A stretch of 64,000 nt of DNA from Eledone cirrhosa (taxonomy: Eukaryota), in contig OZ024742.1 of the NCBI GenBank assembly GCA_964016885.1, forward strand, positions 273,792,001 to 273,856,000. The letters are read 5' to 3'. Each line of letters begins with the position of its first letter. Within the stretch, counting starts at the first letter, position 1. The translations under genes and the position numbers were made by a program. This document shows positions 1 through 64,000 of the stretch, one piece after another. Under the pieces are notes generated by a model. The model worked only from the letters and a program-made list of their open reading frames with translations. It was not told where the DNA came from and ran no database searches.

Positions 1-1494
1 AGCATAATGGTCAAGGGCATCAGGGCAAGGACAAACAACAGAGGGGACAGGCTATCTCCCTGGAAGATACCTCTCTTGATCTTCACGCTTCCCAAGGATA
101 CTCCAGTTGATGTCAACTCTGTCTCCCAGGACCCCATACTCCTGCCCAGCAACTGTCTGATGTTATCTGCCACCCTGAAGATCTCCAGGCTTTTGGTGAT
201 CCAGGAATGAGGCACCATGTCAAATGCCTTTCTGTAGTCTATCCATCCCATGGCAAGATCAGTGTGTCTCCTCCTGCAATTCCCCATTACCATCTTATCA
301 ATAAGCAACTGGTCCTTTGTACCACGTGACTTCTTTCGGCATCCTTTCTGTTCGTCCGGCAACAAGTTGTTTGTGTGGAGGTGATGGTAGATTTCCTCAG
401 ACACAATGCTCGTCAACAGTTTCCACATTACGGGCAGACATGTGATAGGTCTATAGTTGGTAACATCATTACCCTTGATTCGGTCTTTCATTATCAGAAC
501 TGTGGTACCTTTTGTCAACCACTCTGGCACCTCACCCGACACCAAGCAGTCATTGAACATGGCCGTCAGCTTCGGGTGGAGGGATGTTAAATGTTTAATC
601 CAATACCCCTGCACACCATCTGGGCCTGGTGATTTCCAGTTGGTTAGTTTTTTGGCTTGCCCCTTAAGAGTTTCAACTGTGATACTCAAATCAGTCTGTT
701 GCTGTGCCTGCTCACCGATCTCCCTCTGTACTGTCTCAATCCACCCTGCCTGGGCATTGTGTCTAACATCCTGCTCCCATATTCCTCTCCAGAATGTTTT
801 AGCTTGTTCCGCCCCAGGGATCAAGTCGTTGCCTCTTTCTTTCCCCTCAAGCTGTCCAAACAGCATCTTCTGGTTGTTGTCGAACATGCGGTTCTGTTTA
901 TACTGACTGACTCTGTTCTCGTATCGCCTGATTTTGGCACTCTTTGCTACAATGCGTTGCTTCAATTCCTCTATGATAATATTTAGCTTTTTACTCCTAG
1001 TTTTGTATTTTATTTCCAGTCTATTTTTAGTGCCTATGTTTTTTAGTGTCCCATTCAGTAGTGACTCAAGCTTTCCTATGTCATTTCTCATTTCCCCGAT
1101 TTGCCCACTCAGTCGCTTCTTCCACCACGGCTCTGCTCTTTCTTGTCTGTTGTTTCCTCTCGCTTTTATACCAAGTAGTTTCCTCACCGTATTTGCTGTT
1201 GCTTTGAGGATATTGTTGCACTGGTGAAGACTCCTCGCCTCAAGGTATGGGATGACTTTGTTTACCTTAACTGTTGTTTCTTTTAACTTTTTCCTGTCTA
1301 CAAATCTTAGGTTCATAGGTCTCCCACTATCATTGTTCAACTCATCTACCACTAAATTTAGGATGTCAACCGAATCTTGTCCTAGCCCGTCAGCATTCAT
1401 CTCCTCAGTGGCCGTATCTCTGTTCCAGGTATTATTTATCTCAGTATTCAGATCATTGTCTGCTTCGGGTGGTTCCTCCGTTCTCAGGACCTCC
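1..1494 (-). mobile_element. R4/Dong-like non-LTR retrotransposon, 5'-truncated copy (RT region; runs off the window)
   Basis: Colinear and highly similar to 9093-10582 of the longer copy; ends abruptly at a (TAT)n tract. Confidence 0.88.
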
Positions 1495-1497
1495 TAA

Positions 1498-1566
<69 letters not shown>
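1495..1566. repeat. (TAT)n/(TAA)n microsatellite between the Dong-like and Tx1-like elements
   Basis: Direct reading. Confidence 0.98.
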
Positions 1567-1567
<1 letters not shown>

Positions 1568-1776
1568 GGCGACCTACGTAGGAAATCGTATTATCGTGAG
1601 CTCCGCAAAGGTTTGTTATTTCCGTTTGTTTAAAAATTGCCATTTATGGAAAATTTTATTGTTAACTGTTTATAAGCACACATACATTGTTTTCCTAAAA
1701 GGACACCCAAAAAGATTGGGGCCTTGTGCCCAAAATTTTAACTTTTATTATTATCCAAAAATTTCTTTGAAAAAAA

Positions 1777-3761
1777 ATGGCTAATTCCCCTCTGCACGAA
1801 GCAGCTGAAAGCCTTCCTCACAAAATAACACCTCACACCGACACCACCATTGTAAATGTTACTACGTTTGCCAACACAAAAAAAAATATAAGCAGTAGCA
1901 ATATTTTAAATGTGTCTCAGGCAGACATTCATTTCCCGCCATTACCAATGACTGCAGGTGTTAAACCCTCCACCACCACCACCACCGCGACAACCACCAC
2001 CACCACCACCACCGCGACAACAGAAAAAAAAGAAGAAAAAAATAAATTAACTCGTGACGTCGAAATGAAATCAAGCAAAATGGACTCTTCCCCACCAAAG
2101 ACGACTGACGCCACCACCACCACAACTGAAAATAAAATTAATATTAACGATAGCAACAACAACAACAATGACATTATAAATCCGACCCTCAGTTTCGCCA
2201 TCGTAGCAAAACAATTCGAAGCGTTCACGGTAACTCAAGAAGATTTAGAAAATGCCAAACAAATGGTAAAGAAAGATGGGTACAGGGTCAGCCTCACCCC
2301 CCCACCTAATAAAATGGAGCATCGGCGCCTGTGCACCGTGTCGTATAGAACAATAAATGTAAAATCGCGCCGAGTGGAACGGGCATCCGAGTCCCAAATC
2401 CAAAAAGCTTTGGGACATGTGTGGGCAAGAAAAACCCACATCAGACGTGGGCAAAAGTATGGAACCGTGGATGTGTTCTTTGAAACACCAGAGGAGGCTA
2501 GAGAATACTCCATGGCCCCATTAAAAAGTGACGACCTCACACTCGTCCCAAGCTATTGTGGCCAGAGACTCGTAAAGATCAGGGTGACCCACGTTCCACC
2601 GGCCATCGAAATTCCCTGGCTAATAGCGGCTGTCCTCACCGGCATCGAAGCCAACACGAAAATAATAGCAGTAGCAAAAGAAAAGCAGGAAAACTGGTCC
2701 GGATCTGGGATGGAGCTCCTGATCCAAGCGGACCAAAAAAGCATTGAGGAGATCCCAGAGGTAATAGACCTCACTGACGGCAGCCACCTCACGGTAATTG
2801 TCGAGGGCAGAAGACCTAGGTGTGTCGTTTGTGGTGAAGGAACCCACCTAAGGGCTTTCTGCCCTCAGGCTAAAAGGTTGAGGCCACCTCTCCTACCCAC
2901 CCCAGTGACAAAACCATCAACACCACCAGTAGCAGAGATGGCAGCAACAACTGTAGCAGCAACAACAGAAGCAACTATAACAGCAACAACCCCAGCAACA
3001 GTAGCAAAACCAACACCACTACCACCACCAGCAAAACCAACACCACCACCACCCAACGCTTCAGAACTAGCACCAGCGCCTACACCATCCACCACACCAC
3101 AACCAAAACTAACGGCTGTGGAGGATTTTCCACTCCCCGGCCTATCACAACTGGAGACAGATTGTGACGACGAGGAGTGGGAAACGATATCCGGAAAAAA
3201 AAAAGAAACCAAAAAAGAAAAAATTCTCTTCCTTCCCCCTCCAAAAACAAAATACAGAGGGAAACAAATAAACTAAGAAACAAAAAAGTTAGGACAGATA
3301 TGCCACCATCCACACCAGCATCACCAACCCCATCAACCCAAACACCAACACCATCACCATCATCATCCCCAGCACCACCATCACCTACACCACAAAAGTC
3401 ACCAAAAAGCGAAACAGAAACAAACCCACAACAAACGCAAACAAAACAAAACAACCAAAACGATACACACTACACAGCATTAAATTTGAACAACAAGCAA
3501 TTATTACACTACATCCAACACAACACCAGTATCACAGAAAAAGACTACACAACAACCCCAAAATTCACACCACCTCCACACATACAAATCACTCGCATCA
3601 CACAGAAAACGTACATGACACTAAAACAAAAATTCCCCAAAGACATCGGAGACTTCCGACAAGCACTCTCCAGGAGGATTTATAAGGACATCCTTCCTGA
3701 GGAGGCCACAAGCAGTGAAAAGGATGGAAAAGCCGTCCTTCCCCTACGAGAAGTAAGGTAA
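1777..3761 (+). CDS. Tx1-like ORF1 (gag-like, CCHC knuckle), split by a -1 frameshift at an A10 run (3195-3204)
   Basis: ORF 1777-3276 has CVVCGEGTHLRAFC; ORF 3177-3761 continues with NSLPSPSK, which matches NPLDSPSK in the second copy (~13770-13795). Confidence 0.8.
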
Positions 3762-3795
3762 GTGGTCTTTCCCATCTTTTCCACTCCTTTTCAAC

Positions 3796-6700
3796 ATGAC
3801 CTCACTCAGAATAGGCAGCATAAATGCGCGTGGCTTGGGGTCGTCATGGAAGCAGGGCCACCTGCTCAACGACCTCAGGTCACTAAACATAGATGTAGTG
3901 GCCATCAGCGAGACCAGAATCTCCGAAGCACAGGCTTTCGCACCGATCTTCGGCGGCTACGATTTGTACGCATCTCCCAGCCGTCCGGGATCGGGGGGAG
4001 GAGTTGCTGTGCTTTTTCGGAGAGGTTTGGATCTTGCCATACGGGCCATCTTCCTGGACCCAGAAGGTAAGTTGGTGGTGCTGGACGTGACCAGCGGAGA
4101 CGGGCAAGCTTTCAGGTTAGTGGCCGTCTATGCCCCGACAGGAGCAGGGCGGCCTGATTTCTTCCGCCGTCTGGAGACCTTTCTTGGAACGTCCCGCTCT
4201 TTAGTGTTAGTGGGCGACTGGAACGGGATCTTAGATGCACGCTGGGATTGTGTGGGATTAGTGCATAGGGAAGGAGGGTGCAAGAGTCTCACCAACCTGC
4301 TCAGACGTTTTGAACTGTCTGACAGGTACCGAATGGATTTCCCGAATGTACCAATGTGGACTTGGACAAATCGCATAGGGTCATCCAGATCATATCTAGA
4401 TAGAGTATTTTGTAGGGAAATAGATAGGTCTAGCATAGGCTGTCCACAATTCAAGATAGTCAGCTACACGGACCACAAATTCGTGATCTGTGTGCTTGAC
4501 TTAGATAGGCTTCATAGACGAGGACCCGGCTACTGGAAGCTAAACGCGTCCTTACCAGCGCGCAAGGCCTACAGAGACCGGATTAGCGAACTAGTTAAGC
4601 GGGCGTTGACGGGGGCCATCGTCAACAACAAGTGGTGGTTTGCTCTGAAAAGAGCAATTAGAATAGCGTCCATTAGGTTTAGTAAGACTTTAGCAATAGA
4701 GAAAAATAGAGCAGAGGGAGAATTAGTTAGAAAATTAGATGAGGCGCTTAGCAAAGGCATCGCGACCGACGTACTTGCGGCGAAATTGGCCCTTGACCAA
4801 TTCTTCAATGCAAAGCACGAAGGCTGCGTTGTCAGAGCTAGGGTGCGTGCTCTCAGACACGAGGGGACGAAAGCCGTTGAATGGGCCCGAGTGGCGGAGG
4901 CGCGTCGTGGCAACAAAGCCACGATCCGGTCTTTGGTGGACCACGACGGGCGCATGCTACTCGATCCCGGGCAAATGTGTGAAGCTTTTCAGCGAAACTT
5001 CGCTCAACTGTTCGGGGGCAGTGGCGGGCCGGATCGAGGGATGGACTTTAGTGTCTACCTCGACGGACTGCCGCGGCTTTCGGCCACTGAGGCGGAGTGT
5101 TGCGAAAAGCCGATAACAACCGCTGAAGTACGGGATGCAATGACTAGTTGCACAAGGGGCAAATCGCCTGGTTTGGATGGTCTGCCCTATGAACTTTACG
5201 TACAAATGCCAAACTTGTTCGGAGGCCTCTTGGCGGACGTCTACTGCAACTGGCAACAGAACGGGAGAATTCCCAGCTCTGTGAGCCGAGGAGCGGTGGC
5301 GCTGCTGAGAAAGGATCCGAACAAGGGGGATAACATAGATAATTTTAGGCCCATAACTCTGCTAAACACAGAGTTCAAGATTTTGGCCAAGGTGCTAGCA
5401 AAGAGGTTGGCGCTTGTCGTTGTTGGTCTGGTGGGAGAGGCACAGACATGCGCCATTCCCGACAGATCCATCCACGACAACCTCCACCTCATGCGATACA
5501 TCGTAGAGAGGGTAGCTAGGGAACCTGGCACGGGTGGGTCTTTGATCAATTTAGATCAGTCGAAAGCCTTCGATAGGGTCGACCATCGTTACCTAGCGGC
5601 AGTCCTGAGGGCGGCTGGCTTTGGGCCCGTCTTCAGAGGCTGGATCGCTGCCATGCACAGCGACATCTGCTCTGTAGTGAGAGTGAACGGTCACCTTTCG
5701 GAACCGTTCAACATCATGCGCTCGGTCCGCCAAGGATGTCCCCTCTCGTCCCTATTGTACGTATTGACTCTCGAGCCATTACTGCACAAACTGGAGACGT
5801 TGAGGGGGGTCCCGCGCGAACTAGGATGCGGAAGATCCGTGTCAGCATATGCCGACGATGTCACCGTAGTGGTGTCGAACGCCAAACACATCGAGGCGAT
5901 CGCCACTACACTAAGGGAATACGAAGCGGTGACAGGAGCAATGATCAACCAGGAAAAGTCAGTGGGCCTGCAGCTCGGCACCTGGAGAGGCAGGTCCATG
6001 CCGTCCAACAGCGTCGTCGGGCGCTGGACGGACGGACCGGTTAAATTGCTAGGGGTCTGGTTCGGTCCAGACCTCCAGACGGACAAAAACTGGGACGAGG
6101 TGACGAGCAGGGTGGCTTCTCTCACCCAGAAATGGGCCGAGAGGAAGCTATCCCTAAAAGGTCGAGCGGAGGTGGCGAATGCGTACATCGCATCCGTCAT
6201 CTACTACCGCCTGACCGTCGTACCTTGTCCTAAGCCCCGCCTGACTGCGCTGGAGCGTTTGCTCTTTCGCTTCTTGTGGAAGGGACGCGCTCCGATGGTC
6301 AGGCGGTCCATCTGCTGTCAACACCCGCTACATGGAGGGCTGGGCATGCCGTGGCTGATGATGCGCAGACACGCGCTCAGGCTACGACATCTCCACCTCT
6401 TCCTCGACGGTGATCAGGTGTGGTCGCCGTTTGCAAGACACGTTTTTCCCCAGCTCGTCTCCTTGACGGAGCTGCAGTCCTGGGTCAAGCGAAGACCGAG
6501 AGGGAGCGCTTGGAGACTGGAATGTCTTCAGGCGCTCACAGCCCTCGACCAATCGGGCAATGTGATCGGTGGAAACTCCACCTTGGCGTTCTATAGGGGA
6601 TTAGTGGAGGTGAAGAGCGACGACGTACTTGGAGAAACTCTAGGCGTCGACGAAAATCAACTAGCCAATCTCTTCGGAAGGACTTTCGGGCCGGGGCCTA

Positions 6701-7215
6701 TGGACAACTTCCAGAAATCCCTCGCCTGGCAGTGCTACCGAGGAGCTTTGCCAGTTCGGAATAAACTCTACAGGCATGGAGGTGCCGTCAGCCGGGCATG
6801 TCCGAGATGCGCGCAGGGCGACGAAACCGTCCTGCACGCACTCGTCCAGTGTCCGAGCATTGCTGACTTGTGGGTTTATGTCGAACACCTGCTGTCACGT
6901 GTAGGACGGATCCAGCTATCAGCTGAGTCCATCGTGAGGATTGCCCCACCCCCTTCCTTTAGCCTGGAAGGGCAGGCAGTTTTTATCTGTCTGGTGGCCA
7001 TGGCGAAAGAGATAGTATGGTGGACACGTTTGAAAGGGCTGAAGACGAGCACTTACCTCTTCGGTGATGCCCTGATTAACTTTTTCAAATTTCATTTGAA
7101 AAGGAAAATCAGGGTAGAGAGGGAAGTGCTCTCTTCCCAGCATTTTGTTGAAAGATGGGTGAGAGAAGCACGTATGGCCCGAATGAATGGGCCTTCTCTG
7201 AGTATGTGTCTGTAA
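3796..7215 (+). CDS. Tx1-like ORF2: APE endonuclease, reverse transcriptase and C-terminal Cys/His motif, 1139 aa, uninterrupted
   Basis: APE motifs SINARG, SETR, VYAP, GDWN, LDRVF, TDH; RT motifs KSPGLDG, RPITLLN, DQSKAFD, QGCPLS, YADD; CPRC...HALVQC. Confidence 0.95.
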   Translation: MTSLRIGSINARGLGSSWKQGHLLNDLRSLNIDVVAISETRISEAQAFAPIFGGYDLYASPSRPGSGGGVAVLFRRGLDLAIRAIFLDPEGKLVVLDVTSGDGQAFRLVAVYAPTGAGRPDFFRRLETFLGTSRSLVLVGDWNGILDARWDCVGLVHREGGCKSLTNLLRRFELSDRYRMDFPNVPMWTWTNRIGSSRSYLDRVFCREIDRSSIGCPQFKIVSYTDHKFVICVLDLDRLHRRGPGYWKLNASLPARKAYRDRISELVKRALTGAIVNNKWWFALKRAIRIASIRFSKTLAIEKNRAEGELVRKLDEALSKGIATDVLAAKLALDQFFNAKHEGCVVRARVRALRHEGTKAVEWARVAEARRGNKATIRSLVDHDGRMLLDPGQMCEAFQRNFAQLFGGSGGPDRGMDFSVYLDGLPRLSATEAECCEKPITTAEVRDAMTSCTRGKSPGLDGLPYELYVQMPNLFGGLLADVYCNWQQNGRIPSSVSRGAVALLRKDPNKGDNIDNFRPITLLNTEFKILAKVLAKRLALVVVGLVGEAQTCAIPDRSIHDNLHLMRYIVERVAREPGTGGSLINLDQSKAFDRVDHRYLAAVLRAAGFGPVFRGWIAAMHSDICSVVRVNGHLSEPFNIMRSVRQGCPLSSLLYVLTLEPLLHKLETLRGVPRELGCGRSVSAYADDVTVVVSNAKHIEAIATTLREYEAVTGAMINQEKSVGLQLGTWRGRSMPSNSVVGRWTDGPVKLLGVWFGPDLQTDKNWDEVTSRVASLTQKWAERKLSLKGRAEVANAYIASVIYYRLTVVPCPKPRLTALERLLFRFLWKGRAPMVRRSICCQHPLHGGLGMPWLMMRRHALRLRHLHLFLDGDQVWSPFARHVFPQLVSLTELQSWVKRRPRGSAWRLECLQALTALDQSGNVIGGNSTLAFYRGLVEVKSDDVLGETLGVDENQLANLFGRTFGPGPMDNFQKSLAWQCYRGALPVRNKLYRHGGAVSRACPRCAQGDETVLHALVQCPSIADLWVYVEHLLSRVGRIQLSAESIVRIAPPPSFSLEGQAVFICLVAMAKEIVWWTRLKGLKTSTYLFGDALINFFKFHLKRKIRVEREVLSSQHFVERWVREARMARMNGPSLSMCL

Positions 7216-7457
7216 ATTAAAGGTGGAAAACTGGGAGAGGGCACTTGCCCTGGTGGTCAGGGCCACTGTGGTCTTTTAATGGGCTTTCTCCACAAATGTC
7301 CCTTGGAAGTCTCCCCCCTATTGGGGAATTTTTCTTTGTTATTTTATTTCAACCTCTGTTTTTTTACACGCAGAAATGCCCATTTGTACCGTCCTGTATT
7401 GTCCTGTACTGTCCTTAATGTCTACTTTATGTGAACCCTTGTGGTTAATAAAGAAAA

Positions 7458-7458
<1 letters not shown>

Positions 7459-7518
<60 letters not shown>
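7459..7518. repeat. (TAT)n shared by the 3' ends of Tx1 (+) and Dong (-)
   Basis: Direct reading. Confidence 0.98.
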
Positions 7519-7519
<1 letters not shown>

Positions 7520-10500
7520 CTTGAATCTCAGTCATTGATGTTAGCTAACAGGAAAGTCCGTTGGAATGAATATCAAGCCACTACCTGCAGCCTCAGATAT
7601 TCAGGACGTATCGGAGGGTTCTTGCTGTTCCCAGCAAGCATGCCTTTTGAAGCGTTCCAAAAAGCGTGAAGGGGCCGATTTTCTTTAACCATCCCTGGAT
7701 ACCTTTGGAGATAATCCCCAGAGCGACTATGACAATCGGGATCACTTTGACTTCATGGCAGTTCCAAATCCGTTTTACCTCCCAATTTAAGTCCTGGTAT
7801 CGGTTAATTTTCTCCCTCTCCTTCTCTTGCACTCTCGTGTCGAATGGGCAGGCCACATCCACAATCAGGCACGATCTTTTTTCTTTGTCCAAAACCACCA
7901 GGTCAGGTCTATTGTGTTCCAGTTTCTTGTCCGTCTGTATCCTAAAATCCCACAGCACCTTCCCTGGTCGTTTTCTATCACCGACTCTGGCTTATGCTCA
8001 TACCACTTCTCAGAATGTGGTAAATTGTTTACTTTGCATAGGTGCCAGTGGATCACCCTGCCCATCACATCATGTCTCCAGCCCTTATATTGAGTCTGGG
8101 ATAGGTGTTTACACTCGGATACAATGTGAGTCACAGTCTCCTCTCTCTCTCCACAGATCCTGCACAGTGGGCTAGCCTCCTCCTTGTAAATGTGGTGTTT
8201 CAACCACTTCGTTTTGAGGGCCTGCTCCTGCGCAGCCATTAACATTCCTTCTGTAGCCTTTTTGAGGTCTCCTCTTTTCAACCAGTTCCATGTCTGTGGA
8301 TCTCTAAATTCAGTTTTCTCAAAGAAGGTACTATGAAGAGATTTTTCCTGAAGGCTGCTCTTTCTCCTTGATGTTATTTCCTCCTTGGACATCCCCTGGC
8401 CTATTGTCCCCTCCTTCAGTACAGCACTGAGCATTGGCTCCTTACTATCAGTCACGTATTTGTGTAGGTTGTTTTTCTCCATCTGAACACAGTCCTCTAT
8501 GCTGATAAGACCTCTTCCACCCTCAGATCTCCTTAGGTAGAGTCTATCGACATCACTCCTCTTGTGGAACATGTTGTAGATAGTCAATAGCTTCCTAGTC
8601 TTCCTATCCATTTCTTTTTGTTTAGCAACATTCCATCTCAGAATTCCTGCACTGTACCTAATAATAGACACAGCTCGGGAATTTACTGCGGTTATGGCAT
8701 TTCTGCTGTTCAGATGTGACTTCAATACGCTCCATACTCTCCAAAGGTATTCAGTTCTTAACAATTCCTTCATTTTTTTGTTCTTTCTGCCATCAGCCTC
8801 CAGAACGCCCAAATACTTGTATCCTTCCTCAGAGTCAATTTCCTTTATCATCTCACCTGTTGGTATCTGGATTCCGTTACTTCTGCTCAACCTACCTCTC
8901 CTCATCACAATGACTCCACACTTACTATTACCAAACTGCATACATATATCACTGCTGAAAATACGGACAGTGTCAACAAGCACATCCAACTCCTTCTCAC
9001 TCTTCCCGAAGAGCTTAAGATCGTCCATGAAGAGGTGGTGATTGATGGTAAGCTCACCCTTTCCCAACTTGTATCCTGCTCTCACTTTTCGCAGCATAAT
9101 GGTCAGGGGCATCAGGGCAAGGACAAAGAACAGAGGGGACAGGCTATCTCCCTGGAAGATACCTCTCTTGATCTTCGCGCTTCCCAAGGATTCTCCAGTT
9201 GATGTCAACTCTGTTTTCCAGGACCTCATACTCCTGCCCAGCAACTGTCTGATGTTATCTGCCACCTTGACGATCTCCAGGCTTTTGGTGATCCAAGAAT
9301 GAGGCACCATGTCAAATGCCTTTCTGTAGTCTATCCATCCCATGGCAAGATCAGTGTGTCTCCTCCTGCAATTCCCCATTACCATCTTATCAATAAGTAA
9401 CTGGTCCTTTGTACCACGTGACTTCTTTCGGCATCCTTTCTGTTCGTCCGGTAACAAGTTGTTTGTGTGGAGGTGATGGTTGATTTCCTCAGACACAATG
9501 CTCGTCAACAGTTTCCACATTACGGACAGACATGTGATAGGTCTATAGTTGGTAACATCATTACCCTTGATTCGGTCTTTCATTATCAGAACTGTGGTAC
9601 CTTTTGTCAACCACTCTGGTACCTCACCTGACATCAAGCAGTCATTGAACATGGTTGTCAGTTTCGGGTGGAGGGATGTTAAATTTTTAATCCAATACCC
9701 CTGCACACCATCTGGGCCTGGTGATTTCCAGTTGGTTAGTATTTTGGCCTGCCCCTTAAGAGTTTCAACTGTGATACTCAAATCAGTTTGTTGGTGTGCC
9801 TGCTCACCGATCTCCCTCTGTACTGTCTCAATCCACCCTGCCTGGTCATTATGTTTAACATCCTGCTCCCATATTCCTCTCCAGAATGTTTTAGTTTGTT
9901 CCGCCTCAGGGATCAAGTCGTTGCCTCTTTCGTTCCCCTCAAGCTGTCCAAACAGCATCTTCTGGTTGTTGTCGAACATGCGGTTCTGTTTATACTGACT
10001 GACTCTGTTCTCGTATAGTCTGATTTTTGCAGTATTTGCTACAATGCGTTGCTTTAGTTCCTCTATGATAATATTTAGCTTTTTCCTCCTAGTTTTGTAA
10101 TTTATTTCCAGTCTATTTTTAGTGCCTATGTTTTTTAGTGTCCCATTCAGTAGTGACTCAAGCTTTCCAATGTCATTTCTCATTTCCCTGATTTGACCAC
10201 TCAGTCGTTTCTTCCACCAAGGCTCTGCTCTTTCTTGTCTGTTGTTTCCTCTTGATTTTATACCAAGTAGTTTCCTCACCGTATTAGCTGTTGCTTTGAG
10301 GATATTGTTGCACTGGTGAAGGATCCTCGCCTCAAGGTATGGGATGACTTTGTTTACCTTAGCTATTGTTTCTTTTAACTTTTTCCTGTCTACAAATCTT
10401 AGGTTCATATGTCTCCCACTATCATTGTTCAATTCATCTACCACTAAATTTAGGATGTAAATCTAATCTTGTCCTAGCCCGTCAGCATTCATCTCCTCAG

Positions 10501-12051
10501 TGGCCGTATCTCTGTTCCAGGTATTATTTATCTCAGTATTCAGATCATTGTCTGCTTCGGGTGGTTCCTCCGTTCTCTCGACCTCTTAACCTTCCTTTTC
10601 CCACTGGCTCGTTTGCCTGGCATACTCCACCCTCCATCTCCAAGCTAATCTCTCTGCTCAGTTCCTCCAGTTCCAGCTCGCTTATCCACCCATTAGTTCT
10701 TATTACCCGAGCCTGCCCGGCCAATTTTTGTTCATCTAATTTAAATAAACCAATCTCGTTCCAGATGTTATGCATCCGTCTCCTGTAGCCCCTCTCCTTG
10801 GGGTTACTTTTCAGGTAGCATTGCATAACAGTTCTATTCAATTCTTTCGTCCAGTTGGTTCTGGCCCCTTTCCTTCTTCTCCTTCCTCCAACATCAGCAG
10901 TATTTGGTTGACAGTCAGGTTCCTGCTGCTGAGCCAGGGGGCACCTGTTGGGTGAGAGTCTGTCACATGACGTTCTAGTCTCCATTTCACCGTTATTCGA
11001 ACTGTTTATGTTCGATATTTAAACACTCTTATCGAGGATTGGCGAATGTATGTTTACATAGCCATCTGTGGATCCGCCATCCCACTTGGCCCTTGTGTGG
11101 CATTATCACCACGCTGTATACGAACACACATAAACAAACAAACACACAGGCAGAAAGGGCCCCAAAAATGAATAAGCATAAGTTTCATTGTAATGTAGTG
11201 TTCGAATGTCTGACTTAGTTTTAGTTCTTTAAGTTTTACTTTTTCCCCCCTCTTCTCTGTCCGTCCGCCTGCTTCTCTCTTCATTCTTATTTTCTTTACG
11301 TTTTTGGGGTTTCTTTTTTTTTGTTTTTGTTTTTCTCTGTTTGTTTTTCTCGTTTTTTGCTGTTGTTGCTGTGCTGCTTTGGTTTTGTTGTTTGTTTTTT
11401 CTTTTTTCTTTTGGGTCTATCTATATATTTTGATGCCTTCCTCTTTGTTAGTAGTAGGAATTCTATAATGTGGAAGTAGCAGCCAGCAGGGGGAAGTGGG
11501 AGACTGGCGGCGTTAGCGATACTGAGACAGTGGTGGTGGTGATGTCGATACCGAGGCAGTGGTGGCGGTGATGTGACCGTATTACTGTAGTGATGGTGCT
11601 GTAGCGGAGTCAAGGGGTGGTGGCGGCGGTGATGGGATAGTGGTGGTAATGATGGCCGTAGTGAGCGGTGGCGGTGAAGGTGAAAATGTGTCGTTATCTG
11701 GCTGTTGTGTTTAGTGTACACAGATGATGGGGTGGGTGGTGTATCTAGTTTCTGGTGTTGGTGAGTTTAGCTGTCCTATATAGTGTAGCCAGAGGAGGGG
11801 AGGGGTTCTTCTTCCATTTATAGCCATTTTTTTTTTGGATATACAGTGTACAATACAAAGTTGAATATTTGAATATTTGAGCCTTATAACAATATATTTT
11901 GGGTCCGAATTTTTGGGGGCTCAAGCCGGGTGCTTTACGTAGCATTTGTACTAAGAGTTGTTATTTCACAAATGGTTTAAATATGTTAAAAATTCAAAAC
12001 TTACGGGAGCGATTTCATGACCTCCGTCACCTCGTGCGTCTTCTTCCCTTG

Positions 12052-12052
<1 letters not shown>
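7519..12052 (-). mobile_element. R4/Dong-like RT plus restriction-like endonuclease (REL) retrotransposon, near full length
   Basis: 3' end abuts (TAA)n on its sense strand. The 5' boundary beyond ~10990 is inferred from the next (TAT)n tract. Confidence 0.82.
7593..10985 (-). pseudogene. Frameshifted Dong/R4 ORF (N-terminus 10545-10985; RT 7865-10444; REL 7593-7958)
   Basis: WKSPGPDG, YRPITCL, DYRKAFD, GIFQGDSLSP, FMDDLK; CRICG...HIVSEC; RHD; RPDLVVLD...IVDVACPFD...EKI..Y. Confidence 0.9.
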
Positions 12053-12095
<43 letters not shown>

Positions 12096-12111
12096 TTATT
12101 ATTGTTGTTAT
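12053..12111. repeat. Degenerate (TAT)n microsatellite
   Basis: Direct reading. Confidence 0.95.
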
Positions 12112-15100
12112 TGAATGTGAAGCCAGGCTTTTTATCGCCTCTAGTTTTTATTCAATAGTTCACCTCGTTTTCAACCGTTCTAATCCTTTTATTCAAGTTT
12201 CAAACTTGATAAAAGTTTAGAAGAAGTGACCCACCTAATACAGTGGTTCACTCGTAAATAACACGGCACCCCTTTACGGGGTGTCGTATTATGTAAAAAT
12301 ATTATTTGAAAACATTTCTTTCAACATGGATAATACAAGACAGAGAGAGAGAGAGAGTGCTGTCAGTCAACACAGAGAGAGGTAGACTTTTTCAGCATAT
12401 CAACAAGACAGCGTTCCAGAGAATGTAAATTTAAAAGAAAATATTACGAAGGAAAAGAGGAACAATATCATTTTTAATGATATTTTTACAAACTTAAAAT
12501 CACGAACTATTTCTACCACCAACAATAACACCAACAACAACACCTTCAGTAACAACAGCAACAACAAAAATAACGGCGGTAAGGTCGAGAACGACAATAA
12601 CAATGACAATAACAACAGCCACAACAACAATAATAGTAGGAATAGTATCAGCAAAAACAACAATAATAACAACAGCCACAATAACAGTAACAACAGCAAC
12701 AGTATCAACGAAAATAACAACACCAGCAACAACAGTACCAACGAAAACATTAACAATGACATCTATACCTGTAACAGCGATCTCAGCACCACTAGTGGTG
12801 CTGCTGAAAAAGGGACCACTTCTTTTGCAAGTGTAGCCCGAAATATCGAAACAGTGTTATTCACAGAGGAGGAGATGGCAGTAACAAGGGCCATGGTGAC
12901 AAGAAGCGCCAATAGAGTTTCCCTGAAACCTCCACCCGATTTTTCAAGGACCAGCAGCTACGGACGGTGACTTACCGCACCGTAAGCAAAATCTCACATC
13001 GGGTGGAGAGAGCTACGGAGGCTCAAATCCAAAAGGCAAAACCCACATCACCCGAGGCAGAAAGTACGCCAAATTAGATGTACATTTCGCTACCCCCCAA
13101 GTAGCGAAGTCTCACACTTTGGAAACCCTAAAGAGTGAGGAGATAGTCTTAGTGCCTCCTAATGCGGGCAGAAAATTGTGAGGGTCAAAGTGACCCAGGT
13201 CCCACCCGACGTGTCCATACCTTGGCTGGCCGCGTCTGTCCTTGCTGGAATCGAGGACAGGACGACCATGCTGCAAGTAGGGGTGCAAATGCTTATACAA
13301 ACTGACCAGGAGTGTATCGACACTATCCCCGATATCATCGGTGAAGGACTCCAACTCCCTGTAAATGTGGAAGGAAGACGGCCAAAATGTTATTTATGTG
13401 GGTCAAAGGGTCACTCCCGGGCATTTTTACCCGCAGAAGACAGCGAAGAGGAAGGCCCCTCTCCTTCCAATACCTGGTCCGCTGCTACCAAGAGCAGGGC
13501 AGGCAACAAACGCAGAATCCCATTCCACGGTGAGTAGGAGGGAAATATCCGTGGCACCTATACGAGGCCACGGACAGATAAAGCAATAGCATCAGTGGTG
13601 GCAATACCAGTAGCTACATTTGCGGTAGCTGCACCAGCAACAAAATCACCGGAGAGGGCTTACTACATCCACCAACAGCTGTAGAGCTCATACCCCTCCC
13701 AGACGCCACGGAATCCGACATAGAGTCTGAGGCGGGAGTGAAGTGGCAAACTGTCAGCCACAAAAAAAAAAATCCCTTAGATTCACCCTCCAAAAGCGAA
13801 AGCTCACAAAGAGTGGTAAAGGCAGCGAGGAGACTTGAAGCAACATCACCACCATCACCATAACAAGAACCACCGCCAACAACAACCACACCACCACCAG
13901 CATCACCAAATAACACCGACACCGTAAACACAACAAAACACAAACACCCAACAGCAACAACAAGAAAACAGCAACACAATCACCCATCCCCCCAAATAGT
14001 ACACAGCCATAAACATGGCAAATAAAAAACTCATACAATATATAAAGCAGCACACAGACATCACAGAAAAAAAAACTACTACACCCCACCAACACCAATA
14101 ACTCTCCCGACAAACATAACCATCAGGTAAGTGACCCTTTCCTCACTTGCCCCGTTTCTCATCCAAAATGGCCGTCATCAGAATAGGCAGGATAAATGCA
14201 CGTGTCCTGGGGTCATCTTGGAAGCAGGGTCACATGCTCAACGAGCTCAGGTCACTAAACATAGATGTGGTGACCATCAGCGAGACCAGAGTCTCCGAAG
14301 CACGAGCCTTCGCACCGATCTCCGGCGGCTACGATGTATACGCATCTCCTAGCCGTCCAGCATTGGGGGTAGGGGTTGCCGTCCTTTTTCGGAGTGTTTT
14401 AGTCTCGCCATACGGGCATCTTCCTAGACCCAGAAGGTAAGTCGGTGGTCCTGGACGTGACCGGCAGCGAAGGCATTGCTTTCAGGCTAGTAGCTGTCTA
14501 CGTCCCATCTGGGGCAGGACGGCCAGATTTCTTCAGACGTCTAGAGACCTTTCTTGGAACGTCCCGCTCGTTAGTGTTAGTGGGCGACTGGAACGGTATA
14601 TTGGTTGCACGCTGGGATTGTGTGGGGATAGGGGATAGGGGTTGAGGGTACAATAGCTTCAGCAACCTGCTCAGAAGTTTTGAACTGTCTGACAGGTATG
14701 GACTGGATCAATCGAATGTGCCAATGTGGACTTGGACAAAACGCATAGGGTCATCCACATCGTATCTAGATAGGGTATTCTGCAGAGAACTAGATAAGGC
14801 TAGTATAGTTTGTCCACAATTTAAAATATTCGACTACACAGACCACACATTTGTGATATATGAGATCGACATAGACAGACTTCATAGACAAGGACCCGGT
14901 TACTGGAAGCTGAACGCGTATTTTCCGGCGCGCAAAGCCTACAGAGACCGGATTAGCGTATTAGGTAAGTGGGGGTTGACGGGAGCGGTCGTCAACAACA
15001 GGTGGTGGTTTGCCCTGAAAAGGACAATTAAAGTAGAGTCGATTAGGTTTAGCAAAGGCGTAGCGATAGAGGAAAATAGAGTAGAGGAATATCTAGCCAG

Positions 15101-15650
15101 AAAGCTAGAAGAGGCTTTTAGGACAGGCACCGCAACCGATGTGCTTGCTACGAGATTGGCGCCCGACCAATTCTTCAAAGCAAAGCACGAAGGCTGCGTT
15201 TTCAGAGCGAGGGTGCGGGCTCTGAAACACTAGGGCACGAAAGCCGCCAAAGGGCGTGACGTTGCAACAAAGCCACAATTCGGTCTTTGTCAGACCAAAA
15301 CGGGTGCGTGTTGCTCGATCCCGAGCAGATGTGTGAGGCTTTTCAGCAGCACTTTGCTAAAATGTTCGGGAGCAGCGGCGGACCGGATCGGGGTATAGAT
15401 TTCAGTGCATACCTCGACGAACTGCCTCGGCTCTCGACGACCGCAACACAGTTTTGCGAAAAGCCAATAACAGCCGGTGAAATACGGGAAGCGATGGCTA
15501 ACTGCACGAGGGGTTAATCGACAGGTTTTGGTGATCTTCCCTACGAGCTTTATGCATTTATGCCAGACTTGTCCGGTGACCTCTTGGCAGACGTCTACTT
15601 CAGCTGGCAGCAGAACGGGAGCATTCCCAGTTTTGTGACCCGGGGAGCAG
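12112..15650 (+). mobile_element. Second, decayed Tx1-like element (ORF1 and 5' part of ORF2), 3'-truncated
   Basis: Fragments RVKVTQVPPDVSIPWL, EGRRPKCYLCG, IRIGRINARVLGSSWKQGH and FFRRLETFLGTSRSLVLVGDWNG match copy 1; many stops and frameshifts. Confidence 0.9.
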
Positions 15651-15651
15651 G

Positions 15652-16112
15652 TGAAATGAACAGTAATAAATGAAATTTCGTTTCATTTTTTCCGTTTATC
15701 GTTTTCGGTACCCCGGCCGATTAACTCACTCGATATGCAAATTAGGCTGCTCAGCCGTTAATATGCATAAAGAAAGTATATACTTTCAGACGCTCAATCA
15801 TCAGGCAGTAAGGTATACGTTACAGATGATAGCTAATAAGCTTGACACTCGTTCAGCGTTCCTTTGTCAGTGTTGAACAAATGAGCAACGATGGTTGCTA
15901 GACACTGTACGGCTTAATTCGTGGTGTTTGTTTACAAACACACCGAGCATTATAATAAATGTTCGGTGAATCCATACGTACATATATGTATGTATATATA
16001 TACATACTACTGTACGTCTGTATACATATGTGTATGTACGTAAACATACTTATATTTAAATAACAGCCGTACTAAGAATGAGAAATGAAATTTCGTTTCA
16101 TTATTTCCGTTC
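15652..16112. repeat. ~415-bp unit with a ~30-bp terminal direct repeat (AAATGAAATTTCGTTTCATT..TTCCGTT) that truncates Tx1 copy 2
   Basis: Repeat seen at ~15667 and ~16083; family not identified. Confidence 0.45.
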
Positions 16113-16144
16113 ATATATATATATATATATATATATGGATATAT

Positions 16145-16205
<61 letters not shown>

Positions 16206-16285
16206 TATATGCATATATGCATATATATATATATATATATATATGCATATATGTGTGCGTGTGTGTGTATCTATATATATATACG

Positions 16286-16328
<43 letters not shown>

Positions 16329-16349
16329 GTCTGCATGTATGTATACGTA

Positions 16350-16400
<51 letters not shown>

Positions 16401-16458
16401 CCCCGAACATTTTAGTTTCACTGTTCCTTATACGTATATATATATATATATCTATATA

Positions 16459-16495
<37 letters not shown>

Positions 16496-17239
16496 GTATA
16501 AGGAACAGTGGAACTAAAATGTTCAGAGTTATTATAATTTGCTTCGAATAAAGTCAAATATTTAAGAACAGTGTGGGGCGTGACGTTAATGAAACATTTT
16601 GCTATTTCATTATTGTATTTTCGCACCTCGATATTTAACTGTTTAAATAAGCAATTGAATCGTCACAGAGAAATATCTGAGATCGTTTGCATAGGTTTTA
16701 AGGATCGAAGGAAAAACACTCTGAATCGATTACATTTCATAGCTCTTTGTCAATATAAGTATGGTCATGAGATTAAATATATGATATACGTGTGATTAAT
16801 GTATTTTTTTGTATCACGTTTTATTAAGGAAATGTATTATCAAACACCACAACTGAAGTAAATATGAATGTTTTAATGCGTTGCTCTTTTATATATATAG
16901 AACAAAATTTAAACGATCCATAAATAAACACAATACTTTCAATTCTTTCAGCAAATAGAATGATACACCGCATTTATTTCAAATTAGTAGTGATCACTAC
17001 CCAAATTATATTGATACCGAATGTTATATGATGCCTTGTCGATTTCGTTTTCCATATTCTTGTAAAAATCAGGGTATTTTAACATCATCCCATTCTCTTC
17101 TCCTTTCCATCTATTTGTCTCCCTTTCTCTCTATATATATTATAAACACACACACACACTTAAACACTCACACATACACACACACATGCACACACTCACA
17201 CAGGCACACACACACACACAGACACACAGACACACAGAC

Positions 17240-17313
<74 letters not shown>

Positions 17314-18180
17314 GAAACTAAAAAACAACAACAGCACAGGAGTACGAGTTATATATATGGAGGAACGATGTATGGCTAGAAAGCAGGTCTAAATCGCGTT
17401 CAGATGATTTTTACTGATATACATCTGTTCGAAAGATATATTAAGGATCATAGAAGCTATATAAATTCCTTATGAAGGTCATCCTGGTGGACATCGCCAC
17501 AGGACCTCACCCATTTTATTGTTAAGGATCTCAAGCGACATTTATATGACATTTAGACATCATTAACAATTCAAAAATAATATTTTTATTTTCTAAATTG
17601 GCCACAGGACAACACATTGAGTGTTACGTCGTGATTAATGTGATGGGAGTATGCTCTTGTTAATTGAGTAAGCATGCAAGAATGAGAGACACATTTGACG
17701 GCAGTGCTTTTCAAATAGCATCGCTTCAAACAAGGCATATTATAAAAGAAAAAAGTATTAGACAAAAGTATTTATACGCATATGCCCCTAAATATAACCA
17801 AATTTAAATGCCGAACAACTGCACAACGTTCCACTTGACAAATGATATCCTACACCAAATATCGCAGGATTCTATTGATATTAACGGTACCACCGACTCT
17901 CCAATATTACCAAGCAATTTGTGACTTAAGAACACCAGATGCTGACCTGAAACAAATGATTGAAATTATTAGATCCCTGGCCTTAACCGCCATTCCCCAT
18001 ATTGTTTCTATTTTGCAAAAATGGACCTGATGTTTTATACTAGGATTTTGCTTCTTTGATTTGAAACCCACTGGTAGTACCTGAAATAAATGAATATGTC
18101 AATATAAATACACACCTGGCATAAGAGGTGTTGATTACTAGTTTATTTCAGAAAATAAACAAATCTATCTCAATCAGTAT

Positions 18181-19575
<1,395 letters not shown>

Positions 19576-19602
19576 ATAGAGGTGTAACACACGAGTTGTG
19601 AT

Positions 19603-20185
19603 ATATTAGTAAAAGGAAAAGAAAATGCTGACAGATTGTTCCCAGTGAAAAATAGTATAATTAGGTATAAGTATAAATTAGTAATAAGTATTGGTTAGTA
19701 TTCAGTTTTAGTTTTAAGTTTTTACCGGTTGCGCATTTCTAATGCTTTTCAAAAATAGTTTTGAGATAGAGCGCCCATGATGTTTGCTCTAATCTGATCA
19801 GTTTTGGAAATTCTACCTGTTTTATGTGAAAATAGTGGCTCCAGAGGTATTAAGATTTGGTTGGTTGTTGAATGTCACGTGAATGAGTACTATAAGTTTC
19901 GCGCCAATTCGTGTTGCAAAAATTCTTGTAGTCAAAACAATTTTGATTGGTCGGTAGAGGTCACGTGAATGTTAAAAATTGATTTTGCGCCAAATGTAGG
20001 TTTATCGAAGAGTGTCCTTTTTCGCCTGATTGAGAAATCACTGAAAAATAAGTCTTTTAAGACAAATATGTGTGTGTGTATGTGTATAGTAAAGAGATTC
20101 ATTGTTGTGATAATGGTCAGTAGGGATGTGTGTGTGAATTGCAATCATGTTGAAAGGTCAACAGTTCAGGTGCCCAGTATGACAA

Positions 20186-20261
<76 letters not shown>

Positions 20262-22344
20262 CAGAGTAATTCGTGGTAGAGGGATCGGTCAGTAGGAATG
20301 TGTCTGTACGTGTGTGGGGGTATTTTAACATGTTGACAGATATTTTTCAGCTCTTGTCTTATACGGAGAAGTGCGTGCGTGTGTGTGTGTGTGTGTGTAT
20401 GTCTTTTTGTATATTAGTGTACGCGTGTGTATGTGTGTGTGTATATGTGGGTCTGTGTGTATATGTGTGTATGCGTGTGTGTGTGTGGCTGGACCAGTAT
20501 TTTTGTGATACTGGTAAAAATGGTGTACATTATTCGATATTTTCAGCAAAAACGATTCTCTCAAGAGAACATCAAAAACATTAATAATAAAAGAGGTGAA
20601 ATGATATATAGTATTGTCATAACACCAAGGTGTGTGTGAGTGTCCAGATTGTACGTACTGCAAGGGGAATCCATTAGGCCCTGTCGTATGGGAATACTTG
20701 TGTACAAATATGTATGTGCCCATCAGTTTGCAATGCATGTGTGCGTATATGTATGTGTGTGTGTCGGCACGTTTATATCTATAGACATGAAAAGGTATGC
20801 AAATTTGTGTATATTTGTGTTGCACCATAGAACATGTGTTTACGTATGTCATTGGGTTTATATGTGGATAGAGATGTATGTATGATGTATGCTGATGTAG
20901 GTATGTATGTTGACGTGTGTATGTTGTGGGTTCGTCTTAGGGAGAAGTGTTTAGACGGGGTCCGTATTTGTTAATAAAGTGAGATTCCTTGCTGATGCAC
21001 TGGGTGTGGGTGGCATTATCTTTAAATTTATAGAGGGGAAAGATTCTAAAGTTGGGATGATTTGGGGCGGCACAGGTATCAATGTGTTCACTCAGTAGTA
21101 TTTTCCTGTATTCCCGCATTTTAATTTGGGATCTATGGACAGTCATGCGTTGGCGGAAGCTCTCTTTGGTCTGGCCTATGTATTGTTCTCGACAACCTGA
21201 GCAAGTTAATACATATATTAGATTTTCTGATGCGTATGTGAAATTGTGTTTTACTATAAAACGTTGTCCTTCTTTGAAATAGAATTCCGAACCCTCTATT
21301 AGGTTGATGCATATGCCACAGTTGGGTCTATCGCATTTTTTTACTGTGGGTTTCGTTGTTGTGCTTTGGCATGTGTTAGGATGTTTTTAATTGACTTAGA
21401 TTGTCTTTTGCTCTTTATGATATCGTGTGTTCGAAGGATTTGGTTCATTCTATGGTCCTTTTTTAACACAGGGATGTTCTGGAGGATGGTGTCAAAGGCC
21501 TCAGTGTTGAGGGTGTTGTATGTGGAGATGTATGGAAGAGCTTTTAGTTTCGGTTGATTTACTTTAGGGTGTCTAAGGTCCTGGCTACTGAGTTTTAGGG
21601 CACGTTGGATTCCATTGTCAATTAGTGATGCAGGGTAGTCCCTGCCTATGAGTGTGTCCTTTAGTTCTTGTAGCCGTAAGTAACAGGTGTTTTTATTGGA
21701 GACTATAGTACATATTATTTTGGCTAAGTTGTAGGGAATATTAATTTTAACGTGTCTAGGGTGGCAAGAGTTGAAAGGAAGATATTACTTGGAATCTGTG
21801 GGCTTGTAGTATATGTCTGTTTCTCTTTTTTTTTATGAATCTTAATGAGGATGTCGAGGAAGGGGAGTTGTTGATGGCTATATTCCATCGTAAAGTTAAT
21901 ATTCGTGTTGAGCCCATTTATAAGGGTGTGAAATTATTTAAGTTTCTCGATGAAGCAGTCATCTAGACACTCACACACACCTTGGTGTAATGACAATACT
22001 ATATATCATTTCACCCCTTTTATTATTAATGTTTTTGATGTTCTCTTTTGAGAATCGTTTTTGCTGAAAATATTGAATAATGTACACCATGTGTTACCAG
22101 TATCACACAAATACTGGTCCACCCACAAACACACACACACAGACACATACAGACATATACACACAGACACACATATACACACACACATACACACGCGTAC
22201 ACTAACATACAAAGAGACATACACACACACACACTTCTCCGTATAAGACAAGAGCTGAAAAATATCTTTCAACATGTTAAAATAACCCACATACACGTAC
22301 AGACACATTCTTACTGACCGATCCCTCTACCGTAAATTACTATG

Positions 22345-22412
<68 letters not shown>

Positions 22413-23000
22413 TTGTCTTAATAGGCACCTGAACTGTTGACCTTTCAACATGACTGCAATTCACACACACATCCTTACTGACCATTATCACAACAAAGAA
22501 CCTCTTTACTACACACACACACACATACACACATACATATTTGTCATAAAGACTTATTTTTCAGTGACTTCTCAATCAGGCGAAAAAGGACACTCTTCGA
22601 CAAACCTACATTTGGCGCAAAATCAATTTTTAACATTCACGTGACCTCTACCGACCAATCAAAATTGTTTTGACTACAAGAATTTTTGCAACACGAAATG
22701 GCGCGAAACTTATAGTACTCATTCACGTGACATTCAACAACCAACCAAATCTTAATACCTCTGGAGCCACTTTTTTCATATAAAACAGGTAGAATTTCCA
22801 AAACTAATCAGATTAGAGCAAACATCACGAGCGCTCTATCTCAAAATTATTTTTGAAAAGCATTAGAAATGCGCAACCGGTAAAAACTTAAGACTAAAAC
22901 TGAATACTAACCAATACTTATTACTAATTTATACTTATACCTAATTATACTATTTTTCACTGGGAACAATTTGTCAGCATTTTCTTTTCCTTTTACTAAT
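19603..23000 (-). mobile_element. Penelope-like element: pLTR, truncated RT/GIY-YIG region and inverted pLTR
   Basis: ~1.04-kb inverted repeat (19603-20649 vs 21961-23000); 20937-21960 (-) encodes NLIYVLTCSGCREQYIGQT..RQRMTVHRSQI. Confidence 0.88.
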
Positions 23001-23057
23001 ATATATATATATATATACGTATTTATGTATGTATATGTATATATATATATATATATA

Positions 23058-23097
<40 letters not shown>

Positions 23098-23250
23098 ATA
23101 AATGCTCTGAAATAGCGATATATATGTGAATATAGACATAGAATATTCGAAAATATTCTGTATGTTTATAATAAACATTTTGAAGACCTAATCGCTATAG
23201 AATAGAATACGTCACGTATTACAATTAGATTCTCGATAAAAGCAAGGGAA

Positions 23251-23293
23251 GTAATCTACGCGTTTCATTCTTGTTAGAAATCATCAGGACTAC
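23251..23293 (-). ncRNA. Minimal type I hammerhead ribozyme (first of 10 in the left arm, every 310 bp)
   Basis: Reverse complement reads GTAGTC CTGATGA TTTCTAACAAGAAT GAAA CGCG TA GATTAC. Confidence 0.88.
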
Positions 23294-26200
23294 ATATCCA
23301 GTGCTTTTATCGAGAATGACACAGCTAGAGACTTATAGAATACTTAGCTGTGTACAGGAACTGGTTTGAAAGAGCGGTTGCCGGTCCGGCAGAAATTAGA
23401 AATTGGAATAAATGCTCTGAAATAGCGATATATATGTGAATATAGACATAGAATATTCGAAAATATTCTGTATGTTTATAATAAACATTTTGAAGACCTA
23501 ATCGCTATAGAATAGAATACGTCACGTATTACAATTAGATTCTCGATAAAAGCAAGGGAAGTAATCTACGCGTTTCATTCTTGTTAGAAATCATCAGGAC
23601 TACATATCCAGTGCTTTTATCGAGAATGACACAGCTAGAGACTTATAGAATACTTAGCTGTGTACAGGAACTGGTTTGAAAGAGCGGTTGCCGGTCCGGC
23701 AGAAATTAGAAATTGGAATAAATGCTCTGAAATAGCGATATATATGTGAATATAGACATAGAATATTCGAAAATATTCTGTATGTTTATAATAAACATTT
23801 TGAAGACCTAATCGCTATAGAATAGAATACGTCACATATTACAATTAGATTCTCGATAAAAGCAAGGGAAGTAATCTACGCGTTTCATTCTTGTTAGAAA
23901 TCATCAGGACTACATATCCAGTGCTTTTATCGAGAATGACACAGCTAGAGACTTATAGAATACTTAGCTGTGTACAGGAACTGGTTTGAAAGAGCGGTTG
24001 CCGGTCCGGCAGAAATTAGAAATTGGAATAAATGCTCTGAAATAGCGATATATATGTGAATATAGACATAGAATATTCGAAAATATTCTGTATGTTTATA
24101 ATAAACATTTTGAAGACCTAATCGCTATAGAATAGAATACGTCACGTATTACAATTAGATTCTCGATAAAAGCAAGGGAAGTAATCTACGCGTTTCATTC
24201 TTGTTAGAAATCATCAGGACTACATATCCAGTGCTTTTATCGAGAATGACACAGCTAGAGACTTATAGAATACTTAGCTGTGTACAGGAACTGGTTTGAA
24301 AGAGCGGTTGCCGGTCCGGCAGAAATTAGAAATTGGAATAAATGCTCTGAAATAGCGATATATATGTGAATATAGACATAGAATATTCGAAAATATTCTG
24401 TATGTTTATAATAAACATTTTGAAGACCTAATCGCTATAGAATAGAATACGTCACGTATTACAATTAGATTCTCGATAAAAGCAAGGGAAGTAATCTACG
24501 CGTTTCATTCTTGTTAGAAATCATCAGGACTACATATCCAGTGCTTTTATCGAGAATGACACAGCTAGAGACTTATAGAATACTTAGCTGTGTACAGGAA
24601 CTGGTTTGAAAGAGCGGTTGCCGGTCCGGCAGAAATTAGAAATTGGAATAAATGCTCTGAAATAGCGATATATATGTGAATATAGACATAGAATATTCGA
24701 AAATATTCTGTATGTTTATAATAAACATTTTGAAGACCTAATCGCTATAGAATAGAATACGTCACGTATTACAATTAGATTCTCGATAAAAGCAAGGGAA
24801 GTAATCTACGCGTTTCATTCTTGTTAGAAATCATCAGGACTACATATCCAGTGCTTTTATCGAGAATGACACAGCTAGAGACTTATAGAATACTTAGCTG
24901 TGTACAGGAAGTGGTTTGAAAGAGCGGTTGCCGGTCCGGCAGAAATTAGAAATTGGAATAAATGCTCTGAAATAGCGATATATATGTGAATATAGACATA
25001 GAATATTCGAAAATATTCTGTATGTTTATAATAAACATTTTGAAGACCTAATCGCTATAGAATAGAATACGTCACGTATTACAATTAGATTCTCGATAAA
25101 AGCAAGGGAAGTAATCTACGCGTTTCATTCTTGTTAGAAATCATCAGGACTACATATCCAGTGCTTTTATCGAGAATGACACAGCTAGAGACTTATAGAA
25201 TACTTAGCTGTGTACAGGAACTGGTTTGAAAGAGCGGTTGCCGGTCCGGCAGAAATTAGAAATTGGAATAAATGCTCTGAAATAGCGATATATATGTGAA
25301 TATAGACATAGAATATTCGAAAATATTCTGTATGTTTATAATAAACATTTTGAAGACCTAATCGCTATAGAATAGAATACGTCACGTATTACAATTAGAT
25401 TCTCGATAAAAGCAAGGGAAGTAATCTACGCGTTTCATTCTTGTTAGAAATCATCAGGACTACATATCCAGTGCTTTTATCGAGAATGACACAGCTAGAG
25501 ACTTATAGAATACTTAGCTGTGTACAGGAACTGGTTTGAAAGAGCGGTTGCCGGTCCGGCAGAAATTAGAAATTGGAATAAATGCTCTGAAATAGCGATA
25601 TATATGTGAATATAGACATAGAATATTCGAAAATATTCTGTATGTTTATAATAAACATTTTGAAGACCTAATCGCTATAGAATAGAATACGTCACGTATT
25701 ACAATTAGATTCTCGATAAAAGCAAGGGAAGTAATCTACGCGTTTCATTCTTGTTAGAAATCATCAGGACTACATATCCAGTGCTTTTATCGAGAATGAC
25801 ACAGCTAGAGACTTATAGAATACTTAGCTGTGTACAGGAACTGGTTTGAAAGAGCGGTTGCCGGTCCGGCAGAAATTAGAAATTGGAATAAATGCTCTGA
25901 AATAGCGATATATATGTGAATATAGACATAGAATATTCGAAAATATTCTGTATGTTTATAATAAACATTTTGAAGACCTAATCGCTATAGAATAGAATAC
26001 GTCACGTATTACAATTAGATTCTCGATAAAAGCAAGGGAAGTAATCTACGCGTTTCATTCTTGTTAGAAATCATCAGGACTACATATCCAGTGCTTTTAT
26101 CGAGAATGACACAGCTAGAGACTTATAGAATACTTAGCTGTGTACAGGAACTGGTTTGAAAGAGCGGTTGCCGGTCCGGCAGAAATTAGAAATTGGAATA

Positions 26201-26681
26201 AATGCTCTGAAATAGCGATATATATGTGAATATAGACATAGAATATTCGAAAATATTCTGTATGTTTATAATAAACATTTTGAAGACCTAATCGCTATAG
26301 AATAGAATACGTCACGTATTACAATTTCTAACAAGAATGAAACGCGTAGAATCGCTATAGAATAGAATACGTCACGTATTACAATTTCTAACAAGAATGA
26401 AACGCGTAGATTACTTCCCTTGCTTTTATCGAGAATCTAATTGTAATACGTGACGTATTCTATTCTATAGCGATTAGGTCTTCAAAATGTTTATTATAAA
26501 CATACAGAATATTTTCGAATATTCTATGTCTATATTCACATATATATCGCTATTTCAGAGCATTTATTCCAATTTCTAATTTCTGCCGGACCGGCAACCG
26601 CTCTTTCAAACCAGTTCCTGTACACAGCTAAGTATTCTATAAGTCTCTAGCTGTGTCATTCTCGATAAAAGCACTGGATAT

Positions 26682-26724
26682 GTAGTCCTGATGATTTCTA
26701 ACAAGAATGAAACGCGTAGATTAC
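26682..26724 (+). ncRNA. Minimal type I hammerhead ribozyme (first of 9 complete copies in the right arm)
   Basis: Stem I GTAGTC/GATTAC, core CTGATGA 26688-94, stem II TTCT/AGAA, GAAA, palindromic stem III CGCG, GUA cleavage after 26718. Enclosed by a 16-bp perfect helix, 26658-73 with 26731-46. Confidence 0.9.
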
Positions 26725-29326
26725 TTCCCTTGCTTTTATCGAGAATCTAATTGTAATACGTGACGTATTCTATTCTATAGCGATTAGGTCTTCAAAATGT
26801 TTATTATAAACATACAGAATATTTTCGAATATTCTATGTCTATATTCACATATATATCGCTATTTCAGAGCATTTATTCCAATTTCTAATTTCTGCCGGA
26901 CCGGCAACCGCTCTTTCAAACCAGTTCCTGTACACAGCTAAGTATTCTATAAGTCTCTAGCTGTGTCATTCTCGATAAAAGCACTGGATATGTAGTCCTG
27001 ATGATTTCTAACAAGAATGAAACGCGTAGATTACTTCCCTTGCTTTTATCGAGAATCTAATTGTAATACGTGACGTATTCTATTCTATAGCGATTAGGTC
27101 TTCAAAATGTTTATTATAAACATACAGAATATTTTCGAATATTCTATGTCTATATTCACATATATATCGCTATTTCAGAGCATTTATTCCAATTTCTAAT
27201 TTCTGCCGGACCGGCAACCGCTCTTTCAAACCAGTTCCTGTACACAGCTAAGTATTCTATAAGTCTCTAGCTGTGTCATTCTCGATAAAAGCACTGGATA
27301 TGTAGTCCTGATGATTTCTAACAAGAATGAAACGCGTAGATTACTTCCCTTGCTTTTATCGAGAATCTAATTGTAATACGTGACGTATTCTATTCTATAG
27401 CGATTAGGTCTTCAAAATGTTTATTATAAACATACAGAATATTTTCGAATATTCTATGTCTATATTCACATATATATCGCTATTTCAGAGCATTTATTCC
27501 AATTTCTAATTTCTGCCGGACCGGCAACCGCTCTTTCAAACCACTTCCTGTACACAGCTAAGTATTCTATAAGTCTCTAGCTGTGTCATTCTCGATAAAA
27601 GCACTGGATATGTAGTCCTGATGATTTCTAACAAGAATGAAACGCGTAGATTACTTCCCTTGCTTTTATCGAGAATCTAATTGTAATACGTGACGTATTC
27701 TATTCTATAGCGATTAGGTCTTCAAAATGTTTATTATAAACATACAGAATATTTTCGAATATTCTATGTCTATATTCACATATATATCGCTATTTCAGAG
27801 CATTTATTCCAATTTCTAATTTCTGCCGGACCGGCAACCGCTCTTTCAAACCAGTTCCTGTACACAGCTAAGTATTCTATAAGTCTCTAGCTGTGTCATT
27901 CTCGATAAAAGCACTGGATATGTAGTCCTGATGATTTCTAACAAGAATGAAACGCGTAGATTACTTCCCTTGCTTTTATCGAGAATCTAATTGTAATACG
28001 TGACGTATTCTATTCTATAGCGATTAGGTCTTCAAAATGTTTATTATAAACATACAGAATATTTTCGAATATTCTATGTCTATATTCACATATATATCGC
28101 TATTTCAGAGCATTTATTCCAATTTCTAATTTCTGCCGGACCGGCAACCGCTCTTTCAAACCAGTTCCTGTACACAGCTAAGTATTCTATAAGTCTCTAG
28201 CTGTGTCATTCTCGATAAAAGCACTGGATATGTAGTCCTGATGATTTCTAACAAGAATGAAACGCGTAGATTACTTCCCTTGCTTTTATCGAGAATCTAA
28301 TTGTAATACGTGACGTATTCTATTCTATAGCGATTAGGTCTTCAAAATGTTTATTATAAACATACAGAATATTTTCGAATATTCTATGTCTATATTCACA
28401 TATATATCGCTATTTCAGAGCATTTATTCCAATTTCTAATTTCTGCCGGACCGGCAACCGCTCTTTCAAACCAGTTCCTGTACACAGCTAAGTATTCTAT
28501 AAGTCTCTAGCTGTGTCATTCTCGATAAAAGCACTGGATATGTAGTCCTGATGATTTCTAACAAGAATGAAACGCGTAGATTACTTCCCTTGCTTTTATC
28601 GAGAATCTAATTGTAATACGTGACGTATTCTATTCTATAGCGATTAGGTCTTCAAAATGTTTATTATAAACATACAGAATATTTTCGAATATTCTATGTC
28701 TATATTCACATATATATCGCTATTTCAGAGCATTTATTCCAATTTCTAATTTCTGCCGGACCGGCAACCGCTCTTTCAAACCAGTTCCTGTACACAGCTA
28801 AGTATTCTATAAGTCTCTAGCTGTGTCATTCTCGATAAAAGCACTGGATATGTAGTCCTGATGATTTCTAACAAGAATGAAACGCGTAGATTACTTCCCT
28901 TGCTTTTATCGAGAATCTAATTGTAATACGTGACGTATTCTATTCTATAGCGATTAGGTCTTCAAAATGTTTATTATAAACATACAGAATATTTTCGAAT
29001 ATTCTATGTCTATATTCACATATATATCGCTATTTCAGAGCATTTATTCCAATTTCTAATTTCTGCCGGACCGGCAACCGCTCTTTCAAACCAGTTCCTG
29101 TACACAGCTAAGTATTCTATAAGTCTCTAGCTGTGTCATTCTCGATAAAAGCACTGGATATGTAGTCCTGATGATTTCTAACAAGAATGAAACGCGTAGA
29201 TTACTTCCCTTGCTTTTATCGAGAATCTAATTGTAATACGTGACGTATTCTATTCTATAGCGATTAGGTCTTCAAAATGTTTATTATAAACATACAGAAT
29301 ATTTTCGAATATTCTATGTCTATATT

Positions 29327-29367
<41 letters not shown>

Positions 29368-29371
<4 letters not shown>

Positions 29372-30078
29372 GGAGGCTTAGTAAAATCGAATCTTTGGCG
29401 GTGTGAAAGCAAGTTCGACCTACTATATGAATGAGTTAGCAAAGCACTCGCTAAGTTAGATCCTTAGAGTAATAACATACGTTTAAATAGCTTTACAAAT
29501 TGAACATTGTGGTAGGCAAAATCTAACACACAATACCAAAGTAACGAAAGAACTAACAGTTTGAGAAAAAATACACCTGGACAAATCAAACGATATACGT
29601 TTAATGTGTTTCTATGAAATCGAAATCAAATATCAGACTTACGTAACTGGCAAGCTCGTGGTATTCATGATCGAACAGAGGATTCATTTCATCAATAGGA
29701 TTTCGTTCTACCAAAGAACGGGGCGAAATACCAAATGTTGCAGCTAGCAGCAGCGAATCGTACATTTAGTTGTCACGTGTTATTTCCAACAAGGGAAATA
29801 ACCCCCGGTTTTTGGCAGGTCATTCAAAGTGTTAGACAACGGAAATATTATAATTTCCGCTCACTTTCAGAATAAGCTCTCGACCAGATGTTATTAAACA
29901 AACACAAATAATTAACCAATCAACAGAATTGACTAATTAAATTAATTAGTTAATTATTAAATCTAGGAGAAAATAATATAATTGGAGGCTTAGTAAAATC
30001 GAATTTTTGGCTTTGTGCAAGCAAATTCGACCTACTATATGAATGAGTTAGCAAAGCACTCGACAAGGTAGGTCCTTA
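29368..30078. repeat. ~612-bp unit with a ~100-bp terminal direct repeat, in TA context
   Basis: AATTGGAGGCTTAGTAAAATCGAAT...TCCTTA at 29368-29467 and 29980-30078. Confidence 0.75.
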
Positions 30079-30084
30079 TATATA

Positions 30085-30227
30085 TAGAAGTTGTAACACA
30101 ACAGTTAGATCACCATACCGAGAACACTTGTTTCACTTTCTTAGCGGATCTTCAGCTCGTACTTCTACCAAACTCGTCCCATCGACTGAGTACTCTACCA
30201 TTACGGATATTACCTTCCAGTGTTCTA

Positions 30228-30230
<3 letters not shown>
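30085..30230 (-). mobile_element. Solo PLE pLTR fragment (same family as 54943-57201) with hammerhead at 30119-30159
   Basis: Reverse complement CGAG CTGAAGA TCCGCTAAGAAAGT GAAA CAAGTG TT CTCG; 30160-30230 matches 57131-57200. Confidence 0.75.
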
Positions 30231-30305
<75 letters not shown>

Positions 30306-31092
30306 GAGCATTGATATTTCTTTTCGCCAATGTATTTTGTCTTTACGTTGATTAAAACAAATAAACAATTTTCTCAATTGATTTTTGATAAAATAATCTT
30401 GATGTTGGAATTTGAAGAAGCTCTTGCAGGCTTCGCTATTTCATTTCTATAATAATATTTGTTCGTTTTATTTTAAAGAATTATTTGTTTTAACATTTCA
30501 TTAGCTTTTTTTTTTGTTCACCTTTGATATCCGATGTATATTATTTTTAGCGTGCTTTTATTTTTTATACTCTTTTTTAATATTTATATTACTCTATATA
30601 ATTTCATCATATTTGCAATACATTAATTAGTTTTGTGCAAAGTAAATATTTTCTCAGGCTTTATAATATAACGCTGTTTCTTGTGAAACGAAATATATAC
30701 TTCTTTCTTCTTTTATTCAGTGTCATATTCACTTTCAATCTAATGTTTCTTTTGTACGTCATAATTCACACACGACTAATGGATGTTACATTTTCTTTGG
30801 TTTCATTAAAGTTATTTATCTTTTCAATAAATTTCTTGCCGGAAATATAGAATTCGAAAACGCAAAAAGAAATAAGAGATAAAGGACAAAAAATAACACA
30901 TCTAGTTATGAAGGTAAACAAATAATGTTAGCAGATCAAATCGATTGATTTACATAAATATTTACCAATAGATAAGGAAAATACTCAGGAAAAAAGTTAA
31001 ATATCAACGAAATGTGTCAGAACATAACGTAGTAAAAAATAATAATTTCTTCATATTAATATGTTTCCTAATATAGGCAAAAGCACATTAAT

Positions 31093-31138
<46 letters not shown>

Positions 31139-31139
31139 A

Positions 31140-31170
<31 letters not shown>

Positions 31171-31193
31171 TGTGTAAATATCTGTATTAAATG

Positions 31194-31458
31194 TCTGTAC
31201 GTAATGTCATATTTATGGTAGTAACATATTATGTAATTCTGATGAGCCGTAATGTTTTAATATTTAGGATGAAATACACTCAAATTAAAGTGTGATATAG
31301 TTTGTAGTGTTTAGATTATTTTTCAATGAATTTATTGCTCTATACGAATTCATAACCGTTCATATTAGGATTTGATACCTTTCTATAAAATTGTATATAG
31401 CTTTGTGGTGTACGTATTAAATATCGTACATTTTAGCTGTATATCTTCTTAACCTATA
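31194..31458 (+). repeat. pLTR-like ~265-bp repeat with a degenerate hammerhead (31234-31287); inverted copy at 36182-36446
   Basis: TAATT CTGATGA...TAGGAT GAAA...AATTA; reverse-complement match visible by eye. Confidence 0.7.
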
Positions 31459-31498
31459 ATTATCTGTTATCGTATTCGAAAACATACTTTATACTTTA

Positions 31499-33570
<2,072 letters not shown>

Positions 33571-33572
33571 CG

Positions 33573-33769
33573 TGAAGAATAACATGGCCAACAGTATAAA
33601 CAAGGACGTTTATTTACAGTCTAACAATTGTTTCTATGATAGAGTTGTCTAAACACTGAAGGCAGTGGCACTCAGTGTTTAGCAATTTTTAGACAACTCT
33701 ATCATAGAAACAATTGTTAGACTGTAAATAAATGTCCTTGTTTGTACTGTTGACCATGTGATTCTTCAC
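33573..33769. repeat. Foldback with ~80-bp arms and an inner 11-bp hairpin
   Basis: GTGAAGAATAACATGG...GTTGTCTAAA pairs with TTTAGACAAC...CCATGTGATTCTTCAC. Confidence 0.9.
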
Positions 33770-34135
33770 TTTTTTAAATGTATTACTCCAAGATATACTT
33801 AAATAGGAATACAAATGAAGTCATAAACTCGTCATCCACGTAAACCTCTTGTTGAGTCACACAACGCCGTACGCTTAAACTATCCATGATAAGTAGTTCT
33901 CACAACCTCTTATCGGATTACCTTTAACGATATATTGTTATCCCCTATATATAGTATAAAGTATTATGTTTTCGAATACGAAAACAGATAATAGCAGGGG
34001 AGAATGAATGGTTCACCCAAAGCAGTTTTTTTTCTTTAAAATATAGTTTTGATTTTATTTTGTACGCAAAGTTCCTATGAAATATCAAAAGGCTGAGCAC
34101 GATCATATGTAGGGGATATAATTTTTCAACATACA

Positions 34136-35540
34136 TTTTTTTTTTTTTTGTTAAAACACTTTAGTCTTTATTGTGTTGTATCAGATGAAAGAATGGTATT
34201 TAAATAATGTATTGGTACGCGATGGTGCCCATCCACAGCCCCGGCGGACAGAATGGAGAAGGCGTTTCCCTGAAGGACGGCGAAGGGAACGCGCCGGAAA
34301 AGCCACTCCAACTCCCGAGGCTCACACCTACGGCTGGCCAGCTCAGCGCCTATGGTGGTGAGTAAGGAGGTAGCCCTGGGGCCGAGGACACCAGAAGTCT
34401 CCACTGCCAGGGGAACGACCGCAAAGCTGTCGGAGAACGACCAGTATTTGAGGAGTTTGGCCCCCTCATCCCGACGTGGTGCAGAACCTAGGTCAGTCGC
34501 AGCCTGCACTAGGTTGCGGCTGCAGAAAGTGTCGGTGCAAGTGGCATCCCAGACGAGGGGTTTGCCACCGCGGAAAGGGAAGATGGTCATGCCATCTGGC
34601 CTTTTGCTGTCCCCTCGATCCTGCCCCACCGGCTCGAGATGGGAAGGGAAGGCAGCAGCGTCCAAGCCATGCTTAATGACCTCGTCGATGGCAGCATGCG
34701 GCCGGCACTGTGGCGACAGGAAAGCGGGTGGAGGCCGAAAGAGTCCACGGTGGAAGCGCAGCAACATTGGTGTGGCTGGCAGATCCGGAGGCCGAGCCTC
34801 AGGGAAACGCCGATACGCAGGCTATGGTTGTGTAGCTGGGGAGGCCGAGGGCGAGTGGGACGAAATAGAACAGCCGCTCCCAGTCACTGGCTCGATTGGA
34901 GTCCAGGGCGCTCTCAATCGAGAAAGCGAGGGCATCAGCTACCGGCACCCGTGCCGCTCTCCGGATCCTGAGTGGGATCTTCCGGAGCCGCCTGAGCCGA
35001 GCGATGTTGACCAGTGAGGCTCGGGCGTCAGGCAAGCTCGCTGTCCCATCTGGTGGTGCGCCATACGGCCGTGGCTGGGAAGACGTGGGGAAGAGGCAAC
35101 TCCTGCACCTCCACGCTGCGAGGGTATTGGAAGCTCGACGAGTCAGGCCAACGCACGGAGGTGGTGGAAGCAGCCACACCCCAAACAGTTCCGGCCCCTC
35201 CTCCGTTTTTTAGTGGTGCCGGAAGTGCTGCAGTGGAGTGGTGGGGGATGAGGCGTGGGGCCGGGGACTGGGGCACCGAACGGCATCAGGGGTGCGTGGC
35301 TGGCGTGTTTGGGTGGAAGGGAAAGTGCTGGTAAGAGGGCAGCATAGCTCACCTATATATATGGAGGTACCAGAAAACGAGAGCGAAAAGGGGCTGCATG
35401 GAGGGGGAAACACAGGAAGGTAGAATCGCAGTAAATGAACGAGTGAATGGATGAATGTACACAAAAAAGGGGGGGGGGGACACGGGGTTGTCCCCAGAGG
35501 AAAGACCCAGAGTTCAACACGCACACATGCGAGCAACTGG
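34136..35540 (-). mobile_element. CRE-like non-LTR element lacking RT (PHD-like finger and REL endonuclease), poly(A)-tailed
   Basis: [21 protein letters not shown]...KLLKY...PLAVETSGVLG; poly(T) 34136-34149 with AATAAA on minus. 5' end approximate. Confidence 0.78.
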
Positions 35541-36181
35541 GCAGTTTGACATAGGACCTAGTGAGTGGTGGTGAGTTACTGATGCTGGGTTGGCTTCCTC
35601 TTGTTAATGGTAGAGTTGTTGTTGTTAATGACACTGTTGTCGTCGTTGCCTTCCTCTTGTTAATGGTGAAGATATCGAGCGAAATACAAAATCCACCAGC
35701 AGACAATTGTATAAAAAAAGTATCTAGAAATAAAAGTCAACATTTCTGTCTGGAATATAAAGATTTGTGTTACATTTTCGCAAACAGCGTAACGATATTC
35801 TCAGTCGACGCGCTTACAATATTTGAATATAACTGAACCGTCGTGTCATTTAATTTGAAAAGTGGAGCAAAGTAAAAGGTGAATAATGAATTTGGAGTGT
35901 CAATCCCTTGTGATTTTTTTTTTTTTTTTTCAATACCGGACTTAAAGTTTTCCAGGATTTATACTCATATTTTTTTTTTTTTCGAAAGGATGGAGGCGTT
36001 TTATCTCCTCAGACAACTGACATTACTTAATGATGTTCGTCATCTATGGCTTATTCATATGTATTATTTCATAGCTCTATAGAACTTTTAGAATGTGTGT
36101 GCAGTGTTCTGTGTCCAGCCAGGTTTGTACAACAGGTAAGAAAAATAATGATTCGGTGACGGTTCTTCTGATAGGAGCCTC

Positions 36182-36446
36182 TATAAGTTAAGAAGATATA
36201 CAGCTAAAAAGTACGAGATTTAATACGTACACCACAAAGCTATATACAATTTTATAGAAAGGTATAAAATCCTAATATGAACGGTTATGAATTCGCATAG
36301 AGCAATAAATTCATTGAAAAATGAGCAAAACACTGCAAACAATATCACATGTTAATTTGCCTGTATTACATCCTAAATATTAAAACATTATGACTCATCA
36401 GAATTACATAATATATTACTACCATAAATATGACATTACGTACAGA
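36182..36446 (-). repeat. Inverted copy of the 31194-31458 repeat
   Basis: Reverse-complement similarity, including TCATCAGAATTACATA. Confidence 0.8.
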
Positions 36447-37255
36447 AATATAATTTACCAGGATGGTTTTGTTTACATTAAAAAAAACCCGCTGCATCAT
36501 ACTATGAAATAGCGCTTACCACGTGTTTGTTTGCTAAAAATATTCACCCAGGCACGCAAACGAATAGTCTTGAATTATATGAATAATATAATCAAAATTA
36601 TAAGCAGTCCATCTTTTTTTTGCACAATAAATACAGTATACACATTAACGTTTTCAAGAACGTGAATAGGTTTCACATGCTAAATTATACACACACCACC
36701 ACACATTCTCTATTACTTTGCAATATTGGTGGTTAGAAGGCTATATGTGAAACATGTTGTATATATACATCTATCCGAATATTGCTATGTTAATCTTACT
36801 GCTAACAAATATAAGAATAGACGGCCGAATGGATGTCTTTTTTTCCGGGACAAATAATGTATAAGAGCAGATAATTTACTCTACACATCGATAACAGTTT
36901 TTGCCCAATGAACTGATCGCAAATCAATGGTAATATAATATACCTGACTATGAAGGTTTTGAATACGCAACAACGTGCAATAGGGTGCTGAATTTTTACA
37001 ACAGAATCTCGCCTTCATTCGCTGGGTCATTAATATCAAAAATACACTGAAACGGCTCCACTTAATGAGTACGACCATTACCTAATATTATGCACATAGC
37101 TGCATTTTCGGTGCACGACCATCAATTCGGTACGGTGGAAATTGTTAGAGCAGCCCTGGTTCCGTATCATCTTACCCAGAGGAAGTCGTTTAATTCGCTG
37201 TTTAACGAAAAGAAAGCACAAAATAGGAACCAAGCCTAACCAATATATATATATA

Positions 37256-37880
37256 TTAAAGAGTTAAACAAGATTCAATGAGAACATCAACGAATAAGTT
37301 TTACAGTAGATTGGAAGCACTCTACAGTTAACATTTTCCACTGTTATTAATATTAAAATATAAATATTAATAAAATAGATGTTCTTTTGATCAATTAAAT
37401 TTTATTATACATATTTCAGCGGTACAACAGTACGTCCTCATCAGACAAAATATAATGATACATGACATAACCTGAGATGTTAAATGGTTAACATTTAATC
37501 AAGGTAGTGATTAACCTATGAGAAAACTCAACATTTATACCCTAATAATGAGAAAATGCGAAAACGTAATAAATTCAATAGAATAAGAAAAACGTTGCTT
37601 TAATGTAACAGGTATAGATATTTTAAAATGTGGGATACTACAAATTATGATTATCGAGGAAGACGTCTCTGGAATTATAATTTTATTACAGTTTATGAAG
37701 GCAAGTGATAGATGATTATAGAGAGGGAGAGATAAAGGGGAATAATTTATGCAGAACATTTTTTCCCCCTTAAGGACTAAGCGGTTAAGTTTCAAAATAT
37801 TTAATTTATGTTATTTTAGGGTGAAGAATCAAAATTTTAAGTTTTTAAAAGTTGATGGTTATTTATATTTATTAATTTTA
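37256..37880 (-). mobile_element. PLE family A, 3' terminal part, hammerhead at 37399-37451
   Basis: Colinear with 60594-61260; reverse complement ATTTTGT CTGATGA GGACGTACTGTTGTACCGCT GAAA TATGTA TA ATAAAAT. Confidence 0.8.
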
Positions 37881-37896
37881 GAAATGCAACACATTT

Positions 37897-39295
37897 AAAA
37901 AGGCATAGCCTACACTTTCTATTTCCAGCTGAATATGCATTCGCATGCCGAACGATATTCCAGTTGTGATCATAGGCCTTTGTCTTTCAAGTCCCATACC
38001 AGGTCCGCCACCCTAGTAGAGTGCCTCATTTCCGGTCCTTCAAAATGTTTGTGTGGTTATACATGCTCGATTTAAAGGTCGAGGATGCGTCGATGTAGGT
38101 GCGCTTTGTGTTGTGCGTGTTAACCACACATTTATATACGAGGCCCTTCGTTAGGAAACTTCCTTGCAGAGAGCACTGTGTACCCTCTCTGCAGTTGCAC
38201 GTTCTGTCATTATATTGTTCATTTCAGACGCCTGATCTACAACGGCCCTCTCCCGATTCTGTGGGTGTTGTTCTGTCGACACGGTGGTCTGCCCATCCGC
38301 CACTCATTTCCACACGGCGTTGGGTTGTATCGTCTTCCACGGGTGTGGCGGCTGCCGCTGCGGCCGAGTTATGGTTGGAAAACCGGTCTGTAAGGGTCCT
38401 CCGGACCTGGTGTGAGAATTGAAAGTCAAAAGCACCCCATATGCCTCAACTGGAGTATCGTTCGGCATGTAAATGCATATTCGGCTGGAAATAGAAAATG
38501 TAAGCTATGCCTATCCGAGGCTCTGCCTGTCCGAGGCTATGGAGATAGTAAGACTGAAGGATAATGCGGTCAACCTCAAATCGGAAATAATCATGACGTG
38601 CAGACACCAGAGAAGGTGCACACTCTCGCAGGGAATCAACCGGGCAGACGGAGCTAAAGGCATGCGGGGAAGCGCACGCCGGCCAAAGCGGCGAAACCGG
38701 TTCAAGGGATCAGACACCATACCGTGTTGGCTATATATGCACCGTGGGGTAAGCCGACATAACGCAGGATGCCTACCCGTCTCTGCACGTCACCCTAGGC
38801 AACAACATCGCCTGAGGCTGGACAGGTTGACGCAAATTCCACTGATAATCAGTCCCGTGCCTTACACCAATAAGGCACTATACCTCACCCACTGTGACAT
38901 GCTACAGTATGGCCTGTCCACGCACCACCTGCATGTGTATCTTTTTAGTAGAGAGTGCATACTCTGCACGCATTCCATTTTGTCACACTTAATGTATTTA
39001 CCGTGTACAGACCCACGTGTGTATCTCATACTTCTCTTTCGTAACTCAGATGTATGTACTCTCTCATATGCGTAAGCGTTTCTTCTTTTTTATATATATT
39101 CTGCAAGCATTTTTCTATGTACGGTCTGCGCATACTACTTACTGTAATACCATGAACGCACATTATGTGGCTTTCCGTGAGGATTACATACGTGGATTGA
39201 TCCACGTTCGCAACGTAACAACATCTCTGTAGGCACATATAACAAGGTGCATCCTTTCATGTATAGCCCGCAGTGTATCTTTATGTGCCGTTATA
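37897..39295. mobile_element. PLE family B: GIY-YIG remnant on minus (37897-38420) plus overlapping inverted copy and UTR on plus (38446-39295)
   Basis: GLVYKCVV..RTYID..; NAYSAGNRKC in both orientations; CLSEAMEIVRLKDNAVNLKSEIIMTCRH. Confidence 0.78.
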
Positions 39296-39301
39296 TGTGA
39301 A

Positions 39302-39530
39302 GGCGCGTGGCTTAGTGGTTAGAGCATTGGGGTTGCAATCGAAAGGTTGTGAGTTCAATTCTCGGACCAGGTGATGTGTTGTTTCCTTGAGCAAGACACT
39401 TTATTTCACGTTGCTCCAGGTTACTCAGCTGTAAAAATAAGTACCGGCCTGCCCGCCCAGCCAGTGGGATGACGTAATCTTATGGCTAAAACAGCACGAC
39501 GTGCTGTGACCAGCGGCACCGATTGGCGCC
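39302..39530 (+). mobile_element. tRNA-derived SINE with CORE-like central domain
   Basis: A box TGGCTTAGTGG, B box GAGTTCAATTC, then CCTTGAGCAAGACACTT...CAGCTGTAAAAAT. Confidence 0.8.
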
Positions 39531-39568
39531 AACAGTGAAGTCGGTGAAGGTGATCAAGGTGATGTATA

Positions 39569-39617
<49 letters not shown>

Positions 39618-39620
<3 letters not shown>

Positions 39621-42289
39621 ATGATATTAAATAAATGGTACTTATATTTATAAAACCATATTTATTTTATTATATATATGTCAAGGGTACGAAGACAACA
39701 TTGGTACGCTTTCATCAGACACAGTAGAAAGTTTGTTTTATAAATAGAGACATACCTATGAAAATCATACCTTATCGGTTGGAAATTTCCTGGATACTGG
39801 AAATATATTAGGGATTATTGAAACTTATGTGTGAATATGCAAATGAATATGTAAATAATTGAAAAACAACCGTTTATTTAAATGAGACTGGAGAAAGAGA
39901 GAGAAAAAAGATATTAGAGGATAAAGATAAAAATTAGTACGAGAGAGATAGAGAGAAGAAATAGACAAGAGAGGATCAATAAAACTCATATAACGTCAAT
40001 GTGGGAGAAATATATTCTAACTATATATCTTAATAGTACATTTATTTACGATTATTAGTTGTTTAAAATTCGTTTCTAATATAATATTTTCTGTTATAAG
40101 TAGATAAATAAACAAATATATATATAAATCAATAACTAAATAGATTAATAAATGAATAGATAGGTATATCATGTTATAGATAATTGTTTTAATGAGTTAT
40201 GAAGGATATTGGTTTTGTATTTAATGTAAGTAAATATGAAGTTAAATTAAATTAAATTAAATTAACTGAGTTAATAAGAATATTCATATTTATATATTTT
40301 AAAATGGGAAGATACGGAAAAACTCCAGTTTAGTTTATTTATTCACTAGTATGAGACTATTTAGTCAAAATAAATATAAATGTTGAATTGTTGAAAGATA
40401 TATTTAGCCATAATCAGTTAGTGGTTATAAATCTATTAAAAAATATTGAAAAAATATTAAAAATTTGAGAAAATTATTTTTTAAATAATTTATAAGAGAG
40501 AACAATTTAAAGAAATAAAAAATAAAGAATTAAAAATTATTAAGATTAAAATTACAATTAAAATTAAAATTAAAACTTAAAAAAAGTTAGAATTATATAT
40601 GTATATATTTTATGAAACTTTAAGTAGTGAAATTATAGCAAATGTTATAGATATGATTTAGAGATATCAATATATTAAAACCAAGTGGATAAGATTGTTA
40701 TGGAAATAAGTAGAAATATTATAAATGTAATTATAATTTATATATAGTTCTACATGTTGAATTCATGCGATGTCTACAAGAATTAAATAAATTCGTTCTT
40801 ATATTAACAGAGTTCTTACATTTAAGTATGAAAAAAATTTCCTTAACACACAATTTGCAGAATCTAGATAAAGCTGTGTTTCAGTACGCGGGTGCTTCCG
40901 ATTTTATTTCCCAAGTTACTGAATAGTCCGTATTCTTGCATTTTAAGTTCCATATCAGGTTTGAAGAAGTTGAAGATTTTTATCAAATCTTTTGAAAGAA
41001 CATTTGTGATTATCCAGCAAATTTTAAATTCTGTAGAAGTTTCACCTACATAGTTATCACTGGTGTTGACTGTACATTTATAGACCACGTCCTTATCTAA
41101 ACACTTATTTTGTAAAGGACAGTTTAGTTTAATTCTACATTTACATTTTGCGGAGTTGTTGTTTTTCAGAACGGTACTATTATGTTGGATATTGCTAGAG
41201 ATATTACTGCTATTTTGGTGATTTTGGTTAGGGTTTATATTTATATTGTTAATTCTATTTATATTTTGTGCTATGTTCATAGTAGTAGAGTAGGTTTGTT
41301 TTATAGTATGTCTGTTAAAGATTGAGTGGTATATGTGAGCTTTAGGAAAACATTTATCTAGTGCTTTAAAGAATAGCTTTGCTAAAGGTATTTTAACGCT
41401 TAATGAGAATGGGGGTGAGTACCAAATAATATTTCTAGTTCTATTTCTTCTGTTAGTTTTAGAGTTTAAGTTAGATTTTTTTAATTATAATTAAAAGTAG
41501 GGTTATTTGCCCTATTAATATTGTCTATGTATTTAATCTTATTTATATAGCCTGCTCTATTTAAAGCTTCATCATAATATTCTGCCTTATCGTCAAAAAT
41601 GTTTTTATTAGCGGAGATGCGTGAAATACGTTGTTGGATAGAATTGGCAATAGTGTTCTTGATAGATCTAGGATTATTAGAGTTAAGACTTACATAGTTT
41701 AGATTCTCATTAATTTTATGGAATGGATTGTAGAGCCCTGTGTTAAGGTTTAATGTTACGTCTAAAAAGTTAACAATTTTATAGTTATTCTCTATTTCTA
41801 AATTAATGTTGTAGCTATTGAAGAATTGTATTATGGATTGTCTTTTTCTATTAACTTCACAATTACTATGATTTTCAATTAAAAGCAGCATGTCATCACG
41901 ATATAAACCACCGGTCATCTCTGGTATTTTTCTATGCAGTGTATTATTAATAAATAGCCCCACAAGATCCATTATTTGCGCCCAGTCTAATGAACCCATG
42001 GTGATCATCAGACTCACTTTCTCCAGTGTCATAATAAACGGTTGTTTTTCAATTATTTACATATTCATTTGTATATTCACACATAAGATTCAATAATCCC
42101 TAATATATCTCCACTATCCAGTGAATTTCTAACCGATAAGGTATGATTTTTATGGGCATGTCTCTATTTATAAAACAAACTTTGTATTTTATCTGATGAA
42201 AACGTACCAATGTTTTCTTGGTACCTTTGAAATATATATAAAATAAATATGGTTTTATAAATATAGTTTCCATTTATTTAATATCATTG
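39618..42289 (-). mobile_element. PLE family C: pLTR, RT/GIY-YIG remnant and inverted pLTR
   Basis: MGS..AQIMDLVGL, GLYRDD, NFLDVTLNL, CPLQNKCL..VVYKC..YVGET; inverted repeat 39618-39879 vs 42033-42289; hammerhead-like motifs at ~39661-39725 (-) and 42185-42245 (+). Confidence 0.88.
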
Positions 42290-42381
42290 AATATTTACTC
42301 CAGTAACTTGTTGAGTGCTCTAAATCTGTTATAAACATATATGCTTGTCGGACTTCCAAGAAATTAAATACCACTTCTGCT

Positions 42382-42399
<18 letters not shown>

Positions 42400-42415
<16 letters not shown>

Positions 42416-43310
42416 GTATATGTATTTTTTTATATATATGTATATGTATTTGTTATATATATATACATGTATGGCCCATTGTGTATATTTATATGACTTT
42501 GTGTGTATATTCTATATATATACATATATATATTGTATGCGTGCGAGTGTATATGAATATGCGTATGTTTGTTAGAGTGTATATGCGCCAGTGTGTGTGT
42601 ACAAGAACCCGTGTAGGGAAGGGCTTGTTTGTGTATCTATGTGTGTGTTTGCGCGCGATTGTGTATCTGTGTGTGTATATATGGATATGGGTATGTCTAT
42701 ATGTGTGTGGGGGAGGGGGATATATGTATATGTGTTTATGTGTTTATGTGTACGGGTATATATACGGCGTGCATGTGTATGCACATGTATGTGTGTGTAT
42801 GTTGATGTATATAGGCTTGTGGTTATGTGTCTGTGTATGTACGTGCCTCTCTGGATTGCATGTATGCGTATATTTATAAGTTCTCCTTAAATGTGTGTGT
42901 ATAGCGCGCCACTTTGCGTATGACTCTCATTATCTCTATCTCTGTTTTGTGTGTGTGTGTGTGTGTGCGCGCGTGGATGTGTGAACAACCAAACACAGCA
43001 GTAATTTATTGAAGTGTAGCAGACGTGTGACAGCTAACGCCATGATAGTGAGCGGACTGGTACCTGTAGTCAGAATTATGTTGACGTCGATAACCAGCGG
43101 CCAATCACAGGACGTGCGAAGTGGATGAAGTTTTTGACGGTACTAGCCCAGAGGGTCAGATACCCCAGTGAAAGAATATGCTCCGAAATCATTAGACGTT
43201 TCCGTCGAATTCGTTTTTTAAGCTACGACAAACCTTTTTAGAAGAACTGTATGATCGTTGCTTTTATCATGTTAAATTGTGTTTGGTCAAATCCTAGTGC
43301 GTAGGTGACC
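42400..43310 (+). mobile_element. PLE family B 3' UTR continuation (TG-rich)
   Basis: Matches 48500-49250 and continues the 39245-39290 sequence. Confidence 0.65.
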
Positions 43311-43402
43311 TAGAATTTAACAACGCTTACTATCACCGGATTGTCAAGATGGTAAATTATGCTGGTCTCTTACATATGCCATTCATGCGTGAAGGTGGTA
43401 GT

Positions 43403-43477
43403 CTTCTTCTTCTTCTTCTTCTTCTTCTTCTTCTTCTTCTTCTTCTTCTTCTTCTTCTTCTTCTTCTTCTTCTTCTT
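43403..43477. repeat. (TTC)n microsatellite
   Basis: Direct reading. Confidence 0.98.
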
Positions 43478-44079
43478 TAATGATTACCATTATTCATCAT
43501 TGCAATATGGCCCTACCTGTCTTTCTTGTCATCATTATACTCAAATTCCTACTGATTGCTTAACAGTTGGTTCCTTTTCATTCTTCCCAATTTGGATATT
43601 TATAATTTCATCTAAAGAAGTGTTAATGTACATCCTAATTACAATTCTTTACAATTAAACACCTCTGTCAAAATGAAAAACACTATTCACCATCTACTCA
43701 CTCTCGTCTCCAACCCATCCTCCACATCCCAATAACATGCATATCAAACGAATAGGCGAGTAGGGGAGATATCTCAACAGTCCGGATGGACCACCTATCT
43801 TAATTCTCATATCTGAAGAAATGTCGATTAAAAGTTGGCACCCGATCACAGGATCACATCGGAGCTGATCGATATGGAAATAAATTGTAATATGTAATAA
43901 AGTATACAAACAACTACAATACTTATTGTCAGTTTATATACACTCTGCAAATACAGCCGCCTTAAACCTGAAGCACAACACAAAGAGAGACGGACACAGT
44001 AACAGCATTGAGTGCTTCGACCATTGTAGCCGCTAGTATCTCCAAGTTACACACCTAATGATATATATATATATATATA

Positions 44080-45671
44080 TAGGAAAAAGTATGACCCCGA
44101 CGGCAGAGCTCAAGCCGTTTAGACGGCTATTTCTGGACTAAATTAGAATTTTTAGCCTGGTGAATAAATAGCCGAACTTTTCAAGGGGGTACTTCCTTAT
44201 ATGAGAAGATTGTAATTGTCAAGAGGATTGGTTAAAATGTGTTGTAAACACAAATAAGCCTATCATGGCAACTTCGCACAAAACATCGTCTCCTCAAACA
44301 ACAAAAAGCTCAGCCCCTATGGAAGAAATACCCTAGACATCAGTGGAGAGACGACCGGGAGGTGTAACTGCCCTGATAGATCTACGTGCCCCCTCAACAA
44401 CAAATGCCGAGAACGTAACGTGATCTACCAGTGCAACGTGAGGAGGGACACCTCCAACAAAGCTTATGTAGGATTAACCGCGTGTGACTTCCAGACCCGG
44501 CTCTACCAACACCGACATACTTTCCGAAACCCGGTGCGGCGACAGGCCACTACACTTTCGGGCCACATCTGGGACCTCCAAGATAATAATATAACCTAAA
44601 TCTCACTTGGAGTTTACTGTCCAAAGTTAACTCTTACACGGGAGGACGCCGTCCCGTCCGTGTAACTTATGCTCGGAGGAAACATTACAAATGCTGTTTT
44701 CGAAGGTCCAACTCCTAAACAAAAAAGACGAACTGTTAACCGCATGCAAACACAGATTGCGTAGGACTTACCTCGCCCTTAAACCCATAACGACCCGGGT
44801 GGGTAGACAAGGGCTGATACCCCCTACTTGCCGAATAACTTAGGGGAAACCCCAGCTTACTTAGGTAGATGTATCTCTTTACTTTTCTTTTCCTCTTTGT
44901 CTTCTTCTTCCCCCTGTCTCATTCTATGACTTCCTTCCACCCCCCATTTTCTTCCTCTCTGCTTTTCCCCTTCGCCTACCCCGATGCAGCCCATCGGGCC
45001 TCTGTAGCATATGTTCCCCCACCCCTGTAATCTTAAGATAGAATTGGCCGAATACGTTTTACTAACTACTTATAGCAGACCTTTAATTCTGTATCAGTTC
45101 TGGTACTACTCAATTTCTACAAGTTTTTTCTATTCTCAACTTATTAACCTGTAATTGTAAGATAGCATTGTCATTTTCTTTATTCATTTCTCACTATCTA
45201 AGTTTATATATATTTTTTTTTATTTCTATTATCTTTTATTGTCTCCTACTCTCATTCGATTTACCTATTTTATAACCTCCCTCTTCCACTTCATACTCTA
45301 TCCTCAGAATCTGATGTATACATATCACTTTCAACGCTTGACCGCTCCTGTCACGCCCCTATTGTCCTACAGGCAAGTTCAGCCACACCTACCACCCACC
45401 ATTTGCCATGATAGACTTATTTGTGTTTACAACACATTTTAACCAATCCTCTTGACAACTACAATCTTCTCATATAAGGAAGTATCCCCTTGAAAAGTTC
45501 GGCTATTTATTCACCAGGCTAAACATTCTAATTTAGTCCAGAAATAGCCGTCGAAACGGCTTGAGCTCTGCCGTCGGGGTCTTACTTTTTCCTATTTCCT
45601 ACTCTACTACCCTAAGTATTGGGTACTTTGGTGCGTTATGGTCCATCTGGTTCCTTACCACAATTCCTTTG

Positions 45672-45675
<4 letters not shown>
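44080..45675 (+). mobile_element. PLE: inverted pLTR, GIY-YIG remnant and pLTR
   Basis: Inverted repeat 44080-44270 vs 45404-45594; CPLNNKCRERNVIYQC..AYVGLT..FQTRLYQHRHTF. Confidence 0.87.
45486..45579 (+). ncRNA. Type I hammerhead with U3-A8 variant core
   Basis: CCCC TTGAAAA [G..CGGCTATTT...AAATAGCCG.C] GAAA CGGC-loop-GCCG TC GGGG. Confidence 0.75.
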
Positions 45676-45711
<36 letters not shown>

Positions 45712-45769
45712 CCATTCCATTTTTAAATATAAATTAAACATAAATACCATTCCATTTTTAATAGACACA

Positions 45770-47206
45770 CCATTACATTGTCTTATTCTACAACTATGAA
45801 TATGGCCCAAAACATTGCTAAATTAAACACTAAAATTCTAAAGCAGAATCAGCATAATGATCTTAATAATAGCGTTAACATAAATGATAATAAACCAAAA
45901 TGTGTGTAGAAATAAAATTGATTGCCCTCTGCAAAATAATTGTTTAGATAGTAATTTGCTGTATAAATGCACCGTAAAAACTGATTGCAACACATAGAAC
46001 TACATAGGATCGACTTCTTCTACATTTAAAGCCAGATTTGCGAACCATAAATGCTCACTTTCGAACTCCAAGAGGAAATCATCCACTTCTTTATCACAGC
46101 TTATATGGTCATTAAAAGAGAAGAATTTAAAATACTCCATTTTGGGGATGAAACTCCGGAATAGTGGAATTTACCGCAACTCAAGTATATCAAGTAATTG
46201 CGCGCTTTGTACAATGGAGACCCTGTTGATTATTAATAATTATGAGACTTTAATTAACAAAAAAAGTGAATTATTCTCTAATTGCCTTCATGAAGCGTTG
46301 TCTACATTTCAAGCCTCCCATAAGACCAGGAAAAATCACTAAGCAACTAAAGTTGATTTTTAGACGTACATAATCAACAGTTGAAAACCTTAATGGCCTT
46401 TAATATTGCTTAATCTTATAACTATCTATAAAAGAAAAAAACGTTTGAATGAATGACACTTGTTTAATAACATGCCGACACGTTGATATACATAACATAA
46501 TATTATTAACTTTGATCCATACCATTATTTCTCTATCTTTATTTTTCTATCTTTATTGTTCTATCTATGTTTTAAATATCGTTCAAATATCCAACCTGTC
46601 AATTTTTACGGACCTTATTTTGAACTGGGAATCATTCATGCGTTTACACTCCTTTATTTATATATATGTATGTATTTAACTTTTGCATGTTTTTAAGTAT
46701 GCCTATTTTTATTTTTTTATATAAGTTTTAAAAATAAATCAAATATCCAACCTGTACATTTTTACGGACCTTATTTTGAACTGGGAATCATTCATGCGTT
46801 TAAACTCTTTTATATATATGTATTTATTTAAGCTTTGCATGTTTGAATCTATTATATAAGATTATAAACGTTATCATTTACCAAAAGTATACTGTCTCAT
46901 TAATACTTAGTATATCTCTCTATACCTAATTCTTTTGCCAATATGTGTATATTGTATAATAGCAAAATCATATTATTACTTTCGTATATCTCTCCATTTG
47001 TTTTTTTTACATTTATATGTATAATGTATAATAACTTAATCATAATTACCGTTTCGGTTTAACGCTATATATAGTTTGTGCAATATATAGATATATTGTA
47101 CAATAACATATCCATTATTTAGGTTTCATTCCTCCCATGAAGGTTGAACTAATATAGTGATTTAATATAATATAATATAATAAATATTAATTTATTACGA
47201 TAAATG

Positions 47207-47240
<34 letters not shown>

Positions 47241-47495
47241 CTTATATGGCTGAAAACTCTGCGTTAATCATTATACTTTAGACAATGTATCTACTTCACA
47301 ATAAATATTTCGATATTTCTAACAATAAGAACTTCATAAATTTTACATACCGAAAATATTGACATTCTTATAGGTAAATTTTGTTAAAGATTACTTTTAA
47401 GGAAATATTCAACAGTGTATATTTCTCATTCGCGAGCCTAGTAAATCCTTTAATTTTGTTTTTCACAAATTCAGAATTTTAGAAATGCAACACAT
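45770..47495 (+). mobile_element. PLE family A: GIY-YIG remnant and proximal 3' UTR
   Basis: CPLQNNCL..VYKC..NYIGSTS..FKARFANHK..CALCTME..INKKSELFSNCLH; UTR is the reverse complement of 61270-62408. Confidence 0.82.
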
Positions 47496-47762
47496 GGGGA
47501 TAGTCAGACTGAAGGATGATGCAGTCAAGCTGAAATCGGAAATAATCATGACGTGCAGGCACCAGAGAAAGTGCACACTCTCCGCATGGAATCTACCGGG
47601 CAGCCCAAGCTAAAGGCATGCAGGAAGCGCACGCCGGCCAGAGCGGCGAAACGGGTTCAAGGTATCAGACACCATACCCTGTTGACTATATATGCCCTGT
47701 GGTGTAAGCCGACATAACCCAGGATGCCTATCCGACTCTGCACGTCACCCTAGGCAACAACA
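47494..47762 (+). mobile_element. PLE family B fragment (C-terminus and UTR start)
   Basis: Matches 38539-38808. Confidence 0.85.
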
Positions 47763-47780
47763 TATATATATATATATATG

Positions 47781-48457
47781 TCAATCAATTTCTAGTTGAT
47801 ATAAAATGCTCGGATGTATTCATTGGAATGTTTGAGCTTATTCTACAGTGGATATGGCGCATGTCTCGGACGTGACTCCTTTAATTTAATTAAATTTAAA
47901 AATATTTCGGATATATAAACGGCTCCTTATCTGTAGAGCTAAATCGGTTGAAAGGGCTTGGCTGCTATTTATAGCTGTCGACCAACCTATTCATGTCAAT
48001 AGGAGGACGCTAGTTTGTTGTTAGTAGTTTTAGAATTGCAGGACGAGCGACGGGTCACTCGTAGATTTGTATTTGATGCGTAAACACAGAGAGTTATTTC
48101 TTCGTCCTTGCTGATGATCTAAGATTTAACTACAGCGACTTTACGGATTTTTAATGAAATATATTTCTTTAATGAAATATATACAAGGAGGATTAATCAT
48201 TTTTAAAAGGTAATATTTGAAGATCTAGTTAAACTTTAATTAGTTACCTACCTAGCTGTGTGTGATTACACACTTTACGAATTATCCCTTGTGATTGATT
48301 CATGTGTTTATTTTAAATATATATATATATATCAATCAATGTCTAGTTGATATAAAATGCTCGGATCTATTCATTGGAATATTTGAGCTTATTCTACAGT
48401 GGATATGGCGCATGTCTCGGACATGACTCCTTTAATTTAATTTAATTTAATCTATTT

Positions 48458-48465
<8 letters not shown>
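47781..48465 (+). repeat. 551-bp hammerhead-containing unit, ~1.25 tandem copies, in (TA)n
   Basis: 47781-47915 repeats at 48332-48465; TCCTTG CTGATGA...GAAA TATA TA CAAGGA at 48105-48189. Confidence 0.72.
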
Positions 48466-48499
<34 letters not shown>

Positions 48500-48505
<6 letters not shown>

Positions 48506-48617
48506 TTATTATTTATATATATATATGTATATTTTTTATATATGTATGTATTTATGGCAAGATGCATCCTTTCATGTATGGCCTATGTGTATCTTTATAT
48601 GACTTTGTGTGTATATT

Positions 48618-48674
<57 letters not shown>

Positions 48675-49251
48675 TATGCGTTGCGTGGGTGTGTATATGA
48701 ATATGCGCATATTTGAAAGAGTGTATATACGCCAGTGTGTGTGTGTACAAGCACCCGTGTATGGAAAGGGCTTCTTTGTGTATATATATGTGTGTTTGCG
48801 CGCGAGTGTGCATCTGTGCGTGTATATATGGATATGTGTACGTGTATATGTGTGTGTGGGGTGGAGGGCGGTCTATCTATATGTCTGTATGTGTTTGTGT
48901 GTACAGGTATATATCCGCGTGCGCATGTGTATGCACATGTATGTGTGTGTGTAGGTTGATGTATATAGGCATGTGGGTATGTGTCTCTGTGTGTACATGC
49001 CTCTCAGGATGCATGTATGCGTATATATGCGTATATTTATATGTCCTCCTTAAATGTGTGTGTATAGCGAGCCACTATGCGTATGGCTGTCATTATCTCT
49101 CTGCTTGTGTGTGTGTGTGTGTTTGTGTGCGCGCGCGTGGATGTGTTAACAACCAAACACAGCAGTAATTTATTGAAGTGTAGCAGACGTGTGACTGCTA
49201 ACGCCCTGAGAGTGAGCGGACTGGTACATGTAGTCAGAATTATGGTGACGT
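48500..49251 (+). mobile_element. PLE family B 3' UTR
   Basis: Colinear with 42400-43087. Confidence 0.7.
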
Positions 49252-49253
49252 GA

Positions 49254-49832
49254 GTGGAGTAGTCTATACTTGAGTCCTTGAGCGACCATACGTGGCTCGC
49301 GAGTTTCGTGGATGAACGTCTGTCCGGGTACCTAAAGGTCGACTGGTGGTTCAGGAAGCGTTCCTTAAATCGGCCATCTGCCATACCGGCATAGGATTTG
49401 ACCTCCATTCAATGGAAAGCCATCACTAAGTCCAAGCAAAACGCAAGGGGAAATACGTCGTGTGGAGTATGTATTGATGAACGAATAAAATTCTAAAGAG
49501 ATTATGCAATAGTGATTGCCTAAACACTATAAATGATTTCTTCACACGTTGTCCACACGTCTCGAAACACCTCTTACATAACTGCAGAGCTCCGGATTGC
49601 ATCACAACATCCTAATTTTCTTATCAACTAGACACTTTTCGGACTTTCGCAGTTATCTCCCTTACACCTCTCGCACACTTTTTAGTATTGCCTGTGTGAA
49701 GTGACGGTTTCTGCGCATGCGCGTTCGTACGGTTGTCCTTCCTGTTCCGTATAACCATGTCCATTACGAGCTGAGGATCCGCTAAGGTGAAACAATTGTT
49801 CTCGGTATGGTGAACTAACTGTTGTGTAACCA

Positions 49833-49835
<3 letters not shown>
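49254..49835. mobile_element. PLE family D fragment with 5' inversion; hammerhead at 49767-49804 (+)
   Basis: Minus SYAGMADGRFKERFLNHQSTF..SIDYS continues as IQWK on plus; CGAG CTGAGGA TCCGCTAAGGT GAAA CAATTG TT CTCG. Confidence 0.85.
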
Positions 49836-49911
<76 letters not shown>

Positions 49912-50982
49912 GGGGTAAAAGATTATTGTTATAGGTAGTCCACTTAAGTGTAGTCCAGTTAGGGTACTCCGAGTAGTGGATGATATCAACGCTTGGCTAA
50001 TTTTGACTCAACAATGCGTTTCCATAGTGATGCTGCGAGTACGCGGTGATTTCTCTGTTGTTAACACTTGGAGTAATGATAAATCAGGAAAGAAGTGTGA
50101 CACGGTTTGCTATACAAAAAAGGTTTTTAATCTCATTGCTGACAATTGTTTCTCTGAACTGTTAGGTCCAGAGATCGCTACCCGCTTGTTTTCACGTCAT
50201 TCGATCACCAATACATAGTTGTAACCGGTCAATTCATCTGAGCTTGTGAGAATGAAAGGAATATAAAGGCATGGCTACTATATATAGTAGTAATTGCATT
50301 CAATCAGAACAATAAAAACAATACTAACAATAAATTATTTGAAATAATCACAACATCAATCTAAGTAAGAAATATAGTATATCTAAGATTTTAGCGTGTA
50401 AAACTAGCTGACATGAGGCAGATGTATAAAATTGACATGTAAAAGGTGTCATGGGGTGTATTATATATAGTGTAGTGATAAGCCGGTGGCTTTAAACAAT
50501 GAACCATTTCCTTTACTGTAGGTCGAGAGACCGTAAGATTTATTTATTATCTGACAGATGAAATATGTATCACTGTAGTGAGGATAGTAATATGTGTGGT
50601 GTGAGGTGGATTCAATATTTATGTGGTCTATATTAGATGACGGGACTGTTAGTTCGAATCGTGGGGTTGTTTAACTTTCACATCATCAATAACATACATG
50701 TATACGATAACATTATCTGAGTAGTAATATAATAGGCAAGTTAATACAGCGGTTAAGGAGGCAATATAAATATATGTAAAGAGAAAACATGCTGACTACT
50801 ATTGTAACAGGAGGAAGGTAATGTTCTAATATAGTAGTAATTTGAAATGTTCTTGGATTTAGATTCATTCTCACAAGCTCCGATGAATTGACTGCTTACA
50901 TCTCTCTCTCCACCACCGGGCCTTGTTACCCGGAGAGTTACCCATTTGCATTGTCGAGGCTTCCAAACGACTTAAAGATATG

Positions 50983-51096
<114 letters not shown>

Positions 51097-51327
51097 TTCT
51101 ATACTTTTCATTAATATATATATATATATTTAGGTTTGAAGGTTCACCACTGGATAGAGCTGGTCATTCCGTATGGTCAATCTTGATGTAATAATCTGGA
51201 GAGTACTCAACGTAAAGCAGCTCAAGCGTCTTCGTTTGTGTAGTTGGTGGTGCGAGTACGGAGGGAGTTAAATATTATAATAAACTAACAGGAGGCTGTA
51301 CTTGTGTAAACCCTTGAAAGGTTTATT

Positions 51328-51385
51328 ATACTATGATCATTTCAATGACCGGGTTCCGTGTGAACACGGTGATATCATCAGGTAT
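51328..51385 (-). ncRNA. Type I hammerhead in a probable pLTR
   Basis: Reverse complement ATAC CTGATGA TATCACCGTGTTCACACGGAACCCGGTCATT GAAA TGATCA TA GTAT. Confidence 0.72.
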
Positions 51386-51486
51386 TCGAAATATAATAAA
51401 TGAATGTAACAGATAAAATCCATGGGGCTGCAAATCATAGACCCGAGGACGACCGACCACCTAGCATCTTCCAATTTAGACGGTCG

Positions 51487-51590
<104 letters not shown>

Positions 51591-52655
51591 CACAAGAATC
51601 AAAGCTATGTTCAAAGCATTTATTCACTTACAATTGTTCCATCCAAACCTAGGCTTGGAGTCTTCGGAACATTTTTCAATGCTTGTACATATAATTGACC
51701 CCCTATCCAACGCAAGAGACATACAGATACATATATATATTGATGTACATTGGAGTGACATATATTATACTATACTATATTTGTACAGCAATTCAAATTT
51801 TTAAATCAAAATTAAAATTACAATTAAAATACATGCGGCAGATAACACAGATAATGCAAGAGGATAGTTCGATAATCAGATCTAGAAGATAGTGTATGTG
51901 TACTAGTCATACATGGAGCATGCAAGTGTGTCTCATTTATATACGAGTATTGTGTGGCAAGGTGTTACATGTAATGCAAGGACTTTAAGCGGGTAAGCAA
52001 GAGTATTATGGTGGTTGTAGTGGTAGGGTATTTTTTGTATAGATAAAACAAGTATGTGTGCAGAAAAAGAAAAAGAAAAACAAAGTTATAGTTTTCGCAT
52101 CCACCACCATTTTCACATTCAGAAAAAGGAAGTTATAGTTTTCACATCCATCACATACGTTACGATGAATTCGTATTGAATGTTTGATGTAGTAAATGAT
52201 TGTAACGTATTGAGGCTCAGTGTTATTTAATCCATATTTATAGAATAGGTTCTTTCTGCTGCGAGAATTTACAGTGGTTTATTATCCGGAAGTAGGTGCG
52301 TAATTAAGGGGAGTTAACGCGTAAGGGGAGGTAACTAGCTGATTCTCATAACTAAATTCATTGTTCTAACAAACATTATATGGTGCCTCAATTTGAGTCC
52401 CCCATATAAAAGGTTATATATTTATATCTAATTTTAAATACAGTCTACTCTCAAAACATATCAGAGGACCAATTAGAATTTTGTCTACATAACCCCTGGT
52501 AAGCTATGGAGCAGCGTACGGCTGTTTGCATGATAAAATCAAATACATATCTTGGGTAAACAAATACATCCCTCATTTACAATGTCATTAATCTATCCAT
52601 CAAGTTATACATGCATATATAATTCATATATAATTAATGTACACACACACACACG

Positions 52656-52692
<37 letters not shown>

Positions 52693-52748
52693 TCGTGTAC
52701 ATATTCTCAACAGTAATGCTGTACTATATATTTTCAACAGAAATATTA

Positions 52749-54926
52749 TCTATATATATAAAACTGACGATGTCTGTCTGTGTGTGAGTGAGTTTGAATC
52801 CCTAAACTACGAGAAGCACCCAACCGATTGTTTTCAAACTTTACACATGAAATACTTGTTTCAGGGAGTTTTCTGAGCAAAGAAACTTTCAAATGCTCAA
52901 TGCCCTAGGGACCGCATTAGGCGAATTAGCGATCTCTCTCTATAATTCTTATTCTTTCTCTTTTTAGATAGATACATACATATAATGTCGCGCCCTTATA
53001 ATATATGTCTGTATGTCTGGATATCTGATGTCTCCGGTTATCCTGCCACCCTTGCTCAAGACAAATCTCACACTCATTCCCCCAAAAGTTGGTAAGTGCA
53101 CACAACTTCTTACTCACGTTTTAAGCAACGGTGTTGCTTACTTACGTACCACCAGAATCTTACTTCTTTGCCAGCCGTGGTTGTGGCAATACTAAGCTTA
53201 GCTAAGACGGTTATATATTTTACACAACACTAACATGAAAGCCGGTAACTATTTATTAGTCAGTCTCTTCATACCGTGAGCAAAGGAAATATAACTTTTA
53301 GTGGAGCGAGTGAAATAAAGTCGAACCTGCTGCGATTCAAAAATCGGGTTTGCAGGTTATATATTTCACACAACACTAAAAATTAAAGCCGGTAAAGAAA
53401 AACATCGCTATAATAGCTTCAGGTTTCACAGTGTTGCTTACTTACGTGCCTTTACGAGAACGAAAGTTACTATTTACCGTTTAGTATTGTAGAAAATCTC
53501 TCTCTATATATTTTTTCGTTTTGATTTTATATTTGTATGCGAATTATGGATGTCTGTCTGTGTATGTGTGTGTGAGTTTGAATCCCTAAAACTCGAGAAT
53601 CTCCCAACCGACTGTTTCCAAACTTTACACATGAAATACACTAAAGGCACCCTGCTATTGTACAGCTCGCGGTTCACCTTCAGAATGGTCAAAGGGTCTA
53701 CTTCACCGACACTAATGCTGCCCAAATGGGGGCGGACCCACAAGAAACAAGCCTCACTGGATTTTTGAAACTGTGTCGGACCGATTCTTTTGCACAGTCT
53801 CTGCTTTAACCCCAGGTGCCGTCCTACTACACATGGAATAAGCAACAATGGGTGCGCAGAAAGGCAGCTCAACCTGTTGAAGGACATCCCGGCATAAAGT
53901 TTGACAGTTGCCTTGGAAGGTTTTACACTATGCACCCCAACCAGCACGAGTGGGGAAAGATTGGGGTCCTCTTACCTCAAGCAGCAGAAGGCGAAGGTAG
54001 AAACCTTCGCCTTCTGCTGCTTGAGGTAAGAGGACCCCAATCTTTTCACGAACTCCGAACTTTTGACGGCTGTGTGTGCAGCACTTACAGGGAAGCTTGT
54101 TTCAAGCGTGGCCTGCTGGAAGACGTTGCGCAGTGGGAAGCGACTTTGTTCGAAGCCGTTGTATCTCAATCACCTATGCGCTTACGAGCTCTATTTGCAG
54201 TAATGCTGAAAACTTGCAAACTAAGCAATCCTATGGTTTTGTGGCTCCAGTTCGAAGAAGAATTATCCGAGGACTACAAGCGCCGGGCGCAACTGCAATA
54301 CCCTCATATGGAACGAACCAGCGGTGAGGTCTTCAATTGTGCTTTGATTGACATTGAGGACAGAGTTGCATCACTCGATGGAAATTATTTGCCGTCATAG
54401 GGTCTGCCCCAAGCGCTCCGTAACAAGTCAAACGTACTTCCTACAGCTCTTCTTTGGGAAACATCCTACGACGTCAATGACCTTGTCAAGTGCGTCCGTG
54501 AAACTAAATCACAACTTCTTCCGGATCAAATTAGTGTTTACACCATTGTTTCTGACCATGTGCGCCAACGAAAAGGAGGTATGTTCTTTCTGGATGCTCC
54601 TGGATGGACGGGCAAAATATTGGTGTTACGCCTCTGCTTTCGGGCGACTTCAGGCAGACCCTCCCTGTAATTCCCAAAGGTACACGAGCTGACGAGGTCC
54701 AAGCATGTCTGAAGTCATCTCCACTATGGCGCCATGTCAGGAAACTCACTCTTACAACCAACATGAGGCAAAGAACTCAATCAAAGTCACTATTATGGGC
54801 TACAAGTGAACGTTCACATGGCCATTTTTAGGGCCACTACTTGAAATTGTTGATGGTTACCCCTCCTTACTGGGGTGTCAGTGAACGGCGTAGAGCACGC
54901 CAATTGTAGCCGGACGGGACAATTAG
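52749..54926 (+). mobile_element. Internally deleted Helitron (Rep/PIF1-helicase remnants)
   Basis: 5' TCTATATATATAAAA; LRLLLLEVRGPQSFHELRT..TYREAC, FFLDAPG, LSGDFRQTLPVIPKG; 3' short GC-rich stem then TTAGT. 52770-52855 is duplicated at 53549-53640. Confidence 0.85.
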
Positions 54927-54942
54927 TATATGTATATATATA

Positions 54943-57201
54943 TAAGTGGTTATACAACAGTTAGTTCACCGTGCGAGAACAATTGTTTCACCTTAGCGGA
55001 TCCTCAGATCGTAATGGGCATGGTTATAGGAACAGTACGGACAGCCGTACGAACGCGCATGCGCAGAAACCCGGTCAGTTCACACAGGCAATACTAGAAT
55101 GCGTGCGAGAGGTGTAAGGGAGATAACTGCGAAAGTCCGAAAAGTTTTTAGTTGAAAATAAAAATTACAAGGAATCAGTCCGGAGCCTTGTAGTTATGCA
55201 ATAGGTGTTTGGTGACGTGTGGACAACGTGTGAAAAATTCATTTCTCGTGTTTAGGCAATCACTGTTGCGTAATCTCTTTAGAATAGTTATTCCTTCGTA
55301 AATACATAAGCCATACGTCGGATTTCCCCTTGCTTATGGCTTGGACTTAGTGTTGGCTTTCCATTGAATGGAGTAGTCTATACTTGAGTCCTTGAGGGAC
55401 CATACTAGGCTCGCCAGTTTCGTGATGAACATCTGTCCGGGTACATGAAGGTAGATTGGTGGTTCAGGAAATGTTCCTTAAATCGGCCCTCCGCCATGCC
55501 CACATAGGATTTGAACTCCTGTGGTTCATTTGGTCAGTTGGAAGTGACCACAGCTTCATAAATTACAGCTGGTGTGTTGCATTGCTGTTGAAGGGGGCTT
55601 ACGGCAAGAGCACCCTGGTGGCGAGTCGCCCGTAGGGCTGCTGGTGATTTGGGCCTTCATATTCTTAGCGCAGGAGTATTCTAGTTTAACTTTATGTCGG
55701 TTAAAGATGCATCGGTATTTATGACCTATGGGAAAGTGTCTATCTAAGAGGGTAGACATTTTTTTCCTACATTGGTTTTAACGTTGGGTGAGAAGGGAGG
55801 AGAGAACCAGATAGTTTGTCTATTGTTGCGCTTACTTTTCTTAATGGTGTTGTTGCTAATGGGAGAGTAAGTGATAGGTTGTGAGAAGCCGCTGTTAGCC
55901 AACGCCGTGTAGGGTGCCGCCCTGTCAAAGATAGCCTTATTAGAGGAGAGGTTTGAGATTATAGTACTGATATCTTAACGAAGTTTATAAAAACAGGGGG
56001 AGGGTGGCAGGAGTCCTTGTGAATGTAATTGAGTTTCTCATTTAGCTTACGGAAGGGTCTGTGGGTGTGTTTGCGAAGTTCTAAATTAATGTCTAAGAAA
56101 TCTACGCTAGAGAGGTTGGTGGCTACTGTTATCACAAGTCCTAACTCATTGAAGGTAGAAGCTAAGTCTTTTTTAAACCGGTCGAGGTCGTGACCACTTT
56201 TATGGCTGGCTCGATAAAGTCAGTCCATCGTCGCGGTATATTCCCGTGTGGAAGTCCGGGAATCTAACACGTAATATGTCTAAGATAAATAGGCCAACAA
56301 AGTCACATACATCAGCACTGTCAAACGATGCCATGGAGTCGTCGAATAGGTCTCAAGTTGTAGACTTCTTTTCCCGGGCTACCCCGTCGTTGAAGATGAG
56401 GTTTTCCGGCAGTGAGCGATGATTTCCCTGTCTAAACCATCGACGGTGGTATAAGTGGTAGCGAAGTCCAACGTTTTGTTTAACAGGTTCTCTGAGATCG
56501 ACGGGTAAAATCGACAACGTCAAACTGTGTTAACTTCGCTTTTTTGTATTTTAAGGAGTCAAACCACTTAATTACGGAGTCGGTGTTCTCCCACTGGGGC
56601 AGGTTGGACTTGGTCCTAATGGTCTTAACTATGTTTCTAAGTTTGGCCTTACTGACTAGTCCCATATCTGTGCGTGCCGGGTTTATTAGTCTACATGTGG
56701 TGTTAGAAGTAAAATCTACCTTGTGATCTTTCAGGGTGAGGAACGCCTACCGCTTAGCTAGTGATTGTAGCTTCTTATCCACCTTAAGGTCGGCGGCAAG
56801 TTCCTTGGCTTCTGTATTAATGTCGTGATAGGGCATAGGGTTAGCTTTCTTATATTTAGAAGTAATTGCGTTATGGGCCAGGTGGAGGAAAATGGTGTTG
56901 TCGACTTGGTAATGATTATTAGATTTGTCGGAAAGAACGAAGGTGTTATTAGAAGACCTAAATTTCTTAATATCATTTCTGAGTTTCGTTTGAAAGGTGT
57001 TAGTGTTTTTTGCGCATGCGCGTTCGTACGGTTGTCCTTCCTGTTCCTATAACCATGCCCATTACGAGCTGAGGATCCGCTAAGGTGAAACAATTGTTCT
57101 CGGTATGGTGAACATATCTCTTGTGTAACCACTTCTACCTAACTCGTCTCATAGACTGAGTGCTCTACCACCACGGATATTACCTTCCAGTGTTCCACCA
57201 C
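54943..57201 (-). mobile_element. PLE family D: pLTR, decayed RT/GIY-YIG and inverted pLTR; hammerheads at 54974-55011 (-) and 57065-57102 (+)
   Basis: QFDVVDF, GIYRDDG, DFLDINL, LLDRHFP..IFNRHKVKL.YSC; inverted terminal copy 57005-57133. Confidence 0.9.
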
Positions 57202-57229
57202 TATATATATATAACTGTTGGTAAATCAA

Positions 57230-57830
57230 TAATAAACATTGATTGGCGGCTAAATTAACATATATATTAACACATATATATTTAGTCTATAAAGTTATAT
57301 CATCACACACCTGTAACATCATCAGTGGTACTATTGTGTTTCCATGGCCTCCAAATACCTTATACATAAAATCTCAGCGATGTCCAATAGTGCTAATTTT
57401 AATATTCTTATCGCCGACTTGGTAAGATTGATGAAGAATGTGTCCTGAATGTTCGCTACAACTGAACGGGAAAGACACGTACAACACTTCATCAATCGTC
57501 TGCAGTTCTCTGGCTACAACCAAAGAGACAGAATCAGGTTGTACAAAGAGGCAGGGAGAAACAGAAAACCCTCATATAGATCGATATGAAAGTGATTTGC
57601 AGTTTGTACAGGGGAAAATCGTAGAATAGCATAAATAGGACTAAACATAAGATAGAGAACGCCACTTCATGACCTGACAACCAGCGATACCAGAGTGTCA
57701 TGATCGTGTATGCAACTTCTGGGGATGAATTAGCTAAACAATTTAGAAAGACACATTTAAAGATTAAAGCGGTAGAAAAGCCAGGAACTACCATAACCTC
57801 TGAATCAGTTGGGTCCAGAACCCAAAGACA
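57230..57830 (+). pseudogene. Possible highly decayed PLE RT C-terminal remnant
   Basis: Weak RLQFSGY-type and IKAVEKPG-type motifs only. Confidence 0.3.
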
Positions 57831-57862
57831 GTTACTTACCTGTTTATGTTGTAGTTGTCATT

Positions 57863-57925
<63 letters not shown>

Positions 57926-57979
57926 CTTACCCCCCCCCCACAAAAAAAACACACACTCACACATTTGTATATATATATG

Positions 57980-58012
<33 letters not shown>

Positions 58013-58397
58013 CTTAGAGTTCTTTCATATTTACAGGGAATAATTTTGCTGAAAACATGTTAATTGCGCCTTGAATATCATGTACACAGACGGAAGTACG
58101 AGGAGATATAAATATATATAAATGTTGCACAATTTAGTGATTTGTAATGCTATGCCAAATATATGCAAACATGTATTTCAACACTTGTTGATTGTATTCA
58201 GGTGTCATAATATTGTGTTTGCAGGAGACATTTCTACCGTTTACATGATCCTAAATGGAAAGGATATGAACCATAAACTTAAACTAAAAATGTAGAAATA
58301 ATTTTACATCGATGTTGTTTTTATTTTCGGACTTAGGAGAATTATTAGATATCAAATTGATGAGGTGAGCTTATTTATATATAGTTTGATATATCAG

Positions 58398-58620
58398 TAA
58401 TATAATGAGTTAATAATTGTTTCTACGTTTGGCACAAGGCCAGCAATTACCCAGTGCATTACTGGTACTTTATTTTATCGACTCCGTAAGGATGAAAGGC
58501 AAAGTTAACCTCGGCGGGATTTGAACTCAGACCGTAAAGGGCCGTAACTCTATGCTGCAAAGGATGGTATCAGACTCTCCACCGATACTGCCAATCTGCT
58601 TAATATAATGAGTTAATAAT
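58398..58620 (-). mobile_element. SINE with Meta-like domain and 20-bp target-site duplication
   Basis: TAATATAATGAGTTAATAAT at 58398-58417 and 58601-58620; reverse complement has B box GAGTTCAAATC and GCCTTTCATCCTTACGGAGTCGATAAAAT. Confidence 0.8.
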
Positions 58621-58859
58621 GAGATCTTATTGAAAGTTTTATTACATTGTTGTTTCTTGGGCTCATCGCAGTGCTGGTTTTGATAGCGATTAGTGACCAT
58701 TCTGCTTTTAAAGTTTCGCTCGTTGTTATAAAGTTACAAAATAATTGTCTTCTCTCTTGATTTTCGCAATATGAAAGGGTTCCAAAAATCTGAAACGTCT
58801 AAGTCTCATTAAAATAAAATTGTTTAATTGATTTTGCCTTTCATCTTTTAGAGAGCATC

Positions 58860-59940
58860 AAAAAATGGAAACATAAAAGGCCATTTGGCAGCTTGAGAAA
58901 AAGCCCAGACGTAGTTACCTTAGACCCAACTCACTTCTAAAGAAGATCATAGATTGATTTCTTTACTATGACGTCGAACTCGGAGAATTCGTTACAACTT
59001 CAGTTACAGTAATGAAAATTAACCAGAAGATCCAGGAATTGTGGGGAATAGCGAATGACCCCAACCAAATCAGAAGAAAATCACCCACACTTCAATCGAG
59101 AAATTGTATAAGGAGTATCACAGAAAATAAGAGTGTCAAGAATAACTGAGAAAACAATAGAAATTGTGATTTCAAGGAAAGGTTAGACGTTCTCCCACAA
59201 AAAATGTCCCATCTGAAGAAACGATTTCCTTGAGACACAGTAAGTAAATAGGATATCTTCATTCCCTACTGATGTTGATGCAGAACATGTAAGTGCCTTT
59301 CAGGAAAAAAGAAAAGATGATTCATGATACGAACATAAGAAAGTGAAAGCAGGATGAAGTCAGGACGATGTTCGGGAAGGTATCACTTGAAAGTTTCGCA
59401 TACCTCTCAGCTCTTAATGATAATGATGATGAAATCTTCAAGTAAACCTCCCCACCACTATTGTTGTTACCTGGGAACAGAAGAAACTATCGTTGACAAG
59501 CAAATGCGAAGAGCCTTGGTCAAGGTTCTAACTCGATATAGACTTGAAGGGGAAATCGAGTGTTGATGTCTGAACACACGATTTCCCCTTCAAGTCTATA
59601 TCGAGTTAGAACCTTTCGCCATGTCAAGTTGGCTCAGGAAATCGAGTTATCCGCTTCCCCACTTGAAGATAGCTTCTGGGTAGTCGTCCACTGGGATGGA
59701 ATATTATTACCACCGGCTTCCCAATCTAGCAAACTCGAAGTTTGGATTGCAGTTTTAAAAGGAAATGAGTCCTTATTGATGGAAATTCAATGACTGAAAA
59801 TTGAGGATAGTATAATGGATATATCCTTCAACGTCACTGTCATTAACACCGGCATGCAGCAAGAATCTAATACAAAAATTGAAGCAACTATGAAAAAATT
59901 CACTTTTATGACTGTCTTCCCGCTATTACAATTTTGCGTT
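58860..59940 (+). pseudogene. Decayed DDE-type DNA transposase remnant
   Basis: VVHWDGILLP and SFNVTVINTG resemble VHWDGK and FDTT..NTG motifs; superfamily not assignable. Confidence 0.45.
59522..59615. repeat. Hairpin with perfect 37-bp stem and 20-nt loop
   Basis: AAGGTTCTAACTCGATATAGACTTGAAGGGGAAATCG and its exact reverse complement. Confidence 0.95.
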
Positions 59941-60016
59941 CACCAGTTTCTGAGTTTTAGGCAGACATATAAAACTCAACACTTGCATTTATGTAAATAT
60001 ATATATATGTAGCTAT

Positions 60017-60445
60017 ATATTGTTATACTTTGGGAGAGTCATGTTGCCAATAAAAGCACACGCACCTGTTGGTTTTCACTTCAATTTATTAAACATTTCC
60101 GGTTGGTTGTTTGGTTCGATAAACAGTAGGTTGTTTATATATTATCAAAGCTCTTTCTTCACACATACTGTGACCTCCTCAGTGACTAGATTATTATATC
60201 GTGTCTCTCCTTTGTTTTGTCCTACACCAACTTGTTTTCGGTGTAGGAGAGAACAAAGGAGAGACACACAAAATAAAAACCTAGTCACTGAGGGGGACAC
60301 AGTAGGTGTGACAAAAGAGCTTAGACAATATATATATAAACAAACTCCCCGTTATCAAACCAACCTTGTATAATAAATTGAAGGGAAAAACAACAGGTGC
60401 GTGTATTTTTATCGGCAACATAACCCTCCAAAAGTATAACAATAT
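60017..60445. repeat. ~430-bp imperfect palindrome of two inverted hammerhead-bearing halves
   Basis: Centre ~60233; left arm reverse complement GTCA CTGAGGA GGTCACAGTATGTGTGAA GAAA GAGC TT TGAT. Confidence 0.85.
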
Positions 60446-60498
60446 CTGTTTCAACACATGTTTTCAGATAAGAATTCTCGCAAAACAAATTGAAAACG

Positions 60499-62407
<1,909 letters not shown>

Positions 62408-62408
<1 letters not shown>

Positions 62409-64000
62409 TGTACAGACGAAAAATGTCGGAAGATGGCGGGTTTACAGTGCACATTGGGACATACGAAGTAGACAATAGGTGGATAGTGCCGTACTGCCCT
62501 ATTCTGTCCAAGGCGTTCAACACTCACGTCAAAGTAGAGTTTTGTAACTCCGTGAAGTCCATCAAATATATCTGCAAGTACATGAATAAGGTCTCAGACG
62601 CTGCTATGTTTGGCCTGCAGCAAAACGGCAATCGGGACGAAGTTACACAGTACCAAGTGGGTAGGTACATAAGAAGAAACGAGGTCTTCTGGAGCATGTT
62701 CGGTTTTCCCTTGTATCAAAGGCACCCACCCATCCAACAACTTGCTGTTCACCGTGAAAACGGTCAACGCTTATACTACACTGCTTCCACTGCTGCTCGA
62801 TTGGTTGAGGAGCCGAAGACACTACCCTCACTGCCTTCTTTAACTTTAGTCAAGTCGATCCATTCGCCCAAACCTTGCTGTATCCACAGGTGTCGTCCTA
62901 CTACATCTGGGAAAAAAAACAAATGGCAATGGATGCAGAAGGGTCAAAACATTGATGGATACTCTGCCATTAAATTTGACAGTTGCCTCGGGATAGTTTA
63001 CACAGTTCATCCAATCCAACAGGAGTGTTTCTACCTTGGTCTGCTACTTCATAAGGTTAGGGGACCAACGTCTTACCAACATTTGAAAACAGTCAACGGT
63101 CGGCTTTGCCCTACTTTCAGAGAGGCCTGATTAAGACATGGACTGTTAGAAGACTCGCGGACGCTGCCATTTTACAGTCGCCGAAAAGTCTCAGGGTTCT
63201 CTTTACAGTGCTTCTGCACATTTGCGAAGTCTCAGATCCAGTCTTTCTATGGTTGATGTATAGAGATGCCCTGGCGGAAGACTTTTACCACCAAGCACAA
63301 TTGCGGTATCCTAGCCTTGATGCTGCCAGTGACGACGTCTACAACTGTGCTTTGATTGACGTGGAAAACAGGACTGTTTCACTGGGTGGGAATACTTTGC
63401 CAGTATACTTTGCCGCAACCAGTACGGACAGGGACGTATAACCTTCCGACATATCTTATTCACCATACAGCCTGTGATATTGACGCTCTTGGCCAATACG
63501 TCGGCGAAACAGAGCCAAAACTCCTTCGAGGACAGCAGCGGGCCTACAACACTATTTTCGACCATGTGTGAAACCGGAAAGGGGGAATCTTCTTCCTAGA
63601 TGCACCCGGAGGGACAGGAAAAACGTTTGTAACTAAGCTTCTTCTAGCCAAAGTGAGGCAGCACAAGGACATTGTGTTAGCCGTGGCATCCTCTGGTATT
63701 GCTGCAACTTTGTTACCCGGCGGTAGGACAGCGCACTCAGCCTTTAAGCTCCCCCTGAACTTGGCAACAGCGGAAACACCGTCCTGCAACATTAGCAAAA
63801 CTTCGGACAAGGGACTGGTTTTCCGAAGGTGTCAGCTCATTGTGTGGGATGAATGTGCCATGGCCCTTAAACGAGCTCTGGAAGAGCTAGACACAACTTT
63901 GCAAGACATCAGAGACTGCCAGACTGCGATGGGAGCTGTCACTCTTCTCATATCCAGCGACTTCCGAGAGACCCTTCCCGTTATTCCCAAGAGAAGCAGG
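62408..64000 (+). mobile_element. Helitron RepHel pseudogene (runs off the window)
   Basis: VDNRWIVPY, SVKSIKYICKY, FFLDAPGGTGKTF, VASSGIAATLLPGGRTAHSAFKLP, IVWDE; frameshifted. Confidence 0.92.

Follow-up and report, generated by a model that had tools for sequence, protein, structure and literature searches.

How did two opposed arrays of short repeats, each unit bearing a predicted hammerhead ribozyme, come to be joined head to head within a (TA)n tract of the Eledone cirrhosa genome? The locus was analyzed within a 64,000-nucleotide stretch of contig OZ024742.1 (the window), and its layout was compared with that of 107 loci outside the window, all from one contig. The left, or “long-end,” arm (23092 to 26326, minus strand) consists of 10.4 units of 310 bp with 10 hammerheads and extends from unit position 165 at its outer end to unit position 31 at its inner end, position 1 being the first base 3' of the predicted cut. 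The right, or “short-end,” arm (26384 to 29337, plus strand) consists of 9.5 units with 9 hammerheads, and its outer end is unit position 139, within an internal (AT)4 (unit positions 132 to 139). A 26-nt “tail” (unit positions 140 to 165; 23092 to 23117, minus strand) is present on the left end only. Both array ends lie in (TA)n, at 22999 to 23093 on the left, where the tract doubles as the end of a neighboring PLE, and at 29330 to 29368 on the right. The unit has a GC content of about 34% and no protein content: the longest stop-free frame is 59 aa, the longest ATG-started frame is 30 aa, there is no RT plus GIY-YIG ORF, and no LTR layout was seen in the array. An earlier, sequence-only reading of this locus had proposed 10 left-facing and 9 right-facing hammerheads, (TA)n at both ends, and a unit without an ORF, all of which agrees with these data; the unequal ends (165 and 139), the direction-switching center, and a U10.1-U11.1 mismatch in the hammerhead are additions to it.

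The center of the array is more complex than a simple inversion. In the head-to-head junction (26290 to 26410), the antisense arm, which reaches unit position 31, is followed by 27 nt in sense orientation (286 to 2), 37 nt in antisense orientation (67 to 31), and then the right arm. Because of these three direction switches, 60 bp are duplicated; the junction shows microhomologies of 1 to 3 nt and is unique in the genome. Across the whole array there are only three substitutions (23836, 24911, and 27544). Two of these are the same one-unit variant at unit position 206; counted inward from the outer ends, it lies in unit six of both the left arm (24911, minus strand) and the right arm (27544, plus strand) and is thus mirrored in outer-end register. 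Overall, the two arms are mirror images at 2,939 of 2,940 positions, the variant included, around a loop of ~250 nt. Formation of ~3 kb of double-stranded RNA by read-through, suggested earlier, is geometrically possible.

A type I hammerhead core is found in 19 of 19 full units. In the domain at 26658 to 26746 (plus strand), a 16-bp outer helix, in which 16 of 16 pairs are Watson-Crick, a 6-bp stem I, and a 4-bp stem II surround a core (26688 to 26718) of the form CUGAUGA-stem II-GAAA-ACGCGU-A, with residues C3, U4, G5, A6, G8, A9, G12, A13, A14, A15.1, U16.1, and H17 all present. The sequence-only reading was accurate in calling the cores complete, in placing the predicted cut at the GUA, after 26718, and in describing the 16-bp helix, but the stem III palindrome is the 6-nt ACGCGT rather than CGCG. 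The window haplotype has a U-U mismatch at 10.1/11.1, the base of stem II, that is replaced by A-U in 18 of 89 loci; it weakens stem II and was counted against ribozyme activity of the predicted hammerhead. Such a U-U is a known tolerated hammerhead variant (PMC3088659). The Rfam scan proposed earlier gave a weak answer: over the whole window no hammerhead matched at an E value of ≤1, only TA-repeat noise being returned, and a 351-nt part matched HH9 with 19.2 bits (E = 0.029), below the gathering cutoff of 52.

The predicted folds and the substitution patterns count in favor of constraint on the RNA structure. The unit folds with a z score of −4.38, and the unconstrained lowest-energy fold of the dimer is a double hammerhead, with a predicted stem III pair probability of 0.89 to 0.98, versus 0.0 in the monomer. 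None of the 26 array-wide substitutions touches the core. In the helices, pairing is kept by 7 of 7 array-wide substitutions versus 3 of 23 one-unit changes (P = 6e-5), a comparison that is confounded because A>G changes, which keep pairing by wobble, make up 5 of the 7; A>G accounts for 9 of 26 array-wide versus 15 of 135 one-unit changes when polarity is read against the window's unit (P = 0.005). Across 11 units of related families, compensatory changes occur in 25 of 57 pairs; positions 3/8 are U-A in 6 units, C-G in 2, U-G in 2, and C-A in 1. Furthermore, a structured domain is conserved at unit positions 59 to 145, closed by an invariant helix (AUAGCG/CGCUAU). Together with the tail to unit position 165, it spans 26777 to 26883 (plus strand) and contains both fixed ends described below; a borrowed reverse transcriptase likely binds here.

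Coral, mussel, and axolotl have metazoan non-LTR retrozymes with units of this kind (Cervera and de la Peña 2020, PMC7229834): tandem, noncoding, 150 to 450 bp long, with a GC content under 50% and one type I hammerhead each. The closest hammerhead among them is HHR_Amex2, which also has a U-U at the helix II base and works better as a dimer. Cleavage and circles were demonstrated there, whereas the family described here is known from genomic sequence; conversely, the inverted two-armed layout, the fixed start sites, and the (TA)n target are not described in the passages and Discussion consulted. The authors proposed that tandem cDNA is made from the circle, with PLEs as a strong candidate for the machinery (PMC7229834). 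More recently, vertebrate retrozymes were interpreted as non-autonomous PLE derivatives (Li, Clavereau, and Pollet, bioRxiv 10.64898/2026.07.22.740005). The class and the proposed PLE partner are the same as here, but that case was built on co-occurrence and pLTR homology, with arrays put down to local amplification, whereas the case for the present family comes from the footprint of its insertions, and searches turned up no pLTR homologous to it. The strings “palindrom,” “orientation,” and “head-to” do not occur in the main text of that preprint; 8 of 9 Xenopus retrozyme dimers tested there showed no in vitro cleavage, which also weighs against activity of the predicted hammerhead here.

The young non-LTR retrozyme family to which this locus belongs has more than 1,000 insertions in the genome. 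A pattern search of the genome yielded 4,584 exact cores, versus 0 for a reversed control. The same search located 1,067 long ends at unit position 165 (control, 0) and 1,255 short ends, 534 at position 139 and 721 at position 130 (controls, 0), a dispersal characteristic of retrozymes. An opposite arm is carried by 75 of 80 loci chosen by the 165 end alone, and in 72 of 73 complete loci the short end falls at unit positions 127 to 139 and is followed by (TA)n; the long ends had been selected for TA directly after them. Tails are 26 nt (165 versus 139) or 35 nt (165 versus 130) long. A further 19 loci, picked by the short end in the absence of an exact 165 match and hence biased to single arms, comprise 8 single-armed and 10 two-armed loci plus one 11-nt stub, so fewer than 94% of loci have two arms. 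Sequence uniformity within arrays is 99.95%, with 129 one-unit substitutions in 268,697 bases. Mapping of other loci, as the sequence-only reading advised, thus establishes the two-armed layout as the family norm, and its view that the family is young holds up. Array sizes at other loci reach 27 to 30 units, and periodic variants in two long arrays, L035b and L072, suggest later local duplication.

The variants within these loci carry information on the template. Both arms share the same non-reference haplotype in 57 of 60 informative loci, where chance would give about 0.15; arms are discordant at L059 and L094. Of the 26 array-wide substitutions, 11 occur at a single locus each and yet fill that locus's units. 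Arm lengths are nearly independent (rho = 0.29). Inner ends lie within 5 nt of the cut in 4 of 168 cases, versus 5.4 expected; they ignore the cut site, and copying therefore runs through it. A cDNA stop at the cleavage site was rejected on the same count. A pileup of inner ends at unit positions 13 to 38 (27 of 168; P = 0.0008) was recognized post hoc and is given no weight. At simple junctions, those without an insert (59 of 79), the overlap averages 2.3 nt, compared with 0.75 nt in simulation. The shared haplotypes, the private array-filling variants, and the cut-blind inner ends favor rolling copying of a monomer circle. Mirrored heterogeneity, however, is unexpected under two independent copies of such a circle; it is seen at this locus, at L068 (again in outer-end register), and at L086, where the haplotype switches after two units in both arms. 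Family-wide, 2 one-unit variants are mirrored in register and 61 are not. For the mirrored one-unit variant in the window, a monomer circle is a poorer fit than foldback or a multimeric template. The route first suggested, in which reverse transcription rolls around a 310-nt circle, remains the best reading we can infer for the family, but this variant calls for more than a monomer circle.

A candidate for the enzyme type adjoins the array. A 5'-truncated Neptune-type PLE (19571 to 22999, minus strand), a member of a young family, encodes a GIY-YIG domain with a CxxxxCxxC linker (20937 to 21386), has an inverted copy (21961 to 22999), and bears a ~31-nt tail on one end. The resemblance to the neighboring PLE noted in the sequence-only reading is real, and it is one of layout only, there being no sequence homology between the 310-bp unit and this PLE. 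The hallmarks of PLE insertions are an inverted 5'-truncated copy, a 30- to 40-bp tail, and a (TA)n bias (PMC8557442). A PLE protein, when purified and assayed in vitro, cuts the target on both strands and extends each of them, and two internal RT start sites delimit the tail (PMC11167929). The retrozyme family shares with EN+ PLEs (Neptune, Naiad, and Poseidon, PMC8557442; PAc in vitro, PMC11167929) the inverted 5'-truncated copy (here at the 75 loci above), the one-sided tail, the (TA)n target (at 72 of 73 short ends), tandem copies, and two internal start sites, and the offset of 26 to 35 nt between its fixed ends matches the PLE tail. It differs in having neither RT nor GIY-YIG, in its 310-bp unit repeated over many laps, in the exact tail length, and in the extended stem I of its hammerhead, compared with the minimal pLTR motif of EN+ PLEs. 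Another parallel is provided by MRC1 and other non-autonomous Chlamys elements of Chlamydomonas, which are likewise multicopy head-to-tail elements using PLE machinery; those elements, however, share 3' sequence with known autonomous partners, and most Chlamys lack canonical hammerheads (PMC8557442). The genome-wide recurrence of two arms and two fixed ends strengthens the earlier argument that the layout supports PLE mobilization.

Searches for a partner returned retrozymes only. Neither the unit, compared by blastn with the window and the other loci retrieved, nor an HMM of 11 related units matched anything else, GIY-YIG searches gave no autonomous PLE with an end homologous to the unit, and a tail-motif scan behind 88 endonuclease-reaching matches found no PLE partner. 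Homology to the terminal repeat was found in 0 of 70 PLE-bearing loci and 0 of these 88 matches, a small sample of PLE families. Intact Neptune ORFs of 784 aa do occur in this genome. At loci L225 and L237, an older related retrozyme is directly joined to a truncated Neptune, which we treat as a lead because it is old and has atypical ends.

The locus is a two-armed insertion of a young, noncoding 310-bp hammerhead retrozyme into (TA)n, with two fixed ends, and a borrowed PLE RT-endonuclease, probably of the Neptune type, likely made it. Multimeric transcripts would cut themselves through double hammerheads, and the products would be ligated into 310-nt circles. The PLE protein would bind the conserved domain (unit positions 59 to 165), cut both strands of the (TA)n tract, and use internal start sites at 165 and 130/139 to begin synthesis from both 3' ends; such initiation would not need an RNA 3' end, so a circle could serve as template. 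Each cDNA would roll around the common template for a number of laps independent of the other arm, and a head-to-head joint between the two cDNAs would form through microhomologies of 1 to 5 nt. A multimeric template or arm-from-arm copying likely accounts for a minority of insertions, this one probably among them. The fuller version, twin-primed rolling-circle retrotransposition in which a dimeric PLE enzyme uses both strands of the (TA)n break to extend two tandem cDNAs outward from one small circular RNA, with A-to-I edits, for which unit positions 20, 259, and 276 are candidates, becoming haplotypes, is put forward tentatively, at slightly less than an even chance.

The same twin priming could have acted mostly on a multimer, linear or a large circle, that was transcribed from a source array and left uncleaved. 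With the two starts in one unit, both arms would copy one RNA in outer-end register, which accounts for the mirrored variants at this locus, L068, and L086, as well as for the independent arm lengths and shared haplotypes; inner ends indifferent to the cut site are likewise expected, and uncleaved RNA is the dominant substrate in the in vitro PLE system (PMC11167929). We nevertheless consider this template unlikely as the general one: it requires a one-unit bottleneck for the 11 private variants that fill arrays and a regrowth route to the longest arrays, it sits poorly with the excess of unmirrored variants, and no one-unit variant is common to loci at the same index in the 89-locus table, inspected by eye. 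Foldback, in which one cDNA made on RNA folds back and DNA synthesis on that cDNA yields the second arm, fits the window locus fully, from its mirrored positions and variant to its loop, and also fits L086. Across the family it is improbable, and in its pure form it was rejected on arm lengths: in 30 of 73 loci the long-end arm is too short to have served as template for the short-end arm, and in the other 43 the short-end arm is shorter, so neither arm is always primary. Foldback also explains the two fixed start sites less simply than the in vitro PLE result does. Satellite growth at each site, with a lone PLE terminal repeat expanding through unequal crossing-over as modeled in bioRxiv 10.64898/2026.07.22.740005, would suit the periodic variants of L035b and L072 but is very improbable, given the haplotypes shared by oppositely oriented arms, the fixed ends, the uniformity of the arrays, and the finding that 0 of 80 layout-table loci adjoin a PLE ORF remnant with this tail.

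Twin priming yields 5' inversions, and LINE ORFs occur in the window; even so, an L1-style origin through a LINE or other reverse transcriptase is barely credible, as a poly(A) tail is absent, the second start lies 26 to 35 nt from the first, so that both arms cover the same sequence, and the tail and (TA)n target match PLEs, the adjacent young Neptune family included. Hardly more credible is the idea that sequencing or assembly created the palindrome by foldback. The junction of this locus is unbridged by contigs, run X2 having no cover at 26331 to 26347 and run X1 a mean depth of only 1.64 in the bin at 26333 to 26369. Against an artefact, the flanks differ, the mirror gives out 26 nt before the array does, precisely where the family has a fixed end, the two-armed layout is found again across the 80-locus sample with varied junctions, and run X1 contigs contain 13 further antisense-to-sense joints. 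The unit was also found in sequencing runs labeled as 17 organisms, no RNA run being listed among them; the other-organism contig sets X4, X5, X8, X10, and X17 hold one contig of 331 to 340 nt each, with a depth of 10 to 34 and 0 to 1 differences, and a raw-read run of another organism gave 0 reads with the unit in about 1% of the run. Cross talk from a high-copy-number repeat is likelier than horizontal transfer.

The class and the PLE hypothesis are already published, and the insertion footprint is the new part: it was not found described in the main texts searched. According to a review, metazoan retrozymes show no motif revealing their helper element (PMC7761336), and the origin of tandem and inverted PLE insertions has been called undefined (PMC8557442). 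The family provides over 1,000 near-identical natural insertions of a 310-nt RNA with two fixed starts and haplotype markers, so that computation and the in vitro PLE assay already in print can directly test circle against multimer and twin priming against foldback. Should the circle model be true, circular RNA becomes genomic DNA at (TA)n through a PLE enzyme, with a bearing on the birth of satellites and on viroid-like RNAs; if the twin-primed rolling-circle reading also holds, one account would cover both the tandem arrays of retrozymes and the tandem, inverted, and tailed structure of PLEs.

The array at window positions 23092-29337 was resolved by Tandem Repeats Finder into a left arm of 10.4 units (23092-26326) and a right arm of 9.5 units (26384-29337), with a 60-bp duplication at its center and (TA)n on either side. 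Ten complete hammerhead cores lie on the minus strand and nine on the plus strand, and the longest frame of the 310-bp unit is at most 59 codons. Thus, the tandem array with two divergent arms, 10 + 9 hammerheads, (TA)n ends and no ORF described in the sequence-only reading is borne out. Both arms together carry 3 substitutions. Numbered from the first base after the predicted hammerhead cut (26719 = 1), the outer ends fall at unit positions 165 (left, long-end arm) and 139 (right, short-end arm), and the center runs antisense to 31, sense from 286 to 2, antisense from 67 to 31 and sense again from 286. This joint is unique to the locus genome-wide (both matches are the locus itself), and none of the contigs of public runs compared with the locus spans it; contigs of one run (X1) contain 13 other antisense-to-sense joints. 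In a comparison of window positions 26100-26900 with public runs, the unit was also found nearly unchanged in runs labeled as 17 organisms and, in the five contig sets examined, forms a single cyclic contig at a depth of 10-34; its presence in runs of other organisms is probably cross-talk.

Genome-wide, there are 4,584 copies of the exact 32-nt core and 0 of the reversed control. Unit ends that abut TA were counted 1,067 times at position 165, 534 times at 139 and 721 times at 130. The layout was described from the first 100 165-ends in the match list, every one of them on contig C1; 6 had been sampled before, 1 lay within another stretch, and the first 80 of the other 93 were used. An opposite arm was present in 75 of the 80, the remainder being single-armed (3) or unreadable to the end (2), and in 72 of 73 complete loci the short end falls at 127-139 and borders (TA)n. 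Among 19 short-end loci chosen for the absence of an exact 165 match, 10 were two-armed, 1 carried an 11-nt stub and 8 were single-armed, so the 94% two-armed share should be read as an upper bound. Across 89 loci, 129 one-unit substitutions were counted in 268,697 bases; the family is therefore very young, as had been proposed. One insertion, L034 (1956-4782), is not in (TA)n; its flanks carry an 11-bp direct repeat, and its ends are at 166 and about 126. On every sequence feature tested, the locus is a member of the non-LTR retrozyme kind, with predicted ribozyme activity.

All core positions of the hammerhead are present, and the Rfam scan proposed as a check gave weak support. Stem II begins with a U-U mismatch, a variant reported to be tolerated (PMC3088659) and likewise found in the axolotl HHR_Amex2 (PMC7229834). 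Folding of the unit is more stable than that of shuffled sequences (z -4.38). Stem III has a pair probability of 0.0 in the monomer; when two hammerheads in one RNA are folded without constraints, they form a double hammerhead whose 6-bp ACGCGU duplex has a pair probability of 0.89-0.98. PMC4209133 describes this arrangement. The hammerhead is a predicted self-cleaving ribozyme. None of 26 array-wide substitutions falls in the core and all 7 in helices keep pairing, compared with one-unit changes, of which 3 keep pairing, 18 break it and 2 hit the core (P=6e-5); this contrast may reflect either selection or editing of the RNA, given the A>G excess described below.

Older sister families with ∼320-bp units (820 forward end matches; 20 loci retrieved, L127-L146) share the two ends and the palindromic layout (e.g., L129:7500-7740 and L139:309-549). 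The architecture is retained in them: across 11 related units, 25 of 57 consensus pairs show compensatory change and core positions 3/8 are U-A in 6, U-G in 2, C-G in 2 and C-A in 1, counts that are not independent events because the units are related to one another. Many ∼320-bp copies have a U3-A8 core. A third related family (L217-L236), of about 341 bp, has the stem III palindrome ATGCAT and 285 exact motif matches. Upstream of the hammerhead, a hairpin loop, ATTCTATAAG (window 26637-26646, unit positions 228-237), and CCGGCAACCGCTCT (26589-26604, 180-195) are conserved across related families and may serve as a TATA-like promoter or as an RNA loop to which a protein binds. Further hammerhead-like motifs lie in the window at 30155, 49771, 55007 and 57069, and also at 31239, 37444, 42193, 48111, 51381 and 60182; four belong to a single family whose stem III is ACAATTGT or a variant of it, and several are close to TA tracts. 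Unrelated hammerhead tandem arrays with units of 484 bp and 466 bp were found at L045:3683-6231 and L085:1185-6886.

Rolling copying of a 310-nt circle, as originally proposed, is the preferred reading for most insertions and probably does not extend to the window locus. The 89 loci carry 28 haplotypes. Of the 60 informative loci, 57 have one and the same non-reference haplotype in both arms (chance, about 0.15), and 11 of the 26 array-wide substitutions each belong to a single locus. That a variant can occupy as many as 24 units of a young array suggests a single-unit template. At 30 of 73 loci, copying from the long-end arm cannot account for the short-end arm; arm lengths are weakly correlated (rho 0.29), and 61 one-unit variants have no mirror in the other arm. 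Of 168 inner ends, 4 are within 5 nt of the cut (5.4 expected). At the 59 of 79 joints that are simple, without an insert, microhomology averages 2.3 nt, compared with 0.75 in simulation. Conversely, one variant occupies the sixth unit from each outer end at the window locus (24911 and 27544), another the outermost unit of both arms in L068, and in L086 the haplotype switches after two units in both arms, all of which is against a pure monomer circle; in L035b a third variant is common to both arms, out of register, and within L059, as within L094, the two arms differ. On balance, a circle is the likelier template in most insertions; in others, probably including the window locus, the template was multimeric or one arm was copied from the other. 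Foreign inserts of 272 nt (L037:3099-3371, matching none of the other retrieved stretches) and 54 nt (L096) separate the arms at two loci.

Cephalopods have high RNA editing. In the RNA sense, A>G accounts for 9 of 26 array-wide substitutions and for 15 of 135 one-unit changes (P=0.005). Seven of the 9 fall at positions with a pair probability of 1.0, and two of the changes, A276G and A259G, each occur on more than one background. This excess, the paired sites and the recurrence suggest A-to-I editing of the template RNA, and such editing would in turn favor an RNA intermediate that is folded; the reading is no more than suggestive, because substitution polarity was taken relative to the window's unit.

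Insertions of Penelope-like elements (PLEs) often include an inverted 5'-truncated copy and a one-sided tail of 30-40 bp, and some clades favor (TA)n targets (PMC8557442). A purified Poseidon PLE protein cleaves both target strands, extends them, and starts at two internal RNA sites that delimit the tail (PMC11167929). The two fixed ends of the retrozyme, 26 or 35 nt apart, fit such two-start-site action; they fall within and next to the lineage's most conserved region, a domain with an invariant AUAGCG/CGCUAU closing helix. The inverted layout is, as claimed, common to a neighboring PLE (19571-22999), which has an inverted copy plus a tail of ∼31 nt and is assigned to Neptune by the CxxxxCxxC linker before GIY-YIG, a motif described in PMC8557442. 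Its family is young (many identical endonuclease matches), has 784-aa frames with RT and GIY-YIG, and makes two-armed insertions too. No sequence homology was found between this neighbor and the 310-bp unit, and no autonomous partner for the retrozyme was identified among the PLE sequences compared in the genome. An old two-armed copy of the 341-bp family is fused to a 5'-truncated Neptune, without a TA tract between (L237, reverse strand 2237-4950), possibly a template switch that would name a partner; its ends are atypical. A two-armed insertion on contig C2 (L207-L209, G000:C2:359514700-359535800) repeats a 3.87-kb tandem unit that combines Neptune pieces with a TA tract and a motif resembling a hammerhead. 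The window also contains short near-perfect palindromes (16392-16536, 31666-31795, 33572-33769, 53956-54045, 59522-59615 and 60017-60445), two centered on (TA)n, and LINE-type reverse transcriptase frames (3757-7215, 7865-10462 and 18420-19484), one with an endonuclease domain.

A 2020 study had already put forward tandem cDNA made from a circle, with PLEs as the helper (PMC7229834), and a review states that metazoan retrozymes offer no motif by which their helper element could be recognized (PMC7761336). A 2026 preprint (bioRxiv 10.64898/2026.07.22.740005) backs a PLE origin of retrozymes by co-occurrence and homology and ascribes arrays to local amplification; "palindrom," "orientation" and "head-to" do not occur in the text consulted. 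In the literature searched, subscription journals and supplements aside, no paper was found on two-armed retrozyme insertions with PLE tails. The retrozyme class itself is already known; the new feature here is the insertion footprint of the retrozyme.
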